Part shown: positions 1 to 64,000 of the stretch, piece after piece | How positions within the stretch are numbered: position 1 is the first letter of the stretch | Layout: each line of letters starts with the position of its first letter | NCBI RefSeq assembly: GCF_988242995.1 | Contig: NZ_OZ547043.1 | Strand: one strand, 5' to 3' | DNA length: 64,000 nucleotides | The notes under the pieces: generated by a model | Told to the model about the DNA's origin: nothing | The model's database searches: none | The model's input: only the letters and a program-made list of their open reading frames with translations | Position numbers and translations under genes: made by a program

Positions 1-3000
1 TTTTGCCTGGGTGCTGGCAATCCTGTTGTGTCTGACAGGGACCCTGGCGATTTTCTCATTGCCCGTTGAACAATACCCCGATCTCGCGCCACCGAATGTG
101 CGAGTGACCGCTAACTATCCCGGCGCATCGGCCCAGACGCTGGAAAACACCGTGACCCAGGTTATCGAGCAAAATATGACCGGCCTCGATAATCTGATGT
201 ATATGTCGTCTCAGAGCAGTGGCACCGGCCAGGCATCTGTCACTTTAAGTTTTAAAGCAGGCACCGATCCGGACGAAGCCGTGCAGCAAGTACAAAACCA
301 GCTGCAATCAGCCATGCGAAAGTTACCGCAGGCGGTGCAAAATCAGGGCGTGACGGTGCGTAAAACCGGCGATACCAACATTCTGACCATTGCCTTCGTC
401 TCTACCGATGGTTCGATGGATAAACAGGATATTGCCGATTACGTTGCCAGTAATATTCAGGATCCGTTAAGCCGCGTGAATGGCGTCGGGGATATCGATG
501 CCTATGGTTCGCAATATTCCATGCGTATCTGGCTGGACCCGGCGAAACTCAACAGTTTCCAGATGACGGCTAAAGATGTCACTGATGCCATTGAGTCACA
601 GAACGCGCAGATTGCGGTTGGGCAACTTGGTGGTACACCTTCCGTCGATAAGCAGGCGCTCAACGCCACCATTAACGCCCAGTCACTGCTGCAAACACCA
701 GAACAGTTCCGCGATATCACCTTGCGGGTGAATCAGGACGGTTCAGAGGTAAGGCTGGGCGATGTCGCCACCGTCGAAATGGGGGCGGAGAAATACGATT
801 ATCTTAGCCGCTTCAATGGTAAGCCAGCCTCCGGGCTGGGGGTAAAACTGGCCTCCGGCGCGAACGAAATGGCGACAGCGGAGCTGGTGCTCAATCGTCT
901 CGACGAGCTGGCGCAGTATTTTCCACACGGACTGGAATACAAGGTGGCGTATGAAACCACCTCGTTTGTTAAAGCCTCCATTGAAGACGTGGTGAAAACG
1001 CTGCTGGAAGCTATCGCTCTGGTTTTCCTCGTTATGTATCTGTTCCTGCAAAACTTCCGCGCCACGCTGATACCCACTATCGCCGTGCCGGTGGTGTTGA
1101 TGGGAACCTTCTCCGTACTTTACGCCTTCGGTTACAGCGTCAACACCTTAACCATGTTCGCGATGGTGCTGGCGATTGGTCTGCTGGTGGATGACGCCAT
1201 CGTGGTGGTGGAAAACGTCGAACGTATTATGAGTGAGGAAGGACTCACTCCTCGCGAAGCCACACGTAAATCGATGGGGCAGATCCAGGGGGCACTGGTC
1301 GGGATTGCGATGGTGCTTTCGGCGGTATTTGTACCAATGGCCTTCTTCGGCGGCACCACCGGTGCCATCTATCGCCAGTTCTCTATTACCATTGTTGCGG
1401 CGATGGTGCTGTCAGTACTGGTAGCGATGATCCTCACTCCGGCTCTGTGTGCCACGCTACTTAAGCCACTGAAAAAGGGTGAGCATCACGGGCAAAAAGG
1501 CTTTTTTGCCTGGTTTAACCAGATGTTTAACCGCAACGCCGAACGCTACGAAAAAGGGGTGGCGAAAATTCTCCACCGTAGCCTGCGCTGGATTGTGATT
1601 TATGTCCTGCTGCTTGGCGGCATGGTGTTCCTGTTCCTGCGTTTGCCGACGTCGTTCTTGCCACTGGAAGACCGGGGCATGTTTACTACCTCGGTACAGT
1701 TGCCCAGCGGTTCAACCCAACAACAGACCCTGAAAGTCGTTGAGCAAATCGAGAAATACTACTTCACCCATGAAAAAGACAACATCATGTCGGTGTTTGC
1801 CACTGTTGGTTCTGGCCCTGGGGGTAACGGGCAAAACGTGGCGAGAATGTTTATCCGCCTGAAAGACTGGAGCGAACGCGACAGTAAGACCGGCACCTCG
1901 TTTGCCATTATCGAGCGTGCAACGAAGGCGTTTAACAAGATTAAAGAAGCTCGTGTTATCGCCAGCAGCCCGCCAGCAATTAGCGGTCTTGGTAGTTCTG
2001 CAGGTTTTGATATGGAGTTGCAGGACCACGCTGGAGCGGGTCACGATGCGCTGATGGCAGCACGTAACCAGTTGCTGGCGCTGGCGGCGGAAAACCCGGA
2101 GCTAACCCGTGTGCGCCATAACGGCCTCGACGACAGTCCGCAGTTGCAGATTGATATCGACCAGCGTAAAGCTCAGGCGCTGGGCGTTGCTATCGACGAT
2201 ATTAACGACACACTGCAAACCGCCTGGGGTTCGAGCTATGTGAATGACTTTATGGATCGCGGTCGCGTGAAGAAAGTCTATGTGCAGGCAGCTGCGCCAT
2301 ATCGCATGCTGCCAGATGACATCAATCTCTGGTATGTCCGAAATAAAGATGGCGGCATGGTGCCCTTCTCTGCTTTCGCGACCTCACGCTGGGAGACAGG
2401 CTCGCCGCGTCTGGAACGCTATAACGGTTATTCTGCGGTTGAGATTGTTGGGGAAGCCGCACCGGGGGTCAGTACCGGTACGGCGATGGATATTATGGAA
2501 TCGTTAGTGAAGCAGTTGCCAAACGGCTTTGGTCTGGAGTGGACGGCGATGTCGTATCAGGAGCGGCTTTCCGGCGCGCAGGCTCCGGCGCTGTACGCTA
2601 TTTCCTTGCTGGTGGTATTCCTGTGTCTGGCGGCGCTGTATGAAAGCTGGTCGGTGCCGTTCTCGGTAATGCTGGTCGTGCCGCTGGGGGTTATCGGCGC
2701 GCTGCTGGCAACCTGGATGCGCGGGCTGGAAAACGACGTTTACTTCCAGGTGGGCCTGTTAACGGTCATTGGTTTATCGGCGAAAAACGCCATCCTGATC
2801 GTCGAGTTTGCTAACGAGATGAACCAAAAAGGCCACGACCTGTTTGAAGCGACGCTCCACGCCTGCCGTCAGCGTTTACGCCCGATTCTGATGACCTCGC
2901 TGGCATTTATCTTCGGCGTATTGCCAATGGCAACCAGCACGGGTGCCGGTTCCGGTGGTCAGCATGCGGTGGGTACTGGCGTAATGGGCGGGATGATTTC

Positions 3001-3085
3001 GGCCACTATTCTGGCTATTTACTTCGTGCCGCTGTTCTTTGTGCTGGTGCGCCGCCGCTTCCCGCTAAAGCCGCGCCCGGAATAA
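1..3085 (+). CDS. acrD: RND-family aminoglycoside/multidrug efflux pump AcrD; 5' end truncated by window edge (~13 codons missing)
   Basis: ORF 11..3085 (1024 aa) with 12-TM RND transporter pattern; reading frame is open back to position 1; recognised as AcrD. Confidence 0.93.
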
Positions 3086-3094
3086 GCAATAAAA

Positions 3095-3125
3095 AAGGCG
3101 ACATGCCAATGTGTCGCCTTTTTCA
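3095..3125 (+). terminator. Rho-independent terminator of acrD
   Basis: GC hairpin aggcgaca-N8-tgtcgcct followed by T-run, 10 nt after acrD stop. Confidence 0.75.
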
Positions 3126-3183
3126 ACTTTCCGATTAAGAACCTGCTCAGCAGGTTCTTGCTGTTTGTACTTTGTCTCAGGAA

Positions 3184-3243
3184 TTACTTACGAAGCATAA
3201 CTTCGATAAAGTCTTTCCAGTTCCCCAGTTCACGTTCAATCAT
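3184..3243 (-). CDS. ypfM: 19-aa small protein YpfM (MIERELGNWKDFIEVMLRK)
   Basis: Hand translation of minus strand gives the exact YpfM peptide; below the 60-aa cutoff of the ORF track. Confidence 0.8.
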   Translation of the reverse strand: MIERELGNWKDFIEVMLRK

Positions 3244-3605
3244 AACAACCTCTCTTATAATTATGGGTATTCTACGGAAACAATATACCGTGGTGAAGCT
3301 AATTTACTCGATTGCTGCGATGACTACCTCCGGGGGACAAACCTTATGTAAATACTATGGTCCTGCGGTGATGATTTGTATGTGATACACAGCAACATTT
3401 CGAGATATTCATACGGCATCTAATACTGATTTAATTCTGGTTAAAATACAGACAGATAACAAGATGAATATTCTTAATGTTTACGTTAAAAATGTTTAAT
3501 ATTATTTAATAGTTGTTAATTTGAATACTTCGATAATGTTATATTTCCTGATAATCATTTGCAGGCAAAATGTTTTCACTCTTAAATGAGTATTTATTCT
3601 CATAA

Positions 3606-3980
<375 letters not shown>

Positions 3981-3983
3981 TCT

Positions 3984-5111
3984 ATGTCGTGCCCGGTTAT
4001 TGAGCTGACACAACAGCTTATTCGCCGCCCTTCCCTGAGTCCTGATGACGCAGGATGCCAGGCTTTGTTGATTGAACGTTTGCAGGCGATCGGTTTTACC
4101 GTTGAACGCATGGATTTTGCCGATACGCAGAATTTTTGGGCATGGCGTGGGCAAGGTGAAACGTTGGCCTTTGCCGGGCATACCGACGTGGTGCCGCCTG
4201 GCGACGCCGATCGTTGGATCAATCCGCCGTTTGAACCCACCATTCGTGATGGCATGTTATTCGGGCGCGGTGCGGCAGATATGAAAGGCTCGCTGGCGGC
4301 GATGGTGGTAGCGGCAGAACGCTTTGTCGCACAACATCCCAACCATACGGGGCGACTGGCATTTCTGATCACTTCTGATGAAGAAGCCAGTGCCCATAAC
4401 GGTACGGTAAAAGTCGTCGAAGCGTTGATGGCACGTAATGAGCGTCTCGATTACTGCCTGGTTGGCGAACCGTCGAGTATCGAAGTGGTAGGTGATGTGG
4501 TGAAAAATGGTCGTCGCGGATCGTTAACCTGCAACCTTACTATTCATGGCGTGCAGGGGCATGTTGCCTACCCACATCTGGCTGACAATCCGGTACATCG
4601 CGCAGCACCTTTCCTTAATGAATTAGTGGCTATTGAGTGGGATCAGGGCAATGAATTCTTCCCGGCGACCAGTATGCAGATTGCCAATATTCAGGCGGGA
4701 ACGGGCAGTAACAACGTTATTCCGGGTGAACTGTTTGTGCAGTTTAACTTCCGCTTCAGCACCGAACTGACTGATGAGATGATCAAAGCGCAGGTACTTG
4801 CCCTGCTTGAAAAACATCAACTGCGCTATACGGTGGATTGGTGGCTTTCCGGGCAGCCATTTTTGACCGCGCGCGGTAAACTGGTGGATGCGGTCGTTAA
4901 CGCGGTTGAGCACTATAATGAAATTAAACCGCAGCTACTGACCACAGGCGGAACGTCCGACGGGCGCTTTATTGCCCGCATGGGGGCGCAGGTGGTGGAA
5001 CTCGGGCCGGTCAATGCCACTATTCATAAAATTAATGAATGTGTGAACGCTGCTGACCTGCAGCTACTTGCCCGTATGTATCAACGTATCATGGAACAGC
5101 TCGTCGCCTGA
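3984..5111 (+). CDS. dapE: Succinyl-diaminopimelate desuccinylase
   Basis: 375-aa ORF, M20 peptidase motifs ([15 protein letters not shown]). Confidence 0.95.
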
Positions 5112-5138
5112 TGAGTGGTTCTGCAAGAGGAAATAAGC

Positions 5139-5339
5139 ATGGACTGGCTGGCTAAATATTGGTGGATTCTGGTGATTGTCTTTTTGGTAGGCGTCCTGCT
5201 GAACGTGATTAAAGATCTCAAGCGCGTCGACCATAAGAAATTTCTCGCCAACAAGCCGGAGCTTCCCCCGCATCGTGATTTCAACGATAAGTGGGACGAT
5301 GACGACGACTGGCCGAAAAAGGATCAACCGAAGAAGTAA
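5139..5339 (+). CDS. ypfN: Small membrane protein YpfN (UPF0370)
   Basis: ORF 5115..5339; start chosen at MDWLAKYWW giving 66 aa; one TM helix and acidic C-terminus. Confidence 0.85.
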
Positions 5340-5344
5340 GCTGA

Positions 5345-5430
5345 GCGGCCGGATAAGGCGTTAACGCCGCATCCGGCAATGGTGAACGATGCCTGATACG
5401 ACGCATCACGCGTCTTATCAGGCCTACCCG
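5345..5430. repeat. REP/BIME extragenic palindromic repeats
   Basis: gccggataaggcgttaacgccgcatccggc and gcctgatacgacgcatcacgcgtcttatcaggcctac motifs. Confidence 0.8.
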
Positions 5431-5437
5431 GTTATTA

Positions 5438-6136
5438 TTACATCATTTCAATCACATCATCATCGCCAGGCTTACCGCCGCTTAGCGCTTCGTCGAAATA
5501 ATGTTTCGGAATGGTATAACGCAAGTGATCCAGGGCAAATTGCATACTGCGATTGTCGATCGCATGGCCTAAATCCTCCACGATATCCAGCGTCACGTCA
5601 CCACCGGCATTGATTAACGCTTCCTGCGCCGCAACCGCATGCGCCAGATCGATAACCGGATCTTCACCACCATGAATCAAGTGAATTGTCGTGGCTGTAG
5701 ACGCGGTTTCCGGCAGGCTCGCGTAGCGTCCGTTGAAGGCAATGACGCGCGAAGCAAGGCCCGGTTCGGCTTTAATGCTCTCCAGCGCCATAATCGCGCC
5801 TTGAGAGAAACCGATTAGTGCCGTGGCGTTAGCCCCTACTCCGCTCTGTTTCTGCCAGTAGCGCACCGTTTCAATAAACGTCGGCATGATGGCATCCACA
5901 CGTGCCTGGCGATTATCTTCCGTAATACCCTGCACCGAAAACCACTGACGCCCCGCCGGATTACCGCTCGGCTCCGCGCCTCCGACACTCACCACCAGCG
6001 CATCAGGAAATAGCGGCGCAAACCAGCTGCCTATTTCCCCCATTGCCACCGGGTTATCCCCGACACCGTGGAAAAGCAGTAACAACTGTTGCGCAGGTTT
6101 ATCCGGGCTTTGAACAACAAAATGGTCATGTTTCAT
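5438..6136 (-). CDS. ypfH: Esterase YpfH (alpha/beta hydrolase)
   Basis: ORF 5438..6160; start set at MKHDHF (232 aa); GFSQG nucleophile elbow. Confidence 0.9.
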   Translation of the reverse strand: MKHDHFVVQSPDKPAQQLLLLFHGVGDNPVAMGEIGSWFAPLFPDALVVSVGGAEPSGNPAGRQWFSVQGITEDNRQARVDAIMPTFIETVRYWQKQSGVGANATALIGFSQGAIMALESIKAEPGLASRVIAFNGRYASLPETASTATTIHLIHGGEDPVIDLAHAVAAQEALINAGGDVTLDIVEDLGHAIDNRSMQFALDHLRYTIPKHYFDEALSGGKPGDDDVIEMM

Positions 6137-6209
6137 GGCGAACTCCTTAACTGATGTCATTAATTTTACGCCGCTGACTCACAATGACCATGGGAGAAAA
6201 TTGAAGGAG

Positions 6210-8225
6210 TCAGTGAAAAAATTGCCATTGCGTTATGCGATCGCGCAGACGCTCAGTGCGAACATCATTAAGTGCGAACAGCGCCTGCGCGGCTTCTTCG
6301 CGTTGACGGACCAGTAACAGCTTACGGCCTGAAAGTTTAAGTGTGGTACATAACTGCGCGTCACTGGCGTTTTTCTGTAAACGCGCACGCAGCGCCGGTA
6401 ATGCCAGTTCGCTGGTTTGTAACAGACGCATTAAGCAACCTAACGACGTTAATAGCGGACGATGAGCGAAAGCAAAACCGGCCAGTTCAAGCCAGTCGTC
6501 GTCAGAAAGGACGGCATCGTTTAGTGGATCAACAGGAAGCATTTCGCCATTCCACTGCGCGAGAGCTTGCGCATCGCGACGTAAACGGTAATGCTCACGT
6601 TCAGCCAGCTGTTTACCCGCATCACTCATCGGTAACAGCGCCATCGCCGTATAGCAACCGCTGCTGGCTTCACGATGATTACCCATTCGCACCAGCACAA
6701 AACCGCAGCGTTGCCAGAAACGCCATAACTCCCCGGTGTAACCAAAACTCACCGAAAGATAGTCGAGGTCACGCGTATATTGCAAAGCACCAGCAATAAG
6801 TTGCCGCCCTGTGCCTTCCCGCTGACGCGCCGGATGAACTGCTATCCGGCTGACCCGCCGTCCACGCAATGTCGCTGCCAGTGGATTGCTGCCGTGCGCC
6901 GCCAGCGACTGGGCCACCAGATTACCCCGAGGGCGACGAAAACCTGCCCATACCGCCTGACTGAGTTGTTGAGATAATCCACCCTCATCCACCAGCCACA
7001 GCGCCCCGGCAATCTCGTTGTCGCCAGCCGCCTGTAAAAAATGTTGCCCTGGTGCATCCATCATCCGGCGTAAATCCAGCGGCGAGGTCCGGTAGTGCGC
7101 ACCAGACAATAGCTGATAAACCTTTAACGGCGTTTCTGGCTCGCTTCGCCATAACGTTTGTTCAAATGCGGAAATGACGATATTGCCTTGTGGTGTATGG
7201 GTGAAGTTTTCATCGTCAAAAACCAGTGCCTCACTAACCATTTTTTCCAGCGGGCATCCCTGCGCCCAGCGGATCGGCTGTTGTAGTTCAAAACGGTGTA
7301 AATGCGGAAAGCGAGCGCAAAATTTCAGCAAAAAACCACGTCCGGTGCCTTCGTAGCCCTGCACCGTAGTGGTTAACAACGTTCGAGGAAAACGCGATAC
7401 CAGTTGATGCAACAACGGCGCAGGTATAGCTGCGGCTTCATCGACCACCAGCCAGTCGGCTTGCTCATCGCTGGCTAACAAGGCATCCGGTGCAATAAAG
7501 CGAAACTTCTCGCCCGCAAATTGTGCCAGTACATCCGTTGCCGCTTTTGCGGGCGCGGTGACAATCGCACTGCCCGCAATACGAGAAATGAGTTGCCCTG
7601 CCAACGCCGATTTACCGCGCCCACGCGCAGCCGTTACCACCACCACGCCCAATGGCATGGTCAGTAGCTGCTGTAAGAGTTGCTGTTGTTCTGGTTGTGG
7701 TGCGCCGGTCGCGGGGTGCCAGTCAGTACGGGGAGCAAAATGCACCAACGTGAACGGCTGGTTTTGCCGCCAGAGGATGGCGTCGTTATTCGCCGTAAGT
7801 ACACGTTTGAGATGCTGGACAAAATGCGGCGTCGCAATAGGGTCAGGGCAATCACTCCAGCGCAGCGAGTCGGCATCAGGTTGGTTTTCCCACTCTTCCC
7901 ATACAGGGAGTAACAAAACCAGCCAGCTTCCCGCTTTCAACGTTCCGCTAAGTGCTGCAAAGGCAGCGGCATCAAAGCCGTGGCGGGCGTCGAATACCGC
8001 ATGCCGGAATTCGCGCCCAAGTAAAGTTTGTAGCGCCGAGGGAAAACAGTGGTTTTCAGCGACTGGCTGCGGCGAAATCCACAGCCAGTCGCCAGGTAAA
8101 GCATCACGCAACTTAAGCGCATGATCAAAACACCAACCCTCTTCCCCGCTCAACACCAGCAAGCGGCGGATCCCTTCACGTTTCATTTGCGCTGTTAATG
8201 TGTGAAGCGCAGTCAGTTCAGCCAT
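6210..8225 (-). CDS. tmcA: tRNA(Met) cytidine acetyltransferase TmcA
   Basis: 671-aa ORF with Walker A (GRGKS) helicase-like domain plus C-terminal GNAT region. Confidence 0.9.
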   Translation of the reverse strand: MAELTALHTLTAQMKREGIRRLLVLSGEEGWCFDHALKLRDALPGDWLWISPQPVAENHCFPSALQTLLGREFRHAVFDARHGFDAAAFAALSGTLKAGSWLVLLLPVWEEWENQPDADSLRWSDCPDPIATPHFVQHLKRVLTANNDAILWRQNQPFTLVHFAPRTDWHPATGAPQPEQQQLLQQLLTMPLGVVVVTAARGRGKSALAGQLISRIAGSAIVTAPAKAATDVLAQFAGEKFRFIAPDALLASDEQADWLVVDEAAAIPAPLLHQLVSRFPRTLLTTTVQGYEGTGRGFLLKFCARFPHLHRFELQQPIRWAQGCPLEKMVSEALVFDDENFTHTPQGNIVISAFEQTLWRSEPETPLKVYQLLSGAHYRTSPLDLRRMMDAPGQHFLQAAGDNEIAGALWLVDEGGLSQQLSQAVWAGFRRPRGNLVAQSLAAHGSNPLAATLRGRRVSRIAVHPARQREGTGRQLIAGALQYTRDLDYLSVSFGYTGELWRFWQRCGFVLVRMGNHREASSGCYTAMALLPMSDAGKQLAEREHYRLRRDAQALAQWNGEMLPVDPLNDAVLSDDDWLELAGFAFAHRPLLTSLGCLMRLLQTSELALPALRARLQKNASDAQLCTTLKLSGRKLLLVRQREEAAQALFALNDVRTERLRDRITQWQFFH

Positions 8226-8239
8226 CCCTGCCCCGGAAG

Positions 8240-9103
8240 TTAAATGCTTTTACCAAAAGTATTGCATTGTGCCGGATCGCCGCTGTCGAAACCACGTTTA
8301 AACCAGCTGTAGCGTTGCTGAGAAGTACCATGAGTGAAACTGTCTGGTACTACTCGCCCCTGACTTTGCTGTTGTAAACGGTCATCGCCGATGGCCTGCG
8401 CCGCATTCAGCGCCTCTTCCAGATCGCCGGTTTCCAGAACGCCTTGCTGCTGCATGCTATGCCCCCAGACACCGGCAAAACAGTCGGCCTGGAGTTCCAT
8501 ACGCACAGATAAGCGGTTCACTTCCGCCTGCGTCGCGTTTTGTTGCAGTTGACGAACTTTCGGCTCGATGCCTAACAGTTTCTGCACATGATGACCGACT
8601 TCATGGGCGATAACGTACCCCTGGGCAAAATCGCCATCCGCGCCAAGTTTGTCTTTCATGTCATCATAGAAGGAGAGATCGATATAAACCGTGCCATCCG
8701 CCGGGCAATAGAACGGTCCCATAATGGACTGGCCCGCCCCGCAGCCGGTGCGCGTCATTCCACGGTACATGACCAGCTTCGGTTGCTGATAGGTTTTACC
8801 CATCTTCTCGAATTGCTGTCCCCAGGTGTCTTCCGTGGTTGCCAGAATCACCGAAGTGAATTTTGCGGCTTCGTCTTCATTAGGACTAATTGACCGTGTT
8901 GATTGCTGTTGGGAAACCGGCTGTCCGGTCATCAACCCGGTTAAATCAACGCCATAGTAGCCTGCAACCAGCACGATTATCAGTAAAATCAGCCCGCCTT
9001 TACCGCTTGGCAGGCGAAAACCTGGACCGCCCATTGACGGACCACCAGAGCTGTTGCGCCTGTCTTCAACATTGTCACTTTCACGTCGCCCTTGCCAACG
9101 CAT
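8240..9103 (-). CDS. ypfJ: Putative zinc metallopeptidase YpfJ
   Basis: 287-aa ORF with N-terminal TM segment and HEVGHH zinc-binding motif. Confidence 0.88.
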
Positions 9104-9270
9104 AGATACCTCAACAATATATTCATTATAGAAATGATCGTAGGTGGTTCAGAGGAAGATTACCACAGGAAAGCGGGATGAAATGGCGGAGGAATGAGCG
9201 TTCAATGCACATCTTCCGAGAGCGGTTGTCTTGCCGTGCCAGCTGCACGGCAAGATGATGAACAGAAAAA

Positions 9271-9984
9271 TCAGTCCAGCTGTACACCCAGGCGGCGGGC
9301 GACGGCTTCATAGGCTTCGATCAGGCCACCGAGGCTCTGGCGGAAACGGTCTTTGTCCATTTTCTCCAGCGTTTCTTTGTCCCACAGGCGGCTGCCGTCC
9401 GGGGAGAACTCATCGCCCAGTACCACTTTACCTTTGTACAGGCCAAACTCCAGTTTAAAGTCGACCAAAATCAGACCAGCATCATCGAACAGTTTTTTCA
9501 GCACGTCGTTCGCTTTGTAGGTCAGCTCTTTCATACGCGCCAGGTTCTCTTTACTTACCCAGCCAAAGGTTTCGCAGTAAGATTCGTTGACCATCGGATC
9601 GTGCATGGCGTCGTTTTTCAGGAACAGATCGAACAGCGGCGGGTTCAGCTCAATACCTTCTTCGATTCCAAGACGTTTCACCAGAGAGCCAGCAGCACGG
9701 TTACGCACGACACACTCAACCGGCACCATATCCAGCTTTTTCACCAGACATTCGGTATCGGAGAGCAGACGCTCCATTTGAGTCGGGATACCCGCTTCAG
9801 CCAGTTTGCTCATAATGAAGTAGTTGAACTTGTTGTTCACCATACCTTTGCGATCAAACTGCTCAATGCGCGCGCCATCCCCTGCTGACGTATCATTGCG
9901 GAATTCGAGCACCAACAGGTCCGGGTTTTCCGTGCTGTATACGGTTTTCGCTTTACCACGATACAACTCAGCTTGCTTTTGCAT
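9271..9984 (-). CDS. purC: SAICAR synthetase
   Basis: ORF 9271..9993; start at [13 protein letters not shown] (237 aa). Confidence 0.95.
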
Positions 9985-10037
9985 CTTTATCACTCCTGGG
10001 TGTGAATTAACGTTTTAAAATCTTTTGCTGTCTGGTG

Positions 10038-10086
10038 TGCCGGATGTTTTGTCAGATGCGGCAAGAACGCCTTATCCGACCTACGT
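10038..10086. repeat. REP-like palindromic element
   Basis: tgccggatg ... gatgcggcaagaacgccttatccgacctacg. Confidence 0.6.
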
Positions 10087-10137
10087 CCGACAAACAAATT
10101 TAGTGCGAATTACCGCTAAAATCGCGTTTTCCTGCCG

Positions 10138-10153
10138 ACGCACACGTTTGCGT
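10138..10153. promoter_or_regulatory. PurR operator (PUR box) upstream of purC
   Basis: Palindrome acgcacacgtttgcgt (reverse complement acgcaaacgtgtgcgt) matching PurR box consensus. Confidence 0.7.
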
Positions 10154-10196
10154 ATCATATCAGAAAAAAGGGCCGGATGACTCCAGCCCTGTATTT

Positions 10197-11231
10197 TTAC
10201 TTGCTAAACGCAGCCTGGAAGACAGCTACCAGCGCGTCGTTCTGACTCTGAGTCAGAGTATGACCTTTCGGATCGATGAACTGTAGGCTGCTGCGGTTAT
10301 CTAAATCGCCAACCTGCAGTTTATAGTCACCGGATGCCAGGCCTGGATCGCTCGCGCCCAGTTCCTGCCAGTCGCTGTCAGACAGCGGCTTGTAAGTTAC
10401 GGCCATGTTACCCTGCGAACGGGTGCTGTCGGTCACTTTCATGCCCACTTTTTCCAGCGCCGCTGGCAGACGTTGCCAAACCACATTGAACGGCCCGCGT
10501 ACGACCAGCATCGGTAAACCGGTGTCATCAGCTGCACTTTGTACGTCCATAGTGGTGGAGGCACGATTTTGCGCAGCGTTCGCGGCGTCAGTGGCAGATT
10601 TATCCAGACCGGCGGAAATAACGTTCATCATCTCCGTGCTGTAACGCTGCATGGAAGCCGCGTCTGCAACCGGTTTGCCCGCCTGTTCCAGGTTCAGCAG
10701 TTTAACCGTAACCGCCTGCTGATAACCCTGCGGCTTAACAGAGATTTGATAACGACCACGATACTGCTCGTCTTCGTCCAGACGGTTCCATTGTACCCAA
10801 TCGGTGGTCAGTGTCTGACCAGCATCATCACGTTGGGTGATGGTGTAGTTTTTCGCCTGCAGCACGCTAACCACCTGCGGCCACAGAGTATTGCCACGAC
10901 CATTTTCCACCAGCAATGAAGCGGTATCGCCCGTGAACTGGGTACGCGCGCCAGAAACCAGTGCCAGCGGCTGGGCTGGTGGACGAATGTCCAGCGCCTT
11001 ACCGACAGCACCACTACCGTTGGTCACCGGGATTGCATAATCACCGGAGGTCACCGGCAAAATCATTCCAGCCGGGGCATGAAGCTCCGCAAGCGGTGCC
11101 GCTTCCAGGTAGGCTTCATCACCACTGACCTGACGCTTATAGCGTGAGTCAGAACTACAGGCAGCGAGTAATAAAACAAGCGAAACACCCGCAACCTTTG
11201 CCAGGCGCGACTTTTGAACAGAGTAAGCCAT
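10197..11231 (-). CDS. bamC: Outer membrane protein assembly lipoprotein BamC (NlpB)
   Basis: ORF 10197..11234; lipobox LLAAC in signal peptide; 344 aa from second Met. Confidence 0.93.
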
Positions 11232-11247
11232 CAAATCTCCCTAAACT

Positions 11248-12126
11248 TTACAGCAAACCGGCATGCTTAAGCGCCGCTCTGACCGTCTCACGACCACTGT
11301 CGGTGATTGGTGTCATTGGCAGGCGCAGCGTATCGGTCGCCACAAGACCCAGTTCCTTACATGCCCATTTCACCGGGATTGGATTGGGTTCGACAAATAG
11401 TTTGTTGTGTAATGGCATCAGACGCTGATTAATAACGCGTGCCTCGGCAAAATGCCCTTCTGCTGCCAGTTTGCACATCTGGGCCATATCACGCGCTGCG
11501 ACGTTAGCCGTAACGGAAATAACCCCATGACCGCCTAATTGCATGAAGTCCAGCGCGCTCGCATCATCGCCGCTCAGCAGAACAAAATCATCTGAAACCA
11601 GCTCTTTGATCTGGTTTACACGCGTTAAGTTCCCTGTTGCCTCTTTGATTCCGATAATATTTTTTACTTTCGCCAGACGGCCCACCGTTTCCGGGAGCAG
11701 ATCGCAGCCAGTACGGGACGGCACATTATACAGAATTTGCGGCAGGTCAGTATGTTCAGCGATGGCTTTGAAATGCTGATACAAACCTTCTTGCGACGGA
11801 CGATTGTAGTAAGGGGTTACCGTCAGGCAGCCGACGATACCACTGTCATTGAAGCGCTGCGTCAGGCTAATGGCTTCCACAGTAGCGTTAGCGCCGGTCC
11901 CGGCAATCACCGGAATGCGCCCGTCAGCCAGCTCCAGCGTCATCATCACCACATCAGCATGTTCGTCATGATTTAAGGTAGCGGACTCGCCAGTGGTGCC
12001 AACAGAAACGATCGCCGAAGTACCGCTGGCGACATGATAATCAATCAGTTTTTTCAAGCTAGCCCGACAGACATTACCTTTTTCATCCATCGGAGTAACA
12101 ATCGCGACAATACTTCCCGTGAACAT
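11248..12126 (-). CDS. dapA: 4-hydroxy-tetrahydrodipicolinate synthase
   Basis: ORF 11248..12144; start at [13 protein letters not shown] (292 aa). Confidence 0.95.
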
Positions 12127-12271
12127 GGGCCATCCTCTGTGCAAACAAGTGTCTCAATGGTACGTTTGGTATGGCATTAAAAGCAAGCAGACAGAACCGT
12201 TCTGATTGTTGTATGCATGTTTTTTTTATGCTTTCCTTAAGAACAACTCACCCCTTAAAGGAATAACCAGT

Positions 12272-12844
12272 TTGACACTGTCATCGCAACATTATCTGGT
12301 GATCACTGCGTTGGGTGCCGATCGCCCTGGAATTGTGAACACCATCACCCGTCATGTCAGTAGTTGCGGCTGTAATATTGAAGACAGTCGCCTGGCGATG
12401 CTGGGAGAAGAGTTCACGTTTATCATGCTGCTTTCCGGTTCATGGAATGCCATTACTCTGATTGAATCAACGTTACCGTTGAAAGGTGCCGAGCTGGATC
12501 TTTTAATCGTGATGAAGCGCACGACGGCGCGTCCGCGTCCGCCAATGCCAGCATCTGTCTGGGTTCAGGTCGATGTGGCAGACTCCCCGCATTTAATTGA
12601 ACGCTTCACAGCACTTTTCGACGCGCATCATATGAACATTGCGGAGCTGGTGTCACGCACGCAACCTGCTGAAAATGAACGGGCTGCGCAGTTGCATATT
12701 CAGATAACCGCCCACAGCCCCGCATCTGCGGACGCAGCAAATATTGAGCAAGCGTTCAAAGCCCTATGTACAGAACTCAATGCACAAGGCAGTATTAACG
12801 TCGTCAATTATTCCCAACATGATGAACAGGATGGAGTTAAGTAA
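12272..12844 (+). CDS. gcvR: Glycine cleavage system transcriptional repressor GcvR; probable TTG start
   Basis: ORF 12206..12844; LTLSSQHYLVITALGADRPGIV matches GcvR N-terminus, start inferred at the TTG codon (190 aa). Confidence 0.85.
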   Translation: MTLSSQHYLVITALGADRPGIVNTITRHVSSCGCNIEDSRLAMLGEEFTFIMLLSGSWNAITLIESTLPLKGAELDLLIVMKRTTARPRPPMPASVWVQVDVADSPHLIERFTALFDAHHMNIAELVSRTQPAENERAAQLHIQITAHSPASADAANIEQAFKALCTELNAQGSINVVNYSQHDEQDGVK

Positions 12845-13314
12845 TGAATCCACTGAAAGCCGGTGATATCGCACCGAAATTTAGCTTGCCGGATCAAGAC
12901 GGAGAACAAGTTAATTTGACCGACTTCCAGGGACAGCGTGTTCTGGTTTATTTCTACCCGAAAGCCATGACCCCCGGCTGTACCGTACAGGCCTGCGGCT
13001 TACGCGATAACATGGATGAGTTGAAAAAAGCGGGCGTTGATGTGCTGGGTATCAGCACCGATAAACCCGAAAAACTCTCCCGTTTTGCGGAAAAAGAGCT
13101 GCTTAACTTTACGCTCCTGTCTGATGAGGACCACCAGGTGTGCGAACAATTCGGCGTCTGGGGTGAAAAGTCCTTCATGGGCAAAACCTACGATGGTATT
13201 CATCGCATCAGCTTCCTGATTGACGCTGATGGCAAAATCGAACATGTCTTTGACGATTTCAAAACCAGCAATCACCACGACGTTGTGCTGAACTGGCTGA
13301 AAGAACACGCCTGA
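12844..13314 (+). CDS. bcp: Peroxiredoxin Bcp (thiol peroxidase)
   Basis: 156-aa ORF with PGCT peroxidatic Cys motif; start overlaps gcvR stop (TAATG). Confidence 0.95.
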   Translation: MNPLKAGDIAPKFSLPDQDGEQVNLTDFQGQRVLVYFYPKAMTPGCTVQACGLRDNMDELKKAGVDVLGISTDKPEKLSRFAEKELLNFTLLSDEDHQVCEQFGVWGEKSFMGKTYDGIHRISFLIDADGKIEHVFDDFKTSNHHDVVLNWLKEHA

Positions 13315-13509
13315 TTACTTTGCTCCATTCCGTGCTGGCTGCGCTTGCGGTCAGCACACCTCACTTCTCGTGATCAAGATCACATTCTCGCTTTCCCCTG
13401 CGACACGGGTGTCGAATTCATTTTTTGCTGAACGTTAATGACCATCATTTTTGTACCGTTCAGAATCCAGTTAATACATAACTTATTGAATATATTAAAT
13501 TAATCAGAC

Positions 13510-13526
13510 TGGCATCCTTTATGCAA
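13510..13526 (+). promoter_or_regulatory. Sigma54 (-24/-12) promoter of the hyf operon
   Basis: tGGcatcctttatGCaa: GG and GC elements 10 nt apart, ~40 nt upstream of hyfA start; hyfR (sigma54 activator) encoded at the operon end. Confidence 0.7.
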
Positions 13527-13566
13527 TATGAAATGCAATGTTTCATATCATTTTCAAGGAGCCGAC

Positions 13567-14184
13567 ATGAACCGCTTTGTGGTGGCCGAACCACTGTGGT
13601 GTACAGGATGTAATACCTGTCTCGCTGCCTGTTCGGACGTGCATAAAACGCAAGGTTTACAGCAACACCCGCGCCTGGCCCTGGCGAAGACGTCAACACT
13701 CACTGCCCCTGTCGTGTGTCATCACTGTGAGGAAGCCCCTTGCCTGCAGGTCTGCCCGGTCAATGCCATCTCCCAGAGGGATGATGCGATCCAACTCAAC
13801 GAAAGCCTTTGTATTGGCTGCAAGCTTTGCGCCGTGGTCTGCCCATTTGGCGCAATCAGCGCTACAGGAAGCCGTCCGGTGAATGCCCCTGCGCAATATG
13901 TTTTTCAGTCTGAGGGCTCACTCAAAGACGGAGAAGTAAACGCGCCGACCCAACATGCTTTGCTGCGCTGGGAACCGGGTGTCCAGACCGTCGCGGTGAA
14001 ATGCGACCTGTGTGATTTCTTGCCAGGAGGTCCGGCCTGCGTTCGCGCTTGCCCGAATCAGGCGTTACGGCTGATCACCGACGATAGCCTGCAACGTCAG
14101 ATGAAAGAAAAACAGCGCCTTGCCGCAAGCTGGTTTGCCAATGGCGGGGAGGATCCCCTTTCCCTCACTCAGGAGCAACGCTAA
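13567..14184 (+). CDS. hyfA: Hydrogenase-4 component A, 4Fe-4S ferredoxin-type
   Basis: ORF 13528..14184; start at MNRFVVAEP (205 aa); multiple CxxCxxCxxxCP clusters. Confidence 0.93.
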   Translation: MNRFVVAEPLWCTGCNTCLAACSDVHKTQGLQQHPRLALAKTSTLTAPVVCHHCEEAPCLQVCPVNAISQRDDAIQLNESLCIGCKLCAVVCPFGAISATGSRPVNAPAQYVFQSEGSLKDGEVNAPTQHALLRWEPGVQTVAVKCDLCDFLPGGPACVRACPNQALRLITDDSLQRQMKEKQRLAASWFANGGEDPLSLTQEQR

Positions 14185-16202
14185 TGGATGCCCTGCAATT
14201 ATTAACCTGGTCGCTGATCCTCTATCTGTTTGCCAGTCTGGCTTCGCTGTTTTTACTCGGTCTGGACAGACTGGCTATTAAGCTTTCCGGCATCACATCG
14301 CTGGTGGGTGGCGTGATTGGCATCATCAGCGGAATTACGCAATTACATGCAGGCGTAACTTTAGTCGCCCGTTTTGCCACGCCTTTTGACTTTGCCGATT
14401 TAACCCTGCGAATGGATAGCCTCTCGGCATTTATGGTGCTGGTTTTCTCCTTGCTGGTGGTGGTTTGTTCGCTCTATTCATTGACTTATATGCGCGAATA
14501 CGAGGGCAAAGGCGCGGCGGCGATGGGCTTCTTTATGAATCTTTTCATCGCATCGATGGTTGCCCTGCTGGTGATGGACAACGCTTTTTGGTTCATCGTG
14601 CTGTTTGAAATGATGTCGCTGTCTTCCTGGTTTCTGGTCATTGCCAGGCAGGATAAAACGTCAATCAACGCTGGCATGCTCTACTTTTTTATCGCCCACG
14701 CCGGATCGGTGCTGATTATGATCGCCTTCTTGCTGATGTGGCGCGAAAGCGGCAGCCTCGATTTTGCCAGTTTCCGCACGCTTTCACTTTCTCCGGGGCT
14801 GGCGTCGGCGGTGTTCCTGCTGGCCTTCTTCGGTTTTGGCGCGAAAGCCGGGATGATGCCGTTGCACAGCTGGTTGCCACGCGCTCACCCTGCCGCACCA
14901 TCGCACGCTTCGGCGTTGATGTCTGGCGTAATGGTCAAAATCGGTATTTTCGGCATCCTGAAAGTAGCGATGGACCTGCTGGCGCAAACGGGTTTGCCGC
15001 TGTGGTGGGGCATTCTGGTGATGGCGATCGGCGCAATCTCCGCGCTCCTGGGCGTGCTGTATGCGCTGGCGGAACAGGATATCAAACGGCTGCTGGCCTG
15101 GAGTACCGTCGAAAACGTCGGCATTATTTTGCTGGCGGTCGGTGTGGCGATGGTCGGTCTGTCACTGCACGACCCGCTGCTCACCGTTGTTGGACTGCTC
15201 GGCGCGCTGTTTCATCTGCTCAACCATGCGCTGTTCAAAGGGCTGCTGTTTCTCGGCGCGGGCGCGATTATTTCGCGTTTGCATACCCACGACATGGAAA
15301 AAATGGGGGCACTGGCAAAACGGATGCCGTGGACAGCCGCAGCATGCCTGATTGGTTGCCTCGCGATATCAGCCATTCCTCCGCTGAATGGTTTTATCAG
15401 CGAATGGTACACCTGGCAGTCGCTGTTCTCACTAAGTCGTGTGGAAGCCGTAGCGCTACAACTTGCGGGTCCTATTGCTATGGTGATGCTGGCAGTCACT
15501 GGTGGGCTGGCAGTAATGTGCTTCGTCAAAATGTACGGTATTACTTTCTGTGGAGCGCCGCGCAGTACACACGCTGAAGAGGCACAGGAAGTGCCAAATA
15601 CGATGATCGTCGCCATGCTACTGCTCGCGGCACTCTGCGTATTCATTGCGCTTAGTGCCAGTTGGCTAGCACCGAAGATAATGCACATTGCCCATGCGTT
15701 TACCAATACCCCTCCCGTCACTGTCGCCAGCGGAATAGCACTTGTACCCGGCACGTTTCATACACGGGTCACTCCCTCATTACTGTTGCTGTTACTACTG
15801 GCAATGCCTTTGCTGCCTGGCCTTTACTGGCTATGGTGTCGTTCGCGCCGCGCAGCGTTTCGTCGCACAGGAGATGCCTGGGCATGCGGCTACGGCTGGG
15901 AAAATGCGATGGCCCCGTCAGGCAATGGCGTGATGCAGCCGCTGCGTGTGGTCTTTTGTGCGCTATTTCGTCTACGACAACAGCTCGACCCTACGCTGAG
16001 GCTGAACAAAGGTCTTGCGCACGTCACCGCCAGGGCTCAGAGCACAGAACCCTTCTGGGATGAGCGGGTGATCCGCCCCATCGTGAGCGCCACCCAACGG
16101 CTGGCCAAAGAAGTACAGCATCTGCAAAGCGGCGACTTTCGTCTCTATTGCCTGTATGTGGTTGCCGCACTGGTTGTGCTGCTAATCGCTATTGCCGTCT
16201 AA
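14184..16202 (+). CDS. hyfB: Hydrogenase-4 membrane subunit B (NuoL/MrpA-like antiporter subunit)
   Basis: 672-aa polytopic membrane ORF. Confidence 0.93.
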   Translation: MDALQLLTWSLILYLFASLASLFLLGLDRLAIKLSGITSLVGGVIGIISGITQLHAGVTLVARFATPFDFADLTLRMDSLSAFMVLVFSLLVVVCSLYSLTYMREYEGKGAAAMGFFMNLFIASMVALLVMDNAFWFIVLFEMMSLSSWFLVIARQDKTSINAGMLYFFIAHAGSVLIMIAFLLMWRESGSLDFASFRTLSLSPGLASAVFLLAFFGFGAKAGMMPLHSWLPRAHPAAPSHASALMSGVMVKIGIFGILKVAMDLLAQTGLPLWWGILVMAIGAISALLGVLYALAEQDIKRLLAWSTVENVGIILLAVGVAMVGLSLHDPLLTVVGLLGALFHLLNHALFKGLLFLGAGAIISRLHTHDMEKMGALAKRMPWTAAACLIGCLAISAIPPLNGFISEWYTWQSLFSLSRVEAVALQLAGPIAMVMLAVTGGLAVMCFVKMYGITFCGAPRSTHAEEAQEVPNTMIVAMLLLAALCVFIALSASWLAPKIMHIAHAFTNTPPVTVASGIALVPGTFHTRVTPSLLLLLLLAMPLLPGLYWLWCRSRRAAFRRTGDAWACGYGWENAMAPSGNGVMQPLRVVFCALFRLRQQLDPTLRLNKGLAHVTARAQSTEPFWDERVIRPIVSATQRLAKEVQHLQSGDFRLYCLYVVAALVVLLIAIAV

Positions 16203-16212
16203 GGAAATCACC

Positions 16213-17160
16213 ATGAGACAAACTCTTTGCGACGGATATCTGATCATTTTTGCGTTAGCACAGGCCGTGATTCTGCTGGTGCTAACCCCGCTTTTTACGG
16301 GGATTTCCCGGCAGATACGCGCGCGAATGCACTCCCGTCGCGGACCGGGGATCTGGCAGGATTATCGCGATATCCACAAACTGTTTAAACGCCAGGAAGT
16401 TGCGCCGACATCTTCAGGTCTGATGTTCCGCCTGATGCCGTGGGTATTAATCAGCAGCATGCTGGTGCTGGCGATGGCCCTACCACTATTTATTACCGTT
16501 TCCCCTTTTGCGGGCGGCGGCGATCTGATCACCCTTATCTATCTTCTTGCCCTGTTTCGTTTTTTCTTTGCTCTTTCAGGGCTGGATACCGGAAGCCCGT
16601 TTGCGGGAGTCGGTGCCAGTCGCGAGTTGACGCTCGGCATTCTGGTCGAACCCATGCTCATTCTCTCAATGCTGGTATTGGCGCTGATAGCGGATTCCAC
16701 GCATATCGAGATGATCAGCAAGACGCTGGCGACGGGCTGGAACTCGCCGCTAACCACCGTACTGGCGTTACTGGCCTGTGGTTTTGCCTGCTTCATTGAG
16801 ATGGGAAAAATTCCCTTTGATGTTGCTGAAGCAGAACAGGAATTACAGGAAGGCCCGCTAACCGAATATTCCGGTGCCGGGCTGGCGCTAGCGAAATGGG
16901 GGCTGGGGCTGAAACAGGTCGTGATGGCAGCACTGTTTGTGGCCCTGTTTCTGCCCTTTGGGCGCGCGCAAGAACTTTCTCTCGCCTGCCTGCTGACTTC
17001 ACTTGTCGTTACGCTGCTCAAGGTTTTGCTGATTTTTGTACTGGCCTCAATCGCAGAAAACACGCTGGCACGCGGGCGTTTTTTACTCATTCACCATGTG
17101 ACCTGGCTTGGCTTCAGCCTTGCTGCGCTTGCATGGGTCTTCTGGTTAACCGGTCTGTAA
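16213..17160 (+). CDS. hyfC: Hydrogenase-4 membrane subunit C (NuoH-like)
   Basis: ORF 16192..17160; start at MRQTLCDGY (315 aa). Confidence 0.9.
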   Translation: MRQTLCDGYLIIFALAQAVILLVLTPLFTGISRQIRARMHSRRGPGIWQDYRDIHKLFKRQEVAPTSSGLMFRLMPWVLISSMLVLAMALPLFITVSPFAGGGDLITLIYLLALFRFFFALSGLDTGSPFAGVGASRELTLGILVEPMLILSMLVLALIADSTHIEMISKTLATGWNSPLTTVLALLACGFACFIEMGKIPFDVAEAEQELQEGPLTEYSGAGLALAKWGLGLKQVVMAALFVALFLPFGRAQELSLACLLTSLVVTLLKVLLIFVLASIAENTLARGRFLLIHHVTWLGFSLAALAWVFWLTGL

Positions 17161-17176
17161 GGAGCACTGACGGAAT

Positions 17177-18616
17177 ATGGAAAATCTTGCTCTGACGACG
17201 TTAATGCTGCCTTTTATCGGCGCACTGGTCGTTTCGTTTTCGCCACAACGTCGGGCCGCCGAATGGGGGGTTTTGTTCGCCGCGCTGACCACGCTGTGCA
17301 TGTTGTCACTGATCTCCGCGTTTTATCAGGCCGATAAAGTTGCCGTCACGTTGACGTTGGTCAACGTGGGGGATGTGGCGTTGTTTGGCCTGGTCATTGA
17401 TCGCGTGAGTACGCTGATTCTGTTTGTGGTGGTGTTTCTCGGTTTGCTGGTCACGATCTACTCCACGGGTTATCTGACGGATAAAAATCGCGAACACCCG
17501 CATAACGGCACGAATCGTTATTACGCATTTTTGCTGGTGTTTATCGGCGCGATGGCGGGACTGGTACTCTCTTCGACGCTGCTCGGTCAGTTGTTGTTTT
17601 TTGAAATTACGGGCGGCTGCTCCTGGGCGTTGATCAGTTATTACCAGAGCGATAAAGCGCAGCGTTCGGCACTAAAAGCGTTGCTTATTACCCATATCGG
17701 TTCGTTGGGGTTGTATCTTGCCGCCGCCACGCTGTTTTTGCAGACCGGAACGTTTGCGCTTAGCGCGATGAGCGAGTTACACGGCGACGCACGTTATCTG
17801 GTTTATGGCGGCATCCTGTTTGCCGCGTGGGGGAAATCGGCCCAGCTACCGATGCAAGCGTGGCTACCGGATGCAATGGAAGCGCCAACACCGATCAGCG
17901 CCTATCTCCACGCCGCATCGATGGTGAAAGTGGGCGTTTACATTTTTGCCCGTGCCATTATCGACGGCGGCAATATCCCGCATGTGATTGGCGGCGTTGG
18001 CATGGTTATGGCACTGGTCACCATTCTTTATGGCTTCCTGATGTATTTGCCACAGCAGGATATGAAGCGGTTGCTGGCCTGGTCGACCATCACTCAACTT
18101 GGCTGGATGTTTTTCGGCTTGTCGCTCTCCATCTTCGGCTCGCGGCTGGCGCTGGAGGGTAGCATCGCTTACATCGTCAACCACGCGTTCGCTAAAAGCC
18201 TGTTTTTCCTTGTAGCAGGTGCGCTGAGTTACAGCTGCGGCACGCGCTTGTTGCCGCGTCTGCGTGGCGTATTGCACACCCTGCCGTTGCCAGGCGTGGG
18301 TTTCTGCGTGGCAGCGCTGGCAATTACCGGCGTGCCGCCGTTCAACGGCTTCTTCAGTAAATTCCCGCTGTTTGCTGCCGGTTTTGCGTTGTCAGTGGAG
18401 TACTGGATCCTGCTGCCCGCCATGATTCTGCTGATGATTGAATCGGTCGCCAGTTTCGCCTGGTTTATTCGCTGGTTTGGTCGCGTCGTGCCTGGCAAAC
18501 CTAGCGAGGCCGTCGCCGATGCCGCTCCGCTGCCAGGATCAATGCGCCTGGTGTTGATTGTACTGATTGTGATGTCGCTGATTTCCAGCGTAATCGCCGC
18601 GACCTGGTTGCAGTAA
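17177..18616 (+). CDS. hyfD: Hydrogenase-4 membrane subunit D (NuoM/N-like)
   Basis: 479-aa polytopic membrane ORF. Confidence 0.92.
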   Translation: MENLALTTLMLPFIGALVVSFSPQRRAAEWGVLFAALTTLCMLSLISAFYQADKVAVTLTLVNVGDVALFGLVIDRVSTLILFVVVFLGLLVTIYSTGYLTDKNREHPHNGTNRYYAFLLVFIGAMAGLVLSSTLLGQLLFFEITGGCSWALISYYQSDKAQRSALKALLITHIGSLGLYLAAATLFLQTGTFALSAMSELHGDARYLVYGGILFAAWGKSAQLPMQAWLPDAMEAPTPISAYLHAASMVKVGVYIFARAIIDGGNIPHVIGGVGMVMALVTILYGFLMYLPQQDMKRLLAWSTITQLGWMFFGLSLSIFGSRLALEGSIAYIVNHAFAKSLFFLVAGALSYSCGTRLLPRLRGVLHTLPLPGVGFCVAALAITGVPPFNGFFSKFPLFAAGFALSVEYWILLPAMILLMIESVASFAWFIRWFGRVVPGKPSEAVADAAPLPGSMRLVLIVLIVMSLISSVIAATWLQ

Positions 18617-18627
18617 GGAGATGATGA

Positions 18628-19278
18628 ATGACCGGTTCTATGATCGTAAATAATCTGGCAGGACTGATGATGCTGACATCGCTGTTTGTGATTAGCGTCA
18701 AAAGCTATCGCCTGTCATGCGGATTTTACGCCTGCCAGTCACTGGTGCTGGTGTCTATTTTCGCCACCCTCTCGTGCCTGTTCGCCGCAGAGCAACTGCT
18801 GATCTGGTCCGCCAGCGCCTTTATCACCAAAGTGCTGCTGGTGCCGTTAATCATGACTTACGCTGCACGAAATATTCCCCAGAACATCCCGGAAAAAGCG
18901 TTATTCGGTCCGGCAATGATGACACTGCTCGCGGCGTTAATTGTCCTGCTTTGCGCATTTGTCGTTCAGCCCGTGAAGCTACCGATGGCTACCGGGCTGA
19001 AACCGGCGCTGGCGGTGGCGTTAGGTCATTTTCTGCTTGGCCTGCTGTGCATTGTCAGCCAGCGCAATATCCTGCGGCAAATCTTTGGTTACTGCCTGCT
19101 GGAAAACGGCTCCCATCTGGTGCTGTCGCTTCTAGCCTGGCGTGCACCGGAACTGGTGGAAATTGGTATCGCTACCGACGCCATCTTCGCCGTCATTGTA
19201 ATGGTGTTACTGGCAAGAAAAATATGGCGTACCCACGGCACGCTGGACGTGAACAACTTGACCGCGCTGAAGGGATAA
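18628..19278 (+). CDS. hyfE: Hydrogenase-4 membrane subunit E
   Basis: 216-aa membrane ORF. Confidence 0.92.
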
Positions 19279-19282
19279 TGAG

Positions 19283-20863
19283 ATGAGTTATTCTGTGATG
19301 TTCGCTTTACTCCTGCTCACGCCGCTGCTTTTTTCGCTGCTCTGTTTTGCCTGCCGAAAACGGGGGCACTCTGCGACTCGCGCGGTGACAGTATTACATA
19401 GCTTAGGGATCACACTGCTGCTGATTCTGGCACTCTGGGTGGTCCAAACTGCCGCTGATGCGGGAGAAATATTCGCTGCGGGACTGTGGCTTCATATTGA
19501 TGGTCTGGGCGGTTTGTTCCTCGCCATTCTTGGTGTGATTGGCTTTCTCACCGGTGTTTACTCGATTGGCTACATGCGTCATGAAGTGGAGCACGGCGAG
19601 CTTTCACCCGTTACGCTGTGCGATTACTACGGTTTCTTCCATCTGTTTTTGTTCACCATGCTGCTGGTTGTTACCAGCAATAACCTGATTGTGATGTGGG
19701 CGGCGATCGAAGCCACCACCTTAAGCTCGGCGTTTCTGGTAGGCATTTACGGTCAGCGTTCATCGCTGGAAGCTGCATGGAAGTACATCATTATTTGTAC
19801 TGTTGGTGTCGCTTTTGGTCTGTTCGGTACCGTGCTGGTATACGCCAACGCCGCCAGCGTTATGCCGCAGGCAGAAATGGCGATATTCTGGAGCGAGGTT
19901 CTTAAGCAATCGTCCTTGCTTGACCCAACATTAATGCTGTTGGCCTTTGTGTTTGTGCTAATTGGCTTTGGCACTAAAACCGGGCTATTCCCCATGCACG
20001 CCTGGCTGCCAGATGCTCACAGTGAAGCGCCGAGTCCGGTCAGCGCCCTGCTCTCCGCCGTATTGCTGAACTGCGCGCTGTTGGTGCTTATTCGCTATTA
20101 CATCATTATTTGCCAGGCCATCGGCAGCGATTTCCCCAACCGGTTGTTGCTCATCTTCGGCATGTTGTCGGTTGCCGTGGCGGCATTTTTCATTCTGGTA
20201 CAGCGGGACATTAAGCGTCTGCTGGCGTACTCCAGCGTGGAGAACATGGGACTGGTCGCGGTGGCGCTAGGCATTGGCGGGCCGCTGGGAATTTTTGCCG
20301 CGCTGCTGCACACCTTAAACCACAGTCTGGCAAAAACGCTGTTGTTCTGCGGTTCCGGCAATGTACTGCTCAAGTACGGCACGCGCGATCTCAACGTCGT
20401 CTGCGGAATGCTTAAAATCATGCCATTTACCGCCGTGTTGTTTGGCGGCGGTGCGCTGGCGCTGGCCGGGATGCCGCCCTTCAACATTTTTCTTAGCGAA
20501 TTTATGACCGTTACCGCCGGACTGGCGCGTAATCATCTGCTGCTTATCGTCCTGCTGTTATTGCTGTTAACGCTGGTGCTGGCGGGCCTGGTACGGATGG
20601 CTGCGCGGGTGTTAATGGCGAAACCGCCGCAGGCCGTTAACCGGGGTGAACTTGGCTGGTTGACCACCTCGCCAATGGTGATTCTGCTGGTCATGATGCT
20701 GGCGATGGGAACGCATATTCCACAACCTGTCATCAGGATCCTGGCGGGCGCTTCCACTATAGTCCTCTCAGGGACGCACGACCTGCCTGCACAACGTAGC
20801 ACCTGGCATGATTTTTTGCCTTCAGGCACCGCATCTGTTTCGGAGAAACACAGTGAACGTTAA
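19283..20863 (+). CDS. hyfF: Hydrogenase-4 membrane subunit F (NuoN/MrpD-like)
   Basis: 526-aa membrane ORF. Confidence 0.92.
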
Positions 20864-22568
20864 TTCATCGTCAAATCGTGGCGAAGCGATTCTCGCCGCC
20901 CTGAAAACGCAGTTCCCCGGCGCGGTGCTGGATGAAGAGCGACAAACGCCTGAACAGGTCACCATTACGGTGAAAATCAATCTGCTGCCTGACGTTGTGC
21001 ATTATCTTTATTATCAACATGATGGCTGGCTTCCAGTCCTGTTTGGCAACGACGAGCGGACACTTAACGGTCATTACGCGGTTTATTATGCCCTTTCTAT
21101 GGAAGGGGCCGAAAAATGCTGGATCGTGGTGAAGGCACTGGTCGATGCCGACAGTCGGGAGTTTCCGTCAGTCACACCGCGCGTCCCTGCCGCGGTCTGG
21201 GGCGAGCGAGAAATTCGCGATATGTACGGGCTGATTCCGGTTGGCCTGCCGGATCAGCGTCGCCTGGTGTTGCCCGATGACTGGCCGGAAGATATGCATC
21301 CGCTGCGCAAAGATGCGATGGATTATCGACTGCGCCCTGAACCGACGACTGATTCCGAAACGTATCCGTTTATCAATGAGGGCAACAGCGATGCGCGGGT
21401 GATCCCTGTCGGCCCGATGCATATCACCTCCGATGAACCGGGTCACTTCCGCTTGTTTGTGGATGGCGAGCAAATTGTCGATGCTGATTACCGCCTGTTT
21501 TATGTCCATCGCGGCATGGAGAAACTGGCAGAAACGCGGATGGGCTACAACGAAGTGACCTTCTTATCCGACCGCGTGTGTGGGATTTGCGGTTTTGCCC
21601 ACAGTGTGGCCTATACCAACTCGGTTGAAAATGCACTGGGGATTGAGGTGCCGCAACGAGCGCATACTATTCGCTCGATTCTGCTGGAAGTCGAACGGCT
21701 GCATAGTCATTTGCTCAACCTTGGCCTCTCCTGCCATTTTGTTGGTTTTGATACCGGCTTTATGCAATTTTTCCGCGTGCGGGAAAAGTCGATGACGATG
21801 GCGGAATTGCTGACCGGGTCGCGTAAAACCTACGGTCTGAATCTGATTGGTGGTGTTCGCCGCGATATTCTCAAAGAGCAACGTCTGCAAACGCTGAAAC
21901 TGGTGCGCGAGATGCGCGCCGACGTGTCGGAGCTGGTAGAGATGCTACTTGCCACGCCGAATATGGAACAACGCACTCAGGGCATTGGCATTCTCGACCG
22001 ACAAATCGCCCGTGATTATAGCCCCGTAGGGCCGCTGATCCGCGGCAGTGGTTTTGCCCGTGATTTGCGCTTTGATCACCCCTACGCCGACTACGGCAAT
22101 ATTCCCAAAACGCTGTTTACCTTTACCGGCGGCGATGTCTTCTCCCGCGTGATGGTCCGTGTCAAAGAGACGTTTGATTCGCTGGCAATGCTGGAATTTG
22201 CCCTCGACAACATGCCAGATACCCCACTGCTGACCGAAGGCTTTAGCTATAAACCTCACGCATTCGCGCTGGGCTTTGTTGAAGCGCCACGTGGTGAAGA
22301 CGTGCACTGGAGCATGCTCGGTGATAACCAAAAATTGTTCCGCTGGCGCTGTCGTGCCGCCACCTACGCCAACTGGCCAGTGCTGCGTTACATGCTGCGC
22401 GGCAATACCGTTTCTGACGCACCGCTAATTATCGGTAGCCTTGATCCCTGCTACTCCTGTACCGACCGTGTGACGCTGGTTGATGTGCGCAAGCGCCAGT
22501 CAAAAACCGTGCCGTATAAAGAGATCGAACGCTACGGCATTGATCGTAACCGTTCGCCGCTGAAGTAA
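20853..22568 (+). CDS. hyfG: Hydrogenase-4 large catalytic subunit (NiFe, NuoC/D-like fusion); start uncertain
   Basis: ORF 20808..22568; GTG at 20853 overlaps hyfF stop and fits a HycE-like N-terminus; RxCGxCxxxH and DPCxxC Ni-binding motifs. Confidence 0.88.
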
Positions 22569-22577
22569 GGACAGAAA

Positions 22578-23123
22578 ATGCTGAAGTTACTTAAAACTAT
22601 TATGCGCGCCGGAACCGCGACGGTGAAATATCCCTTCGCGCCACTGGAGGTCAGCCCAGGCTTTCGCGGGAAACCGGACCTGATGCCCAGCCAATGTATT
22701 GCCTGCGGTGCCTGCGCCTGTGCTTGTCCGGCAAATGCGCTGACTATCCAGACCGACGACCAGCAAAATACGCGCACCTGGCAGCTCTATCTGGGGCGTT
22801 GTATTTACTGCGGACGTTGTGAAGAAGTGTGCCCGACCAGAGCCATCCAGCTTACCAATAACTTTGAACTGACCGTCACCAATAAAGCCGATCTCTATAC
22901 CCGCGCGACGTTCCATCTACAACGTTGCAGCCGTTGCGAACGCCCGTTTGCCCCGCAAAAAACCGTCGCACTGGCTGCTGAATTGTTGGCACAGCAACAA
23001 AATGCGCCACAAAACCGCGAAATGTTATGGGCGCAAGCGAGCGTCTGCCCGGAGTGCAAACAACGCGCGACGCTGATCAACGACGATACAGATGTACCGC
23101 TGGTGGCTAAGGAGCAGCTATGA
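22578..23123 (+). CDS. hyfH: Hydrogenase-4 Fe-S subunit H (NuoI-like)
   Basis: 181-aa ORF with two CxxCxxCxxxCP motifs. Confidence 0.93.
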
Positions 23124-23878
23124 GTCCAGTGCTTACGCAACATGTCAGCCAGCCCATCACGCTGGACGAGCAAACGCAAAAGATGAAGCAGCATTTGCTA
23201 CAGGATATCCGTCGCTCGGCTTACGTTTATCGCGTCGATTGCGGCGGCTGCAACGCCTGTGAAATCGAAATTTTTGCTGCCATCACACCCGTATTCGACG
23301 CAGAACGTTTTGGCATTAAGGTTGTTTCATCACCGCGTCACGCCGATATTTTGTTATTTACTGGCGCAGTCACCCGAGCGATGCGTATGCCTGCACTTCG
23401 GGCGTATGAGTCTGCCCCCGATCATAAAATTTGTGTTTCCTACGGCGCGTGCGGTGTCGGCGGCGGTATTTTCCACGATCTTTACAGCGTCTGGGGCGGC
23501 AGCGACACCATTGTCCCCATTGATGTTTGGATCCCCGGCTGCCCGCCAACACCGGCCGCCACCATTCACGGTTTCGCCGTGGCGCTCGGTTTGCTGCAAC
23601 AGAAGATTCACGCTGTGGATTATCGCGATCCCACCGAGGTAACCATGCAACCGCTATGGCCACAGATCCCGCCATCACAGCGTATCGCCATTGAGCGAGA
23701 AGCGCGGCGGCTGGCGGGCTATCGTCAGGGGCGAGAAATTTGCGATCGGCTCCTGCGCCATTTAAGCGACGATCCTACAGGAAATCGGGTTAACACCTGG
23801 TTGCGCGAAGCCGACGATCCGCGTCTCAATAGTATCGTTCAGCAACTCTTTCGCGTTCTCCGGGGGTTACATGGCTGA
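23120..23878 (+). CDS. hyfI: Hydrogenase-4 small subunit I (NuoB-like)
   Basis: 252-aa ORF; start overlaps hyfH stop (ATGA). Confidence 0.93.
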
Positions 23879-24284
23879 GGAGTGCGGGGAAATTGTTTTC
23901 TGGACGCTGCGAAAAAAATTTATCGCCAGTAGCGACGAGATGCCGGAACACAGCTCCCAGGTAATGTATTACTCGTTGGCTATCGGTCATCACGTTGGCG
24001 TGATTGATTGTCTGAATGTCGCCTTCTGCTGCCCACAGACGGAATACGAAGATTGGCTTGCACAGGTCGAAGAGGAGCAAGCCCGACGTAAGATGCTGGG
24101 GGTGATGACCTTTGGTGAGATTGTTATTGACGCCAGCCATACCGCCCTGTTGACCCGGGCATTCGCGCCACTGGCAGATGACGCGACGTCTGTGTGGCAA
24201 GCGCGTAGCATTCAATTCATTCATCTGTTGGATGAAATTGTGCAGGAACCGGCTATCTATCTGATGGCCAGAAAAATTGCGTGA
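23871..24284 (+). CDS. hyfJ: Hydrogenase-4 maturation/HycH-like protein
   Basis: 137-aa ORF overlapping hyfI end by 8 nt. Confidence 0.88.
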
Positions 24285-24313
24285 GAAGGATTTCTCATTA
24301 ATAAGGACTGTTG

Positions 24314-26326
24314 ATGGCTATGTCAGACGAGGCGATGTTTGCCCCGCCGCAAGGAATAACAATTGAAGCGGTAAACGGAATGCTCGCGGAGCGGTTAGCA
24401 CAGAAACACGGCAAGGCGTCTTTATTACGCGCCTTCATCCCGCTGCCGCCGCCGTTCAGCCCGGTACAACTTATTGAACTGCATGTTCTCAAAAGCAACT
24501 TCTATTACCGCTACCATGATGATGGCAGCGATGTGACGGCAACAACAGAGTATCAGGGCGAGATGGTCGATTATTCGCGTCACGCCGTCCTTCTCGGCAG
24601 TAGTGGAATGGCGGAGCTACGCTTTATTCGTACCCACGGCAGTCGTTTTACTCCCCAGGATTGCACACTGTTTAACTGGCTGGCACACATAATCACTCCG
24701 GTTCTGCAATCATGGCTCAATGATGAAGAACAGCAGGTGGCGCTGCGTTTGCTGGAGAAAGATCGCGATCATCATCGGGTACTGGTGGATATCACTAATG
24801 CAGTATTGTCACATCTTGATCTCGACGATCTGATCGCTGACGTCGCTCGTGAGATCCATCATTTTTTCGGTCTGGCTTCAGTCAGTATGGTACTGGGCGA
24901 TCATCGAAAGAACGAGAAGTTCAGCCTGTGGTGCAGCGATCTTTCTGCCTCACATTGTGCGTGTCTGCCACGCTGTATGCCTGGCGAAAGTGTATTGCTG
25001 ACACAAACGCTACAAACCCGACAACCGACCTTGACGCACCGTGCAGACGATCTGTTTCTCTGGCAACGCGACCCGTTATTACACTTACTTGCATCTAACG
25101 GCTGCGAATCTGCGCTCCTTATACCGCTCACCTTTGGCAACCATACACCGGGCGCATTGTTGCTGGCGCATACCTCTTCCACTCTCTTTAGTGAGGAAAA
25201 CTGCCAGCTACTACAACATATTGCCGATCGCATCGTTATTGCCGTTGGCAATGCCGATGCCTGGCGCAGCATGACCGATTTGCAGGAAAGCTTGCAGCAA
25301 GAAAACCACCAGCTTAGCGAGCAGCTCCTTTCGAATCTGGGCGTCGGTGACATTATCTATCAAAGCCAGGCAATGGAAGATTTGCTCCAGCAGGTAGATA
25401 TTGTGGCGAAGAGCGACAGTACGGTGTTGATTTGTGGTGAAACCGGAACCGGCAAAGAGGTGATCGCCAGAGCGATCCATCAACTTAGCCCACGACGCGA
25501 CAAGCCACTGGTCAAAATCAACTGCGCTGCCATCCCCGCCAGTCTTCTGGAAAGTGAGTTATTCGGTCATGACAAAGGGGCATTTACTGGTGCGATTAAT
25601 ACCCATCGTGGTCGTTTTGAAATTGCCGATGGCGGCACGTTGTTTCTCGATGAAATTGGCGATCTGCCGTTAGAACTTCAGCCTAAACTGCTGCGCGTAT
25701 TGCAGGAACGGGAGATTGAGCGTCTCGGCGGGAGTAGAACGATCCCGGTAAATGTCAGAGTCATTGCCGCCACCAACCGTGATTTGTGGCAAATGGTTGA
25801 AGATCGCCAGTTTCGCAGCGATCTCTTTTATCGCCTGAATGTCTTCCCACTGGAACTGCCGCCACTGCGCGACCGTCCGGAAGATATCCCTCTTTTAGCA
25901 AAGCATTTCACGCAAAAAATGGCGCGCCATATGAATCGCGCAATTGACGCCATCCCGACCGAGGCGCTACGCCAGTTGATGTCGTGGGACTGGCCGGGCA
26001 ACGTGCGCGAGCTGGAAAACGTGATTGAGCGAGCGGTACTACTGACTCGCGGTAACAGTCTGAATTTACATCTTAATGTCCGACAAAGCCGTTTACTGCC
26101 GACGCTAAATGAAGATTCAGCGCTTCACAGTTCAATGGCGCAGTTGCTGCACCCGACGACGCCAGAGAATGACGAAGAAGAACGTCAGCGCATTGTTCAG
26201 GTATTGCGAGAAACCAATGGCATTGTTGCCGGGCCCCGTGGCGCGGCGACGCGATTAGGGATGAAGCGCACCACGCTGCTGTCACGAATGCAGCGGCTGG
26301 GGATCTCGGTTCGCGAGGTGTTGTAA
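24314..26326 (+). CDS. hyfR: Sigma54-dependent transcriptional activator of the hyf operon (FhlA-like; GAF + AAA+ + HTH)
   Basis: ORF 24311..26326; GETGTGKE Walker A, GAFTGA sigma54-interaction motif, C-terminal Fis-type HTH. Confidence 0.92.
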
Positions 26327-26347
26327 TCTGTTTTTGCAGGAGTATGC

Positions 26348-27196
26348 ATGAGAAACAAACTCTCTTTCGACTTGCAGTTGAGCGCCAGAAAAGCGGCAAT
26401 CGCTGAACGGATTGCCGCCCATAAAATTGCCCGCAGTAAAGTGTCGGTCTTTTTAATGGCGATGTCCGCAGGCGTGTTTATGGCGATCGGATTTACTTTT
26501 TACCTTACCGTTATCGCCGATGCCCCGTCTTCACAGGCATTAACCCATCTGGTGGGCGGCCTTTGCTTTACGCTCGGCTTTATTTTGCTGGCGGTTTGCG
26601 GCACCAGCCTGTTCACCTCGTCGGTAATGACGGTGATGGCAAAAAGTCGGGGCGTTATTAGCTGGCGAACATGGCTGATTAATGCACTTCTGGTGGCCTG
26701 CGGTAATCTGGCAGGTATTGCCTGTTTCAGTTTGTTAATCTGGTTTTCCGGGCTGGTGATGAGTGAAAACGCGATGTGGGGAGTCGCGGTTTTACACTGC
26801 GCCGAGGGCAAAATGCATCATACATTTACTGAATCAGTCAGCCTCGGCATTATGTGCAATCTGATGGTTTGCCTGGCGCTGTGGATGAGTTATTGCGGGC
26901 GTTCATTATGCGACAAAATCGTCGCCATGATTTTGCCCATCACGCTGTTTGTCGCCAGTGGCTTTGAGCACTGTATCGCCAATTTGTTTGTGATTCCGTT
27001 CGCCATTGCCATTCGCCATTTCGCCCCTACCTCCTTCTGGCAACTGGCGCACAGTAGCGCAGACCATTTTCCGGTACTGACGGTCAGCCATTTTATTACC
27101 GCCAATCTGCTCCCGGTGATGCTGGGTAATATTATCGGCGGTGCAGTGCTGGTGAGTATTTGTTATCGGGCTATTTATTTACGTCAGGAACCCTAA
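26348..27196 (+). CDS. focB: Formate channel FocB (FNT family)
   Basis: 282-aa membrane ORF recognised as FocB. Confidence 0.92.
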   Translation: MRNKLSFDLQLSARKAAIAERIAAHKIARSKVSVFLMAMSAGVFMAIGFTFYLTVIADAPSSQALTHLVGGLCFTLGFILLAVCGTSLFTSSVMTVMAKSRGVISWRTWLINALLVACGNLAGIACFSLLIWFSGLVMSENAMWGVAVLHCAEGKMHHTFTESVSLGIMCNLMVCLALWMSYCGRSLCDKIVAMILPITLFVASGFEHCIANLFVIPFAIAIRHFAPTSFWQLAHSSADHFPVLTVSHFITANLLPVMLGNIIGGAVLVSICYRAIYLRQEP

Positions 27197-27232
27197 AAAT
27201 CAGCCCGGCGAAAAAGTTCGTCGGGCTGAAGA

Positions 27233-28294
27233 TTATTCTTGCGCGATTTGCCCATCGGGCCAGGCGTGAATCACGGCTTTGATCAGCGTCGCCAATGGAA
27301 TGGCGAAGAATACGCCCCAGAATCCCCACAAACCACCGAAGATCACCACCGATAAAATAATCACCAGCGGATGCAGGTTAACCGCTTCGGAGAACAACAC
27401 CGGCACTAGCAGGTTGCCGTCCAGCGCCTGAATAATCAGATACACCGCGAAGCAGCTCCAGAATTCCGTGCCAGCACCAAACTGGAATAGCGCCACGCCA
27501 ATCACCGGAATGGTCACCACAAATGCGCCAATGTACGGAATAAGAACCGAGAAGCCGACCAGCACCGCCAGCAGCAGCGAATAGTTCAGCCCGAAGAGTA
27601 AGAACCCCAGCCATGTGGCGATCCCCACCACGATCATCTCCAGCACTTTGCCGCGGATATAGTTGGTGATTTGTTGATTCATCTCCTTCCACACCTGTCC
27701 TGCCAGTCCACGGTTACGTGGCAGAACCCGGCGAACGGCGCTCAGCATCTGCTCTTTGTCTTTCAGCAGGAAGAAGACCATCAATGGTACCAGCACCAGA
27801 TAGACGGCAATGGTCAGCAAACCGACCAGCGAGGCGAGGGAAATTTTCACCACCGAATCGCCCATGGTCAGCATCCGACTGCGCATATTTTCGGCCATTG
27901 CATCAATAATGCCCGCATCCATCAACGCCGGATAGCGGCGCGGCAACGTGGCGGCAAAGTCAGAAAGCTTATTGAGCATCCCCGGCATATCGCGAATTAA
28001 GTAGATGCCCTGCTGCCAGGCGATAGGCAATACCACGAACGCCATCAGTAGCAATATACCGACGAAAACCACCAATACAATCGACGTCGCCCAGCGGCGG
28101 GAGCAGCCAATAGATTGCAGGCGCACGGTTGGCCATTCCAGCAAATAGGCCAGCACAATAGCCACCAGCAACGGAGCAAGCAGGCCACTAAAGAAAAAGA
28201 TAATGCCAAATCCGGCAACTAAAATAACCAGCAAGGCAATCGCTTCCGGGTCGCTAAAACGGCGGCGATACCATTGCATCAACATTTCGAGCAT
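27233..28294 (-). CDS. perM: AI-2E/PerM-family permease YfgO
   Basis: 353-aa polytopic membrane ORF. Confidence 0.9.
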   Translation of the reverse strand: MLEMLMQWYRRRFSDPEAIALLVILVAGFGIIFFFSGLLAPLLVAIVLAYLLEWPTVRLQSIGCSRRWATSIVLVVFVGILLLMAFVVLPIAWQQGIYLIRDMPGMLNKLSDFAATLPRRYPALMDAGIIDAMAENMRSRMLTMGDSVVKISLASLVGLLTIAVYLVLVPLMVFFLLKDKEQMLSAVRRVLPRNRGLAGQVWKEMNQQITNYIRGKVLEMIVVGIATWLGFLLFGLNYSLLLAVLVGFSVLIPYIGAFVVTIPVIGVALFQFGAGTEFWSCFAVYLIIQALDGNLLVPVLFSEAVNLHPLVIILSVVIFGGLWGFWGVFFAIPLATLIKAVIHAWPDGQIAQE

Positions 28295-28506
28295 AAAGAC
28301 CTTCCCTGAACCTCAAGAGCGGGATTGCGATCCGCAATTGTATCGAAATGTCACAAAAAAGACTTCGCTTTTTATGACGGATTCAGGAAACTGAAAAGTC
28401 ATTTGAGTGGGCTAATCTTCGCCGTTACACTCAAAGGCGGCGCGGTGGGAACGATATTTCACAGTATCGGTCAAATGACTATCTTCAGAAATACAGGATA
28501 GAGGTT

Positions 28507-29970
28507 ATGTTCAGGCAGTTGAAAAAAAACCTGGTTGCAACCCTCATTGCTGCTATGACCATTGGTCAGGTAGCCCCGGCGTTTGCCGACAGCGCAGACA
28601 CCTTGCCGGATATGGGAACCTCCGCAGGAAGCACGCTTTCCATTGGTCAGGAAATGCAGATGGGCGACTATTATGTCCGCCAGTTACGCGGCAGCGCGCC
28701 GTTAATTAATGACCCGCTGTTAACGCAATATATTAATTCGCTGGGGATGCGTCTGGTTTCGCATGCCAATTCGGTTAAGACACCGTTTCATTTCTTTCTG
28801 ATCAACAACGACGAAATTAACGCCTTTGCTTTCTTTGGCGGCAACGTGGTGCTGCACTCTGCCCTGTTCCGTTATTCCGATAACGAAAGTCAACTGGCTT
28901 CAGTTATGGCGCACGAAATCTCCCACGTCACCCAACGTCACCTGGCGCGAGCGATGGAAGATCAGCAGCGCAGCGCGCCGCTGACCTGGGTCGGCGCGTT
29001 AGGTTCTATTTTACTGGCGATGGCCAGTCCGCAGGCGGGGATGGCTGCGCTGACCGGTACACTGGCGGGAACGCGCCAGGGGATGATCAGCTTCACCCAG
29101 CAAAATGAACAGGAAGCGGATCGCATTGGTATTCAGGTGCTGCAACGCTCAGGATTCGATCCGCAGGCGATGCCGACCTTCCTCGAAAAATTGCTCGATC
29201 AGGCGCGTTACTCCTCGCGTCCGCCGGAAATTTTATTGACTCACCCATTGCCGGAAAGTCGTCTGGCAGATGCCCGCAACCGTGCTAATCAGATGCGCCC
29301 GATGGTGGTGCAGTCGTCGGAAGATTTCTATCTGGCGAAAGCGCGCACACTGGGGATGTATAATTCCGGACGTAACCAGCTCACCAGTGATTTGCTGGAT
29401 GAATGGGCGAAAGGAAACGTTCGTCAGCAACGAGCGGCGCAATATGGTCGTGCTTTACAGGCGATGGAAGCCAATAAATACGACGAGGCGCGTAAAACGC
29501 TGCAACCGTTACTGGCGGCAGAACCTGGCAACGCATGGTATCTCGATCTGGCTACCGATATCGATCTTGGGCAAAACAAAGCCAATGAGGCGATCAATCG
29601 TCTGAAAAATGCCCGCGATTTACGCACCAATCCGGTGTTGCAGCTCAACCTGGCGAACGCTTATCTGCAAGGCGGTCAACCACAAGAAGCGGCCAATATT
29701 CTGAATCGCTACACCTTTAATAATAAAGATGACAGCAACGGCTGGGATTTACTGGCACAGGCGGAAGCCGCGCTAAATAACCGCGATCAGGAACTGGCTG
29801 CGCGAGCAGAAGGTTATGCGCTCGCCGGACGACTCGATCAGGCCATTTCGCTGTTGAGTAGCGCCAGTTCGCAGGTGAAATTAGGCAGCCTGCAACAAGC
29901 GCGTTACGATGCGCGCATCGACCAGTTGCGCCAGCTGCAGGAACGCTTTAAGCCTTATACCAAGATGTAA
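28507..29970 (+). CDS. bepA: Beta-barrel assembly-enhancing protease BepA (YfgC), M48 peptidase with TPR domain
   Basis: 487-aa ORF with signal peptide and HEISH zinc motif. Confidence 0.93.
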
Positions 29971-29990
29971 TTCGCATTAAAGGAAGAACA

Positions 29991-30350
29991 ATGACCAAAC
30001 AGGTAAAAATCTACCATAACCCACGCTGTTCAAAGAGCCGGGAAACGCTGAATCTGCTGAAAGAAAACGGCGTGGAGCCAGAAGTGGTGCTCTACCTTGA
30101 GACACCCGCCGATGCGGCAACGCTGCGTGATTTGCTGAAAATGCTGGGGATGAATAGCGCCCGTGAATTGATGCGCCAGAAAGAGGATCTTTATAAAGAA
30201 CTGAACCTGGCTGACAGTTCGCTTAGCGAAGAGGCGCTGATTCAGGCAATGGTGGATAATCCGAAGCTAATGGAGCGCCCGATTGTGGTCGCGGATGGCA
30301 AAGCGCGGATTGGTCGTCCACCGGAGCAGGTGCTGGAAATCGTGGGTTAA
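29991..30350 (+). CDS. yfgD: ArsC-family protein YfgD
   Basis: 119-aa ORF, MTKQVKIYHNPRCSKSR. Confidence 0.92.
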   Translation: MTKQVKIYHNPRCSKSRETLNLLKENGVEPEVVLYLETPADAATLRDLLKMLGMNSARELMRQKEDLYKELNLADSSLSEEALIQAMVDNPKLMERPIVVADGKARIGRPPEQVLEIVG

Positions 30351-30379
30351 GAAGTGCTCCATCGCTAGTTGAAGCACAT

Positions 30380-30472
30380 TGCCGGATGCGACGCTTGCCG
30401 CGTCTTATCCGGCCTACGAATACTATGGATTAACTTCGCGTAGTTCGGATAAGGCGTTCGCGCCGCATCCGA
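30380..30472. repeat. REP/BIME extragenic palindromic repeats
   Basis: gccggatgcgacgcttgccgcgtcttatccggcctac and cggataaggcgttcgcgccgcatccg. Confidence 0.8.
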
Positions 30473-30487
30473 CAATAAACACCTTAT

Positions 30488-31189
30488 CTACAACTTCAGA
30501 ATTTCTTTCACAAACGGAATGGTCAGCTTACGTTGCGCGGTAATCGACGCACGATCCAACTGATCCAACGTCATAAATAACGTGCGCATTTCTCTGTCGA
30601 GCCGCTTCAGCAAGAAACGCCCCACATCTTCCGGCAGTTCAAAACCACGCAAACGCGCGCGTAACTGTAGCGCCTGCAACTTATCTTCATCAGAAAGTGG
30701 CTGCAATTTGTAGATCTGCCCCCAGTCGAGACGCGACGCGAGATCCGGTAATCCAAGATTCAACTGCCGCGGTGGACGATCGCCGGTGATTAACAACCGT
30801 GTTTTGCCCGATTCCAGAATTCGATTGTAGAGATCGAAAATCGCCATCTCCCACAACTCATCGCCTGCAATACACTCAATGTTGTCGATACAGACCAGCG
30901 ACAAATGCTCCATACCGTCGAGCACTTCCGGAACAAACCAGGTGCGTTTATCCAGCGGGACATAGCCCACCGCATCGCCACGCTGCGACAATTCCGCGCA
31001 AGCCGCGTGCAACAGATGGCTGCGCCCCGCGCCTTCGCGTGCCCAGAGATAGATGTAACCGCTATGTTCCTGACGCAGCACGTTTTGCAGCGCGGCCAGT
31101 AAAGAGGAGTTATCCCCCGGCCAGAAACTTGCAAAGGTTTCGTCGTCAGGAAGATAAAGTGGCAAAGAGAGCTGTGCCGGTGTGTTCAG
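30488..31189 (-). CDS. hda: DnaA regulatory inactivator Hda; start placed at internal CTG
   Basis: ORF 30488..31234 begins at GTG; Hda N-terminus (L)[18 protein letters not shown] maps to the CTG codon at 31189..31187, consistent with Hda being reported to initiate at CUG (233 aa). Confidence 0.85.
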
Positions 31190-31283
31190 AGATACCTCAA
31201 CCAGGATTTCACAAAATCGCGAGAAGTTTACCACAGAATCCCATGATGTTTGAACCGGGCAGCAACACTGCCCGGTCGGTACA

Positions 31284-32573
31284 TTATTTGTCTGTTATAT
31301 CCGCGTCTTCTGCGTCCAGCACCACTTCTTCAGGGCGCAGCACACTAATCAGTTTGAAGATCAAACTTAAGCCGATACCGACGATGGTCGCCAGCGCCAT
31401 ACCTTTCAGCTCCGCCGCGCCGATGTTTACCTTCGCGCCACTGACACCGATGATCAAAATCACGGAAGTCAGGATCAGGTTCTGTGCTTTGTTGTAATCC
31501 ACTTTCGATTCGATCAAAACACGAATACCGGAAGCACCGATGACACCATAAAGCAGCAGCGAAACGCCGCCCATCACCGGCAATGGGATCATCTGGATAG
31601 CAGCAGCCAGTTTACCGACGCAGGAAAGCAGGATAGCGAAAATCGCTGCCCCGCCGATAACCCAGGTACTGTAAACACGGGTGATCGCCATCACGCCAAT
31701 GTTTTCCCCGTAGGTGGTATTTGGCGTGGAACCAAAGAAGCCGGAGATCACGGTCGACAAGCCGTTAGCAAACATCGAACGGTGCAGACCTGGATCGCGC
31801 AGCAGATCTTTTTTGACGATATTAGCCGTTACCACCAGGTGCCCTACGTGTTCGGCAATAACCACTAACGCCGCTGGCAGAATAGTCAGAATGGCAAACC
31901 ACTCGAAGCGCGGCGTATAGAGAGTTGGCAGCGCAAACCAGTGAGCATTAATAATCGGCGTGGTATCGACAATTCCCATTGCGAAAGAGAGCGCGTAGCC
32001 CACCAGCACGCCAATTAAAATCGGGATAATTGCCAGGAAACCACGAAACAGCACGGAACCTAAAACCGTAACCGCCAGCGTGGTAATGGAGATGATGATG
32101 GTTTTGGAGTCTGGAGTTTGCCCTTCAGCCGGGAGTAAACCTGCCATACCGGCAGCTACGCCCGCCAGCTCCAGACCGATGACGGCAACGATTGCGCCCA
32201 TTGCCGCAGGTGGAAACAGCACGTCCAGCCAGCCGGTCCCCGCTTTCTTCACGATAAAAGAAACCAGGCAGAACAGCACGCCGCAGATAATAAAGCCGCC
32301 CAGCGCGACTTCATACCCTAACGGCAACAGTAACAATACCGGTGAAATAAAGGCAAAGCTGGAACCAAGATAAGCCGGGATTTTCCCTTTACAGATGAAG
32401 AGATACAGCAGCGTTCCTATACCGTTAAATAACAGTACAGTCGCCGGGTTAATATGAAATAAGACGGGCACCAGGACGGTTGCACCAAACATGGCGAACA
32501 AATGTTGCAAACTAAGCGGGATTGTCTGTAAAAGTGGCGGTCTTTCACTCACCCCGATAGCACGGCGCGTCAT
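31284..32573 (-). CDS. uraA: Uracil permease (NCS2 family)
   Basis: ORF 31284..32615; start at [14 protein letters not shown] (429 aa). Confidence 0.93.
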
Positions 32574-32658
32574 AGTATTATCCTCTGTATTATGTGTTAT
32601 AGGCGCTTTACTCAAAAAAAAGCCGACTCTTAAAGTCGGCTTTAATTATTTTTATTCT

Positions 32659-33285
32659 TTATTTCGTACCAAAGATTTTGTCACCGGCATCGCCGAGGCC
32701 CGGAATAATGTATCCGTGCTCGTTCAGTCCCTGGTCAATCGATGCAGTATACAGTTCGACGTCCGGGTGCGCTTTTTCCAGCGCTGCGATACCTTCTGGC
32801 GCAGCTACCAGCACCAGAACTTTGATGCTGCTGCAGCCCGCTTTTTTCAGCAGGTCGATGGTCGCGATAACGGAACCACCGGTTGCCAGCATTGGGTCAA
32901 CGATCAGCGCCATACGCTCATCGATGTTAGAAACCAGTTTCTGGAAGTACGGTACCGGCTCCAGCGTTTCTTCATTACGGTACATACCGACGACGCTGAT
33001 GCGCGCGCTCGGAACGTTTTCCAGCACACCGTCCATCATCCCCAGACCCGCACGCAGAATTGGCACAACGGTAATTTTCTTACCTTTGATCTGATCGATT
33101 TCTACCGGGCCGTTCCAGCCTTCGATAGTTACTTTTTCCGTTTCGAGGTCGGCGGTCGCTTCGTAAGTCAGCAGGCTACCCACTTCGGAAGCGAGTTCGC
33201 GAAAGCGCTTGGTGCTGATATCTTGCTCACGCATCAGTCCCAGCTTGTGTTTGACGAGTGGGTGTTTGACTTCCACGATCTTCAT
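32659..33285 (-). CDS. upp: Uracil phosphoribosyltransferase
   Basis: ORF 32659..33312; start at [14 protein letters not shown] (208 aa). Confidence 0.95.
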
Positions 33286-33529
33286 ACTCTTTCTCCTTTG
33301 AGGGGCAGCCACAAAAAAAATCGACGGATTATACCTCCTTTCTTCAAGGCGGCAATATTATTTTCGTTGACTTTAGTCAAAATGATAACGGTTTGAGATA
33401 AAGTTATTTTGTATTCAGATGGTTATGGAAGAAGATTATTCCATCCGAAAACGATCCTTTGCCCTGGTACAAGTATTCTTTCGCCGCGCGCCTGGGGAAA
33501 AGACGTGCAAAAAGGTTGTGTAAAGCAGT

Positions 33530-33547
33530 CTCGCAAACGTTTGCTTT
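33530..33547. promoter_or_regulatory. PurR operator (PUR box) of purMN
   Basis: tcgcaaacgtttgcttt, near-perfect PUR box ~65 nt upstream of purM start. Confidence 0.8.
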
Positions 33548-33591
33548 CCCTGTTAGAATTGCGCCGAATTTTATTTTTCTACCGCAAGTAA

Positions 33592-34646
<1,055 letters not shown>

Positions 34647-34647
<1 letters not shown>

Positions 34648-35285
34648 TGAATATTGTGGTGCTTATTTCCGGCAACGGAAGTAATTTGCAGGCAATTATT
34701 GACGCCTGCAAAACCAACAAAATTAAAGGCACCGTACGGGCAGTTTTCAGCAATAAGGCCGACGCGTTCGGCCTTGAACGCGCCCGCCAGGCGGGTATTG
34801 CAACGCATACGCTCATCGCCAGCGCGTTTGACAGTCGTGAAGCCTATGACCGGGAGTTGATTCATGAAATCGACATGTACGCACCCGATGTGGTCGTGCT
34901 GGCTGGTTTTATGCGCATTCTCAGCCCGGCGTTTGTCTCCCACTATGCCGGGCGTTTGCTGAACATTCACCCTTCTCTGCTGCCGAAATATCCCGGATTA
35001 CACACCCATCGTCAGGCGCTGGAAAATGGCGATGAGGAGCACGGTACATCGGTGCATTTCGTCACCGATGAACTGGACGGTGGCCCGGTTATTTTACAGG
35101 CGAAAGTCCCGGTATTTGCTGGTGATACGGAAGATGACATCACCGCCCGCGTGCAAACCCAGGAACACGCTATTTATCCACTGGTGATTAGCTGGTTTGC
35201 CGATGGTCGTCTGAAAATGCACGAAAACGCCGCGTGGCTGGATGGTCAACGTCTGCCGCCGCAGGGCTACGCTGCCGACGAGTAA
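34647..35285 (+). CDS. purN: GAR transformylase
   Basis: 212-aa ORF; start overlaps purM stop (TAATG). Confidence 0.95.
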
Positions 35286-35456
35286 TGCCCCCGTAGTTAA
35301 AGCGCCAGCTCTGCCGCTGGCGTTTTTCAATTCACCTGTAAATCGCAAGCTCCAGCAGTTTTTTTCCCCCTTTTCTGGCATAGTTGGACATCTGCCAATA
35401 TTGCTCGCCATAATATCCAGGCAGTGTCCCGTGAATAAAACGGAGTAAAAGTGGTA

Positions 35457-39069
<3,613 letters not shown>

Positions 39070-39107
39070 TGCTTTGCGGGCCGACGAGAAATGTCGGCCC
39101 GCATTAT

Positions 39108-41351
39108 TCAGGCACTTTCGCGAATGGGTTCGATTTCATTCAGCGTATCAATTAACGGTTGCGGCTTACCAATAAGATAACCCTGCATATAATCGATCCC
39201 CAAAGAGAGCACCGCCTCGCGGATCTCTTCGTTTTCAACGTACTCTGCCACTACCCGCATTTTCTTCATTCGCGCCAGGTGGCAAATCGACGCCACTATC
39301 TGATAATCCAGACTATTTGACACAATATTGCGGATAAAACTGCCGTCAATTTTAAGCAAATCGGCATTCACATTTTTAAGCCGCGCATAGCTGGCGTAGC
39401 CGGTGCCGAAATCATCAATCGCAATCTGGCAGCCTAATTCCTGAAGATGCTGCAAGGTGATTTGCGCCTGCTTAACATTGGTCAGAGCATTACTTTCGGT
39501 GACTTCAAAAATAAGTTGCCACGCTTCAATTTGATATTTAGCCAGCAGCTGACTGACTTCAACGGGAAAACGAGCCTGACATACCGAGGTTGGCGACAGA
39601 TTAATGGCAAAACGGTGAGCGGGCATCTTCGCTCTGTTTTCAGCCATAAATTGCAGCGTATGCTCAATGACCCACATGTCGATACTCGACGATAAACCAA
39701 ATTCGTGCGCGACCGGCAAGAAGCTGTCGGGGCTGATCAGTTCATCATTCTCACCTTTCATACGCAGAAGAATTTCATGGTAGACATCGCCACGCATACC
39801 GGTAATCGGCTGGGCCATCAGGAAAAAATGGTTGTGTTCCAGTGCCTGCTGTAGCCGATTCATCATCGCGACTTTATCTTTCAATTCGCGTTGCAAATAC
39901 ATTGCCCCGCGACGCTGCATATTTTCCGGGGCGTTGGTCACGATGGAAAGCTCGGCGACCGTATTTAGCTCTCCCAGCAGTAAGTAGATATGATTCACTG
40001 GCGAGCGCACATAGCAGTAACTGACGCCAATCTGCGGTTGCATCGGCATTCCATCCCAAAAGAAACGAAATTGCTTGAGATGGCTATCCAGTGCGGTAAT
40101 GCGCTCCTGGTGCGATTCTGTATTCAGTCGCAGCGCGAGATCGTTACCCGAAAGCTGATAAACATCCTCACCCGGTTCCAGCAATGGTGACAGCCAGTGA
40201 GAAAGTTTTTGCTTGTATTGAATCCGCAGCATGATGCCATAGTTCTTAACCAGCATTTCCATGCCAGGGATGCGTAAATAACAAAGCGCAGACCAGGGGG
40301 CATCACGCAACGCGCGATTCAGGGCGCGAACATTTGGCAGATGAACTACCGGGTCCACATACGCAAGCCGCTGAATGCGTCTGACAACCGCTCTCTGACG
40401 GGTTGCCAGTACAGCCATATAATTGACAATAAAAGAGAATACCAGATAACTGGAGGAGGTTATGGTCAGCTGCGTGGTATAGCCAGGATAAATGGGAATG
40501 TAATTTTGATAGCTGTGGATGCTGATCATCAACACGACCGCCCAGAGCAGCGAAATCAGCTTATAACCATAGCGCATCGCTCCCCACATCATCAGGGGCA
40601 GCAATAATGACAAGGTATAGTTGGTGCTAAAAATTGTGCTTTTTTCATTTAACGGCATGCATAACAGCAGCAGTAAAGCACCTAATGCCAGTAGCCAGAG
40701 TGCGAACTCTTTTTTGGTGACTTTGACATCAACCTGCTGTTTTAATTGCGAATAATAACTACGTAAATAAAACGGATTTCGCACTACACGAATGATGAAG
40801 TAGCACAGCGGGACACCAATCAGATTGCCCACCAGTAAGGCCTGATAATTGATTAAGGTCCCGAGGTTAAAAGGCATGACGCCGACCAGATTTTCTCTGC
40901 TCGCCAGTAATCCTACAAACGCAGCAAACTGGAAAAGTATCAGAAACAGCGTTGCAGGAAACACAATCTGCCAGAATATACGCTGGGAAATTAAACGGGT
41001 ATCACCATGTGAAACGTTGTTACGCCGGGGAGTAAAGACCCTGTAACCGCCCCAACAGAGAATGATAATGATAATAAAATTAGCCGTTAATGAGAGCGTT
41101 TCGTAAAAACCCAGCTCTGCATATTTGCGGACAAAAATCCCTAAGGCGATCCCTGGCAATGCCGCCCAGCTGAAAAACATCATCATGCTGATCATCAGAG
41201 CCAGAGGCAGATAAAAGAGAAAAACCTCACCGGAAGAAATATGCGCGAAAGTATTAATGTGGGCGAAAATGGGCAAGATTAAAGAAGGCAGGAACAGCGG
41301 AAGCCCCCACCATTTATCACGTATTTTTATATAAGTTGCATTCAGTTTCAT
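39108..41351 (-). CDS. pdeF: Membrane-anchored cyclic-di-GMP phosphodiesterase PdeF (YfgF), MASE1 + degenerate GGDEF + EAL
   Basis: 747-aa ORF with N-terminal polytopic region and C-terminal EAL domain. Confidence 0.9.
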   Translation of the reverse strand: MKLNATYIKIRDKWWGLPLFLPSLILPIFAHINTFAHISSGEVFLFYLPLALMISMMMFFSWAALPGIALGIFVRKYAELGFYETLSLTANFIIIIILCWGGYRVFTPRRNNVSHGDTRLISQRIFWQIVFPATLFLILFQFAAFVGLLASRENLVGVMPFNLGTLINYQALLVGNLIGVPLCYFIIRVVRNPFYLRSYYSQLKQQVDVKVTKKEFALWLLALGALLLLLCMPLNEKSTIFSTNYTLSLLLPLMMWGAMRYGYKLISLLWAVVLMISIHSYQNYIPIYPGYTTQLTITSSSYLVFSFIVNYMAVLATRQRAVVRRIQRLAYVDPVVHLPNVRALNRALRDAPWSALCYLRIPGMEMLVKNYGIMLRIQYKQKLSHWLSPLLEPGEDVYQLSGNDLALRLNTESHQERITALDSHLKQFRFFWDGMPMQPQIGVSYCYVRSPVNHIYLLLGELNTVAELSIVTNAPENMQRRGAMYLQRELKDKVAMMNRLQQALEHNHFFLMAQPITGMRGDVYHEILLRMKGENDELISPDSFLPVAHEFGLSSSIDMWVIEHTLQFMAENRAKMPAHRFAINLSPTSVCQARFPVEVSQLLAKYQIEAWQLIFEVTESNALTNVKQAQITLQHLQELGCQIAIDDFGTGYASYARLKNVNADLLKIDGSFIRNIVSNSLDYQIVASICHLARMKKMRVVAEYVENEEIREAVLSLGIDYMQGYLIGKPQPLIDTLNEIEPIRESA

Positions 41352-41702
41352 AGATGCTCAGCAGAATCCCCCACATCCTGAAGGAGGTGTATTCAGACAG
41401 GCATCCCACCTGACTTCGAATGATGATTATTCATCACTATAGAGAGCATTGATTCTAAGTGTCATATGAAAGTTCCAATTGATATATATCAAACAAAATA
41501 ACCCTGATTAATGAATTATTACGTTTATCATGTTAATTCATCATTATTACATCATCATTGTAAATAATTAAATTAACTTCCATAACATTAAAATATGTAT
41601 CCACTGACGCTTTTTTACATAACGAAGAATTGACCATTTTGTCCTGTTGTGCCTTAATGTAAGTACCGTCCACAGCGTGGGACATACTTCAAGGAACCTT
41701 TT

Positions 41703-41894
41703 GTGAGTCAGGCAACCAGTATGCGAAAACGACACCGATTTAACAGTCGCATGACCCGTATCGTACTGCTCATCAGCTTTATCTTCTTCTTTGGCCGTTT
41801 TATCTACTCGTCCGTCGGTGCATGGCAGCACCATCAGAGCAAAAAAGAAGCTCAGCAATCCACACTCTCCGTCGAATCACCGGTACAACGTTAG
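41703..41894 (+). CDS. yfgG: Small membrane protein YfgG; GTG start
   Basis: 63-aa ORF in AT-rich region, one TM helix. Confidence 0.8.
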   Translation: MSQATSMRKRHRFNSRMTRIVLLISFIFFFGRFIYSSVGAWQHHQSKKEAQQSTLSVESPVQR

Positions 41895-42204
41895 CGGTTA
41901 CCTTCTCCACTTTCACAGAACATAACGGCACCTCGCTGTCGGATGCTTTTGCTCTTTGGGATTATCAAAGCGGCAGATATTCTTTCATCTTAAATTTTAC
42001 GTCTTTGTCCTGACTGATGTTTATCCTGTTTGGCTGCGAAATAAATATAAAATTAATACATATGTTTTAATGATGTATTTTTATAAATTATTTCCCACAT
42101 GAATTTTAATAAATTTAATCTATTCCTTTATACGCAATACATTTACTTTCCTCTTTTGATGATCTTAAATATCTTATTTTTCGTAATGTGTATAACAAGG
42201 AATA

Positions 42205-42723
42205 GTGATGAAATTTAAAAAATGTCTTCTGCCTGTGGCAATGTTAGCGTCATTCACTCTGGCAGGATGCCAGTCAAATGCTGATGATCATGCCGCCGAT
42301 GTTTATCAAACCGATCAACTGAATACCAAACAAGAAACTAAAACCGTTAATATTATTTCCATTCTTCCCGCAAAAGTTGCCGTAGACAACTCCCAAAATA
42401 AACGAAACGCACAAGCCTTCGGCGCGCTTATTGGTGCAGTCGCTGGCGGTGTAATCGGCCACAACGTGGGGTCTGGCAGCAATTCCGGAACGACGGCAGG
42501 TGCAGTTGGCGGCGGAGCTGTTGGCGCGGCAGCAGGTTCTATGGTGAATGATAAAACCTTAGTGGAAGGTGTTTCTCTAACGTATAAGGAAGGCACCAAA
42601 GTGTATACCTCCACCCAGGTGGGTAAAGAGTGCCAGTTTACGACAGGTTTAGCCGTTGTTATTACCACGACGTATAACGAAACGCGTATTCAGCCAAATA
42701 CCAAATGTCCTGAAAAGAGCTAA
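42205..42723 (+). CDS. yfgH: Outer-membrane lipoprotein YfgH (glycine-zipper)
   Basis: 172-aa ORF; lipobox LAGC; Gly-rich GxxxG zipper segment. Confidence 0.88.
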   Translation: MMKFKKCLLPVAMLASFTLAGCQSNADDHAADVYQTDQLNTKQETKTVNIISILPAKVAVDNSQNKRNAQAFGALIGAVAGGVIGHNVGSGSNSGTTAGAVGGGAVGAAAGSMVNDKTLVEGVSLTYKEGTKVYTSTQVGKECQFTTGLAVVITTTYNETRIQPNTKCPEKS

Positions 42724-42738
42724 TAATCAGGAGGAGTC

Positions 42739-43278
42739 ATGAAGAAAGTTTTTCTTTGCGCCATCTTAGCCTCCTTAAGCTATCCGGCTATCGCCTCATC
42801 ATTGCAGGATCAACTCTCTGCTGTCGCAGAAGCGGAACAGCAAGGTAAAAATGAAGAGCAAAGGCAGCATGACGAATGGGTCGCGGAGCGCAACAGGGAA
42901 ATCCAGCAAGAGAAGCAACGTCGCGCAAATGCCCAGGCCGCCGCTAATAAAAGAGCGGCAACGGCAGCGGCAAATAAGAAAGCTCGTCAGGATAAACTGG
43001 ACGCCGAAGCCACTGCGGACAAAAAACGCGATCAAAGTTATGAAGATGAGCTACGCAGCTTAGAGATTCAGAAACAAAAACTGGCGCTGGCGAAAGAAGA
43101 AACCCGCGTTAAGCGCGAAAACGAATTTATCGATCAGGAACTGAAGCACAAAGCTGCGCAAACCGATGCGGTGCAATCTGAAGCTGACGCCAACAGAAAT
43201 ATGACTGAAGGCGGTCGCGATCTGATGAAAAGCGTGGGCAAAGCAGAAGAGAACAAATCGGACAGCTGGTTTAATTAA
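42739..43278 (+). CDS. yfgI: Periplasmic coiled-coil protein YfgI
   Basis: 179-aa ORF with signal peptide and K/E/Q/A-rich low-complexity region. Confidence 0.88.
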   Translation: MKKVFLCAILASLSYPAIASSLQDQLSAVAEAEQQGKNEEQRQHDEWVAERNREIQQEKQRRANAQAAANKRAATAAANKKARQDKLDAEATADKKRDQSYEDELRSLEIQKQKLALAKEETRVKRENEFIDQELKHKAAQTDAVQSEADANRNMTEGGRDLMKSVGKAEENKSDSWFN

Positions 43279-43325
43279 TCGATGTTAGTAACTTCAAGCC
43301 TATGATTCTTGAAGATAATAAATAT

Positions 43326-43349
43326 CCTCCGGCATAGCCGGAGGTTTTT
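43326..43349 (+). terminator. Hairpin + T-run; yfgI terminator, or possibly an IS200 right-end structure
   Basis: cctccggc-atag-gccggagg followed by ttttt. Confidence 0.6.
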
Positions 43350-43425
43350 CAAATGCGCCTGTAAGGCTCTGTTACCAGCCGCGCCCTAACAGGCGCATAC
43401 GATCTGACATTTGCATTCAACTTCG

Positions 43426-43884
43426 TTACTTACGGCCCGTAAACGGGCTGCCCGGATATGGAATCGATAACTGCTCCCCCATTTTATCCTCTTCAAGCTG
43501 GTGCTTTATGTAGTCACGTATCTTCGCCGTGTTCTTACCCACCGTATCGACATAGTACCCTCGGCACCAGAACTCCCTGTTTCTGTATTTGAATTTCAAA
43601 TCCCCAAACTGCTCGTAAAGCATCAGACTGCTTTTCCCTTTCAGATATCCCATAAAGCCGGATACGCTCATTTTGGGTGGGATTTCCACAAGCATATGGA
43701 TATGATCTGCGCAGCACTCTGCTTCCAGAATCCGTACGCTTTTCCACTCACACAGCTTTCTCAAAATACTGCCTATCGCCCTACGCTTCTCTCCGTAAAA
43801 CGCCAGTCTTCGGTATTTCGGCGCAAAAACTATGTGATATTTACAGTTCCAGCGGGTGTGCGCTAAGCTCTTTTCGTCCCCCAT
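43426..43884 (-). CDS. tnpA: IS200-type Y1 transposase TnpA
   Basis: ORF 43426..43935; start at MGDEKSLAHTRWNCKYHIVFAPKYRR (152 aa); HIHMLVEIPP HUH motif and catalytic Tyr region RGYYVDTVG. Confidence 0.9.
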   Translation of the reverse strand: MGDEKSLAHTRWNCKYHIVFAPKYRRLAFYGEKRRAIGSILRKLCEWKSVRILEAECCADHIHMLVEIPPKMSVSGFMGYLKGKSSLMLYEQFGDLKFKYRNREFWCRGYYVDTVGKNTAKIRDYIKHQLEEDKMGEQLSIPYPGSPFTGRK

Positions 43885-44023
43885 TGGGACCCCCTTTTGA
43901 TTTCTTGTTTGACACTTGCAGTTGCCAGACCGCAAGGTGTTTTAACAAATCAAAAGGGGTTTTAATAACTGGCTCAAAGCTGAAAGCTTTCCGGAACCCC
44001 CAGCCTAGCTGGGGGTTTTCTGT

Positions 44024-44060
44024 GCACAAAAAACCCTCTGTAGTAACAGAGGGTTTTGTT
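44024..44060 (-). terminator. Rho-independent terminator of guaBA
   Basis: Minus-strand hairpin aaccctctgttactacagagggtt followed by TTTTTT, ~25 nt after guaA stop. Confidence 0.75.
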
Positions 44061-44081
44061 CATTCATAGTGCAGGGTCAAA

Positions 44082-45659
44082 TCATTCCCACTCAATGGTA
44101 GCTGGCGGCTTGCCGCTGATGTCATACACCACGCGGGAAATACCGTTCACTTCATTGATAATGCGGTTGGAAACGCGACCGAGGAAGTCATACGGCAGGT
44201 GCGCCCAGTGTGCGGTCATAAAGTCGATGGTTTCGACAGCACGCAGAGAAACAACCCAGTCATACTTACGACCATCGCCCATTACGCCAACGGAACGTAC
44301 CGGCAGGAAGACGGTGAATGCCTGGCTGACTTTGTCGTACAGGTCCGCTTTACGCAGTTCTTCAATGAAGATGGCGTCAGCACGGCGCAGCAGGTCACAA
44401 TACTCTTTCTTCACTTCACCCAGAACACGAACGCCAAGGCCTGGTCCCGGGAACGGGTGACGGTACAGCATGTCGTACGGCAGGCCCAGCTCCAGACCAA
44501 TCTTACGCACTTCGTCTTTGAACAGCTCTTTCAGCGGTTCAACCAGGCCCATCTTCATCTCTTTCGGCAGGCCGCCCACGTTGTGGTGAGATTTGATGAC
44601 GTGTGCTTTACCGGTTGCAGACGCCGCAGATTCGATAACGTCAGGGTAGATAGTACCCTGCGCCAGCCACTTCACGTCTTCCAGTTTCAGCGCTTCTTCA
44701 TCGAATACTTCAACGAAAACGCGCCCGATGATTTTACGTTTTGCTTCCGGATCGTTTTCGCCAGCCAGCGCTGACAGGAAGCGATCTTCTGCCGGAACGT
44801 GAACAATGTTCAGACCAAAGTGATCGCCAAACATATCCAGAACCTGCTCTGCTTCGTTGAGACGCAGCAGGCCGTTGTCGACGAATACGCAAGTCAGGTT
44901 TTTACCGATAGCGCGGTGCAGCAGCATTGCGGTTACGGAGGAATCCACACCACCAGAGAGGCCGAGGATGACTTTATCGTCGCCTACCTGCTCGCGGATG
45001 CGAGCTACAGCATCGTCGATAATTTTCGCTGGCGTCCACAGGGCTTCACACTGGCAGATATCACGCACAAAACGCTCCAGCATGCGCATACCCTGGCGGG
45101 TGTGAGTCACTTCCGGATGGAACTGTACACCATAGAAGCGTTTTTCTTCGTTAGCCATAATGGCAAACGGGCAGCTTTCGGTGCTGGCTACGGTGACGAA
45201 GTCGGACGGGATAGCGGTAACTTTATCGCCGTGGCTCATCCAGACATCGAGCAGCGGTTTACCGTCTGCGGTCAGAGCATCTTCGATACCGCGAACCAGT
45301 GCGCTGTCGTTTACGACTTCAACCTGCGCGTAGCCAAATTCACGTTCGTTAGAGGCTTCAACGTGACCGCCCAACTGCATCGCCATGGTCTGCATGCCAT
45401 AGCAAACGCCGAATACCGGTACGCCTGCTTCAAAAACATACTGCGGCGCACGCGGGCTGTTTTCTTCAGTGGTACTTTCCGGGCCGCCGGAAAGAATAAT
45501 GCCGCTTGGGTTGAAGTCACGAATTTGTGCTTCTGTCACATCCCACGCCCACAGTTCGCAGTAAACACCCAGCTCACGCACGCGGCGCGCAACCAGTTGA
45601 GTGTACTGAGAACCGAAGTCCAGAATGAGGATGCGATGCTTATGAATGTTTTCCGTCAT
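44082..45659 (-). CDS. guaA: GMP synthase (glutamine-hydrolysing)
   Basis: 525-aa ORF recognised as GuaA. Confidence 0.96.
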
Positions 45660-45727
45660 TGACGCTTATTCCGAGGCAAGTGAAACAGATAATATAAATC
45701 GCCCGACATGAAGTCGGGCGAAGAGAA

Positions 45728-47194
45728 TCAGGAGCCCAGACGGTAGTTCGGGGACTCTTTAGTAATGGTCACGTCGTGAACGTGGCTTTCCTGAATGCCC
45801 GCACCGCTGATACGTACAAACTCCGCTTTAGTACGCAGTTCGTCGATAGTACCACAGCCGGTCAGCCCCATACAGGAGCGCAGGCCGCCCATCTGCTGGT
45901 GAATGATCTCTTTCAGGCGACCTTTATAGGCCACGCGACCTTCGATACCTTCCGGCACCAGTTTGTCGGCAGCGTTGTCGCTCTGGAAGTAACGGTCAGA
46001 AGAACCTTTGGACATCGCGCCCAGGGAACCCATACCACGGTAAGATTTGTAAGAACGGCCCTGGTAGAGTTCGATTTCACCCGGAGATTCTTCAGTACCT
46101 GCCAGCATGGAACCCACCATCACCGCGCTTGCGCCTGCGGCGATAGCTTTGGCGATATCGCCTGAGAAACGGATACCGCCGTCAGCGATAACCGGAATAC
46201 CGGTGCCTTCCAGGGCTTCTACTGCATCAGCAACGGCGGTGATCTGTGGAACACCGACGCCAGTCACGATACGAGTCGTACAGATAGAGCCAGGGCCGAT
46301 ACCGACTTTAACCGCGCTGCAACCAGCTTCTGCCAGAGCGCGTGCCCCCGCAGCTGTTGCCACGTTGCCGCCGATGATTTGCAGATCCGGATATTTAGCA
46401 CGAGTTTCACGGATACGCTGCAGAACGCCTTCAGAGTGACCGTGAGAGGAGTCGATCAGCAGAACGTCAACGCCTGCGGCAACCAGCGCGTCAACACGCT
46501 CTTCGTTACCCGCACCCGCGCCAACCGCTGCACCAACACGCAGACGGCCTTGCTCGTCTTTACAGGCGTTCGGTTTACGTTCTGCTTTCTGGAAATCTTT
46601 CACGGTGATCATGCCGATCAGGTGGAATTCGTCATCAACCACCAGCGCTTTTTCAACGCGTTTTTCGTGCATTTTTGCCAGCACAACTTCACGGGCTTCA
46701 CCTTCACGCACGGTGACCAGACGTTCTTTCGGCGTCATGTAAACGCTAACCGGCTGGCTCAGGTCGGTAACAAAACGTACGTCACGACCGGTGATAATAC
46801 CCACCAGTTCGTTTTCTTCGGTAACGACCGGGTAGCCCGCAAAGCCGTTACGCTCGGTCAGTTCTTTCACTTCGCGCAGCGTCGTGGTTGGCAGAACAGT
46901 CTGCGGGTCAGTCACCACGCCAGATTCGTGTTTTTTCACACGGCGAACTTCTTCCGCCTGGCGTTCAATGGACATATTTTTGTGGATAAAGCCGATACCG
47001 CCTTCCTGAGCCAGAGCAATAGCCAGGCGCGCTTCCGTTACGGTATCCATTGCTGCGGAAAGCATAGGGATATTCAGACGAATAGTTTTCGTCAGCTGGG
47101 TGCTGAGGTCAGCAGTATTCGGCAGAACGGTAGAATGTGCAGGAACGAGGAGAACGTCGTCAAACGTCAGAGCTTCTTTAGCGATACGTAGCAT
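45728..47194 (-). CDS. guaB: IMP dehydrogenase
   Basis: ORF 45728..47263; start at [16 protein letters not shown] (488 aa). Confidence 0.95.
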
Positions 47195-47246
47195 GGGCAA
47201 TATCTCGACCAGAGTGGTTAATAAATATTGCCGCGGCATTATACAG

Positions 47247-47263
47247 AGCGTAACCGATTGCAT
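47247..47263. promoter_or_regulatory. Putative PurR box in guaB promoter/leader region
   Basis: Minus-strand atgcaatcggttacgct, a PUR-box-like imperfect palindrome ~55 nt upstream of guaB start. Confidence 0.55.
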
Positions 47264-47325
47264 CTACCCCTTTTTGCAAAAAATGCTTGCTATCCCCGGA
47301 GGGCGGGTTACTATCGACTGAATAA

Positions 47326-48732
<1,407 letters not shown>

Positions 48733-48791
48733 GATGCGCCAGCATCGCATCCGGCACTGGCTCCCAGGCCACGCCAGATGCGCCATGCTGG

Positions 48792-51700
48792 TTACTGGAA
48801 GCAGGTCACCAGACCCGGTTTATTCATTAGCGTGATACTACAATCCTGTGCTCCAGTGCCTTCGTCCATTCCACACTGTTGAGAGGACAAATAAGGAAAA
48901 CTTGGTGAAGACGGCCATCCCAGTGAATTAAAAACAGTGTGCAACAACTCTAATTCATTGTATGTCGGTGCATTTTCTATGCTGCCACACTGCCTTGCAA
49001 TATCCCATTTACTGGCATCAATGATATGTGCAGAAGCCCAGTTTTCGTAGTTAATAATCGGTGAGGATACGGGATTAGCCCCGGACGGCAATTCTGTCGT
49101 TAACAACGGTCGATGTAGCGATTTACCATTCACCACTACAGTGTCTGCCATATGTCCCCAAAAGTGCGCCGAGGAAACATTCGGGCTGGTTGGTACCGTA
49201 AAAATAGCGTCCAGCGTGTCTGTCGCGGAAGCGTAATTAGCCAGAGTAACCGTCAGTGGCGTTTTATAACCAGGGGTATTATCCTGGCGGAGCGTAAAAC
49301 TTGCCGTCCCATCCGCGCCTGTCATGCCACTAATGGTATTACCGCTTTCACTCAGCGTAACAGCCGAACCAGATAACGGCTGAACGATGAGATCGTCCAT
49401 CGCCACCACATCACCATACAACGTCGCCCCAGCGTTACGCGGCGATGCATCGCCACGTTTCAAAGTAAATTCCACATTCGGTACCGTATTCCCGGCGCTG
49501 TCTTTCACCGTCACGGTAACGGGCATGGCTTCGCCTTTTTTCACTTTCGCCGCCTGAATAGCTGCGTCAAACGCTGTTGAGGTCAGTGTGACGCTGGAAA
49601 CCGTTGCGCGCGCAGACACCAGACACGCCTGATAAGCGGCATTACCATTCAATGTCGTTGTGCCATCTTTCATATTGAGCGACTGATTTTTACCATCTGT
49701 AGTCTTATCCTGCGCCCACCAGTAATAATAAACTGACCAGCCAGTTTCCGTCGTAAGGGTGTTATTGGGATAACGTTGATACAGTGACTTCATATCGCTG
49801 AGCAACGGTTGCCGGGCTTCCTCACAAGGGCTGAGGCTGGCATTTGCTTTAGTGGTTGACGAAAAATAGGGCCAGTCCTCATTATTGTTATTGGTTTTAT
49901 TTACCCCGGAGGTCGATGGCAGCTCCTTCCACAATTTCGGTCGTTCAAAGACGGTTCCATTTGCCGCTGTCACCGTTTCTGGCATATGACCCCAGTAGTC
50001 GGCATCCTGGGCGTCAGGGCTGGTGACCACGGTAAATATCAGGTCCAGGTTTGACGTGATCTGCGGATCTTGTGCAAGCGAGACCGTAAACGGCGTTGCC
50101 AGGCCGGTGGTGGCGTTTTGCGTAACATTGAACGTCACTGTGCCATCACTGCCGGTAAAACCAAGCCATTTTGCCGTATCCTGAGCAAAGGAAATACGGG
50201 TTGCTGTCGGTGTGACGACATCTACAATAAGATCATCTGCCGACGATGAGGGCCTAATTCCTGAACGACTTTTCGCCTGCGCCCGCTGAAGCGTCACGCT
50301 CTCGCCACTCAGCAGGTTGCCATTTTGGTCTTTTACTGTCACGACTAACGGGATTGTCTCGCCCTTTTTCGCCGATGCCGAAGGTGTACCGCCGTTACTG
50401 GCGGTTTTCGTCTCATCAAATGCTATTGAAGTCAGGGTAACGCTTGACGGCTTAGAGTGAGGCTGTGCCAGGCAGAGCATTAGAGCAACCGGAGAGAGTG
50501 CGGATGATACTCGTCCCGTACTTAGGTTAAAGACCTGATAATACCAGGAGCTACCATTGGAGTTAAGCAATTCATAAATCCACCAGTTTCCTGACGCTAT
50601 CGGCAACCCCAGATCTTTCGTTAACGCCCCGTTTGGGTGATCGTCATATAACCCCTGCAATTCGCTGAGGCGCGGTTGATATTCCAGCGAACAATCTGCC
50701 GTCGCTTTTTGAGTACTATATATATATGACCATGTCTCATTATTACCGTTTACCGAGCTCCCCGTAGTCGCTTCCGCTGCCAGTAATGGGCGCTTGAAGG
50801 TCACGCCTGCCGAACTGGTAAACGTTTCCGGCATATGGCCCCAGTATTTCGCTTTTGGCGAATCCGGGCTGGTTATCACCGTGAAAATGACATCCAGCGT
50901 GACGCTTTTCGAGGTATCGCGCATGAGTTCTGCGCTGAGCGGCGTTGACAGCCCATAACTGCTATTCTGGCTGACCTCAAACGTAGCTTTACCATCGCTC
51001 CCTGTCTTCAGGAGAGCCTGCGTCCCATCCCCATACAAGATTGACGTTACCCCAGTAGGTTCCACAGGTATGATGGTAAGATCATCTGCAGAAGCATCGT
51101 ACGCAGCTTTAGCGCGGTTCAGCGCAGTCCCTCGTTTAAGGTTAAAGCTGGCACCTGGCAGTGGATTGCCTGCGCTATCTCGCACCGTAACCGTCATCGG
51201 GATAACCTCTCCCTTCTTCGCTGTTGCGCTGGGCCTGCCATCATTGCTGGCCGTTTTCGTTGCATCCTCCGCCGTTGAGGTCATTTCAATAGAAGCCGCC
51301 TCTGGATGAGGGTTTACCAGGCACAGCATTAATGCCGAGGTGCTTGAAGACGCTCTTCCACTTGATCCATTTAACAGATAAATATATTGATCGTACCAGT
51401 TACCCGCATATGCCACCATGTCGTAAGCCCACCAGTAGCTATTTACCGGAATACCCAGATCGGTCTTTATCGCACGACTTGGGTGTTCGTCGTACAATGC
51501 CTGTAGTTCGCTTAACAGTGGTTGATAATGTACATCGCACCCGCTTTTATCGATATCCCCCTTTGTTGCCGATCTCAACACGGCCCACTCTTCATTGTCT
51601 TCTATAAACGACTGGCCCGACGATCTTTCAGCAGAGAGTAAGGGGCGTTTGAAGGCAGTACCAGAACGCGTAGTGAACGTTTCCGCCATATGCCCCCAGT

Positions 51701-54700
51701 AACTTGCCAGGGGGGTATCCGGGCTGGTTATCACGGTAAACATCACGGGTAATTTGTTGGATTCCAGGCTCGACTGATAGGCCTGAGCGTACACATTGGT
51801 TACCAGGCCTATAGAATCATCCTGCTTTACCGTAAACGTGGCTGTCCCGTCTGCACCTGTCACCGCATAAAGGGAGATTGATGGAGTATCCACTCTTGCC
51901 GACGTTCCCGCTGCGTTGATTACAGTGATAGTTCTGTTCGACAACTGTACATTCTGGCGATTTGTCGATCCTTCACGTTTGAGAATAAACGGAACATTTG
52001 GTACGACATTTCCCTGCGCATCTTTTGTCACCACGCGAATCACCGCGTCGTCACCTTTTTTCCGTTTTAGTGCGCTGAGGGTTTCGTCAACTTTGACAAA
52101 TTGTGTCGCATCGTTCGCTTCAACAATAATGTGGCTGGTCACCGCCACTGGGGTAGCCCGACAACTTAGCAGTCCTAGACTGCTTGACATGACCTCCGTT
52201 CCATCACCCGTTTTTAACGAAACCGCTTTAAAATTAAATGTTTGAGTGTAATAGGCAACAACCGTACTGGAGATATAGGCGCGTGATACAGGCCATCCCG
52301 TAACGTCATGTATTGGCACGTAACCTTCATCGGCATACAGTGACTCCAGCTCACTTTCAATCGGGACATATCCTGCACCGCAACCATTTACAGATGTGTT
52401 GTTCGACTGGTCCGGCGAGAACAGTGACCAGCTCTCTCCATCTTCCTGAAAAGAGCTTCGACTGGTTGTAACGGAAAGCTCATCTTGCAATAACGGTCTT
52501 TTATAAATAAGCCCGCCTGCACCGGTCATCGTTTCGGCCATATGCCCCCAGAATTTTGCTTTAGGGGTATCGGGGCTGGTTATCACCGTAAAGACCACCG
52601 GAAGCATTGATTTTACGTTATTATCTGTATCCAGCATGGCGGTCAGTTCGGTTTTTAAACCCGTGGTATTGTCCTGTTTCAGTGCAAGTGTTGTCGTACC
52701 ATCTGCGCCGGTAACGCCATAAATCAGTGCTGTTGTTGAGGAAAAATTACTCTGCGTGTTACCCCAGGCATCCGTCACGATGAGCGCGCCTGCTGTCACC
52801 GTTGTAGACGCATTTGCCCGATTGACGCTAAGGTTACGTTTAAGCGTAAACGCGGTATTTCCCACCGGGTTACCCTGCGAATCTTTAGTGGTCACGCGAA
52901 CCACGACTTCTTCCCCTTTTTTCGCTTTGACAACATTATTCGTACTGTCAAATTTCGCGGGGTCCGCAGCCTCAAGAACGATTTGGCTTGCCTTGACGAT
53001 CGGCGTCGTCTGGCAGGTAAGCAGTTCTTTTGTGGCCGATGGAATTATCGAACTGGTGCCTGAACTGAGATTGACGGCCTTGAAGTCACGCTGTTCCAGA
53101 CTACTGCTGCCTGTCGTGCTGGAAAGGTAACTTGAGGCGACGGGCCAGCCCTGAACCGTTTTCATCGCATTGCCGCGGTTGGCTTCATACAATGACTCCA
53201 GCCCGGCCTGGGAGGGAACATATTCACTACCACAACCATTAGAGGATGTGCTTGTCGCCTGAGTTTGGGTAAATTGCGCCCAGTCCTCATTATCTTCTGC
53301 AATCGCTGTTCGACCCGACGTACTGGATAACTCTTTCAACAATAATGGGCGTTTAAAGACCGTTCCATCCACAGCCGTCACCGTTTCAGGCATATGCCCC
53401 CACATTTTCGCCTTATCGCTGTCCGGGCTGGTGACAACGGTAAAAATGGTATCGAGGGTCGCTTTTTTCGTTGTGTCTGAATAGAGCGCGGCGGTCAGCG
53501 ACGTTTTTGTGCCATGGGTATCCGGGCGGGTAATAGTGAGAATTTTAGTGCCATCGCTGCCGGTCATCGCGCTGTATGCTGCGGCGGTATCATTGAGCGA
53601 AGTTTCATCCGCCAGGCCACTATTGATCACAACCGGCGCAACCAGCGCATCACCGCTACCGGCAATGTGTTTTTCGTTTGATCGGGTATAACCATCGCCA
53701 CGCTTCAGCGTAAAAGGCATATCACCCAATGGATTGCCCTGAGCATCTTTTACCGTCACCTTCACCTGTAGCGTTTCGCCTTTTTTCAGCTTCGCCGCAT
53801 TTGCTGCCGCGTTCCACTGCGCCGGGTCCACCACTTCCAGCGTAATGCTGCTGGCAGGATTGTTAGCCGTCGTCAGGCAACTGACATAAACCGCCGTGCT
53901 ACCGCCAATGGTCCGCGCGCCATCGTTGAGGGCTATGGTGTAGTAATGCGGCACCTGATCCGCGGGCGAACTGCTCCAGTAGGGCTGACGCTGCGTTGGC
54001 CAACCGTGTACCGTTTGAACGGCGTTACCGCTGTTAGCATCATAGAGCGCGTTAAGCTGGGAACGGCGTGGGAGCATATTGGCACCACAGCCACCTTTAC
54101 TGGTGCTGGAAGTGTTGGCCTGGCTAACGCGCGACCACACTTCGTTATTTTCCGTTAATGTGCCGTCCGGGCTGAACACTTCCGCAGCCAGCCGGGGTCG
54201 GGCAAAGGTTAATGCATCGACGGTAATCGTCTCATCCATATGACCCCACATCTGCGCGCCAACCGCATCCGGACTGGTGAGCGTAGTGAAAATCACATTG
54301 TAATTAACAGTATTGGGAATATAGGAGTTTACAGGCGCAATATTCAGCGGCGTCGCTAAGCCCACACCTTGCGGTTGCTTAATTTCCACAGTAGCAAAAC
54401 CCTGCGCATCCGTAGTACCTGCATAGACTAAAGACGGTTGCGATGTTCCGTAGAGCGTGCCATTCATCTCGATTGCGCCGCGGGTTGGATCATCGAAACC
54501 CGTGCTCTGCCCCTGACGATTTTTCCCCATATCTTTAGTGATGGTGAACGCGGTATACGGCACGGGCGCATTACTCAAGGCATTAAAGGTGCGTACCGTC
54601 ATGGTAATCGTTTCACCCACTTTAGCCTGCGCTCTGCTGCTTGTGGAAACATCATGATCGGTGGTCGCAGCAATCTGGGCGACCATCTCATTGCCCGAAC

Positions 54701-56834
54701 AAGAAAGGTAGTTTTGCTTAAAGCCGGAATAGGTGTCGATGTTGCCCGTGGCCAGGTTCACCGACGCGTGCGACGTCTCTTCCACCGCACTAAGATACGC
54801 TTTTTGCAACGTTGGCCAGCCATATTCGGTGCCGATGACATTGGCTGGATGTGCGGCAAACAAACTGTGCAATGAGCTTTGGCTCGGAATATGACCTAAA
54901 CCACACTCAGCCTGCATACTGCTATTCTGATCAAACAGCGCCCAGTCTTCGTTATTTTCCCGCACTGCTCCCAGTTCGTTGTCGGTTTCATCCGCCAGCC
55001 GTGGGCGTTTAAAGATATTATTCGCTTCAATAATGCCTAACATATGTCCCCACATCCGCGCTTTGTCGGAATCAGGGCTGGTGATCACCGTAAAAATAAC
55101 GTCTTTCTCATCCGAGGCGGTAAAATCACTGCGCATTTTCGCGGTGATGTGTGTTTTCACCCCCACGCCGCCTGGCTGGGTCAGCGTCAGAGAGGCCTCT
55201 CCGTTAGCATCAGTGATCCCTTCATAGGTATGGGCGTCAACTTTGCGAACGTTACTGCCACCATCAATTTGTACCGGGTGCGTCTCCCACGCAGCGTCAG
55301 TTTGATTCTTACGGTTAACACCGTCATCCAGATGCAGCGAAAAGTAGTAGTAAGCCAGCGGCTGATCGTTGTTCTTGCTATCGGTAATCGTCAGGCGTAA
55401 AGAAGCCTCTTCCCCCACCTTTACTTTCATCGCTTTTATCGTCGAATCATAACTGCCCGGCGTCAGTACCAGCTTCGGTTCAACATCGGGCGCTTCTTTA
55501 TCGACACAGCTCACAATAAACGTCGTATCGTCCGGTTTTTGCGCTTCGCTGCGGTTCGAAACATCCGCCGCATGGTGCTGGCCGCTCATCCCCGCCAGTG
55601 ATGACCAGTAGAAATTACCCTGCATCGGCCAACCAGCCACATCCTGCACTGACGTTGGCACCACCGTCGCCAGCGCACCGAAATGACGCATTCCGGGCAA
55701 AATGTCGCAATGTTTATCCGCGCCGCTCCAGGTAAAGGTGGACCAGGTTTCATTGTGATCGTTAACCGTACCGTCTTCATTATCGACTTCCGCCGCCAGT
55801 TTTGGTCGACTAAAAGTGTAATCACGGGCCTTCAGCGTATCGGGCATATGACCCCACATTGTAGCCTGCGGGACATCCGGGCTGGTGAGGACGGTAAAGA
55901 TCACTGCCGTTTCACTGGCCTGAGCAATACCCGCGAGGCTCGCGACCAACGGCGTTTTTACACCAGGGCCGTTGGCCTGGGTGACCGTAACCGTGGCAAC
56001 ACCATTCGCATCAGTAGTACCACGATATTCCGTCGCGGTGGTGGTTAATTCGGTCGTGCCCAGTTTTACCGGCGCAGTATTGTTCACCACACCCTGGCGG
56101 TTTTCAGCATCTTTGCGTTTGATAACAAAAGGAATATTCCCCACAACATTACCGACGCAATCTTTGGTGGTGACCGTTAACGTGATACTGCCGCCAACCG
56201 TCGTTTTCGCCGCACCGGAGGATTCGTCATAGCCCGCGGCGCTGACGGAAATAAGGTCACCCTGCGCGGGCGCAATCTTCAGCGTCACTTTCTGATCGGC
56301 GAGGGTCAGAACACTTTCATAGGGATAGCCCGTCGAGGTAAGTAGATATAACAGCGGCATGGTCTGCTGGGGGTCTGGCTGCGCCCAGGCGATCAGCGAA
56401 CGCCCGGCAAGGCCCTGTGCGCAAAATGAGCGATCTGCGACTGGCTGTGGGTCCAGTAAGGTGTCCGGCGTCGCGGCATCCGCCCAAACTAAAGATACTG
56501 TCGGTGGCGTTTGGTTTTCCCAACGTGGTGTGGCAATGATATCGCCTTCTCTGTCTTGCGGGTTGGTGACGAGCAATTTAGAGACGCTAACATCCGCGCT
56601 GAATTCACTCGGTTTAGCGGTAAACGCTACCTCATTCGTCTTTGCAGGATCCAGAAAGACACTGCCCTGGTAGACGGGTATGCTGGCACTGTCGGCGGTG
56701 GGCACGGTACCGTTAAATTCGCCGACCGTATCTGAAGAGTCTTGCCATGCAGATTCTGCCCATGACCACCCAGGCAGCATTGCGCTTATCAGCAATGCGC
56801 ATAACACAAGGATTTTATTCAGGGTCAGGGACAT
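48792..56834 (-). CDS. Giant (2680 aa) secreted Ig-like repeat protein, RatA/RatB-like; signal peptide followed by nine tandem ~280-aa modules
   Basis: Single uninterrupted ORF; N-terminal signal peptide [26 protein letters not shown]; nine copies of the motif FTV(I/V)TSPD...(M/F/Y)WGHM; GGAG RBS 9 nt upstream. Confidence 0.85.
49000..56100. repeat. Nine diverged tandem DNA repeats (period ~800-855 bp) inside the giant gene
   Basis: Plus-strand core catatg(n)cccca (= WGHM codons) recurs at ~49148, 49983, 50832, 51686, 52539, 53391, 54237, 55041, 55846. Confidence 0.8.
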
Positions 56835-56881
56835 GACAGAAACTCCACCGGTTGTTAAACGGACGCTTGTCGCATCAACAT

Positions 56882-56910
56882 ATTTTGCTTAATCCGGGAT
56901 TAAGCAAAAT
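56882..56910. promoter_or_regulatory. 29-bp perfect palindrome between sinI-like gene and giant gene (candidate operator or RNA structure)
   Basis: ATTTTGCTTAATCC-G-GGATTAAGCAAAAT: 14-bp arms with a 1-nt centre. Confidence 0.5.
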
Positions 56911-56919
56911 ATGCGGAAA

Positions 56920-56943
56920 CAGCATTCCCTTGCGGGAATGCTG
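56920..56943 (-). terminator. Stem-loop 12 nt after sinI-like stop (candidate attenuator / partial terminator)
   Basis: 10-bp stem cagcattccc/gggaatgctg, 4-nt loop, followed on the mRNA strand by UUU. Confidence 0.45.
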
Positions 56944-56954
56944 CTGAGTACGCG

Positions 56955-57932
56955 TTATTTGTGTTTGTAAATAATGTGAAGTTTGTAACCCTGTACCCCG
57001 TCGCCGTTTGTCGGAATGGTAAGAGCCTCTTTACCATCGCGCGCAGGACCGTTAAGGTTGGTTCTGGCCTCGTCGTTGGTCGCAGGGATGGCCAGATTGT
57101 TATTATCGAAGCTTGAGTTAACGATACCACCCGAAGTGCCGAGCTGCTGGCTGCTGCCAGAAAGTACCCAACGGAAGTCATAATTGGCGGTAACGTCAGC
57201 ATCGGTACCCGCATCAAACTTGCCGTTTTTGTTCTCATCCGAGTAAAGTTTGGCCACGTAGGTTTTGCCAAGTTCGATTGGCGTGCTGCCGTTGATAAGG
57301 TTGATACTGGTACCATCAACAAAGATGGCGACTTTCAGGTTCTGGTTAACCACCGGCCCTGGCGCAACGTTATCGCTGTCGCTTCCGCCGCCGTCGGCAG
57401 TAGAAACGTCATAAAGATGCAGCGCAGTCCCGACGTTTGGCGTACCGGTCTGCGTGGTTGGCGTAATTTCAATACCGATATAACGACCACGGTCGTCATC
57501 GGTAAGAGTGTAACTGGTCACCTTCGTTGCCAGCTCTTTTGGATCGTTACCCTGAGCGTCCTTGTAGCTCATCCAGCGGATAGTATCGATAGTCTTTGCG
57601 TTATCGCCCAATCCCCCAAGATCCACGTCGCCTTCGGTATCACCAATTTCCCAACTTACGGTTAATTTATCACCCGAGTAAAGACGCTTGTCCGTTTCAC
57701 TACCTGTCGGGCGAGCGCCTTTTAGATCAGAAGTCAACGTTACATGGTCGGCATCTGTCGTAGCGCTTCCCCCTTCCGAATAGAGCCACGGAATGGTTCC
57801 CTGGAAAATATTGGTTTCGCCGCTTTCGACCCAGGCGCTTTCTTCCGCCAGCGCCACAGGTGCCACACAATAACCTGCCAATGCCAGCGCCAATGCGATC
57901 CGGGTCAGACCGCGTCTTTTATCCTGCTTCAT
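56955..57932 (-). CDS. sinI: SinI-like secreted protein (CS54-island sivI homolog)
   Basis: 325-aa ORF with signal peptide MKQDKRRGLTRIALALALAGYCVAPVALA; AGGAGA RBS; C-terminal ~110 aa resemble the C-terminus of the adjacent SinH-like protein. Confidence 0.8.
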   Translation of the reverse strand: MKQDKRRGLTRIALALALAGYCVAPVALAEESAWVESGETNIFQGTIPWLYSEGGSATTDADHVTLTSDLKGARPTGSETDKRLYSGDKLTVSWEIGDTEGDVDLGGLGDNAKTIDTIRWMSYKDAQGNDPKELATKVTSYTLTDDDRGRYIGIEITPTTQTGTPNVGTALHLYDVSTADGGGSDSDNVAPGPVVNQNLKVAIFVDGTSINLINGSTPIELGKTYVAKLYSDENKNGKFDAGTDADVTANYDFRWVLSGSSQQLGTSGGIVNSSFDNNNLAIPATNDEARTNLNGPARDGKEALTIPTNGDGVQGYKLHIIYKHK

Positions 57933-57986
57933 TGATGCTCTCCTTAATGAACCTTCAGCGACTGGCCGACTGGCCTTACGCCAATC

Positions 57987-60164
57987 TTATTTTTTGGTAT
58001 ACAGCACGCGTAAACCGTATCCCTGCAAGCCATCTCCCGCTTGTGCGCCATAGGTTTGCGCTGCTTCGCGGTTAGTGGCCGGAATCACAATGTCCTCATT
58101 GGAAGTGTTCGCCTGTGCACCCACTTCACCATTGATGCTCTTGCCGGTAAATTCCCACTTGTAGTCGTACTGCGCCATCTCTTCGTCAGTCAGTTTTTCG
58201 ACCTGCTGGAAGACACCGTCTTTATTGCTGTCACGCCACAAAACAAATCGATAAGTGTTGTTGAGCGGCAGCGGTTCTTTATCTTTACCTATCAGGTTGC
58301 TGGGTTTAGCTGCCCCCACACGATAGATAAATGCATTTAGCCCACCAATTTCTGCCCCGAGGAAAGTGACATCCACATAGTTACTGTCGTCGTAGGGCGC
58401 AGCTTTTGCTTTCCAGCGATAGGTGCCGGGTAAGGTACTGGAGAGGGTGACAGTGCCCTTTTCTTTATCTTGTTTAGCGATAAAAACGCAGGGGTTGTCG
58501 GTCGAGCAAGGCTTGTTGGTTAACGTCACTCGTTTGTCCTGCGCGTCGTAAAGCTGCGGCGTGAGGTTATCTTCCGGCAGCGCATCGCCATTGCGGTCGG
58601 TGTTATCGCCAAAGCTGTCGGTTACATCGAGATCCATCACCACACCATCAACGCCATCTGCCTGAGCGCTGGCTTCGTGGCTGTGGTTGTTCTCTTCCGG
58701 CACGTTCGCGATGTTATTAACAATCAACTCTATTTTACGGTCCTGCTGAACGGTGATTTCCACCACGCCAGAGTTCTGTCGGTTGCCCTTTTCATCTTCC
58801 AGTGCCAGACGTACTCGCCAGGTATTGAGTTTTTCTTGTTCGGCTTTGTCAGAGCTGTACTGCCAGGCGGGCAGCACCAGGTTCCAGTGGTTATTGTTAC
58901 CCTCTGTCAGGGTATTCTCTTTGATAACCGGCATAACCAACGTGCGGGCAGCATTGTTTTTCGCCTGCCATGACGCAGCGACAATTTTGTAGTGGTGGTT
59001 GATAAGCGCGTTAATGGTCCATTTACATTTTTCCAGCCCGACGGCCGCTTCGGGAGTGTCCTTAATGACGCACTCAGGGTGCTCGTTGGTGGCATCCGCT
59101 TTTAACCACAGGGTGACATCAAGCGGATCTTTTTCTTTGTATTCCAGAACAATAAAGTTATTACGCTCAACAAAATCATGACGACTGCCCATCAACGAGT
59201 GAGCCGCTTTCACTTTATCGCTATCCAATTGATCTTTTAGCGGAACGCCGAACTGATAATTAAGAGTGGCATTAATGCTGACATCGCTGTTATCTCCGGT
59301 CCCCGCTTTATAGTCCGCCCCAACGGTTAGTAATGGCACCGGTTGATAATTCAGTCCAAGTGTTACCGCGTAGGGATCTTTCTCCAAATTATCCGTACCA
59401 AAAAGGGCGACTTCATCGCCGTAATATTGCTCGAAGACAACTTTGCCCCCCAGTTGCGGATAAGAAGGTAACCAGGCTTCGGCACGAATATCCCAGCCGC
59501 GCGCAGGGCGTTCTTCATAAAAGTCGAAATCTTCAGAGTCTTTCCAGTCAGAAAGCGGATGATAATAGTTGCCAGAGAATTTTAAATAATCAGTCCACGC
59601 TTCGCCGCCTAAACCTAAACGGCGATGTCCTCGGGTAAAATCATAATCATAAAATATATTTCCGCCCAATAACCATTCATCAAAATTATGTCTTACCCCA
59701 AGACCAATATTCCCGATTGTACGATCTTCTTTTCGTTGCGCAGAAAATTGACTGAAATAAACAGTGGTTTGATTATCGTACCAGGGAACAAAATAATCGA
59801 TGGAACTACCATCCAGATCGCCGTCCTGGCCAATGGAGAGGTTCGAACGGACCTTACCGTAGGGAGAGAGTGTGTCTTCAATATAAGATTGTGCGGTTGA
59901 GGTGATTTGACTTTGCAGATAGCTTCTGGCCTGAGATTCCAGCGCCTCAGGGGTCAAGTTTTCAAACCCTTGCGTGGCGGAGTTGATGACGTAATCGGCT
60001 CCGCGCTCTTTCAGCGATTTACCCTTGTTGGTTTGTTCATCCTGCTGTGCTGCCTGGCTACCTAAATCAGGTAACGATTCGTTTTGCTTAACATTTATCT
60101 CTGGTGCCGCGAAAGCAGCACCAGAGATAAATGTTAGCATAATACAGCGTTTCCATCGCAGCAT
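57987..60164 (-). CDS. sinH: Intimin/invasin-family inverse autotransporter (type Ve), SinH-like
   Basis: ORF 57987..60194; start chosen at ATG 60164 giving signal peptide MLRWKRCIMLTFISGAAFA; beta-barrel translocator signature (GGNIFYDYDF...LGLGGEAWTDYLKFSGNYYH) followed by passenger domains. Confidence 0.85.
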   Translation of the reverse strand: MLRWKRCIMLTFISGAAFAAPEINVKQNESLPDLGSQAAQQDEQTNKGKSLKERGADYVINSATQGFENLTPEALESQARSYLQSQITSTAQSYIEDTLSPYGKVRSNLSIGQDGDLDGSSIDYFVPWYDNQTTVYFSQFSAQRKEDRTIGNIGLGVRHNFDEWLLGGNIFYDYDFTRGHRRLGLGGEAWTDYLKFSGNYYHPLSDWKDSEDFDFYEERPARGWDIRAEAWLPSYPQLGGKVVFEQYYGDEVALFGTDNLEKDPYAVTLGLNYQPVPLLTVGADYKAGTGDNSDVSINATLNYQFGVPLKDQLDSDKVKAAHSLMGSRHDFVERNNFIVLEYKEKDPLDVTLWLKADATNEHPECVIKDTPEAAVGLEKCKWTINALINHHYKIVAASWQAKNNAARTLVMPVIKENTLTEGNNNHWNLVLPAWQYSSDKAEQEKLNTWRVRLALEDEKGNRQNSGVVEITVQQDRKIELIVNNIANVPEENNHSHEASAQADGVDGVVMDLDVTDSFGDNTDRNGDALPEDNLTPQLYDAQDKRVTLTNKPCSTDNPCVFIAKQDKEKGTVTLSSTLPGTYRWKAKAAPYDDSNYVDVTFLGAEIGGLNAFIYRVGAAKPSNLIGKDKEPLPLNNTYRFVLWRDSNKDGVFQQVEKLTDEEMAQYDYKWEFTGKSINGEVGAQANTSNEDIVIPATNREAAQTYGAQAGDGLQGYGLRVLYTKK
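60089..60136. repeat. Perfect 19-bp inverted repeat (10-nt spacer) inside the sinH signal-peptide coding region
   Basis: taacatttatctctggtgc (60089-60107) ... gcaccagagataaatgtta (60118-60136); also creates a mirror-image ORF on the plus strand. Confidence 0.9.
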
Positions 60165-60194
60165 GCACTTTCCCTGTGACAATGATACAGTCAA

Positions 60195-60373
60195 AAATAA
60201 GCTTTAATATTGTATCCCTGATTATTCAGAAAGGCATGTCATAAAGAATAAATATATTCTTAATTATTTAAATTAGTGATTTCACTCAATTACATTAGTT
60301 ATTCCACTAATAACAGATTGTTTTACCATTCACATATTAAATATAAATGATAAAACAATATATTCACATGATA
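60195..60373 (-). promoter_or_regulatory. AT-rich promoter/leader region of the sinH-sinI-giant operon
   Basis: ~180 bp of strongly AT-rich non-coding DNA immediately upstream of sinH. Confidence 0.5.
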
Positions 60374-60589
60374 TTAAGCAATAACAAATTCAACGCGTTT
60401 TTTAGATATTAAATCGTGCCCATGTTGGCAGAAATAATCCACAGCACCACAAGCTTTTAACACTTGTAACGGCTGATGACACTCAGGGCAAAGTGCCTGG
60501 ACGGTAAAGTCTTTGTCGCAAGTTGCACAGTGGGCAGTCTCGCCATTGCGTTCGAGAGGGGTTTTGCAGGTTGGACAGTTGAGTGCCAT
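60374..60589 (-). CDS. yfgJ: Zinc-ribbon protein YfgJ (DUF1407)
   Basis: 71-aa ORF with two CPxC...C/H zinc-ribbon pairs (CPTCKT..CATCDK; CPECHQ..CQHGH). Confidence 0.88.
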   Translation of the reverse strand: MALNCPTCKTPLERNGETAHCATCDKDFTVQALCPECHQPLQVLKACGAVDYFCQHGHDLISKKRVEFVIA

Positions 60590-60651
60590 AAATACTCCTC
60601 GCGCGTTATTCGGTTTCCCTTTCCGTGTGGAAAGGGAAACCAGATAAGTGA

Positions 60652-62124
60652 TTACTTACTTTTCTTGATATGCTTCATCAGGCGCTTACGCTTGCGCATC
60701 TGGGTTGGCGTCAGGGTATTACGCTTGTTCGCATACGGGTTTTCCCCTTCTTTGAACTGAATACGAATCGGCGATCCCATTACGTCCAGCGATTTGCGGA
60801 AGTAGTTCATCAGGTAACGCTTGTAGGAATCAGGCAGGTCTTTCACCTGGTTACCATGAATCACCACAATCGGCGGGTTATAACCACCGGCGTGGGCATA
60901 TTTCAGCTTCACACGACGACCGCGTACCAGCGGCGGTTGGTGATCTTCAACAGCCATCGTCATGATGCGCGTCAGCATAGAGGTCCCCACACGACGGGTG
61001 GAGCTGTCATACGCTTCACGCACTGATTCAAACAAGTTACCAACACCACTGCCGTGCAAGGCAGAGATAAAGTGCACACGAGCAAAATCGATAAAGCCCA
61101 GACGGAAGTCCAGCGTTTCTTTCACCTGCTCTTTCACTTCCTGGCTCAGGCCATCCCACTTATTCACCACAATGACAAGTGAGCGCCCACTATTGAGAAT
61201 AAAGCCCAGCAGCGAGAGATCCTGATCGGAAATACCTTCGCGGGCGTCAATCACCAACATCACCACGTTGGCATCTTCAATGGCCTGCAACGTTTTGATT
61301 ACCGAGAATTTCTCTACAGCATCGGTGATTTTGCCGCGTTTACGTACGCCAGCGGTGTCAATGAGTACATACTCACGTCCATCGCGCTCCATTGGAATGT
61401 AGATGCTGTCACGCGTCGTGCCAGGCATGTCGTAAACAACAACGCGCTCTTCACCAAGAATACGGTTAGTGAGTGTAGACTTACCTACGTTCGGACGACC
61501 CACAATCGCCAGTTTGATCGGCAGACTTTGCGGGTCGAAGTCATCTTCCTCTTCTTCTTCGCCGTTTTCTTCTGCTTCAAATTGCGCCCAGTATTCAGCG
61601 TCTTCGTCGACTTCTTCTTGCGGTGCGAGATCTTCCATCCACGGCAGCAGCACGTGCTCAAGCAGACTTAATACGCCACGACCGTGAGACGCGGCGATCG
61701 GGTAGATTTCCCCTAAACCAAGCGAGTAGAAATCAACCACTGCCTGATCGGGATCCAGACCGTCAGTTTTGTTTGCCACCAGGAAGGTCGGTTTTTCACG
61801 GGAGCGCAGATGTTTAGCAATCGCTTCATCCGCCGGCATCAGGCCCGCGCGCGCATCCACCATAAACAGTACGACGTCCGCTTCTTCAATCGCCAGCAGC
61901 GACTGTTCCGCCATGCGGGTTTCTACACCGTCTTCTGTGCCATCAATCCCGCCGGTATCAATGCAGATAAACTCACGGCCTTCAATTTCTGCACGACCGT
62001 ACTTACGGTCACGAGTCAGACCCGGGAAATCCGCAACCAGCGCATCTCGGGTGCGAGTTAGACGGTTAAATAACGTGGATTTTCCTACGTTAGGGCGCCC
62101 GACAAGCGCGACCACAGGTACCAT
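60652..62124 (-). CDS. der: Ribosome-associated GTPase Der (EngA), tandem GTPase domains
   Basis: ORF 60652..62163; start at [16 protein letters not shown] (490 aa); two G1 motifs GRPNVGKS. Confidence 0.95.
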
Positions 62125-62241
62125 GTTTAAAGCCTCATTTTTATAAATCATCAGACAACGCACGCTATATTCGTGTCGTTGTTAAAAACAGGAAAACGGC
62201 CCCTGTCCAGGAGCCGTTTTCAAAGTGAACGACAGAGACGA

Positions 62242-63420
62242 TTAACGTGTAATAGAGTACACGGTTCCGTCTTTTGCCTGGATCAGCAGTTTGCCGTCAG
62301 CGGCAACCGGTTCAGTCTGGAAACCGGAACTATCAACTTTTTGCTGGGCAACGAAACGACCATCTTCGACGTTAATCCAGTGCAGATAACCTTCACTGTC
62401 ACCTACCACCAGGTTGCCATTATACAGCACCGGAGAAGTCAGCAGGCGATGCAACAGATCGCTTTGTGTCCACAGCGTAACGCCGCCATCAATGGTCAAC
62501 GCCATCACCCGGTCATTTTGATCGACCAGATAGATGCGGTTGCCGTCGACGATGAAATCATTCACCGAACCCAGTTCGCGTTTCCACATAATCTGACCGC
62601 TGCGCAGATCAAGCGCCGTCAGGTTACCATTATAGGCCAGCGCGAAAACAACGCCGTTAACAACGACGGGAGTCGTGTCAACATCGCTCAGACGGTCAAT
62701 TTCGGTTGAACCGGTCGCCTGGGAAATACGCTGCTGCCAAATCATCTGGCCCTGTTCCATCAGCACTGCGCTGACGCGACCATTATCGCCACCCACGACG
62801 GCCGCACCAAAAGCCGTTGCCGGCGCAGACTCGCCACGCAAAGAGAGCGAAGGCATATCGAGGTTAACTGTCCATTTGACAGCGCCGTCGGTTTCGTTCA
62901 GCGCTTGTAACTGACCATTACTGGTGTGGATTAACACCAGACCGTCGCTGACCACCGGACGCGAAAGTGCTTCACCCGCGACTTTAGTTTGCCATGCCAC
63001 AGTACCATCGCTGGTATTCAGCGCGTAAACCTGCGCCTTTTCACTGCCAATGTAGACATGCCCGCCAGACACGGTCACGCCGCCAGAAAGTAATGCAGGC
63101 TCTTTAGAGAACCAGCCATCTTTCTCGGCCAGGCTGACAGACCAGATTTCTTTGCCATCATCCGCATTCAGCGCTTTTACTAAACCAGCGCGGTCCGCTG
63201 CATAGACAACGTTGTCCGCCAGTGCCGGATGAAGATTGGAATAGAAGTTGCCAATGCCGCTACCAACGGAAGTGCTCCACGCCGTGGTCGGCGTAAACTG
63301 GTTTTCAACGGTTGGCAATGGGGACATCTTTACCACATCTTCTTCGCTGTTAAACAGCGAACAGCCGCTTAAAAGGGTAACGGAAAGCAGTCCTGGCAGC
63401 AGTAATTTACGCAATTGCAT
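62242..63420 (-). CDS. bamB: Outer membrane protein assembly lipoprotein BamB (YfgL), PQQ beta-propeller
   Basis: 392-aa ORF; lipobox LLSGC. Confidence 0.95.
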   Translation of the reverse strand: MQLRKLLLPGLLSVTLLSGCSLFNSEEDVVKMSPLPTVENQFTPTTAWSTSVGSGIGNFYSNLHPALADNVVYAADRAGLVKALNADDGKEIWSVSLAEKDGWFSKEPALLSGGVTVSGGHVYIGSEKAQVYALNTSDGTVAWQTKVAGEALSRPVVSDGLVLIHTSNGQLQALNETDGAVKWTVNLDMPSLSLRGESAPATAFGAAVVGGDNGRVSAVLMEQGQMIWQQRISQATGSTEIDRLSDVDTTPVVVNGVVFALAYNGNLTALDLRSGQIMWKRELGSVNDFIVDGNRIYLVDQNDRVMALTIDGGVTLWTQSDLLHRLLTSPVLYNGNLVVGDSEGYLHWINVEDGRFVAQQKVDSSGFQTEPVAADGKLLIQAKDGTVYSITR

Positions 63421-63430
63421 CGGGTCCCTC

Positions 63431-64000
63431 TCAGATGGACAAATTATTAATTTTCATCTGCATCATTTCGCTCAGTGCCGGGGTAACATCGCTTTTCACG
63501 CCTGCTTCCCATGCACTACGCGCACCTTGCTTATCACCTTTGCTCAGCAATGCTTCACCACGCAGGTCGGCAACAATGGCAGCCCACCCTTCACCTTTGA
63601 TGGTATCAAGGGTTTTCAGCGCGGCATCAGCCTGCTTGAGCTGAACCTGAACGCGAGCAAGACGCAGATTTATCACGGCTTTGAGATTTTCATCGCTCGT
63701 GTCTGCCAGCCCCTGTTGTAACTGGGCGGCAGCTTTCTCTAGTTCATTTTTGTCAACAAATTGCTGCGCAAGTTCCAAAGAAGCCAGCGCACCATAAGTA
63801 TTTTTATTTTCAGCAGCAAATTTTTCCGCCGCCGGAATGCTATCCGGTTTGCCTTCGCTCACTGCGGTAACCGCATTTTGATAGGCAAGAGAAGCGGAGC
63901 GTGCAGAATCAACCTGATGGCTGTTCCAGTAGCGCCAGCCAATTAGTGCGCCAACGCCCAAAATCACCCCAACAGCCAGTGCTTTGCCATTTTCAGCAAA
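63431..64000 (-). CDS. yfgM: Membrane-anchored TPR-like protein YfgM; N-terminus beyond window end
   Basis: ORF open to the end of the window; the in-window M at 63967 is internal. Confidence 0.88.
   Translation of the reverse strand, partial: FAENGKALAVGVILGVGALIGWRYWNSHQVDSARSASLAYQNAVTAVSEGKPDSIPAAEKFAAENKNTYGALASLELAQQFVDKNELEKAAAQLQQGLADTSDENLKAVINLRLARVQVQLKQADAALKTLDTIKGEGWAAIVADLRGEALLSKGDKQGARSAWEAGVKSDVTPALSEMMQMKINNLSI

Follow-up and report, generated by a model that had tools for sequence, protein, structure and literature searches.

The DNA between yfgJ and xseA in the 64,000-nucleotide stretch analyzed here (the window; contig NZ_OZ547043.1 of assembly GCF_988242995.1) is a cluster already known from E. 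coli as "ila" (sinH-sinI-ratA), whose three genes form the core of the Salmonella CS54 island. The cluster is real but not new: earlier work in E. coli has named and in part investigated it, and it appears in the literature as ila, as the IatB locus and as the genomic region xseA..yfgJ of ExPEC/APEC, and SinH has been published as a vaccine target. We found no description in the accessible literature of its conserved RNA hairpins or of the N-terminal tag common to its proteins. With slightly more confidence than doubt, we explain the whole as an ila locus that would encode one SinH/SinI/RatA surface system, would be expressed under RNA gating, and would be an old locus passed on by exchange.

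The three genes are co-directional on the minus strand between xseA (47356-48732, plus strand) and yfgJ (60374-60589, minus strand; an allele tied to the occupied haplotype), as the preliminary description had placed them: sinH (= iatB; 57987-60164, 725 aa from ATG), sinI (56955-57932, 325 aa) and a ratA-like gene (48792-56834, 2680 aa). The intergenic gaps of 54 nt and 120 nt and a Shine-Dalgarno-like sequence upstream of each start codon also agreed with that description. In the mechanical ORF list sinH begins further upstream, at a TTG (60194; 735 aa); the RefSeq annotation favored the 725-aa protein, as did the NCBIfam SinH model, whose match begins at residue 11 of the longer ORF. All three genes are intact, and the proposed identities of their products were borne out by scores above the NCBI curated (NCBIfam) cut-offs for SinH (equivalog NF033423, 1487 bits, cut-off 999), SinI (NF040711, 336.7 bits, cut-off 165) and, at full length, RatA (NF011844, 5394.7 bits, cut-off 3870), the last annotated in RefSeq as 'adhesion domain-containing protein'. 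Over 13.7 kb the window shows 99.4% identity to E. coli Ecol_316, for which RefSeq lists the same three products. The suggested match to the ExPEC sinH locus likewise stood, the literature naming the same cluster at the same site; genes, order and chromosomal site are identical to those of the E. coli ila cluster, and the stretch represents one allele of it with no essential difference.

SinH is an intimin-like type Ve (inverse) autotransporter with an intimin/invasin-type barrel (Pfam IAT_beta, E 4e-109), encoded at 59157-59978 (minus strand) and matching the solved invasin/intimin barrels 4e1t (E 4e-73) and 4e1s (E 1e-64). SinI has no barrel; a signal peptide of ~29 aa precedes its N-terminal module and C-terminal domain, and its AF2 model (pLDDT 84.4) contains two beta domains. 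A Pfam search of SinI returned no domain and comparison with the PDB no significant structural neighbor; residues 69-210 matched ZirU_fam weakly (E 6.5e-7), at 29.7 bits against a family cut-off of 100. The C-terminal domain of SinI is paralogous to the final domain of SinH (SinI 211-325 versus SinH 623-725, the latter encoded at 57990-58298, minus strand; 36% identity, E 9e-13). RatA, a repeat adhesin, likewise lacks a barrel and carries a signal peptide of ~26 aa; the hydrophobic leaders of SinI and RatA were read by eye. The RatA repeat array (48795..56195, minus strand; aa 214-2680) comprises nine tandem units of 268-285 aa, each with a TSPD...WGHM motif and two conserved Cys, and their domains proved to be BIg21 and InvE_AD rather than the Big_1 suggested earlier. 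Each of the nine units is a copy of the Ig-plus-adhesion module that makes up the tip of Yersinia pseudotuberculosis InvE (PDB 5n40).

Directly behind the predicted cleavage site of their signal peptides, SinI, RatA and RatB carry one box, with the consensus (LKSG)xWQ..ST..I(N/Q)GT(V/P)P followed ~50 aa further on by D.EGD. The RatA module in the window (56532..56756, minus strand; aa 27-101, from the signal-peptidase site) contains AWQ..S.T..FNGTVP as box 1 and D.EGD as box 2. Comparison of the SinI family with RatA N-termini by hhalign aligned SinI 31-105 to RatA 26-101 (probability 90.8%, E 1.2e-6); with deeper alignments only residues 9-50 aligned (87%, E 3.9e-6), reducing the common region to the signal peptide plus ~20 residues. 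The joint SinI/RatA alignment (A7) retained invariant G, P, D and D residues, and the box was found in 25/25 RatA-family N-termini examined. Searched against 1.84 billion representative proteins, the box profile gave only 77 matches, the strong ones all N-terminal, and those that were classified were RatA/RatB-like or SinI-like.

The sinI-ratA gap contains a structured element (56864..56953, minus strand) with two conserved hairpins. Hairpin 1 (56920-56943, minus strand) has the form CAGCAUUCCC-GCAA-GGGAAUGCUG followed by UUUCC, and hairpin 2 (56879-56913, minus strand) has perfect 17-nt arms containing UUUGCUUA/UAAGCAAA and is followed by GUUGA. The element folds with an MFE of −49.7 kcal/mol (z = −6.7 versus shuffles), and its two-hairpin architecture was present in 20/21 loci from several genera, Leminorella keeping only the first hairpin in clear form. 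RNAalifold predicted 28 pairs, 12 of them with compensatory changes, and the G-U pairs fell on the sense strand. A covariance model (R1) gave exactly one sense-strand match per sinI-ratA locus and none elsewhere in 564 kb; on loci outside the training set it scored 85 and 84 bits for Salmonella, 42-57 bits for L008, L017 and L025, and only 24.9 bits for Leminorella (L019). An Rfam search with the element matched no family. The earlier proposal of a single operon is supported in part: a review describes sinH and sinI as co-transcribed, but the 120-nt gap before ratA contains the conserved terminator-like hairpin.

The region from the yfgJ stop to the sinH start (60165-60373, minus strand) is AT-rich (GC 0.244) and is presumed to be the sinH promoter; a consensus promoter scan upstream of sinH found sites in no more than the chance number. 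LeuO overexpression in SMS-3-5 raised iatB (sinH) mRNA ~15-fold while the protein was not detectable (Goh 2019). A second structure lies in the signal-peptide codons of sinH (60085..60140, minus strand), beginning 25-29 nt after the ATG: an inverted repeat (I1) of the form CUAACAUUUAUCUCUGGUGCUGC-UUUC-GCGGCACCAGAGAUAAAUGUUAAG, with 22-nt arms that are 95% complementary and an MFE of −40.7 kcal/mol. This hairpin of 22-25 bp is kept in all Escherichia alleles and is absent in Salmonella sinH. In the alignment 84% of cells were paired, compared with 36-45% in slid controls, 9 pairs changed on both sides, and the covariation score was reached by 0/500 shuffles.

In an alternative that we consider possible though not probable, neither RNA structure would have a specific regulatory role: the sinI-ratA element would be a terminator plus a stabilizing hairpin, and the sinH hairpin would follow merely from conservation of the signal peptide. 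Hairpin 1 with its U-run indeed resembles an ordinary intrinsic terminator, Goh 2019 noted strong conservation of the IatB signal sequence, and synonymous recodings of the sinH peptide already average −20.7 kcal/mol (sd 5.6); yet the native value was reached by only 1/5000 of those recodings, and E. albertii, with compensatory changes, alters two amino acids while two base pairs stay. Likewise, the UUUGCUUA/UAAGCAAA arms of hairpin 2 and the flanking GUUGA are (near-)invariant across five aligned genera, whereas the base of the same stem covaries. We favor RNA-gated expression, in which transcription would start from the LeuO-responsive, AT-rich stretch that precedes sinH, the Escherichia hairpin in the first codons would gate sinH post-transcriptionally, and the conserved leaky terminator with the second hairpin after sinI would lower or separately control ratA. 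The sinH hairpin is not an absolute block, since the presumably hairpin-bearing pIatB still yielded protein on overexpression (Goh 2019).

At the protein level, SinH, SinI and RatA may constitute a single surface adhesion system. BAM would insert SinH, which would display its own Ig-like passenger; SinI and RatA would cross the inner membrane by Sec, and their common N-terminal module would be recognized by SinH, which may either export them as ZirT does ZirS or dock them on its passenger, RatA then contributing multivalent binding through its nine adhesion domains. ZirS and ZirT set a precedent for barrel-dependent export of a co-encoded protein that has no barrel of its own (Gal-Mor 2008), and Heinz 2016 had already put the same hypothesis forward for SinH, SinI and Rat-like proteins. 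However, the type Ve barrel channel is thought to be filled by its own passenger linker (Heinz 2016), so that export of a folded, disulfide-containing RatA of 2680 aa is hard to picture, and the route of SinI and RatA to the cell surface is inferred. SinH could instead be a self-sufficient conventional adhesin, SinI and RatA being merely linked genes whose products stay periplasmic (perhaps serving as chaperone-like Ig proteins) or exit via, for instance, vesicles or type II secretion, and the N-terminal box a structural remnant of common ancestry; we regard this combination as doubtful. IatB alone is surface-exposed and biofilm-forming in K-12 without sinI or ratA, and SinI and RatA are therefore not needed for SinH display; published antibodies to the SinH passenger protect mice, which places the passenger outside the cell, and Ig-fold proteins are common in the periplasm (Heinz 2016). 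Against mere linkage, the trio is kept together in >7 genera and two genomic contexts, RatA multiplies nine-fold a module that is an extracellular tip in InvE, and the box invariably occupies the mature N-terminus in proteins whose length varies from 296 to 2708 aa.

The single-system reading has a counterpart in Salmonella ZirT/ZirS/ZirU, where an intimin/invasin-family barrel is likewise followed by Sec-dependent barrel-less proteins resembling passenger domains. The sub-threshold ZirU_fam match of SinI fits this likeness, but Zir has no giant repeat protein, none of the classified box-profile matches was a protein other than RatA/RatB-like or SinI-like, and secretion of SinI and RatA is only predicted. 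Two-partner secretion (TpsA/TpsB, e.g. FHA/FhaC) offers an analogy only: it shares a large Sec-dependent exoprotein with an N-terminal signature and an adjoining outer-membrane barrel gene, whereas the barrel here is of the IAT type rather than Omp85/POTRA, the box is unrelated to the TPS domain, and the predicted exoprotein is built of Ig/adhesion units rather than a beta-helix.

Salmonella CS54 (shdA-ratB-ratA-sivI/sinI-sivH/sinH) shares the yfgJ-xseA site, the sinH-sinI-ratA order and the sinI-ratA intergenic RNA element, which upholds the match drawn in the preliminary description: the order is der-yfgJ-sinH-sinI-ratA-ratB in S. enterica and der-yfgJ-sinH-sinI-ratA-xseA in S. bongori. It differs in that ratB and shdA are absent here, as in S. 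bongori, in lacking the sinH 5′ hairpin, and in RatA, which has nine units here versus 1865 aa in S. enterica. Identity to Salmonella representatives is 44-47% for SinI; the RatA N-terminus matches that of S. bongori at ~49%, and Goh 2019 gives 74% identity between E. coli IatB and Salmonella SinH. The order der-yfgJ-sinH-sinI-ratA-xseA also occurs in Citrobacter, Pseudocitrobacter and Superficieibacter, and synteny extends to several Escherichia species. Outside the xseA-yfgJ context, the trio is found in Leminorella, and Buttiauxella carries sinH-sinI with a box-bearing third gene.

The cluster had been described as inserted between xseA and yfgJ. Its absence from K-12 derivatives was confirmed, sinH being present in 1740/5426 complete E. 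coli genomes and the remainder showing an empty site; insertion itself is one possible reading, the site being filled in five or more genera and a mobility signature being absent. We regard it as doubtful that ExPEC lineages acquired the cluster horizontally, as a pathogenicity island inserted where xseA and yfgJ ancestrally adjoined. Such acquisition would agree with the 68% of complete E. coli genomes without the cluster, its published absence from phylogroups A and B1, literature descriptions of it as horizontally acquired, the AT-rich upstream region, and a scar-free empty site at which the convergent xseA and yfgJ overlap by 4 bp. However, no tRNA, integrase, IS or flanking repeat was found at the cluster, its GC (0.508 versus 0.520) and GC3 are near those of the flanking genes, and the same site is occupied in S. 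enterica, S. bongori, Citrobacter, Pseudocitrobacter, Superficieibacter, E. albertii and E. whittamii. The cluster is not a classic mobile island, and because of this occupancy and the missing mobility signature, insertion is no more likely than loss or allelic replacement in the K-12 lineage.

The divergence also runs on into both flanking genes, as homologous haplotype replacement would predict. The earlier bounds of 48792-60373 were too narrow: identity to an empty-site genome drops from ~48400 and is restored only at ~60736, so that yfgJ is only 56-74% identical at the nucleotide level. The divergent xseA 3′ end (48400..48732, plus strand) is tied to the occupied haplotype, identity over the last ~350 nt falling from 81% to 78%, 59% and 55%. 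XseA has 458 aa here versus 456 aa at the empty site, and its C-terminal peptide matches island-bearing E. coli and Pseudocitrobacter, whereas the K-12-type end ...EDGWIESEV matches Salmonella and Citrobacter. YfgJ is 65% identical in amino acids to the empty-site (K-12-type) protein and 82-99% identical to those of other island-bearing Escherichia. We favor a locus long resident at the xseA-yfgJ site, with whole haplotypes exchanged by homologous recombination, in which the K-12-type empty site would be a loss or replacement rather than the ancestral state; the mosaic resemblance of the K-12-type XseA and YfgJ ends to other genera makes this polarity less certain. Within E. coli, sinI and ratA alleles diverge down to ~45-53% amino acid identity while GuaB and Der are still 100% identical; the sinI allele class of the window occurs in 927 genomes, and a second class (~67% DNA identity) in 753 more.

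An ORF scan reproduced the three minus-strand genes that the preliminary description had placed between xseA (plus strand, ending at 48732) and yfgJ (minus strand, ending at 60374): a ratA-like gene encoding 2680 aa (48792–56834), sinI encoding 325 aa (56955–57932), and sinH, which ends at 57987 and begins with an ATG at 60164 to encode 725 aa. The mechanical start of sinH was a TTG at 60194 giving 735 aa; in a 99.4%-identical genome RefSeq annotates the 725-aa form, whose methionine is also where the SinH family model starts. The mechanical guaB ORF (45728–47263, minus strand), whose 511 aa include a 23-residue N-terminal extension relative to the annotated 488 aa, is an ORF-calling artefact and not a feature. 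The identities suggested for the three products were borne out by scores above the curated NCBIfam cut-offs for SinH (equivalog NF033423, 1487.2 bits versus 999, model positions 1–730 of 730), SinI (NF040711, 336.7 versus 165 bits) and the RatA-like protein (NF011844, 5394.7 versus 3870 bits). With a Pfam IAT_beta domain near its N-terminus (E = 4e-109) and a barrel matching the solved invasin and intimin barrels (E = 4e-73 and 1e-64), SinH is a type Ve (inverse) autotransporter barrel protein. IatB, its E. coli orthologue, promoted biofilm without the downstream gene and exposed its C-terminal passenger at the cell surface, as seen by immunofluorescence (Goh et al. 2019). Exposure of the SinH passenger was also implied by protective antibodies in a study that developed SinH as a vaccine antigen and put its frequency at 98% in B2, 100% in F and G and 67% in D strains, with none in A/B1 commensals (Xing et al. 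2023).

The supposed match to the Salmonella CS54 island held when the S. enterica and S. bongori loci were compared directly: the site between xseA and yfgJ and the sinH–sinI–ratA order are the same. The cluster differs from the full 25-kb S. enterica subsp. I form in the absence of shdA and ratB, and represents the S. bongori-type short form. The locus has already been described, as 'GR 17 xseA..yfgJ', the CS54-derived ila cluster comprising sinH, sinI and ratA (2026 genome paper), and sinH is reported to be co-transcribed with sinI (2025 review). The original observation is real, its interpretation correct and the locus known; as a discovery, the island itself is ordinary. Four modest leads that we did not find described in the literature examined are an N-terminal box common to SinI and RatA, an RNA motif in the sinI–ratA gap, a hairpin in the first codons of sinH, and the extreme divergence of sinI and ratA alleles.

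SinI is encoded directly downstream of sinH after a 54-nt gap, and its last 115 residues are 36% identical to SinH residues 623–725 (E = 9e-13). A Pfam search gave no domain in SinI and thus no barrel, a sequence-profile search found no solved relative, and the AF2 model of the protein retrieved in Foldseek only generic Ig/FN3-like matches, all above E = 1e-3. Its match to ZirU_fam was weak (29.7 bits versus a cut-off of 100, E = 6.5e-7). RatA consists of BIg21 (DUF823) domains alternating with InvE_AD (DUF824) in Pfam over nine units, each an InvE tip module. The N-terminal hydrophobic leaders, or signal peptides, of SinI and RatA were read by eye from the sequence, with no predictor. Residues 19–22 of SinI, A-G-Y-C (57867–57878, minus strand), lie within the signal peptide and are invariant or nearly so among 97 family members, and their Cys is the sole Cys of the protein; a lipobox reading of this motif was rejected as non-canonical, with Tyr at position −1. 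None of SinH, SinI and RatA matched the PADLOC defence models. Five database proteins (P0127, P0132 and P0146–P0148) are RatA N-terminal fragments with frameshifts, derived from megabase-size assemblies and representing either real ratA pseudogenes or homopolymer errors of long-read assemblies.

Alignments of SinI (n = 21, then n = 97) revealed invariant residues W34, T40, G45 and P48 right after the signal peptide, and the same box, (A)LK(S/G)GxWQ....ST..I-N-G-T-(V/P)-P, occupies the equivalent position in RatA-family N-termini from 25 loci; in both families D-x-E-G-D follows ~50 residues after the box. Profile-profile comparison of the SinI and RatA N-termini gave a probability of 90.8% (E = 1.2e-6) over 74 columns; this 75-residue homology was not reproduced with deeper alignments, in which ~40 columns aligned (87%, E = 3.9e-6). 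Buttiauxella SinI-like proteins and the products of the third gene of its locus, unrelated in appearance, begin with ...TG..(V/L)(N/S)GT(V/P)P and carry D.EGD. That gene, which follows sinI (L023:10808–11974 and L024:11429–12691 in the two compared loci), encodes ~360–420 aa in which the box precedes a different body, with a Big_2-like motif and a C-terminal segment that is lectin-like by eye, suggesting that the box can be attached to other cargo. When a profile of the box module was searched against 1.84 billion representative proteins, it gave 77 matches, the strong ones all at the extreme N-terminus of proteins of 296–2708 aa. The matches that were classified (n = 10) were all RatA/RatB-like or SinI-like, and the module is therefore a hallmark of this small set of partner proteins; among these classified matches, the search did not support a widespread secretion tag. 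Such a distribution would fit an address or docking function, yet provides no evidence of one.

The 120-nt gap between sinI and ratA folds far better than its shuffles (z = −6.7), forming two hairpins at 56864–56953 on the minus strand. Hairpin 1 is GC-rich and followed by UUU(U)CC, giving it the look of a terminator, and hairpin 2 has a 17-bp stem whose upper part, UUUGCUUA/UAAGCAAA, is invariant or nearly so, as is the GUUGA that follows. This architecture was present in 20 of the 21 loci examined, Leminorella clearly keeping hairpin 1 only, and the element covaries from Salmonella to Escherichia: 12 of the 28 pairs in the RNAalifold consensus showed compensatory changes, and the frequent G-U pairs are compatible only with the sense strand. 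Trained on 16 sequences, a covariance model found exactly one sense-strand match per sinI–ratA locus, with much weaker antisense scores, and no other match anywhere in 564 kb, the remainder of the window included. It recovered loci on which it had not been trained, with 85 bits for Salmonella enterica, 84 for S. bongori, 42–57 for three further loci (L008, L017 and L025) and only 24.9 for Leminorella. No Rfam 15 family matched the gap at gathering score. In Escherichia sp. E1V33 the gap is lengthened to 296 nt (L008:4553–4850) by an insertion between a duplicated hairpin 1 and hairpin 2, with palindromes that are REP-like by eye (GCCTGATGCG...CTTATCAGGCCTAC). A ratA promoter at the conserved GUUGA was considered and rejected, as no usable −10 follows it and the start codon is only ~40 nt away.

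These conserved hairpins require the proposal of a single operon to be qualified. The intergenic gaps are short (54 and 120 nt) and a Shine-Dalgarno-like sequence precedes every start codon, as the preliminary description had stated, but ratA lies behind a conserved, probably leaky terminator plus a second element. The AT-rich stretch reported upstream of sinH was confirmed, with a GC content of 0.244 over 209 nt. Consensus promoter and terminator scans gave results at or below chance (9 versus 13.3 and 15 versus 14.0, respectively), and the conserved terminator-like hairpin, with its interrupted U-run, escaped them.

A second RNA structure lies within the sinH signal-peptide sequence itself, where codons 9–25 (60085–60140, minus strand) form a stem of 22–25 bp with a predicted stability of −40.7 kcal/mol, reached by synonymous recoding in 1 of 5000 trials. 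The hairpin is kept in all Escherichia alleles: in E. albertii G-C and C-G replace an A-U and a U-A pair, at the price of altering two amino acids, and one E. coli allele has G-U in place of U-A in the stem. Pseudocitrobacter has a stem of other sequence at the equivalent place, and Salmonella and most Citrobacter are without one. Across 13 sequences 84% of cells were paired versus 36–45% in slid controls, nine pairs had changed on both sides, and the covariation score was reached by none of 500 shuffles; because the structure was derived from one of the 13 and the sequences are related, these figures are supportive rather than conclusive. The sole match in Rfam 15 was a sub-threshold miRNA-precursor family (28 versus 90 bits). 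The hairpin might be cut by RNase III or might gate translation, and a post-transcriptional gate would fit the report that LeuO raises iatB mRNA 15-fold with no detectable protein (Goh et al. 2019). Against such a gate, the overexpression plasmid of Goh et al., in which the hairpin was presumably included, did yield protein. A separate hairpin with 19-nt arms (89% complementary) lies in the der–yfgJ intergenic region at 60606–60647, where the empty-site haplotype has a different hairpin.

Partner secretion that needs a barrel protein has been shown only for ZirS and ZirT (Gal-Mor 2008), and SinH was proposed to export SinI and Rat-like proteins as ZirT exports ZirS and ZirU (Heinz et al. 2016). 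As in ZirTSU, the barrel gene of the cluster precedes genes for Sec-dependent proteins that have no barrel and are related to the passenger, with the signal peptides read by eye; the cluster differs in that SinI, at 29.7 versus 100 bits, is not a ZirU/ZirS family member and is related at best. In the model suggested by these sequences, SinH would display its own passenger and would also export or dock SinI and RatA via the N-terminal module, the box being an address that lets a type Ve barrel export or dock barrel-less partners, and several proteins would together make up a multivalent adhesin. LeuO and H-NS, acting at the AT-rich promoter, would control expression along with the two RNA structures: a specific factor might bind the invariant UUUGCUUA/UAAGCAAA stem in the gap and thereby set the ratio of RatA to SinH, and the Escherichia-specific sinH hairpin might act as a post-transcriptional gate on SinH, for instance through RNase III cleavage or blocked translation. 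In the main rival reading SinH acts on its own and SinI and RatA have their roles elsewhere. A real difficulty for export is that the barrel channel would be occupied by its own linker (Heinz et al. 2016). The export or docking model has its observed basis in the shared box, the end of SinI being a copy of the SinH distal domain, the nine InvE tip modules and the tight conservation of the trio. That the gap motif, the sinH hairpin and the box should all three prove to be unrecognised control or assembly signals is, as a joint reading, rather unlikely.

If the box does act as such a tag, type V secretion would have in this cluster a true two-partner branch, with a capacity extending to a protein of 2680 aa. 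A gate at the sinH hairpin could explain the LeuO-induced mRNA without protein. Current ExPEC vaccine work counts SinH among its candidates, and most bloodstream and urinary infections are caused by the phylogroups that the cluster marks. Three features are relevant to that work: sinI/ratA allele classes that are as little as 45% identical within one species, the nine invasin-tip adhesion modules in RatA, and the apparent gating of expression by conserved RNA structures. They affect antigen choice, may help explain the poor detection of native protein in culture, and bear on whether separate substrates can be exported by inverse autotransporters.

The presence or absence of the cluster at the xseA–yfgJ junction, a point raised in the preliminary description, was evident among 5426 complete E. 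coli genomes, in all but one of which the flanks matched. At a coverage of at least 80%, sinH was present in 1740 genomes (32%), in identity classes of ~99, 96, 92, 86 and 82%, and sinI was found in 1691 with a sharply bimodal distribution (927 at ≥95% and 753 at ~67% nucleotide identity). In empty-site genomes xseA and yfgJ converge with a 4-bp overlap, and we saw no remnant of the cluster. The notion of an inserted accessory island was therefore upheld as to absence from many E. coli, but the signatures of insertion were not found: there was no tRNA in 40000–64000, there were no flanking direct repeats or IS, and only the three cluster genes, with no integrase gene, are annotated between xseA and yfgJ. 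The GC content was 0.508 versus 0.520, and GC3 of ratA and sinI was 0.54–0.55 versus 0.54–0.56 for guaB, xseA, der and bamB, the AT-rich deviation being confined to the 209-nt upstream region. In a synteny survey comprising one genome per species plus two look-ups, the order der–yfgJ–sinH–sinI–ratA–xseA–guaB was shared by S. bongori, several Citrobacter, Pseudocitrobacter, Superficieibacter, E. albertii, E. whittamii and other Escherichia, and, with the addition of ratB, by Salmonella enterica. In Leminorella the trio lies in another context, and in Buttiauxella sinH–sinI is accompanied by a different third gene. Compared with an empty-site genome, identity drops progressively along the final ~350 nt of xseA and remains low across yfgJ as far as ~60736. 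The XseA C-terminus of island-bearing E. coli is of the Pseudocitrobacter type, whereas the K-12 type resembles Salmonella/Citrobacter, and the K-12-type YfgJ is closest to Pseudocitrobacter. Among E. coli and its closest relatives SinH is 72–100% identical, SinI falls to 42–45% and RatA to 42–53%, versus 99–100% for GuaB and Der. We read this pattern as an old locus at a fixed site, where whole haplotypes, the empty one included, have probably been exchanged by homologous recombination; the K-12 state may be due to loss or may be the ancestral one.

Five Citrobacter and Superficieibacter loci (L007, L010, L011, L013 and L014) contain ~2.8–4.9 kb of extra DNA between der and yfgJ, and this junction is therefore also variable. 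Two further contigs are probably mis-binned E. coli DNA: L003 (JAIJJM010000381.1), a 3.1-kb contig binned as 'Collinsella sp.' with sinH–sinI–ratA sequence 98–100% identical to the window, and L022 (DXKH01000025.1), a 'Citrobacter sp.' MAG contig with E. coli-like GuaB (100%) and XseA (98%).

Follow-up and report, generated by a model that had tools for sequence, protein, structure and literature searches.

The closest described relatives of the gene analysed here belong to the CS54 island of Salmonella enterica, in which the order is shdA-ratB-ratA-sinI-sinH and the two Rat proteins comprise 1865 aa (RatA) and 2435 aa (RatB). A second Salmonella system, ZirT/ZirS/ZirU, is composed of an inverse-autotransporter gene followed by genes for Sec-dependent partners that lack a barrel; ZirS and ZirU are secreted and possess the Ig fold, and the secretion of ZirS depends on ZirT and Sec (PMC2270342). 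By analogy with ZirT/ZirS, Heinz et al. 2016 proposed that Rat-like proteins are substrates of the co-encoded inverse autotransporter (PMC4943183), and Goh et al. 2019 suggested that this may also apply to IatB, the SinH orthologue (PMC6714894). The RatA-like giant adhesin is already catalogued, and its handling by SinH has been proposed in print; a literature search that left Shea 2022, the primary E. coli study, outside its scope found no published experiments on the export or localisation of RatA or RatB.

Identity and setting of the RatA-like gene

The minus strand at 48792..56834 of the window (the whole stretch of 64,000 nucleotides that was analysed) is one uninterrupted ORF of 2680 aa with an ATG start and zero internal stops, according to the ORF list and its translation. 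It matches the NCBIfam equivalog NF011844 "RatA-like protein" at 5394.7 bits (cut-off 3870), with residues 1-2680 of the ORF on positions 1-2683 of the profile, and its DNA shares 99.6% identity with a CDS annotated in E. coli strain 135. The 2680-aa ORF of the earlier note is therefore intact and full length relative to the family profile, and the possibility of a frameshift or pseudogene was checked against a reading frame that is unbroken over 8 kb, with no internal stop.

The RatA-like protein that this ORF encodes belongs to the E. coli sinH-sinI-ratA ("ila" or CS54-like) locus, which corresponds to the CS54 island of Salmonella. This locus lies between der and xseA and occurs in roughly one in three complete E. 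coli genomes; the synteny in matching RefSeq loci is der-[Zn ribbon]-sinH-sinI-adhesin-xseA, and the ORF order of the window likewise places the ratA-like gene downstream of sinH and sinI and next to xseA, as in CS54. The cluster is named sinH, sinI, ratA in the literature (PMC12928451). Database labels such as "outer membrane protein" for Rat proteins are historical and evidence-free.

RatA of the window and Salmonella RatA and RatB have the same domain families and the same N-domain. The NCBIfam models for Salmonella RatA and RatB match at 2084 and 2273 bits, scores under their curated cut-offs, whereas the cut-off of the separate "RatA-like" model is exceeded, and Foldseek retrieves both Q8ZN55 and Q8ZN56. 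However, E. coli has one nine-unit gene without ratB or shdA, and positional orthology between the species breaks down in the middle units.

Both upstream genes are intact and on the same strand. sinH (57987..60164; 725 aa from the RefSeq-equivalent ATG) encodes an intimin-like inverse autotransporter, the candidate partner in trans, as indicated by the inverse_SinH model (1487 bits, cut-off 999) and by the RefSeq annotation of near-identical loci. sinI (56955..57932; 325 aa) encodes a signal peptide, an N-terminal box, a ZirU-like N-domain and a C-domain, and matches the NCBIfam model partner_SinI at 336.7 bits (cut-off 165). Its N-domain resembles the ZirU family at E = 6.6e-7 / 1.5e-6, below the curated cut-off, a possible likeness to ZirTSU, and its C-domain is homologous to the C-terminus of SinH (BLASTP against SinH 633-735, E = 9e-13). 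The gene layout of the window is that of ZirTSU, with genes for Sec-dependent, barrel-less partners behind the one for the inverse autotransporter.

The intergenic region between sinI and ratA (56835..56954, minus strand) contains two strong hairpins, the first of them terminator-like (RNA fold -49 kcal/mol, z = -6.7), and a Shine-Dalgarno-like GGAG is located 8 nt before the ratA ATG. No Rfam family matches the region, and the two-hairpin layout recurs at three other loci (L002, L009 and L017) with different stem sequences. The conservation of a terminator-like hairpin suggests that sinI and ratA are partly separately expressed, not simply co-expressed. The description of the barrel-bearing SinH as an operon partner should be qualified, as the hairpins divide sinI from ratA.

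Nine two-domain units

RatA consists of a Sec signal peptide, a flexible box of about 20 residues, an Ig-like N-domain and nine two-domain units. Pfam identifies nine alternating pairs of BIg21 (PF05688) and InvE_AD (PF05689), formerly DUF823/DUF824, with E-values of 1e-16 to 1e-40. The nine modules of about 280 aa that had been described as Ig-like are confirmed in number, but each combines an Ig-like BIg21 domain with an InvE-type adhesion domain of about 135 aa that has a conserved Cys pair.

All units are on the minus strand and were delimited by Pfam, with support from unit alignment for units 2, 3 and 9. Unit 1 (aa 214-481; 55392..56195) has Pfam E-values of 2.5e-26 and 2.3e-27 and aligns with PDB 5N40 at E = 6e-30. 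It is followed by unit 2 (aa 482-749; 54588..55391), unit 3 (aa 750-1031; 53742..54587), unit 4 (aa 1032-1315; 52890..53741), unit 5 (aa 1316-1599; 52038..52889), unit 6 (aa 1600-1884; 51183..52037), unit 7 (aa 1885-2167; 50334..51182) and unit 8 (aa 2168-2445; 49500..50333). Unit 9 (aa 2446-2680; 48795..49499) carries the terminal InvE_AD, with four Cys, and the protein ends there with LVTCFQ, two residues past the conserved Cys.

The motif FTVxTSPD...WGHM marks the junction between BIg21 and the adhesion domain, and so lies inside each unit and does not end it as first described. WGHM occurs nine times (aa 327, 595, 863, 1145, 1429, 1713, 1998, 2281 and 2559), 268-285 aa apart. Two of the nine copies of the proposed motif FTV(I/V)TSPD-x6-WGHM depart from that consensus (FTTLTSPD, in unit 3, and FTVPTSPN).

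Against PDB 5N40, InvE of Y. pseudotuberculosis, the units reach E = 6e-30 in sequence alignment and 1.8e-45 in profile comparison, and Foldseek also ranks 5N40 first. The likeness to InvE and the invasin/intimin family covers BIg21 plus the adhesion domain, including the TSPD...WG.M junction. However, invasin-type proteins mostly have one unit at the tip of the passenger and an N-terminal barrel in cis, whereas RatA has nine units and no barrel. Since every unit is the equivalent of the outermost part of an InvE-type invasin, its distal tip, RatA is a stalk with nine adhesin-tip modules.

The units are old, with identities among them of 28-46% in protein and 39-53% in DNA and a longest exact common word of 18 nt, which bears out the earlier view of repeats diverged at the DNA level and not recently duplicated. 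A 74-nt core is nevertheless recognisable in nine DNA copies, 804-855 nt apart and 62-77% identical, far beyond chance. Tandem Repeats Finder detected no array of the unit period in the sequence, just two 2-copy repeats of 9-10 nt. Change of copy number by recombination was also suggested previously; unit number does vary from 5 to 10 among alleles and species, but since exact matches between its units never exceed 18 nt, ongoing homologous unit-to-unit recombination seems unlikely in this allele.

The N-terminal box and N-domain

The Sec-type signal peptide of RatA, which the earlier note had also read, occupies aa 1-26 (56757..56834, minus strand); by inspection, cleavage follows SWA and the mature protein begins with ESAW. 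It is the sole hydrophobic window of the protein and has no lipobox. The part of the N-terminus outside the units is 213 aa including the signal peptide, leaving an Ig-like region of 187 aa, and is therefore shorter than the roughly 330 aa given before. In the AlphaFold2 model and its Foldseek matches this region is Ig-like and does not form a barrel.

Directly after the signal peptide, RatA shares with SinI a box (aa 27-46; 56697..56756, minus strand) with the consensus W[QV]-x5-9-[ST]T-x-x-[IF]-x-G-T-x-P. Nearly every SinI and Rat orthologue examined has it; the W is missing from one of about 20 SinI proteins (locus L021), and a single Rat representative (P0101) falls outside the pattern. 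Moreover, the box varies in parallel between SinI and Rat proteins, and the profile-profile score of the two box sets is 31.0, compared with 12.9 +/- 2.3 (maximum 19.6; z ~8) for column-shuffled controls. A six-frame translation of the window contains the pattern exactly twice, at the N-termini of SinI and RatA and nowhere else, and none of the barrel proteins fetched contains it. AlphaFold2 gives the RatA box a pLDDT of 51-59, indicating that it is not packed against the N-domain in the model.

The N-domain (aa 47-213; 56196..56696, minus strand) belongs to no Pfam family. It is modelled entirely as strands with a pLDDT of mostly 80-92, and its Foldseek matches are headed by InvE, followed by tandem Ig domains such as intimin D00-D0. 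It has two more collinear motifs in common with the N-domain of SinI, DTEGD and TxTGxPN, and these short motifs point to a possible homology of the two domains past the box. No direct similarity was detected between the N-domain of RatA and ZirU. RatA further differs from ZirS and ZirU in being about 10 times larger and in having adhesion domains.

No translocator or anchor detected in RatA itself

The earlier claim that the ORF lacks a barrel, LPXTG, lipobox, autotransporter or TPS domain is upheld by Pfam, a motif scan and AlphaFold2/Foldseek. The motif scan of the whole protein detected no LPXTG, lipobox, NPNL/NPNGI or RTX motif and no hydrophobic span beyond the signal peptide, and the Pfam search returned BIg21 and InvE_AD only, with no TPS or haemagglutination-domain match. 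A cryptic barrel or anchor at either end was also looked for and none was found: IAT_beta (PF11924) matches in no third of RatA, the SinH barrel as a phmmer query has 0 matches among Rat-like proteins, and the C-terminal 680 aa contain BIg21 and InvE_AD only, without a C-terminal barrel or beta-signal.

These results exclude RatA from several described classes. It is not an inverse autotransporter (type Ve), having no 12-stranded IAT_beta barrel although its units are homologues of the InvE tip, nor a classical autotransporter (type Va), as the C-terminal barrel is absent. A bacterial lipoprotein was rejected because there is no lipobox at the cleavage site or in the first 40 aa, and the lone Cys of the signal peptide is not conserved among orthologues. 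The arrangement resembles that of two-partner secretion (type Vb, e.g. FhaB/FhaC), in which a large adhesin is exported by Sec, bears a conserved element at its N-terminus and is encoded beside an outer-membrane barrel protein. However, RatA is not a TpsA protein, since the TPS domain and the NPNL/NPNGI motifs are absent and the partner barrel is IAT_beta and not an Omp85/POTRA TpsB; its array is composed of Ig and adhesion domains and not of a beta-helix.

The giant enterobacterial adhesins SiiE and BapA, secreted by the type I route, are not known to have a Sec signal peptide and depend on a C-terminal signal, a linked ABC transporter, a membrane-fusion protein and TolC. RatA, in contrast, starts with a Sec signal, lacks the RTX motif GGxGxD and has no ABC or MFP transporter genes at its locus, and was therefore rejected as a type I-secreted RTX or giant adhesin. 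SiiE and BapA nevertheless resemble it as very large, repetitive, Ig-like and highly allelic surface adhesins (PMC6540521).

Conservation and diversity of the cassette

The order sinH-sinI-rat is present in 13/13 SinI-seeded loci that were long enough to tell. Moreover, all eight unbiased Rat-like representatives are located in a cassette of this type, directly after a SinI-like gene or, at one locus (L027), after the first rat gene; an IAT_beta gene is visible in seven of these contexts, whereas the sequence retrieved for L027 does not extend to it. In two cases the chromosomal neighbourhood of the cassette is a different one. The cassette is thus invariant across genera and insertion sites among the loci examined, and no secretion-system genes are linked to it in any context examined.

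The unit family is small, with 364 clusters among 1.84 billion cluster representatives searched, and is made up of two kinds: inverse autotransporters, in which barrel and unit are joined in cis, and proteins of at least two units that have no barrel. The N-domain HMM matched every barrel-less protein with at least two units and an intact N-terminus, and all of these except P0101 also match the box pattern. With few exceptions, the SinI and Rat proteins examined carry the combined element of box and N-domain, which turned up in no other place searched.

In E. coli the locus is hypervariable and mosaic: DNA identity is 80-91% for sinH, from below 67 to 96% for sinI and 67-97% for ratA, compared with 96-98% for the flanking der and guaB. 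This pattern makes surface exposure of RatA plausible.

Proposed SinH-dependent surface arrival and its alternatives

Taken as a whole, the locus encodes an E. coli RatA-like protein with nine InvE-tip-like units, which seems to rely on SinH for reaching or being held at the surface, and we place the probability of this reading at roughly 55%. From the invariant cassette and the box common to SinI and Rat proteins, we infer that SinH-dependent export or tethering is the best-supported mechanism. Export or anchoring by SinH in trans, which the earlier note had put forward, thereby gains comparative support, although the hypothesis is not new and a model of a SinH passenger-linker-RatA 27-216 fusion (AlphaFold2) predicted no docking, with a box pLDDT of 25-36 and the SinH part itself poorly modelled. 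The pore of the SinH barrel should be filled by its own linker, a mechanistic problem that Heinz et al. regarded as still to be solved (PMC4943183). The dependence of ZirS on ZirT is experimental (PMC2270342), whereas that of RatA and SinI on SinH is one we infer. The linkage of sinH and ratA could also reflect co-function, with SinH having no role in export.

A narrower proposal, which we regard as possible but tentative, is that type Ve secretion includes a genuine two-partner branch, for which the box and the Ig-like N-domain would be the signal that is recognised. By way of this element SinH would export or dock both SinI and the 280-kDa RatA, and SinI, with its box and its copy of the SinH tip domain, may serve as the connector.

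Among the alternatives, RatA may cross the outer membrane without SinH, by type II secretion, outer-membrane vesicles or lysis, with SinH and SinI as neighbours that share its host niche and take no part in its export. An ordinary Sec signal followed by folded, probably disulfide-bonded domains gives RatA the look of a type II substrate; the SinH orthologue IatB mediates biofilm formation alone, without the downstream gene (PMC6714894); and the hairpins after sinI suggest partly separate expression. However, the invariance of the cassette across genera and insertion sites, the restriction of the box to both of its barrel-less genes and the lack of linked secretion-system genes in the contexts examined make this route unlikely.

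We consider it similarly unlikely that SinI serves as a periplasmic adaptor or chaperone, or as a surface bridge, with RatA held non-covalently by SinI or the SinH tip and not moved through the barrel. SinI joins a Rat-type box and N-domain to a copy of the SinH C-terminal (tip) domain, the make-up expected of a connector. Furthermore, only two columns of SinH, residues 627 and 641, distinguish one box type from the other without exception, and both are at the start of the SinH C-domain; but two columns are too few, and because they adjoin sinI on the DNA, a shared recombination block explains them equally well. The fusion model, poor as it is in its SinH part, likewise shows no docking signal, and the membrane-crossing step would be left without explanation.

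Less probable still is a RatA that stays in the periplasm and acts within the envelope. RatA itself provides neither an anchor nor a translocator, and the "outer membrane protein" labels carry no evidence, but homologues of its units form the receptor-binding tip of surface invasins, its extreme allelic diversity and mosaicism relative to the flanking genes are typical of exposed antigens, and colonisation or infection phenotypes are cited for the Salmonella and E. coli loci (PMC12928451). Decay of the gene in this strain is very improbable: disrupted copies are readily found (strain Combat2C1 has a premature stop at codon 1874, EcPF15 carries an inserted ISEc31 element of the IS3 family, the rat gene of L006 is frameshifted and sinH of L016 is split) and ratB pseudogenes are reported in invasive Salmonella lineages (PMC6540521), but here the ORF is full length over 8 kb, with sinH and sinI intact and a ribosome-binding site present.

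Under the SinH-dependent reading, Sec would take RatA into the periplasm, where its Cys pairs are probably oxidised, and the co-encoded SinH would then be needed for RatA to reach the surface, to be held there, or both, in parallel to ZirT with ZirS and ZirU. The N-terminal box and N-domain, in common with SinI, may act as the system-specific recognition element. At the surface, the nine modules would make RatA a multivalent and antigenically variable adhesin.

Identity and genomic setting of ratA

The DNA is E. coli chromosome, and the ratA open reading frame (48792-56834, minus strand) runs unbroken for 2680 codons from an ATG start, at the coordinates given in the earlier note. Its product, RatA, matches the NCBIfam equivalog NF011844 ("RatA-like protein") from end to end (5394.7 bits; cut-off 3870), and scores under the cut-offs of the NCBIfam models for Salmonella RatA and RatB. 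The primary study of the sinH-sinI-ratA locus in E. coli is reportedly that of Shea et al. 2022. The E. coli cluster has been named sinH, sinI and ratA (the "ila" cluster) and derived from the Salmonella CS54 island (PMC12928451, 2026), and the same paper, citing Shea et al. 2022, refers to attenuation of deletion mutants in mouse urinary-tract infection. The family match and these names in the literature show that the gene is already known and named.

A megablast search with ratA gave matches in 1734 of 5426 complete E. coli genomes (~1/3), always on the chromosome, and the alleles fell at identities of roughly 99%, 86%, 75% or lower. The order annotated by RefSeq at matching loci is der, a zinc-ribbon gene, sinH ("intimin-like inverse autotransporter"), sinI ("SinI family autotransporter-associated protein"), the counterpart of ratA ("adhesion domain-containing protein") and convergent xseA. 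The window has the same order, with sinH at 57987-60164 and sinI at 56955-57932, both on the minus strand, and xseA at 47356-48732, convergent with ratA. The mechanically called sinH frame has a TTG start ten codons 5' of the RefSeq-equivalent ATG (MLRWKRC...; 60165-60194, minus strand), and the annotated 725-aa form of SinH is the likelier product. The 71-aa zinc-ribbon gene (Pfam Zn_ribbon_6; 60374-60589, minus strand), directly upstream of sinH, recurs in that position among different neighbours in one comparison locus (L026:2236-2451) and is not found in another (L020); it may be a loose associate of the cassette or a plain core neighbour.

Domain architecture of RatA

RatA begins with a typical N-terminal Sec signal, as had been claimed, with cleavage before ES, and this is the sole hydrophobic segment of the protein. 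Scans of RatA for an LPXTG, lipobox, TPS or RTX motif or a transmembrane span gave none, and nothing barrel- or anchor-like was found, in agreement with the earlier note. Pfam covers residues 214-2680 completely: an Ig-like BIg21 (PF05688) and an InvE_AD (PF05689, "adhesion domain") alternate in nine pairs, each pair here called a unit. The nine tandem modules of the earlier note are real, and their description as Ig-like only was incomplete. The motif FTVxTSPD-x6-WGHM lies inside the unit, at the junction from BIg21 to the adhesion domain, rather than closing each repeat as had been thought; two of the nine copies depart from the consensus (FTTLTSPD and FTVPTSPN). With the signal peptide counted in, the N-terminal part outside the units is 213 aa long and not ~330 aa. 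Each adhesion domain has two conserved cysteines, the last one four, and the C-terminus of RatA lies two residues past a conserved cysteine.

WGHM occurs nine times (aa 327, 595, 863, 1145, 1429, 1713, 1998, 2281 and 2559), and a 74-nt DNA core around the motif is likewise present in nine copies, spaced 804-855 nt apart and 62-77% identical. The units are pairwise 28-46% identical in protein and 39-53% in DNA, and the longest exact word common to two of them is 18 nt, so the divergence proposed at the DNA level holds. Tandem Repeats Finder reported no array of unit period in ratA, only two trivial 2-copy repeats of 9-10 nt. The units are old.

The only solved relative is InvE, an adhesin of Yersinia pseudotuberculosis (PDB 5N40). 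Its C-terminal domains align with RatA 208-422, junction motif included (E = 6e-30), a profile of the nine units matches it at 1.8e-45, and it is also the top Foldseek match of the RatA model; this alignment and structural match indicate that the counterpart of each unit is the distal tip of invasins of the InvE type. In an AlphaFold2 model of residues 27-481, built on a 13-sequence orthologue alignment, RatA ~47-213 is confidently predicted as an all-beta domain (pLDDT mostly 80-92), and the BIg21 of the modelled unit is confident too, the adhesion domain poor at this shallow alignment depth. Foldseek placed tandem Ig-like domains such as intimin D00-D0 after InvE, and against AFDB50 it returned Rat-family and invasin entries only, with no link to SinI or ZirU. 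Two RGD tripeptides occur in RatA (aa 1045 and 2460; nt ~53698-53700 and 49453-49455, minus strand), within the BIg21 of units 4 and 9 (LKRGDGY and LKRGDAS), and Citrobacter orthologues have one at the equivalent place in unit 1 (ITRGDALNRQ); these occurrences may be due to chance.

Linkage of the cassette

A SinI-seeded survey of one genome per species yielded 13 loci, which belong to Escherichia species, Pseudocitrobacter, Citrobacter and Leminorella. The order sinH-sinI-rat was present in every one long enough to tell, with Rat proteins of 1860-3008 aa and, in Leminorella, two tandem rat genes. One contig assigned to a Collinsella sp. metagenome-assembled genome (JAIJJM010000381.1, locus L005, 3119 nt) holds sinI and the 5' end of ratA with proteins 98-99% identical to those of E. 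coli; it almost certainly comes from E. coli and was mis-binned.

Homology searches with the RatA N-region or one unit returned nearly exclusively fragments of <500 aa. The nine-unit profile was therefore run against 1.84 billion cluster representatives, and the family proved small, with 364 clusters at E <= 0.001. Family proteins of at least 600 aa fall into two classes. The first consists of inverse autotransporters with an N-terminal barrel, most with a single C-terminal tip unit like InvE. The second is barrel-less with two or more units; every member with an intact N-terminus has the Ig-like Rat N-domain. For eight barrel-less representatives the genomic context was retrieved, and in seven the Rat-like gene lies directly downstream of a gene of the inverse-autotransporter barrel family IAT_beta (725-740 aa) and a SinI-sized gene. 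In the eighth context, L027, two rat genes stand in tandem and the query was the second; the contig edge truncates a SinI-sized gene upstream of the first, and the stretch retrieved does not reach sinH. This layout matches that of Salmonella, where sinI-ratA-ratB is followed by a PATR autotransporter. Two of the eight cassettes sit in different chromosomal neighbourhoods. The recurrence of the same cassette in the contexts examined indicates that the three genes travel as one unit, and in loci long enough to tell, the linkage of RatA to an inverse autotransporter and SinI is obligatory.

One representative protein, P0091 (L024:8001-12851 and L025:1296-6146; 16 contigs), joins SinH 1-~505, comprising the barrel and first passenger domain and 74% identical to SinH of the window, in frame to five Rat units; an overlapping frame of 1711 aa comes next and holds further units. 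In such a product the SinH barrel would carry Rat units in cis. We rejected it as independent "Rosetta stone" evidence because it occupies the same der-xseA site and is a deletion chimera of the same locus.

The intergenic stretch between sinI and ratA (56835-56954, minus strand) folds as a pair of strong hairpins side by side (-49 kcal/mol, z = -6.7). Three distant loci (L002:8775-8883, L009:11331-11464 and L017:10946-11036) share this layout with different stem sequences, and in L009 and L017 a U-run follows the first hairpin as in an intrinsic terminator. An Rfam search of the sinI-ratA hairpins gave no family. The layout suggests that expression of ratA relies on attenuated read-through or on a separate promoter.

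A shared N-terminal box in SinI and RatA

SinI is a modular protein. Its C-terminal ~115 residues are homologous to the C-terminus of SinH (E = 9e-13), and its N-domain hits the ZirU family with E = 1.5e-6, below the curated cut-off; PDB searches with SinI gave no meaningful match. The mature N-termini of SinI (AEESAWVESGETNIFQGTIP) and RatA are alike over a 20-residue box (RatA aa 27-46), with the pattern W[QV]-x5-9-[ST]T-x-x-[IF]-x-G-T-x-P right after the signal peptide. Both SinI and Rat start with this box in all 13 seeded loci and in three divergent E. coli alleles; the one exception is the SinI of L021, fetched later, with W replaced. Two types were distinguished (..EFxGT.. and LKxGxWQ....STxxIxGT), and SinI and Rat vary in parallel within a locus. 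Over the box, profile-profile comparison of the SinI and Rat N-regions gave a score of 31.0, and 59 column-shuffled controls gave 12.9 +/- 2.3 (maximum 19.6). Without the box the best match left was TxTGxPN (23.5), and a third motif, DTEGD, is collinear. A six-frame search of the whole window (64 kb) finds the pattern just twice, at the N-termini of SinI and RatA, and among the fetched proteins it occurs only at residues 15-38 of Rat-like proteins. All barrel-less proteins of two or more units with an intact N-terminus match it, P0101 excepted. An N-terminal element is thus common to both barrel-less genes, sinI and ratA. The NGT of the RatA box was considered as an N-glycosylation sequon and discarded, as SinI has Q there and the distance of the acidic residue is not fixed.

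In the AlphaFold2 model the RatA box is unpacked (pLDDT 51-59), as would be expected of a free recognition peptide. A fusion of the SinH passenger 350-735, a 30-aa Gly/Ser linker and RatA 27-216 was also modelled with 19 locus-paired sequences; the box had pLDDT 25-36, the SinH passenger was poorly modelled and, with no contact output, docking could be judged only indirectly. SinH columns were dropped as trackers of box type, since only two (residues 627 and 641) discriminate the types fully and these are confounded by physical linkage to sinI.

Proposed SinH-dependent surface localisation, its alternatives and variation of the locus

RatA has a Sec signal, no anchor or translocator of its own, and units homologous to the tips of surface adhesins. 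We consider it somewhat better than an even bet (about 0.55) that its surface localisation depends on SinH, which would be required for RatA to reach the surface, to remain there, or both, and the box and N-domain would be what SinH or SinI recognises. In Salmonella, secretion of ZirS is dependent on ZirT and Sec (PMC2270342). Heinz et al. 2016 put forward the hypothesis that the inverse autotransporter has the Rat-like proteins encoded with it as substrates, and stressed the unsolved problem that its own linker fills the barrel pore (PMC4943183), and Goh et al. 2019 considered this possibility for IatB/SinH too (PMC6714894). Our literature search found no paper on the location of any Rat protein.

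The remaining weight is split among four other readings. One is export independent of SinH. Another is a tether bridged by SinI in which RatA does not pass the barrel, a third a purely periplasmic role and the fourth gene decay.

Between E. coli strains, DNA identity is 96-98% for the flanking der and guaB, 80-91% for sinH, <67% to 96% for sinI and a mosaic of 67-97% for ratA, as compared over window 47356-60194 against L002, L003 and L004. For instance, ratA of L004 is 97% identical at its 5' end and ~80% over the rest. The orthologues have 5-10 units and the E. coli alleles 9 or 7, units 1-4 and the last being positionally conserved and the middle ones gained, lost or diverged. Such hypervariability of sequence is typical of exposed, immune-selected surface proteins and may reflect exposure here. 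The adjoining xseA is unusually divergent (90-93%), as if by hitch-hiking.

Disrupted ratA or sinH copies are common among the compared loci, such as an internal stop at codon 1874 of ratA in strain Combat2C1 (L004:4001-12052), an IS3-family ISEc31 insertion in ratA of EcPF15 (NZ_CP054227), a frameshifted rat gene (L006:11472-17899) and a split sinH (L016:7358-10315), and ratB pseudogenes are reported in invasive Salmonella lineages (PMC6540521); in the window ratA, sinH and sinI are all intact.

Significance

ratA belongs to a catalogued family, its domains are covered by Pfam and by a solved homologue, and the idea of export in trans is in print; with gene, domains and hypothesis already described, the finding is no discovery. 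What is new here is the shared box and N-domain and the strict cassette, modest additions that make the mechanism easier to test. According to reviews, extraintestinal pathogenic lineages are enriched for sinH, and SinH is under development as a vaccine antigen (PMC9937491, PMC12525524). The route by which a barrel-less adhesin of ~280 kDa, encoded beside an inverse autotransporter, gets to the surface bears on whether type Ve barrels can serve partners in trans, an acknowledged open problem (PMC4943183), and the box, the N-domain and the invariant cassette give it a concrete, testable handle.

Follow-up and report, generated by a model that had tools for sequence, protein, structure and literature searches.

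The stretch of DNA between sinI and the giant adhesin gene that follows it raises the question why 120 untranslated nucleotides carry two inverted repeats, and whether these are read as DNA (i.e. by a regulator) or as part of a messenger RNA. The window, which is the whole stretch of 64,000 nucleotides that was analysed, is E. coli DNA with the gene order der–yfgJ–sinH–sinI–giant RatA-like gene–xseA, in which the operon genes lie on the minus strand. A stretch of 401 bp around the junction is 100% identical to strain Ecol_316, and the RefSeq annotation of that identical locus lists der, a zinc-ribbon gene (yfgJ-like), sinH, a SinI-family gene, a 2680-aa 'adhesion domain-containing protein' (RatA-like) and the convergent xseA. 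Since sinH, sinI and the giant gene are all encoded on the minus strand, the mRNA corresponds to that strand. According to the annotation the island consists of these three genes only, and an earlier reading of the sequence alone (hereafter the sequence-only reading) was right in stating that it encodes no regulator. The locus for SinH, SinI and the Rat-like giant proteins serves colonisation in Salmonella and extraintestinal E. coli; a translocator with its substrates has been proposed for it (PMC4943183, PMC6714894), and sinH/iatB is activated upon LeuO over-expression (PMC6714894). A literature search returned nothing on the sinI–giant junction, the searchable papers being concerned with the proteins and with the LeuO activation of sinH/iatB.

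Both inverted repeats described in the sequence-only reading are present in the junction on the gene (minus) strand (Table 1), although their geometry has to be corrected in several respects. The stem-loop behind sinI indeed has a 10-bp stem followed by UUU, but it starts 11 nt after the stop codon rather than 12, and its loop, quoted as TTGC, was read from the plus strand (it is GCAA on the mRNA). The palindrome is perfectly symmetric, as claimed, yet its arms are 17 bp long and it spans 35 nt in total, instead of 29 bp with 14-bp arms; and what separates it from hairpin 1 is only the 6-nt UUUCCG linker, not ten nucleotides. Folding of the junction (141 nt) yields -52.1 kcal/mol, compared to a shuffle mean of -31 (z = -5.9), and in the predicted fold the two helices cover ~77 of the 120 untranslated nucleotides. 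No structure of this kind is seen in the gap between sinH and sinI (z = -2.1), which fits co-transcription of these two genes.

Table 1. Features of the sinH–sinI–giant-gene region, with positions counted from the first letter of the window
Feature	Position	Strand	Basis or remark
sinH	57987-60164	minus	Open reading frames and RefSeq annotation of the identical Ecol_316 locus
sinI	56955-57932	minus	Open reading frames and Ecol_316 RefSeq annotation
sinI stop codon TAA	56957-56955	minus	11 nt before hairpin 1
Hairpin 1, CAGCAUUCCC-GCAA-GGGAAUGCUG	56920-56943	minus	G+C-rich 10-bp stem with intrinsic-terminator anatomy
Hairpin 1 arms, CAGCATTCCC and GGGAATGCTG	56943-56934 and 56929-56920	minus	GCAA loop on the mRNA; followed by UUUCCG
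UUUCCG linker	56914-56919	minus	Short U-tract and near-invariant CCG; alignment columns, RNAalifold
Hairpin 2, 35-nt perfect palindrome CAUAUUUUGCUUAAUCC-C-GGAUUAAGCAAAAUAUG	56879-56913	minus	Inverted-repeat search, folding, alignment
Hairpin 2 arms, CATATTTTGCTTAATCC-C-GGATTAAGCAAAATATG	56913-56879	minus	17 bp, 100% complementary
Hairpin 2 8-bp core, UUUGCUUA paired with UAAGCAAA	56908-56901 paired with 56891-56884	minus	
UUGA directly 3' of hairpin 2	56875-56878	minus	Conserved in 15 orthologs
Variable spacer of the giant-gene leader	56850-56874	minus	Not alignable between genera
Shine-Dalgarno-like GGUGGAG	56843-56849	minus	8 nt before the giant-gene ATG; G-rich block conserved in the alignment
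Giant gene (RatA-like, 2680 aa)	48792-56834; ATG 56834-56832	minus	Open reading frames and Ecol_316 annotation

Orthologous junctions were collected through a SinI protein search (relatives down to ~40% identity), after which the encoding contigs were fetched for a spread of organisms; a genome-contig scan with SinI alone gave four loci, such a single-protein query reaching close relatives only. The resulting set includes a second E. coli allele (84% identity), E. albertii, three Pseudocitrobacter species and one metagenome contig, as well as Salmonella enterica, S. bongori, Citrobacter, Kluyvera, Superficieibacter, two more Escherichia alleles (42-48% identity) and two Leminorella species. 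Every ortholog locus holds sinH, sinI and a giant BIg21-repeat gene, with a gap of 92-130 nt after sinI. Conservation of both structures in related islands, proposed in the sequence-only reading as a check, is indeed what is found: 15 of 16 junctions share one layout, i.e. the stop codon, 8-15 nt, hairpin 1, UUU(U)CCG, hairpin 2, GUUGA, a spacer of varying length and sequence, a G-rich Shine-Dalgarno sequence and the ATG. Leminorella grimontii (L017) has kept hairpin 1 and lacks hairpin 2, with another short second stem in the junction. The 15 orthologous junctions that were aligned represent at least eight genera, with SinI identities as low as ~42-45%.

In this alignment 97.6% of the pair cells hold standard pairs, and double (compensatory) changes occur in 10 of the 25 pairs, a degree of pairing and covariation that was matched by none of 500 shuffles. 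When the partners were slid by 1-3 columns as a control, pairing fell to 39-47%. RNAalifold recovers both helices without structure guidance. The stretch ahead of hairpin 1 and the spacer that follows hairpin 2, which serve as internal controls, are not conserved. The pairing is also strand-specific: the mRNA strand has 29 G·U cells versus 2 A·C cells (which correspond to G·U on the antisense strand), so that the 97.6% pairing of the sense strand compares with 90.4% for the antisense strand, and helix 2 alone pairs in 96.4% versus 85.8% of the cells. The outer pairs of helix 2 contribute 26 of the G·U cells, each of which is an asymmetry at the level of DNA. Because a DNA operator has no use for G·U pairs, the ratio of 29 to 2 indicates that these are helices of the sense transcript, i.e. 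of RNA. A small ORF running across the junction was rejected in view of indels in the loop and the U-tract.

Hairpin 1 resembles a canonical Rho-independent terminator in most respects. It has a G+C-rich stem of 10-12 bp (12 pairs are reached in RNA through one A-U and one G·U), a tetraloop and an immediate U-run, it is located 8-15 nt past the sinI stop in 15 of 15 orthologs, and an A-run often precedes it. Its energy is -17.4 to -20.6 kcal/mol in the window (z = -7.2 versus shuffles at -20.6) and -16 to -19 kcal/mol across the 15 orthologs. The stem has been almost wholly replaced between genera (e.g. CAGCAUUCCC, UACCACUCCC, GACCAUCCC, CGCCAUUCCC and UGCCGCUCCC) with the pairing kept, as 99.3% of its cells pair and 5 of its 10 pairs show double compensatory changes. 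A stable G+C-rich stem-loop within the usual limits (stem ~5-14 bp, loop 3-8 nt), a position after the stop codon and conservation of structure over sequence are therefore all found, whereas the U-rich tract of ~7-9 nt expected after the stem of an intrinsic terminator is not. Instead, hairpin 1 is followed by a short and interrupted tract (a run of 3-5 U in all orthologs), behind which a CCG is itself near-invariant (CAG in two orthologs). Among the eight nucleotides after the stem there are 3 U in the window (UUUCCGCA) and in the Citrobacter ortholog and 4 or 5 elsewhere, compared to the usual rule of at least 5 U in 8. A simple terminator scan did not call hairpin 1 in the window (3 U of 8) or in L016, and in L006 and L008 it picked a different, alternative stem.

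Termination efficiency drops with a short or interrupted U-tract, and hairpin 1 is therefore expected to be leaky; a tract below the rule fits a weak site rather than a canonical strong terminator. The sequence-only reading had suggested a partial terminator or attenuator, which agrees with the proximity of the stop codon, the pairing kept despite a changed stem and the constant short U-run. Hairpin 1 is thus probably a leaky attenuator ahead of the 2680-aa gene, a reading that is well supported by its anatomy and by the comparative evidence, and in which part of the transcripts would end here and part would pass. At terminators close to a stop codon the terminating ribosome can reportedly affect formation of the stem. 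With 8-15 nt between the sinI stop and hairpin 1, a terminating ribosome could therefore disturb the stem, by which read-through would be coupled to the translation of sinI.

Several further observations concern hairpin 1. In Salmonella and E. albertii (L006 3984-4006, L008 4016-4037) its 3' arm can instead pair with UUUUCCGC(G/C) at -11 to -12 kcal/mol, and this alternative fold then runs into the U-rich start of hairpin 2, giving a second terminator-like fold. The alternative stem that the terminator scan had picked out in these two is not conserved and was set aside. The same was done with a leader-type attenuator with an antiterminator, for which the only alternative pairing (the 3' arm of hairpin 1 with UUUCCGC) amounts to -1.9 to -11.9 kcal/mol and is weak in most orthologs (-4.8 kcal/mol in the window). 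In E. coli UPEC129 (L139, NZ_CP071522.1, 1-3500) a Mu-like prophage with Gam, gp16 and Mor genes has inserted within the 5' arm of hairpin 1, at the site corresponding to ~56942/56943 of the window, and splits sinI from the giant gene; in the same strain the closing pair of hairpin 2 has G replaced by A.

Hairpin 2, the palindrome, has an energy of -21.1 kcal/mol (z = -7.8 versus shuffles) and is the longest perfect close-spaced inverted repeat in the window, in which the core pattern TTTGCTTA-N7-11-TAAGCAAA occurs once (none of 100 shuffles has it). Only the window's E. coli allele and its 84% relative show the perfect 35-bp symmetry. Across the 15 sequences the 8-bp core is almost invariant, with three uncompensated single changes, while the outer 5 pairs covary (with many G·U) and the apical loop varies in both sequence and length. 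In the UUGA that follows the helix the U, G and A are invariant and the second U is near-invariant. UUUCCG is predicted to pair with GUUGA through U-A, C-G, one C/U mismatch and then G·U (RNAalifold pairs 47-91, 48-90 and 50-88), which are flanking pairs that never vary, so that covariation cannot confirm them. The helix extended in this way would count 18 predicted pairs and one mismatch, or up to ~20 pairs in some orthologs, and its base would use part of the terminator U-tract; for an RNase III processing hairpin about two turns (~20 bp) of double-stranded RNA are expected. Hairpin 2 sits 30-44 nt upstream of the giant-gene ATG in all genera, the distance in the window being 44 nt with GGUGGAG included, and no predicted fold brings it into contact with the Shine-Dalgarno sequence. 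A role as second terminator was discarded, as no U-run follows the helix.

Judged from these comparisons, the palindrome belongs to the RNA: it is a conserved stem-loop whose core is constrained in sequence, and not a place where a regulator docks on the DNA; the 'alternative RNA hairpin' that the sequence-only reading had kept as its fallback is favoured by the sense-strand pairing. Structure alone cannot explain why the core is near-invariant while the outer pairs covary, and it seems therefore that something reads the core sequence, which suggests a trans-acting partner. A second copy of the 3'-arm core, UAAGCAAAA on the mRNA, lies ~74 nt into sinH (window 60082-60090, plus). Early sinH likewise holds a second UAAGCAAA, complementary to the 5' arm of hairpin 2, at L009 843, L015 839, L016 858 and L140 2846. 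As a functional copy this second TAAGCAAA was rejected, because it is confined to Escherichia alleles (Salmonella, Citrobacter and Pseudocitrobacter lack it), and it probably arose by chance from the coding sequence.

Promoter scans in four species found no sigma-70-like promoter in the stretch from hairpin 1 to the giant-gene ATG. For lack of a promoter-like site there, transcription of the giant gene probably relies on read-through; a promoter may still lie within the coding region of sinI. A number of individual candidates, judged by eye as well as from the scans, were dismissed. TTGCTT as -35 element has no conserved -10 after it, GTTGAA as -35 leaves too little room before the ATG, a sigma-54 -24/-12 element would lack GG at the right distance, and the extended -10 TGGTATTTT is confined to Salmonella. 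A boxA/nut-like UGCUUAA is a poor match to the consensus and is buried in a stem, and the operator consensuses of SlyA, LysR (T-N11-A), PurR and others gave no convincing match.

The sequence-only reading had seen in the palindrome first of all an operator. If a trans-acting dimeric regulator were to bind TTTGCTTA-N9-TAAGCAAA and control the giant gene, 8-bp half-sites that are almost invariant across genera would be readily understood (an RNA stem alone would tolerate compensatory changes), and so would the spacing of 9 nt in most orthologs and the perfect 35-bp symmetry of the window's allele; in its inverted half-sites and its dyad the element is like the palindromic operators of dimeric factors. 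Outside the core, however, the dyad is kept only by way of sense-strand G·U (29 vs 2), i.e. the flanks are symmetric only as RNA, with asymmetric DNA whose pairing is nevertheless selected. The half-site spacing changes to 8 nt in two orthologs (Pfaec and EspE4208) and 11 nt in one (Ecoli_HVZ29), and with ~17 bp the centres of the half-sites lie at a distance not usual for helix-turn-helix dimers. The palindrome has no promoter-like site at or next to it, every locus, the 64-kb window and 21 kb of Salmonella each hold the motif only once (i.e. it has no regulon copies), and there is no linked regulator gene in the island, all of which makes a DNA operator very unlikely. Recognition of the mRNA itself is somewhat less improbable, if still unlikely: a conserved RNA-binding protein or small RNA would read the UUUGCUUA/UAAGCAAA region and thereby gate translation or stability of the giant-adhesin mRNA. 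The core is kept over evolutionary distances at which the outer stem and the loop have diverged, as has the whole of hairpin 1, its place in the leader (30-44 nt before the ATG) is the same in all genera, and hairpin 2 matches no known family in Rfam. On the other hand, no candidate partner was found, recognition would require opening of the helix since double-stranded RNA gives little sequence read-out, hairpin 2 stays clear of the Shine-Dalgarno sequence in every predicted fold, and one species with the operon (L017) does without hairpin 2.

A more passive role for both hairpins would be that they stabilise the 3' end of the sinHI mRNA and keep the 120-nt gap folded against Rho loading, with no regulated step involved. 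Intercistronic stem-loops that protect upstream mRNA are well known (e.g. REP in malE-malF), the structure of the junction is under selection and its helices fill most of the gap, but such a role would leave the near-invariant core, UUUCCG and GUUGA unexplained, as well as the constant position of hairpin 1 beside the stop codon, and is very unlikely.

The reading preferred here, at a probability of roughly 0.6, is that the junction is a conserved structured part of the sinH–sinI–giant-gene mRNA, in which a partial terminator is followed by a hairpin of the read-through RNA. Hairpin 1 with UUU(U)CC would be a Rho-independent terminator with a weak U-tract that stops part of the transcripts, so that the very long giant-adhesin gene, served by read-through transcription, would be expressed below sinH and sinI. 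Hairpin 2 would form only on read-through transcripts, at the 5' end of the giant-gene leader, as a helix of 18-20 bp whose base pairs the terminator U-tract with the conserved GUUGA. It would then most likely set the fate of the read-through RNA, be it that the double strand is processed in the manner of RNase III, that the helix protects the RNA end left by cleavage in the linker, or that a conserved RNA-binding factor attaches to it. Ranked on the present evidence, a processing or stability element (possibly a helix of RNase III size or a protective 5' stem) would come first, a sequence-specific RNA-binding partner second and a DNA operator last. Against a purely structural role in the preferred reading stands that it, too, leaves the near-invariant 8-bp core unexplained. 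A bolder and rather doubtful extension is that hairpin 2 (core UUUGCUUA/UAAGCAAA, flanked by UUUCCG and GUUGA) might be an undescribed cis-regulatory RNA motif of inverse-autotransporter/giant-adhesin (sinH-sinI-ratA) operons, which an enterobacterial RNA-binding protein, nuclease or small RNA would read and thereby decide whether a read-through transcript yields giant adhesin. If the attenuator and leader hairpin work as proposed, they would set the ratio of translocator to giant substrate and offer an experimental handle for switching the giant adhesin on or off. More generally, a perfect palindrome in one genome can be the lineage-specific tidy form of an RNA stem rather than an operator.

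The closest analogy to the sinI–giant junction would be the gap between rplL and rpoB in the rplKAJL-rpoBC operon of E. coli, in which an internal attenuator and an RNase III site are located, partial termination and cleavage have been demonstrated, and the large distal genes are expressed at a lower level. The two have in common an intercistronic partial terminator before very long genes and a separate hairpin in the same gap. They share no sequence similarity, and at the sinI–giant junction both cleavage and partial termination are inferred only; moreover, RNase III sites are not characterised by an invariant A/U-rich core such as that of helix 2 (~18-20 bp). Intercistronic stem-loops that stabilise mRNA are also known from REP in malE-malF and from papB-papA processing, where, as here, stable hairpins between cistrons can set differing levels of the upstream and downstream genes; REP elements are multi-copy, unlike the sinI–giant element, which is single-copy and locus-specific. 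The single-stranded U-rich linker between the two stems is in turn reminiscent of RNase E sites.

Of 5426 complete E. coli genomes, 938 carry the 401-bp stretch (939 megablast places), invariably on the chromosome. The second 'place' appears only with the perfect-palindrome allele and the model search described below shows a reverse-strand echo at the same coordinates, so we infer that this echo is what it represents. Genomes with the window's allele have at most one mismatch in the 123-nt junction in 922 of the 938 cases, compared to only 246 of 938 with at least 99% identity over 401 bp including the coding flanks; the flanking coding DNA differs by 2-4%. Between UTI89 and the window, for example, there are 31 differences in the last 746 nt of sinI, 1 in the junction and 23 in the first 735 nt of the giant gene. 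The junction is thus more conserved than the coding DNA on either side and is under selection within E. coli. A diverged allele with the same junction layout occurs in another 746 genomes, including the ST131 strain JJ1887, which brings the element to 1684 of 5426 complete E. coli genomes (~31%), among them UTI89 (one mismatch in the 120 nt), JJ1887 and Nissle 1917, whose junction is identical to that of the window. In the plasmid collection the only matches are two mislabelled chromosomes.

A covariance model built from the alignment gives one match per locus, together with reverse-strand echoes of the palindromes, and nothing further across the 64-kb window or the 21 kb of the Salmonella island that were searched, the ratA–ratB junction included; the motif is also absent upstream of Salmonella sinH. 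REP/BIME, other repeated extragenic palindromes and MITEs were rejected because the element is single-copy, and a mobile-element origin because it is single-copy and orthologous. Rfam 15 has no match at E <= 1 over the junctions of E. coli, Salmonella enterica, S. bongori, Citrobacter and Leminorella. A metagenome scan for the bare core returned, among the matches listed (at least 120, with L018-L137 examined), two true junctions, i.e. L034 (E. coli) and L134 (Pseudocitrobacter); the remaining matches listed are chance palindromes in unrelated contexts and are uninformative on a regulon. One 3.1-kb contig, L002 (JAIJJM010000381.1, 'MAG: Collinsella sp.', Actinobacteria), carries E. coli sinI (98% identity) and an identical junction, and is almost certainly a binning contaminant.

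Some features of the surroundings can be added. Directly upstream of sinH a zinc-ribbon gene (PF07191, YfgJ-like, 70-75 aa) is found in every Enterobacteriaceae locus, at 60374-60589 (minus) in the window and at L006 184-405, L011 348-575, L012 329-547 and L014 338-550, with the proteins from four loci being 61-75% identical to that of the window. It is kept where the neighbour is not der, i.e. next to an MFS transporter (Citrobacter), an oxidoreductase (Kluyvera) or an AraC-type gene (Superficieibacter), and none was called in the two Leminorella loci; the gene may be transferred together with the island. Upstream of sinH the DNA is very rich in A+T, in E. coli (window 60165-60373, minus) as well as in Salmonella (L138 7406-7750), as is typical of horizontally acquired genes silenced by H-NS, which fits the activation of sinH/iatB by LeuO (PMC6714894). 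In some E. coli strains, such as WP8-S17-ESBL-12 (L143) and N24 (L144), the annotation treats the giant adhesin gene as a pseudogene because of an internal stop, and their junction is intact. A few kb outside the island, a full-length Rfam match to the Hfq-binding sRNA STnc490 (RF01405) lies at 43894-44017 (minus) of the window, with 146 bits and E = 2e-30.

Follow-up and report, generated by a model that had tools for sequence, protein, structure and literature searches.

The manner in which the partner proteins of inverse autotransporters are delivered to the cell surface has been a standing question since ZirTS, in 2008. SinH counts among the vaccine candidates for extraintestinal E. coli, and in Salmonella both it and RatB are factors of gut colonisation. 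The closest described relatives of the locus considered here are SinH, SinI, RatA and RatB of the Salmonella CS54 island and the 'ila' system of E. coli (with IatB); these belong to the same locus family, and NCBI models name all three of the proteins concerned. According to reviews, SinH is surface exposed and has a role in adhesion, and co-transcription of sinH and sinI has been reported (PMC12525524), while SinI and Rat-like proteins have already been proposed as substrates of SinH (PMC4943183, PMC6714894, PMC2270342). Similarity between SinI and SinH was noted by Kingsley in 2003 (as cited in PMC4943183), in Heinz 2016 (PMC4943183) and again for IatB (PMC6714894).

In the ZirTSU system of Salmonella, likewise, a barrel protein of inverse-autotransporter (IAT) type is co-encoded with Sec-exported, barrel-less partners having Ig-like domains like those of its passenger, an arrangement also found here. 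Secretion of ZirS depends on ZirT, and the ZirT-dependent secretion of ZirS and ZirU provides the precedent for partner secretion (PMC2270342). In classical two-partner secretion (TpsA/TpsB, e.g. FHA/FhaC), too, the mature forms of large secreted adhesins begin with a conserved element and are encoded beside their outer-membrane transporter, which offers a functional analogy for the N-terminal tag discussed below. However, the TPS domain has a length of ~250 aa, folds as a beta-helix and contains NPNL/NPNGI motifs, and the transporter TpsB belongs to the Omp85 proteins and carries POTRA domains (PMC2270342), whereas the element here comprises ~20-75 aa with a different motif, and its membrane partner is an IAT barrel; in Pfam searches neither SinI nor the RatA-like protein matched the TPS (haemagglutination activity) domain, and SinH is an IAT_beta rather than an Omp85 protein, which places the locus outside this class. 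Intimin and invasin have a barrel homologous to that of SinH and likewise an Ig-like passenger with a distal terminal domain. To our knowledge, neither has co-encoded partners bearing a copy of its tip.

The locus and the parts of its proteins

The window (the whole stretch of 64,000 nt that was analysed, from contig NZ_OZ547043.1) is from E. coli, of 042-like type, and carries on its minus strand the known operon sinH–sinI–ratA-like (Table 1), flanked in this case by xseA and der; the E. coli 042 homologue of its sinH is annotated as sinH. The sinI gene lies immediately downstream of sinH, after a gap of 54 nt, and in a synteny comparison the gene order IAT–SinI–Rat was found to be kept in ~20 species. 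Scans for an operon promoter and terminator gave nothing better than shuffled sequences. The ratA-like gene falls beyond the interval covered by the initial annotation (56955-60164).

Table 1 Features of the sinH–sinI–ratA-like locus. Positions are those of the window; SinH residues follow the 735-aa numbering.
Feature	Position	Strand	Residues	Remarks
sinH	57987..60164	-		intimin-like inverse autotransporter, 725 aa from RefSeq-style ATG; ORF extends to TTG at 60194
SinH outer-membrane beta-barrel (IAT_beta)	59157..59978	-	73-346	Pfam PF11924, E=2.9e-109
SinH C-terminal tip domain	57990..58310	-	629-735	homologous to SinI 208-325
sinI	56955..57932	-		SinI-family autotransporter-associated protein, 325 aa, without beta-barrel; no IAT_beta match in Pfam
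SinI Sec signal peptide	57846..57932	-	1-29	predicted cleavage ALA|EE; basic n-region, hydrophobic core, A-x-A site
SinI N-terminal partner motif	57786..57845	-	30-49	EESAWVESGETNIFQGTIPW; assigned by alignment
SinI N-module aligned to Rat proteins	57621..57845	-	30-104	motif through GDTEGDVD; hhalign and joint alignment
SinI middle Ig-like beta-sandwich domain, ZirU-like	57399..57746	-	~63-178	AF2 pLDDT 65-90
SinI C-terminal tip domain, SinH-tip paralog	56958..57311	-	208-325	AF2 pLDDT 78-93
ratA-like giant adhesin gene	48792..56834	-		2680 aa; nine BIg21 + InvE_AD repeat pairs (Pfam x9 each)
RatA-like N-terminal partner motif	56697..56756	-	27-46	right behind signal peptide 1-26
RatA-like N-module aligned to SinI	56535..56756	-	27-100	motif through QDREGD; hhalign

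All three proteins can be assigned using NCBIfam models. SinH scores 1487.2 bits against inverse_SinH (NF033423, equivalog; cutoff 999), and its PDB matches are the invasin/intimin barrels 4e1t (E=4e-73) and 4e1s (E=1e-64), with nothing besides such barrels. The giant protein scores 5394.7 bits against the RatA-like model (NF011844, equivalog; cutoff 3870), and shows the alternating BIg21 and InvE_AD stretches, nine of each, of the Rat family. SinI scores 336.7 bits against partner_SinI (NF040711; cutoff 165), its residues 7-322 covering positions 2-299 of the 299 in the model, and it also has the genomic setting by which that family is defined, being barrel-less and encoded directly downstream of a SinH-type inverse autotransporter, in an order repeated at ~20 loci.

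Judged from its sequence, SinI is a mosaic of signal peptide, N-module, ZirU-like Ig domain and a copy of the SinH tip. The position of the signal peptide is conserved across 22 homologues, in all of which the motif residues W34, T40, G45, P48 and W49 are invariant. The middle domain resembles ZirU: the model ZirU_fam (NF040485) matches this part of SinI only (residues 69-210) with E=6.5e-7, but at 29.7 bits against a cutoff of 100, so that SinI is not a member of that family. A profile search with this domain, aimed at ZirU and ZirS, returned only SinI fragments, and searches of PDB sequences with SinI and with the SinI family profile yielded nothing useful.

Resemblances of SinI to SinH and to the RatA-like protein

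The initial annotation proposed that the C-terminus of SinI resembles the tip of SinH and its mature N-terminus that of the giant protein; the alignments make both similarities statistically significant. For the C-terminal pair the match is far beyond chance: BLASTP aligns SinI 211-325 with SinH 633-735 (735-aa numbering) at 55.8 bits (E=9e-13, 36% identity), the NCBIfam SinI model matches SinH 629-732 with E=4.4e-21, and, reciprocally, the SinH model matches SinI 208-325 with E=8.2e-11. This match is already published, and is not new. The description of SinI as a free-standing paralog of the SinH tip needs some qualification; a true tip paralog is present, but the protein also has the N-module and the ZirU-like Ig domain. 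The tips of 21 loci have in common the blocks NLI, TYrFvLW.D.N.DG, YDY.WeFTG.S, IPATN.EA and DGvQGYGL, which are kept in both SinH and SinI from Escherichia through to Buttiauxella, and the SinH tip contains the 'D8' motif GDGLQGYGLRV of Tsai 2010 (for the nomenclature see PMC3008723).

At the N-terminus the relationship is less immediately apparent. With signal peptides included, BLASTP of the two proteins from the window gives only a weak N-terminal match (E=0.084). When the mature N-termini are compared over 100 aa each, the Smith-Waterman score is 50, as against 27.9±5.1 for shuffled sequences (p=0.0016), and over the first 25 mature residues it is 48 as against 18.3±4.2, a value reached by 0/5000 shuffles; with the signal peptides thus removed, a similarity due to chance or driven by the signal peptides themselves could be rejected. 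Family profiles of the mature SinI and Rat N-termini align in hhalign with a probability of 89.5% (E=2e-6); the 78 aligned columns run from the motif as far as a D-x-E-G-D common to both. The N-termini are a truly shared module. The mature starts given by the initial annotation have had to be corrected to E30 in SinI and E27 in the giant protein, while the resemblance itself stands. In the joint SinI/Rat alignment G, P and D..D are invariant; within the motif, G and P are invariant and T nearly so, set against a mean column identity of 41%. Other lineages show the resemblance much more clearly, as in Citrobacter youngae, where SinI has 'NLKSGQWQIVTDSTGTIQGTVPW' and Rat has 'VLKSGTWQEVNAATDAINGTVPL', and the N-termini of the Rat family, including Salmonella RatB and a RatA-type protein, keep W-Q...ST[GD]xI/F-N-G-T-x-P.

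Distribution of the N-terminal module

The N-module is some 75 aa long and opens with the motif W-x5-[ST]-T-[GD]-x-[IF]-x-G-T-x-P. A strict form of its core, [ST][STA][GDAS]x[IFLV]xG[TS]xP, was searched for in six-frame ORFs from 23 loci (224,181 aa), and all of its 36 occurrences (36/36) are at the N-termini of partner proteins, just behind the signal peptide; elsewhere in these loci, including the Rat repeats and SinH, there are 0. The SinI of the window itself ('ETNIFQGTIP') fails this strict expression. A profile search with the module among 1.84 billion (1.84e9) proteins returned only 74 representatives, of which the strong matches (44 at E<=1e-10) begin, a few fragments aside, at residues ~13-40, while among the weaker ones are around a dozen unrelated proteins with Ig repeats, whose similarity to the profile is confined to its DxEGD half. 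The families carrying the module are SinI-like proteins, Rat-like proteins (including Salmonella RatB and a RatA-type protein) and 'partner2' chimeras, which reuse the entire N-half of SinI as a block. The smaller, lectin-tipped partners in other genera start with the same N-module. At every locus examined the carriers adjoin a SinH-type inverse autotransporter, and the genes of three distant carriers each come immediately after one for an IAT_beta protein. A homologue, P0209, has the motif ~50 aa behind the signal peptide.

No ZirS-like or ZirU-like protein was found among the module matches from the 1.84e9-protein search, and the alignment to the ZirU profile starts at about position 18-25, with space ahead of it for a signal peptide only. 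ZirU appears, from these profile coordinates and from its absence in the module search, to be without the module, and because of this the N-module seems specific to SinH-type systems. Our literature search found no description of a shared N-terminal module, the Rat N-terminal region being termed 'highly divergent' in Heinz 2016 (PMC4943183), and the shared tag seems to be undescribed so far.

The motif exists in variants that are matched between SinI and Rat. In the clade of the window both have T-x-E-F-x-G-T, while in other clades both have T-[GD]-x-I-x-G-T, and in a genome with two tandem triads the motif types match inside each triad; these matched EF/I variants trace to essentially one clade, i.e. 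to one evolutionary event, and could be explained by gene conversion. SinH positions co-varying with the motif type were also sought, and 4 of the 5 columns that discriminate the clades are in 617-634, where the tip begins, but this was rejected as evidence because the segment is generally variable, there is about one independent event, and the SinI tips show no clear parallel change.

Possible roles of the shared modules

Both homologies would be explained jointly if modules had been shuffled within one adhesin operon of the 'ila'/CS54 type and the N-module were an address tag recognised by SinH, an explanation to which we would give an even chance. SinH is the outer-membrane anchor, with its inverse-autotransporter barrel and an Ig-like passenger ending in the tip, and SinI its barrel-less partner, comprising a Sec signal peptide, the N-module, a ZirU-like Ig domain and a duplicated SinH tip; the RatA-like giant adhesin and the smaller lectin-tipped partners begin with the same N-module. 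Following Sec export, the partners would be recognised by SinH through the N-module, and would either be passed across the outer membrane or be retained at the cell surface; as a receptor for the tag, the best candidates would be the tips, which are conserved in SinH and SinI. The distribution of the module fits a system-specific role in export or docking, much as the initial annotation suggested, because it occurs right behind the signal peptide and only in proteins whose genes adjoin that of a SinH-type inverse autotransporter, and the tag may be the way in which SinH recognises its partner proteins for either purpose. This interpretation is weakened because the similarity continues into the first half of the Ig-like domain (so that the tag may belong to a fold common to both and not be a free signal), because of the distance from motif to signal peptide in P0209, because the tag of SinI is not docked on its own tip in the monomer model, and because the module seems to be missing from ZirU, the one substrate type that is proven.

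In the AF2 model of SinI alone, residues 1-62 have pLDDT <50, the motif is disordered, and the tag is docked neither on the tip of SinI nor on its Ig domain. A second model was made for a fusion of the SinH tip, SinI and the Rat N-domain, using a paired alignment. In the presence of the tip domains, the tags go from the pLDDT <50 of SinI alone to 81-94 (SinI 34-73, 81-90; Rat 34-53, 86-94) and form short beta-bridges, in a model without readable contacts; the RatA-like N-module as a whole has pLDDT 86-96. By arithmetic on the pTM formula, the pTM of 0.61 implies that ~400 residues may share one rigid frame, which is more than SinI alone could supply (297). However, the motif was lined up more cleanly in the fusion alignment than in that of the monomer, and the gain in pLDDT could in part be an alignment effect or result from intramolecular packing.

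The same caveat lends something to a somewhat unlikely alternative, namely that the N-terminal similarity reflects the common descent of an Ig-like structural domain shuffled within the operon, the motif being its first strand(s) without any role in recognition. Such a history would agree with the hhalign match running 78 columns into the Ig domain to DxEGD, with the ~50 extra residues tolerated ahead of the motif in P0209, and with the transfer of the N-half of SinI to 'partner2' proteins as one block. It is less easily reconciled with the conservation between families, which in the motif far exceeds that of the remaining domain, or with the facts that the motif is unpacked on the domain in the SinI-alone model, that it is absent from internal Ig repeats, and that SinI and Rat variants match within a locus.

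The initial annotation likened the tip to the receptor-binding domain of intimin and invasin. On such a reading the tip would bind a host receptor, and SinI would be a free, possibly secreted copy with the same receptor, an adhesin head serving as an alternative to SinH or as its competitor. The tip does lie at the distal end of the SinH passenger, SinH is reviewed as a surface-exposed mediator of adhesion (PMC12525524), and SinI has a Sec signal and no anchor. Nonetheless this seems unlikely: homology lends it no support, as the SinH tip has none to the C-type-lectin-like intimin D3 or invasin D5; blocks so conserved in SinH and SinI, from Escherichia to Buttiauxella, would be unusual at a host-facing site; and the lectin-like adhesion domains of the system are located in the Rat and 'partner2' proteins.

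It is also conceivable, though quite unlikely, that the shared modules form a donor-acceptor pair, the tag of a partner docking on a tip by strand addition so as to build an extracellular chain from SinH through SinI (possibly in several copies) to a terminal adhesin. SinH has the tip only, SinI has tag and tip, and the Rat and lectin-tipped partners have the tag only, which by analogy parallels the donor-strand assembly of chaperone-usher pilins, where the anchor is acceptor only, a middle subunit is both, and the distal adhesin is donor only. There too the subunits are Ig-like, and their conserved N-terminal extension has no structure in isolation and becomes ordered on pairing with another subunit, but the SinH locus has neither chaperone nor usher. 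Such a chain would amount to a non-covalent, pilus-like fibre on an inverse autotransporter, made without chaperone, usher or sortase, and would account for the retention at the surface of the giant Rat adhesins, which lack an anchor themselves.

A reader of the motif other than SinH, such as a periplasmic chaperone, BAM/TAM, a processing protease or a modifying enzyme, is suggested by the proximity of the motif to the signal-peptidase site, but is very unlikely given that the loci have no conserved accessory gene beyond the inverse autotransporter and its partners, and that the motif is confined to these operons among 1.84e9 proteins, whereas a general factor ought to have a wider range of clients. 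That the resemblances are due to chance or composition has practically nothing left in its favour, since the BLASTP E of 0.084 for the N-termini in the whole-protein comparison is overridden by the BLASTP, family-model, hhalign, motif, profile-search and shuffle statistics.

To return to the address tag, an element so short, invariant and system-specific would provide a concrete handle on how the barrel-less proteins, SinI and the Rat proteins of 2000-3000 aa, arrive or are retained at the surface, and would lend itself to mutation, to grafting onto reporters and to peptide binding assays with the conserved tips. A true pairing of tag and tip would represent a new way of building multi-protein adhesins, and would affect the design of SinH-based vaccines, since partners may mask the tip.

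The sinI/rat allele type of the window is itself divergent, having the 'EF' motif and lacking the NLKxG prefix. Compared with other Escherichia genomes, the SinI encoded here has an identity of only 44-45%, while the corresponding figure for SinH is 88%.

Genes of the cluster and their surroundings

The window is 99.5% identical to E. coli chromosomes, for example that of strain 042, and SinI and SinH are encoded there in a three-gene minus-strand cluster, flanked by der/yfgJ and xseA, in which every gene product scores above the curated cutoff of its NCBI family model (see table). Pfam detects an inverse-autotransporter barrel (IAT_beta) in SinH and nine pairs of BIg21 and InvE_AD repeats in the giant RatA-like protein, and yields no significant domain match for SinI. 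Most of the 5-kb sinH-sinI region is present in about 941 of 5426 complete E. coli genomes. Co-transcription of sinH and sinI has been reported (PMC12525524), and it is a hypothesis already in the literature that SinI and the Rat proteins are substrates of SinH (PMC4943183, PMC6714894); the locus, the three protein families, the SinI-SinH similarity and this substrate hypothesis must all be counted as already known.

The 120 nt that separate the sinI stop codon from the start of the ratA-like gene contain two hairpins (56882-56943, minus strand); a simple terminator scan left them unflagged, and they could serve in transcript attenuation or processing ahead of the giant gene.

Coordinates of genes and other features in the window and in related loci
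Feature	Locus	Coordinates	Strand	Remarks
sinH	window	57987..60164	minus	NCBI family model SinH, 1487 (cutoff 999)
sinI	window	56955..57932	minus	NCBI family model SinI, 337 (cutoff 165)
ratA-like gene	window	48792..56834	minus	2680 aa; NCBI family model RatA-like, 5395 (cutoff 3870)
Hairpin CAGCATTCCC-gcaa-GGGAATGCTG	window	56920-56943	minus	TTTCC next
12-bp inverted repeat ATTTTGCTTAAT/ATTAAGCAAAAT	window	56882-56910	minus	
AT-skewed stretch	window	14000-20000		AT skew -0.20 to -0.25 across plus-strand ORFs of 322-672 aa; stands apart from the remaining window in the composition profile
SinI-like protein P0209	L027	8001-9026		
Small partner	L020	1728-2861		
Small partner	L022	10805-11971		
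Small partner	L025	2155-3243		
Small partner	L027	9112-10440		
Small partner	L023	11429-12688		
Tandem triads	L028 (GCA_022846255.1, AP025682.1)	4740-18355		also in L029

A module common to the N-termini of SinI and Rat proteins

The initial annotation had claimed a likeness of some 20 residues between the mature N-termini of SinI and the giant protein. If the signal peptides are kept, BLASTP gives only E=0.084 for this pair; once they are removed (SinI starting from E30, the giant protein from E27), the Smith-Waterman score is 50 against 27.9±5.1 in shuffles (p=0.0016), and for the first 25 mature residues it is 48 against 18.3±4.2 (0 of 5000 shuffles). Family alignments show W34, T40, G45, P48 and W49 to be invariant among SinI homologues and give the consensus '..LKGGTWQEL..STDAINGTVP.AD' for Rat-family N-termini, the mature ends of SinI and Rat from one locus being nearly alike in most lineages. 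When profiles of the two mature N-terminal regions are compared with each other (probability 89.5%, E=2e-6, 78 columns), the match begins at the motif and continues as far as a D-x-E-G-D common to both, about 63 residues downstream. The claimed likeness, significant by shuffles and profiles, therefore forms the head of a longer homologous module, of about 75 residues.

This module is highly specific in its distribution. A strict core pattern, [ST][STA][GDAS]x[IFLV]xG[TS]xP, searched for in six-frame ORFs of 23 related loci (224,181 aa), matched 36 times, always at the N-terminus of a partner (a barrel-less protein encoded beside a SinH-type inverse autotransporter), and was absent from SinH and from tens of thousands of Rat-repeat residues in these loci. 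A HMMER search of 1.84 billion representative proteins, using a profile built from alignment A4, gave 74 matches at E<=1e-3 and 44 at E<=1e-10. The strong matches (E<=1e-10), a few truncated fragments aside, begin at residues about 13-40, directly after the signal peptide; among the weaker ones are about a dozen unrelated Ig-repeat proteins, aligned only to the DxEGD half. By architecture the carriers are of three kinds: proteins of the SinI type (296-341 aa), Rat-like adhesins (376 to about 3000 aa; Salmonella RatB and a RatA-type protein are among them), and "partner2" proteins of about 360 aa, in which the N-terminal half of SinI is joined to an intimin-like Big_2 domain and a lectin-like C-terminus. 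In every case where context is available an IAT_beta gene lies directly upstream, across about 20 species (Escherichia, Citrobacter, Pseudocitrobacter, Superficieibacter, Leminorella, Lelliottia, Buttiauxella), and likewise for three more distant carriers. The N-module is shown to mark out proteins encoded together with inverse autotransporters of the SinH type.

Lelliottia, Buttiauxella and their relatives have, in place of the giant Rat gene, genes for small partners (360-440 aa) built from the N-module, either alone or followed by the SinI Ig domain, and from an intimin-like Big_2 and a C-terminal domain that is lectin-like; this is further module shuffling inside the same system. P0209 is the sole carrier seen with its tag (the module's head) away from the mature N-terminus, about 50 basic low-complexity residues separating signal peptide and motif.

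As regards known systems, the likeness of SinI to ZirU is limited to the middle Ig domain and begins only at about position 18-25 of the ZirU profile, so that there is no room for the N-module, and no ZirS- or ZirU-like protein occurs among the module-profile matches; on these grounds ZirU seems to lack it. The module is also unlike the TPS domain found in classical two-partner secretion. No description of it was found in the literature, Heinz et al. (PMC4943183) calling the Rat N-terminal region highly divergent. It is best rated as a new feature or variant within a known kind of system, and overturns nothing previously held.

The SinH tip and the mosaic structure of SinI

That the SinI C-terminus resembles the C-terminal tip of SinH, as had also been claimed, is borne out by pairwise alignment (SinI 211-325 against the last ~103 SinH residues, 36% identity, E=9e-13) and by family models in both directions (SinI model to SinH 629-732, E=4e-21; SinH model to SinI 208-325, E=8e-11). 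Tips of both proteins from 21 loci have in common the blocks NLI, TY.F.LW.D.N.DG, YDY.W.FTG.S, IPATN.EA and DGVQGYGL, the last being the "D8" passenger motif of Tsai et al. 2010. Heinz et al. 2016 (PMC4943183) credit the similarity to Kingsley et al. 2003, and Goh et al. 2019 (PMC6714894) restate it with regard to IatB, the orthologue in E. coli. SinI is shown to be a mosaic: an N-module that Rat and partner2 proteins also have, an Ig domain resembling that of ZirU, and a copy of the tip of SinH.

A putative role for the module in partner recognition

These observations bring within reach of simple experiments the question of how inverse-autotransporter partners that have no barrel of their own are recognised. 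We would give an even chance to the proposal that the N-module is the element by which SinH recognises its partners: these would leave the cytoplasm by Sec, be recognised through the module, and then cross the outer membrane or dock on the surface, with the conserved tips as the best candidate receptor for the tag. The main rival, which seems rather unlikely, makes of the tag no more than the opening strand or strands of an Ig-like domain that the proteins share.

A single-chain fusion of SinH tip, mature SinI and mature Rat N-domain, joined by two flexible linkers, was modelled using an alignment of the three segments paired by locus, together with unpaired rows. Mean pLDDT was 83.5 and pTM 0.61, with pLDDT <50 confined to the linkers and to seven residues at the start; SinI 34-73 rose to 81-90 and Rat 34-53 to 86-94, forming short beta-bridges. 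By our own arithmetic from the pTM formula, 0.61 for 650 residues corresponds to about 400 residues placed with confidence in a single frame, which exceeds SinI alone. Such a model is what docking of tag to tip predicts, short of proof, among other reasons because the fusion alignment itself aligned the motif more cleanly than did the monomer alignment.

SinI and Rat also agree in their motif variants. In the clade of the window, to which the E. coli 042 type and Pseudocitrobacter belong, the NLKxG prefix has been lost and SinI and Rat alike carry T-x-E-F-x-G-T, while other clades have T-[GD]-x-I-x-G-T in both; in a genome with tandem triads (IAT-SinI-Rat), motif types agree within each triad. 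Such matching fits a common binding partner co-evolving with the tag, and also fits gene conversion, and represents roughly one independent event. A further arrangement, a chain that begins with SinH, continues with SinI and ends in a terminal adhesin, is suggested by module arithmetic (the anchor SinH having only a tip, SinI tag and tip, and distal adhesins, which carry the lectin-like domains, only a tag), and is improbable.

The two full tandem triads flank the small zinc-ribbon gene yfgJ, and the first of those in L028 has a short Rat protein of 784 aa with its own motif type. Between the window and three other Escherichia loci (L007, L008, L019), SinH is 88% identical, SinI only 44-45% and the Rat N-terminus about 60-66%; sharply divergent sinI/rat allele types therefore follow a conserved sinH, a pattern suggestive of recombination or diversifying selection in the part downstream of sinH. 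Finally, a 3.1-kb contig labelled MAG Collinsella sp. (JAIJJM010000381.1), spanning the end of sinH, sinI and the start of ratA at 98% identity to the E. coli locus, is almost certainly an E. coli contig mis-binned to this actinobacterial genus.

Follow-up and report, generated by a model that had tools for sequence, protein, structure and literature searches.

The beginning of the sinH coding sequence contains a perfect inverted repeat that is predicted to fold into a very stable mRNA stem-loop. Comparisons of sinH alleles point to selection on pairing in the sense transcript since the ancestor of Escherichia, a reading to which we give about even weight. Every Escherichia species tested retains the hairpin, in some cases through amino-acid changes, which suggests a role in control of the mRNA. 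An RNase III site or another RNA control element is a viable candidate that would fit the size and conservation of the hairpin; the specific involvement of RNase III is proposed tentatively. SinH is an adhesin of extraintestinal pathogenic E. coli and a vaccine antigen.

The sinH (iatB) gene occupies positions 57987..60164 on the minus strand of the window, which is the whole 64-kb stretch of DNA that was analyzed, and encodes a 725-residue-long intimin-like inverse autotransporter, as given by the list of open reading frames, the translation, and the annotation in RefSeq of a locus with 99.8% identity. The identification of the gene as sinH, originally made from the sequence alone, is upheld by megablast matches under that annotation in 1,700 of 5,426 complete E. 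coli genomes. The originally preferred ATG at 60164 is also the start in RefSeq, because the start codon of the 99.8% identical locus maps to window position 60164. The Shine-Dalgarno-like sequence AGGGAAAG (60168..60175, minus strand), read from the sequence, precedes the start codon (60162-60164) by 3 nt. It is kept as AGGGA or AGGA in sinH orthologues and is predicted to be mostly unpaired (0.82). Translation of codons 1-19 (60108..60164, minus strand) gives the signal peptide MLRWKRCIMLTFISGAAFA. A cleavage site between A-F-A and A-P was inferred from the -3/-1 alanine rule, without the use of a predictor.

The inverted repeat is located in codons 10-26 of sinH, on the minus strand. Read along the window, its 19-bp arms TAACATTTATCTCTGGTGC (60089-60107) and GCACCAGAGATAAATGTTA (60118-60136) are exact reverse complements 10 nt apart, as described in the original prediction. 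A repeat search lengthens the arms to 22 nt, which are 95% complementary and 4 nt apart. It is the longest perfect inverted repeat in the whole window for loops of 3-20 nt; the runners-up, of 16 bp and 13 bp, are both intergenic. From its base composition, the window would be expected to contain approximately 3e-6 repeats of 19 bp; the claim that the repeat is unlikely to have arisen by chance is justified. The palindrome is also overlapped by an antisense "mirror" open reading frame of 60 residues with a TTG start on the plus strand (60025..60207), which is present in the mechanical list of reading frames, as had been pointed out. It is probably a spurious by-product of the palindrome, and RefSeq has no annotated feature on that strand there.

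In the mRNA, the 5' arm of the hairpin (TAACATTTATCTCTGGTGC, 60118..60136, minus strand) corresponds to codons 10-16 (L T F I S G A), which encode the hydrophobic core and c-region of the signal peptide. The 3' arm (GCACCAGAGATAAATGTTA, 60089..60107, minus strand) corresponds to codons 20-26 (A P E I N V K) and starts exactly at codon 1 of the predicted mature protein. The distances given originally are correct, with the 5' arm beginning 2 nt after the in-frame ATG at 60140-60138 and 26 nt after the ATG at 60164-60162. In the predicted RNA fold, the tetraloop UUUC (60111..60114, minus strand) lies inside the codon for phenylalanine -2, counted from the predicted cleavage site; the loop flanks 60115-60117 and 60108-60110 contribute U.G, G-C, and C-G pairs. 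The full predicted helix (60085..60139, minus strand) is composed of 22 contiguous pairs, a bulged A, and three outer pairs. These 25 bp span codons 9-27, from +26 to +80, within the first 80 bases of sinH. The alignments show that third codon positions pair with third codon positions in this register.

The hairpin is very stable, as had been claimed: a 141-nt segment folds with -53.6 kcal/mol (z = -6.7), and none of 200 shuffled sequences is as stable. The hairpin alone has a predicted free energy of -37.1 kcal/mol at 37 °C and is predicted to stay folded throughout 15 to 90 °C. The start codon itself lies in a weak predicted hairpin of 7 bp (AUGC-U-GCG ... CGC-U-GUAU; 60142..60164, minus strand), 2 nt upstream of the large helix, with a free energy of -4.6 kcal/mol at 37 °C and -6.9 kcal/mol at 25 °C. 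One of its pairs occurs as C-G, U-A, and G.U.

The large hairpin is present in every Escherichia lineage sampled, namely the E. coli allele classes, E. albertii, E. whittamii, E1V33, and SCPM-8794. Its sense-strand stability ranges from -29 to -42 kcal/mol across the Escherichia haplotypes, and in all Escherichia alleles the stem keeps the same position with respect to the start codon. Standard pairs make up 95.3% of the 275 pair cells in the test alignment of 11 Escherichia haplotypes, and four pairs (6 cells) have changed on both sides. In the covariation controls, 0-5 of 500 shuffles reach the observed values, and slid partners are 31-49% paired. The PT62-type allele, which is re-registered and has further paired changes, was excluded from the covariation test.

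The individual changes include replacements of amino acids. Two adjacent pairs, A-U and U-A, have become G-C and C-G in E. albertii, which changes the protein from TF to TL and from NV to SV. The PT62-type E. coli allele has A-U replaced by C-G and C-G replaced by U-A; it has also lost a codon, and the stem is re-registered as perfect 17+3 bp. Pair 17 occurs in the states U-A, U.G, U.U, G.U, and A-U. One U.U mismatch has been restored to G.U and not to the templated A-U. The loop-adjacent U.G pair, which is formed by two fourfold-degenerate third positions, is invariant in the 11 Escherichia haplotypes, and wobble states last over species-level divergence. A synonymous variant that creates a C.A mismatch was found in three of 11 PT62-type genomes, with the gene being intact in UTME-7 and frameshifted in 6EVA.

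An alignment of E. coli and Salmonella genes had been proposed as a test of whether the palindrome is kept with compensatory changes, with its absence from orthologues that have no compensating structure as the refuting outcome. The result is divided: the palindrome is kept with compensatory changes within Escherichia, but sinH of Salmonella, Citrobacter, and Superficieibacter has no significant structure at the hairpin position. The sinH genes of these genera work without the hairpin, so that SinH biogenesis as such does not depend on it. Pseudocitrobacter genes have stems of 8-11 bp in the same Ser-Gly/Pro-Glu register, which are not significant when compared with synonymously resampled sequences (z = -0.7 to -1.8). 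For Escherichia, this control gives too low an estimate of the signal, because the encoded peptide alone already permits a palindrome.

The constraint on the hairpin region also points to the level of the nucleotides and not of the protein. Synonymous differences in codons 9-26 amount to 0/14, 0/14, 2/13, and 4/13, compared with approximately 0.44 in the remainder of the gene. Among 708 windows of 18 codons, synonymous divergence is lowest in those that begin at codons 11-14, and the ratio of amino-acid to synonymous changes of the hairpin window ranks third of 708. The fraction of columns with any synonymous variation (6/11 in the hairpin and 68% in the rest of the gene) does not differ significantly; this column count is less sensitive than pairwise and sliding-window divergence. 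Simulated independent evolution keeps approximately 19.5 of the 25 pairs, whereas 22-24 are observed (P = 0.015-0.18 per lineage), and the statistics for the hairpin are moderate, as the lineages are few and mutually related. Changes that are transitions on a single side of the stem gave approximately eight G.U and three C.A pairs, a bias that is not significant alone. The ratio shifted from 8:2 to 8:3 after the sampling of PT62-type variants, and therefore it is suggestive only. In each of 12 haplotypes, the sense strand folds more stably than the antisense strand, the mean difference being 5.6 kcal/mol.

The main rival explanation, which we regard as rather unlikely, is that the palindrome has no function and originated from one or more template-switch events, with the same mechanism copying changes between the arms and the peptide tolerating the substitutions. 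The suggestion that the repeat is a recombination footprint fits the data in the form of replication template switching. Template switching is a documented hotspot mechanism of mutation at quasi-palindromes in E. coli (PMC7202029); it homogenizes the arms of inverted repeats in coding DNA with changes to amino acids (PMC8604942), and it can both create and repair RNA stems and give rise to multibase compensatory changes (PMC8794818). The sinH hairpin appears to resemble the products described in these studies in being a perfect reverse-complement repeat within a gene, with clustered multinucleotide, mirrored changes in the two arms and amino-acid replacements. The compensations of adjacent doublets in E. 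albertii and the PT62-type allele, together with the matching change of length in both arms, are the expected signature of template switching and could mimic selection. Close relatives such as Salmonella lack the hairpin. Furthermore, the codons of the outer 3' arm differ from those of Pseudocitrobacter at seven of nine nucleotides (AAT GTT AAG and TCT GCG TCT, respectively), whereas the neighboring codons differ mainly at third positions in this direct comparison, in which Pseudocitrobacter is not a close outgroup. However, homogenization alone predicts neutral drift of paired third positions, whereas the core of the stem has the lowest synonymous divergence in the gene. The sinH hairpin also differs from the described products in that its synonymous sites are more conserved than the remainder of the gene. 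A purely mutational process would introduce only Watson-Crick corrections and show no strand preference. By contrast, the T.G "mismatch" of two free third positions has stayed uncorrected in 11 of 11 aligned haplotypes, the repair of the U.U mismatch resulted in G.U, wobble states persist between species, and all 12 haplotypes favor the sense fold. The uncorrected wobble pair and the G.U restoration suggest that selection has acted on the RNA alongside the mutational mechanism.

The hairpin was originally expected to affect the initiation of translation strongly; however, its first paired base is located 23 nt after the start codon, beyond the 13 nt of the coding region that are covered by the footprint of the initiating ribosome in E. 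coli (PMC5435973). Hairpins at or beyond +14 caused less than twofold repression with no detectable effect on elongation, and those of up to -18.6 kcal/mol in this class of positions were nearly without effect on expression (PMC5435973). The sinH stem resembles the constructs of that 2017 study in being a hairpin within the first 30 codons of an E. coli gene, but it is twice as stable and its duplex is far longer, whereas the authors of the study avoided duplexes of more than 8 bp. As the stem begins outside the footprint, a strong initiation block of the type described in PMC5435973 should not apply. Sequestration of the ribosome-binding site was excluded, because the predicted accessibility of the Shine-Dalgarno sequence is unchanged, 0.82 with the stem and 0.76 with the stem broken in silico. 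It is improbable, although less so than the DNA-level and temperature-dependent functions discussed below, that the stem acts as an elongation throttle, in which slow unwinding limits the loading of ribosomes and paces the synthesis of a Sec- and BAM-dependent outer-membrane protein without any nuclease. If a ribosome encounters the stem when its P site is near codons 5-6, the start region is still covered by it, and slow unwinding would therefore limit further loading. The distance of the stem base from the start codon, its fixed position in all alleles, and a stability approximately twice that of any hairpin in the reference study would be in line with such a throttle. Early ribosome pausing is also a known theme in mRNAs of secreted or membrane proteins. 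However, the hairpins at or beyond +14 in the reference study did not measurably slow elongation, elongation would rarely be limiting for a weakly initiated message, and a pause at codons 5-13 would precede the exit of the signal peptide from the ribosome and therefore could not time targeting directly.

A role as an RNA thermometer, or as a mask over an alternative start at 60140, is hardly credible, even though the hairpin begins 2 nt after an in-frame ATG and sinH is associated with virulence. Like thermometers of the ROSE and fourU types, the sinH stem-loop is located near the 5' end of an mRNA associated with virulence. However, thermometers are weak, imperfect stems on the Shine-Dalgarno sequence or start codon that melt at 30-42 °C, and the sinH stem is predicted neither to pair in this way nor to melt in that range: it sequesters neither the Shine-Dalgarno sequence nor the annotated start. 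The originally suggested thermosensor does not agree with predicted free energies of -43.7, -37.1, and -34.2 kcal/mol at 25, 37, and 42 °C, with arms that are more than 99% paired, or with a stem that is predicted to be folded even at 90 °C. The alternative start at 60140 was rejected, because other alleles and species have ATT or ACG as codon 9, so that the ATG is not a conserved start, and because no Shine-Dalgarno sequence lies upstream of this codon. An element acting at the level of DNA on sinH transcription, either the operator of a dimeric regulator or a cruciform-forming site, is very improbable. The dyad symmetry is perfect and located near the 5' end of a horizontally acquired gene with AT-rich flanks; however, the element is 48 bp long, whereas operators of dimeric regulators usually do not exceed 20-24 bp in total. 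The arms covary at at least five positions and preserve no fixed half-site, which argues against base-specific recognition and makes the proposed regulator site unlikely. In addition, the mismatches are mostly G.U in the sense strand, the GC-rich center would disfavor cruciform extrusion, and a promoter scan identified no promoter-like site near the hairpin. Other identities were also rejected. There is no terminator-like site on either strand in the region 59950-60420. A search of Rfam 15 with a permissive E-value gave only generic matches to miRNA precursors, with scores of 14-28 bits relative to gathering thresholds of 90-200. The sequence is not a repeated or mobile element (REP, MITE, or the end of an IS), because it occurs at one locus per genome, and the second match is that of the palindrome to itself. 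The hairpin has no phage match, and its sole "plasmid" matches are two records of 4.9 Mb. As to a possible function as a frameshift stimulator, no slippery heptamer was seen by eye 5-9 nt upstream of the stem.

Selection on the sense RNA thus remains our preferred explanation. Because the helix lies outside the footprint of the initiating ribosome and contains at least 22 contiguous base pairs, it would most plausibly function as a post-transcriptional stability element gated by translation. The stem is long enough to serve as a substrate of RNase III, which is specific for double strands and requires roughly two helical turns of near-continuous duplex, approximately 20-22 bp or more; the sinH stem has 22 contiguous predicted pairs, one of which is U.G, and three more after a 1-nt bulge. 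Double cleavage by RNase III depends on rnc and leaves 3' overhangs of 2 nt. Substrates of RNase III lack antideterminant pairs in the proximal and distal boxes and have a paired G-C-containing dinucleotide between the cuts; many of the sites cleaved in vivo are in coding sequences (PMC6212723). RNase III inactivates the nirB, arfA, and mltD mRNAs through cuts in their coding regions (PMC5371410). The sinH stem shares with the targeted stem-loops of betT, mltD, nirB, arfA, and proU (PMC4067347, PMC5371410) a long intramolecular mRNA duplex of 22 or more bp, and control of mRNA stability in competition with translation would be a further expected similarity. It differs from the known sites, which are usually imperfect, in being nearly perfect, in its location in signal-peptide codons, and in its restriction to one genus. 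To our knowledge, E. coli K-12 does not have sinH, and therefore the published K-12 maps of RNase III sites cannot cover the gene.

It is possible, but on balance doubtful, that the signal-peptide codons of SinH contain an RNase III switch gated by translation, and that selection on RNA structure dictates the amino acids there and at the mature N-terminus. Under the proposed gating by translation, frequent loading of ribosomes would hold the arms of the stem apart. With infrequent loading, the arms would pair again and the stem would be cut or otherwise block the message, and a modest slowing of early elongation may contribute. Expression of the outer-membrane adhesin would consequently be low unless the message is actively translated. 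The stem was probably lengthened by template-switch (quasi-palindrome) mutations, which probably also supplied some of the double changes; selection would then have kept them.

SinH (IatB) is a fitness factor in urinary tract infection, and the antigen is a vaccine candidate for protection against invasive E. coli (PMC9937491); no mention of the hairpin was found in the sinH papers searched. If the proposed function is correct, a previously undescribed post-transcriptional brake would affect the timing and amount of the antigen, as well as the heterologous expression of sinH. The locus is suited to addressing the general question of whether stems are kept by selection on pairing or by template-switch homogenization: natural sinH alleles already display intermediates of pairing, and since third positions pair with third positions, fully synonymous break-and-restore mutants are feasible. 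Amino-acid substitutions in signal peptides may reflect a constraint on the nucleic acid and not selection at the level of the protein. The sinH hairpin would then be a natural case of RNA structure driving the evolution of a protein sequence, with template switching supplying the paired mutations.

The plus strand at 60089–60136 reads TAACATTTATCTCTGGTGC-CGCGAAAGCA-GCACCAGAGATAAATGTTA, in which, as originally predicted, two 19-nt arms that are exact reverse complements are separated by a 10-nt spacer. When the whole window was scanned for perfect inverted repeats (loop size 3–20 nt), this repeat was the longest; the next longest, of 16 and 13 bp, are both intergenic. The chance expectation for 19-bp repeats of this type, calculated from base composition, is approximately 3e-6. 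The repeat lies inside a minus-strand gene named sinH in RefSeq, which encodes an intimin-like inverse autotransporter and has its start codon at 60164, as placed via a 99.8% identical RefSeq locus. The gene is present in approximately 1,700–1,746 of 5,426 complete E. coli genomes, invariably as one chromosomal copy with yfgJ on one side and a sinI-family gene on the other. A repeated or mobile element has been ruled out as the identity of the hairpin. Two PLSDB "plasmids" bearing sinH (NZ_CP141089.1 and NZ_CP134663.1, 4.9 Mb each) resemble misfiled chromosomes, and contig JAIJJM010000600.1 of a 'Collinsella sp.' metagenome-assembled genome, with 99% identity to E. coli sinH, is probably mis-binned.

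The 5′ end of the sinH transcript is AGGGAAAGUGC-AUG CUG CGA UGG AAA CGC UGU AUU AUG CUA ACA UUU AUC UCU GGU GCU GCU UUC GCG GCA CCA GAG AUA AAU GUU AAG. On the minus strand, the 5′ arm comprises codons 10–16 (L-T-F-I-S-G-A), which encode the signal peptide's hydrophobic core and c-region. The UUUC loop falls within a Phe codon, the residue at −2 of the A-F-A↓A-P cleavage site predicted by the −3/−1 rule, and the start of the 3′ arm (A-P-E-I-N-V-K) coincides with codon 1 of the predicted mature protein. In the predicted RNA fold, the spacer contributes U·G, G-C, and C-G pairs, resulting in 22 contiguous pairs, and three further pairs beyond a bulged A complete a helix spanning 60085–60139. The predicted energy of the hairpin alone is −37 kcal/mol at 37 °C; that of a 141-nt fold is −53.6 kcal/mol, with z = −6.7 relative to dinucleotide shuffles. 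Alignments indicate that third codon positions pair with third positions, and first with second.

The 5′ ends of sinH were gathered from E. coli allele classes, one genome per species across bacteria, Salmonella-type contigs, and metagenomes, the last scanned with a pattern anchored only outside the hairpin to prevent ascertainment bias. The palindrome, together with compensatory changes, is present in each Escherichia lineage sampled, with sense-strand energies of −29 to −42 kcal/mol. It is missing in the orthologues from Salmonella, Citrobacter, and Superficieibacter, whose N-termini differ and which show no significant structure at the hairpin position. Pseudocitrobacter has the A-P-E-I motif in common with Escherichia and forms stems of 8–11 bp in an unchanged register, with Ser-Gly codons paired with Pro-Glu codons, including the perfect stem TCAGGCTCGG/CCGAGCCTGA of P. 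vendiensis; by themselves, the Pseudocitrobacter stems are not significant.

A formal covariation test covered 11 distinct Escherichia haplotypes (nine in an earlier round). Standard pairs occupy 95.3% of the 275 pair cells, and both sides have changed at four pairs (6 cells). The observed pairing values were reached by only 0–5 of 500 column shuffles, and sliding the partners by 1–3 columns left 31–49% paired. In E. albertii, adjacent A-U and U-A pairs are replaced by G-C and C-G, which alters the protein from TF to TL in the signal peptide and from NV to SV at the mature end. A C-G pair is replaced by U-A in E. whittamii and the Escherichia lineage E1V33, with the U·G intermediate at the same pair in lineage SCPM-8794 and E. 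coli E69. The PT62-type allele group of E. coli (11 genomes) combines A-U to C-G with C-G to U-A, and both arms of its stem are shortened and re-registered to a perfect 17 + 3 bp after the loss of one codon; a MAFFT codon-style alignment allows another history with an identical perfect helix. Pair 17 is commonly G·U in the CE10-type clade, with U·U and A-U in one contig each, and is U-A or U·G outside it.

In the hairpin, constraint is seen in the nucleotides rather than in the protein. Compared with four other Escherichia species, the identical-residue codons within codons 9–26 differ synonymously in 0/14, 0/14, 2/13, and 4/13 cases, against approximately 0.44 in the rest of sinH, whereas amino-acid differences are higher within the hairpin (0.22–0.28) than elsewhere in the gene (0.11–0.13). 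Among 708 sliding windows of 18 codons, those starting at codons 11–14 have the lowest synonymous divergence, and in amino-acid/synonymous ratio the hairpin window takes third place. When the arms were evolved independently in simulations that used the substitution masks of sinH itself, 19.5 ± 2 of 25 pairs were kept, against 22–24 observed (P = 0.015–0.18 per lineage). A coarser tally, which scored each column simply for the presence of synonymous variation, did not differ significantly between hairpin and rest. sinH is a pseudogene in E. coli E69 (stop after 230 residues) and in strains 16003 (O145:H28) and 6EVA (frameshifts). At −28 to −29.5 kcal/mol, these three strains have some of the weakest hairpins in the sample; the same hairpin alleles also occur in intact genes, and there is no clear link between weak hairpins and pseudogenes. 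In E. coli EFF60, an IS5 element sits in the CTAA that marks the hairpin's 5′ base (equivalent to approximately window position 60137) and replaces the promoter region of sinH along with codons 1–9.

Paired changes of this kind can also originate in DNA. In E. coli, quasi-palindromes are known hotspots of mutation by template switching (PMC7202029), a process that homogenizes arms of inverted repeats in coding DNA (PMC8604942) and yields compensatory changes of several bases in RNA stems (PMC8794818). The adjacent doublet compensations, the mirrored length change in both arms, and a clustered divergence from Pseudocitrobacter at 7 of 9 nt in the outer 3′ arm fit this mechanism, which probably shaped the hairpin in part but may not be the whole story, a reading held with moderate confidence. 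Homogenization alone would let third-third pairs drift neutrally, yet these are the most conserved synonymous sites of sinH. The U·G pair beside the loop joins two four-fold-degenerate third positions and is invariant in all haplotypes, never "corrected", and one repair ended as G·U, which is impossible by templated copying. Moreover, non-Watson-Crick states lean to the sense strand (approximately 8 G·U versus 3 C·A transitions), and in all 12 haplotypes the antisense strand folds less stably than the sense strand. The counts are small and come from related haplotypes; this evidence against template switching alone is moderate.

The hairpin matched no Rfam family, with only generic miRNA-precursor matches of 14–28 bits against thresholds of at least 90; it lacks a U tail, and no promoter-like site is nearby. 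A thermosensor had been proposed; however, the stem is predicted to be folded from 15 to 90 °C and touches neither the Shine-Dalgarno sequence nor the start codon. The proposed effect on initiation is contradicted by the position of the first paired base, 23 nt past the start codon and beyond the ribosome footprint. In silico, Shine-Dalgarno accessibility is 0.82 in the wild type and 0.76 with either arm broken synonymously. The measured footprint of the initiating E. coli ribosome reaches 13 nt, and hairpins farther in repress less than twofold, as determined with hairpins of −18.6 kcal/mol or weaker in which duplexes longer than 8 bp were purposely avoided to prevent degradation (PMC5435973). 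The suggested alternative ATG at 60140 is not a conserved start: many E. coli have ATT there, and other species have ACG. The RNase III site and the recombination footprint survive from the original prediction, whereas the thermosensor and initiation block do not, and an operator for a dimeric regulator is unlikely, given that the arms covary at five or more positions instead of preserving one half-site sequence. A weak 7-bp hairpin enclosing the start codon (60142–60164, minus strand; −4.6 kcal/mol at 37 °C, −6.9 at 25 °C), in which one pair varies as C-G, U-A, or G·U among Escherichia, overlaps the footprint, unlike the large stem, and could affect initiation.

Other repeats occur around the gene. 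Between the stop codon of sinI (56955) and the next adhesin gene, which starts at approximately 56834, a 120-nt spacer contains a perfect 16-bp inverted repeat with a 3-nt loop (56879–56913, minus strand) and an adjoining 9-bp GC-rich hairpin (approximately 56925–56950, minus strand). Therefore, the sinH cluster has another stem, potentially double-stranded RNA, downstream of sinI. The AT-rich spacer of approximately 210 bp upstream of sinH (60165–60373), where a simple scan found no sigma-70 consensus match, includes an imperfect 24-nt inverted repeat at 60312–60364. A perfect 13-bp inverted repeat without a U tail lies at 60612–60641 in the short der/yfgJ spacer.

The hairpin probably belongs with known kinds of elements, the regulatory stems of coding regions and hairpins shaped by template switching; a search of the sinH/iatB literature found no description of it. 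RNase III requires approximately two helical turns of duplex. Since the stem avoids the footprint of the initiating ribosome, is predicted not to melt, and forms a nearly perfect duplex of at least 22 bp, mRNA fate is its most plausible target. Many RNase III sites in vivo lie within coding sequences (PMC6212723), and cuts there can inactivate mRNAs (PMC5371410; betT, PMC4067347). Slowed early elongation may contribute to the effect of the hairpin, or the hairpin may have the opposite effect and shield the mRNA from 5′-end-dependent RNase E. For cleavage by RNase III, ribosomes passing often would hold the stem open, and under sparse translation it would refold and then be cut. The hairpin would thus most plausibly be a translation-gated mRNA stability switch for an outer-membrane adhesin.
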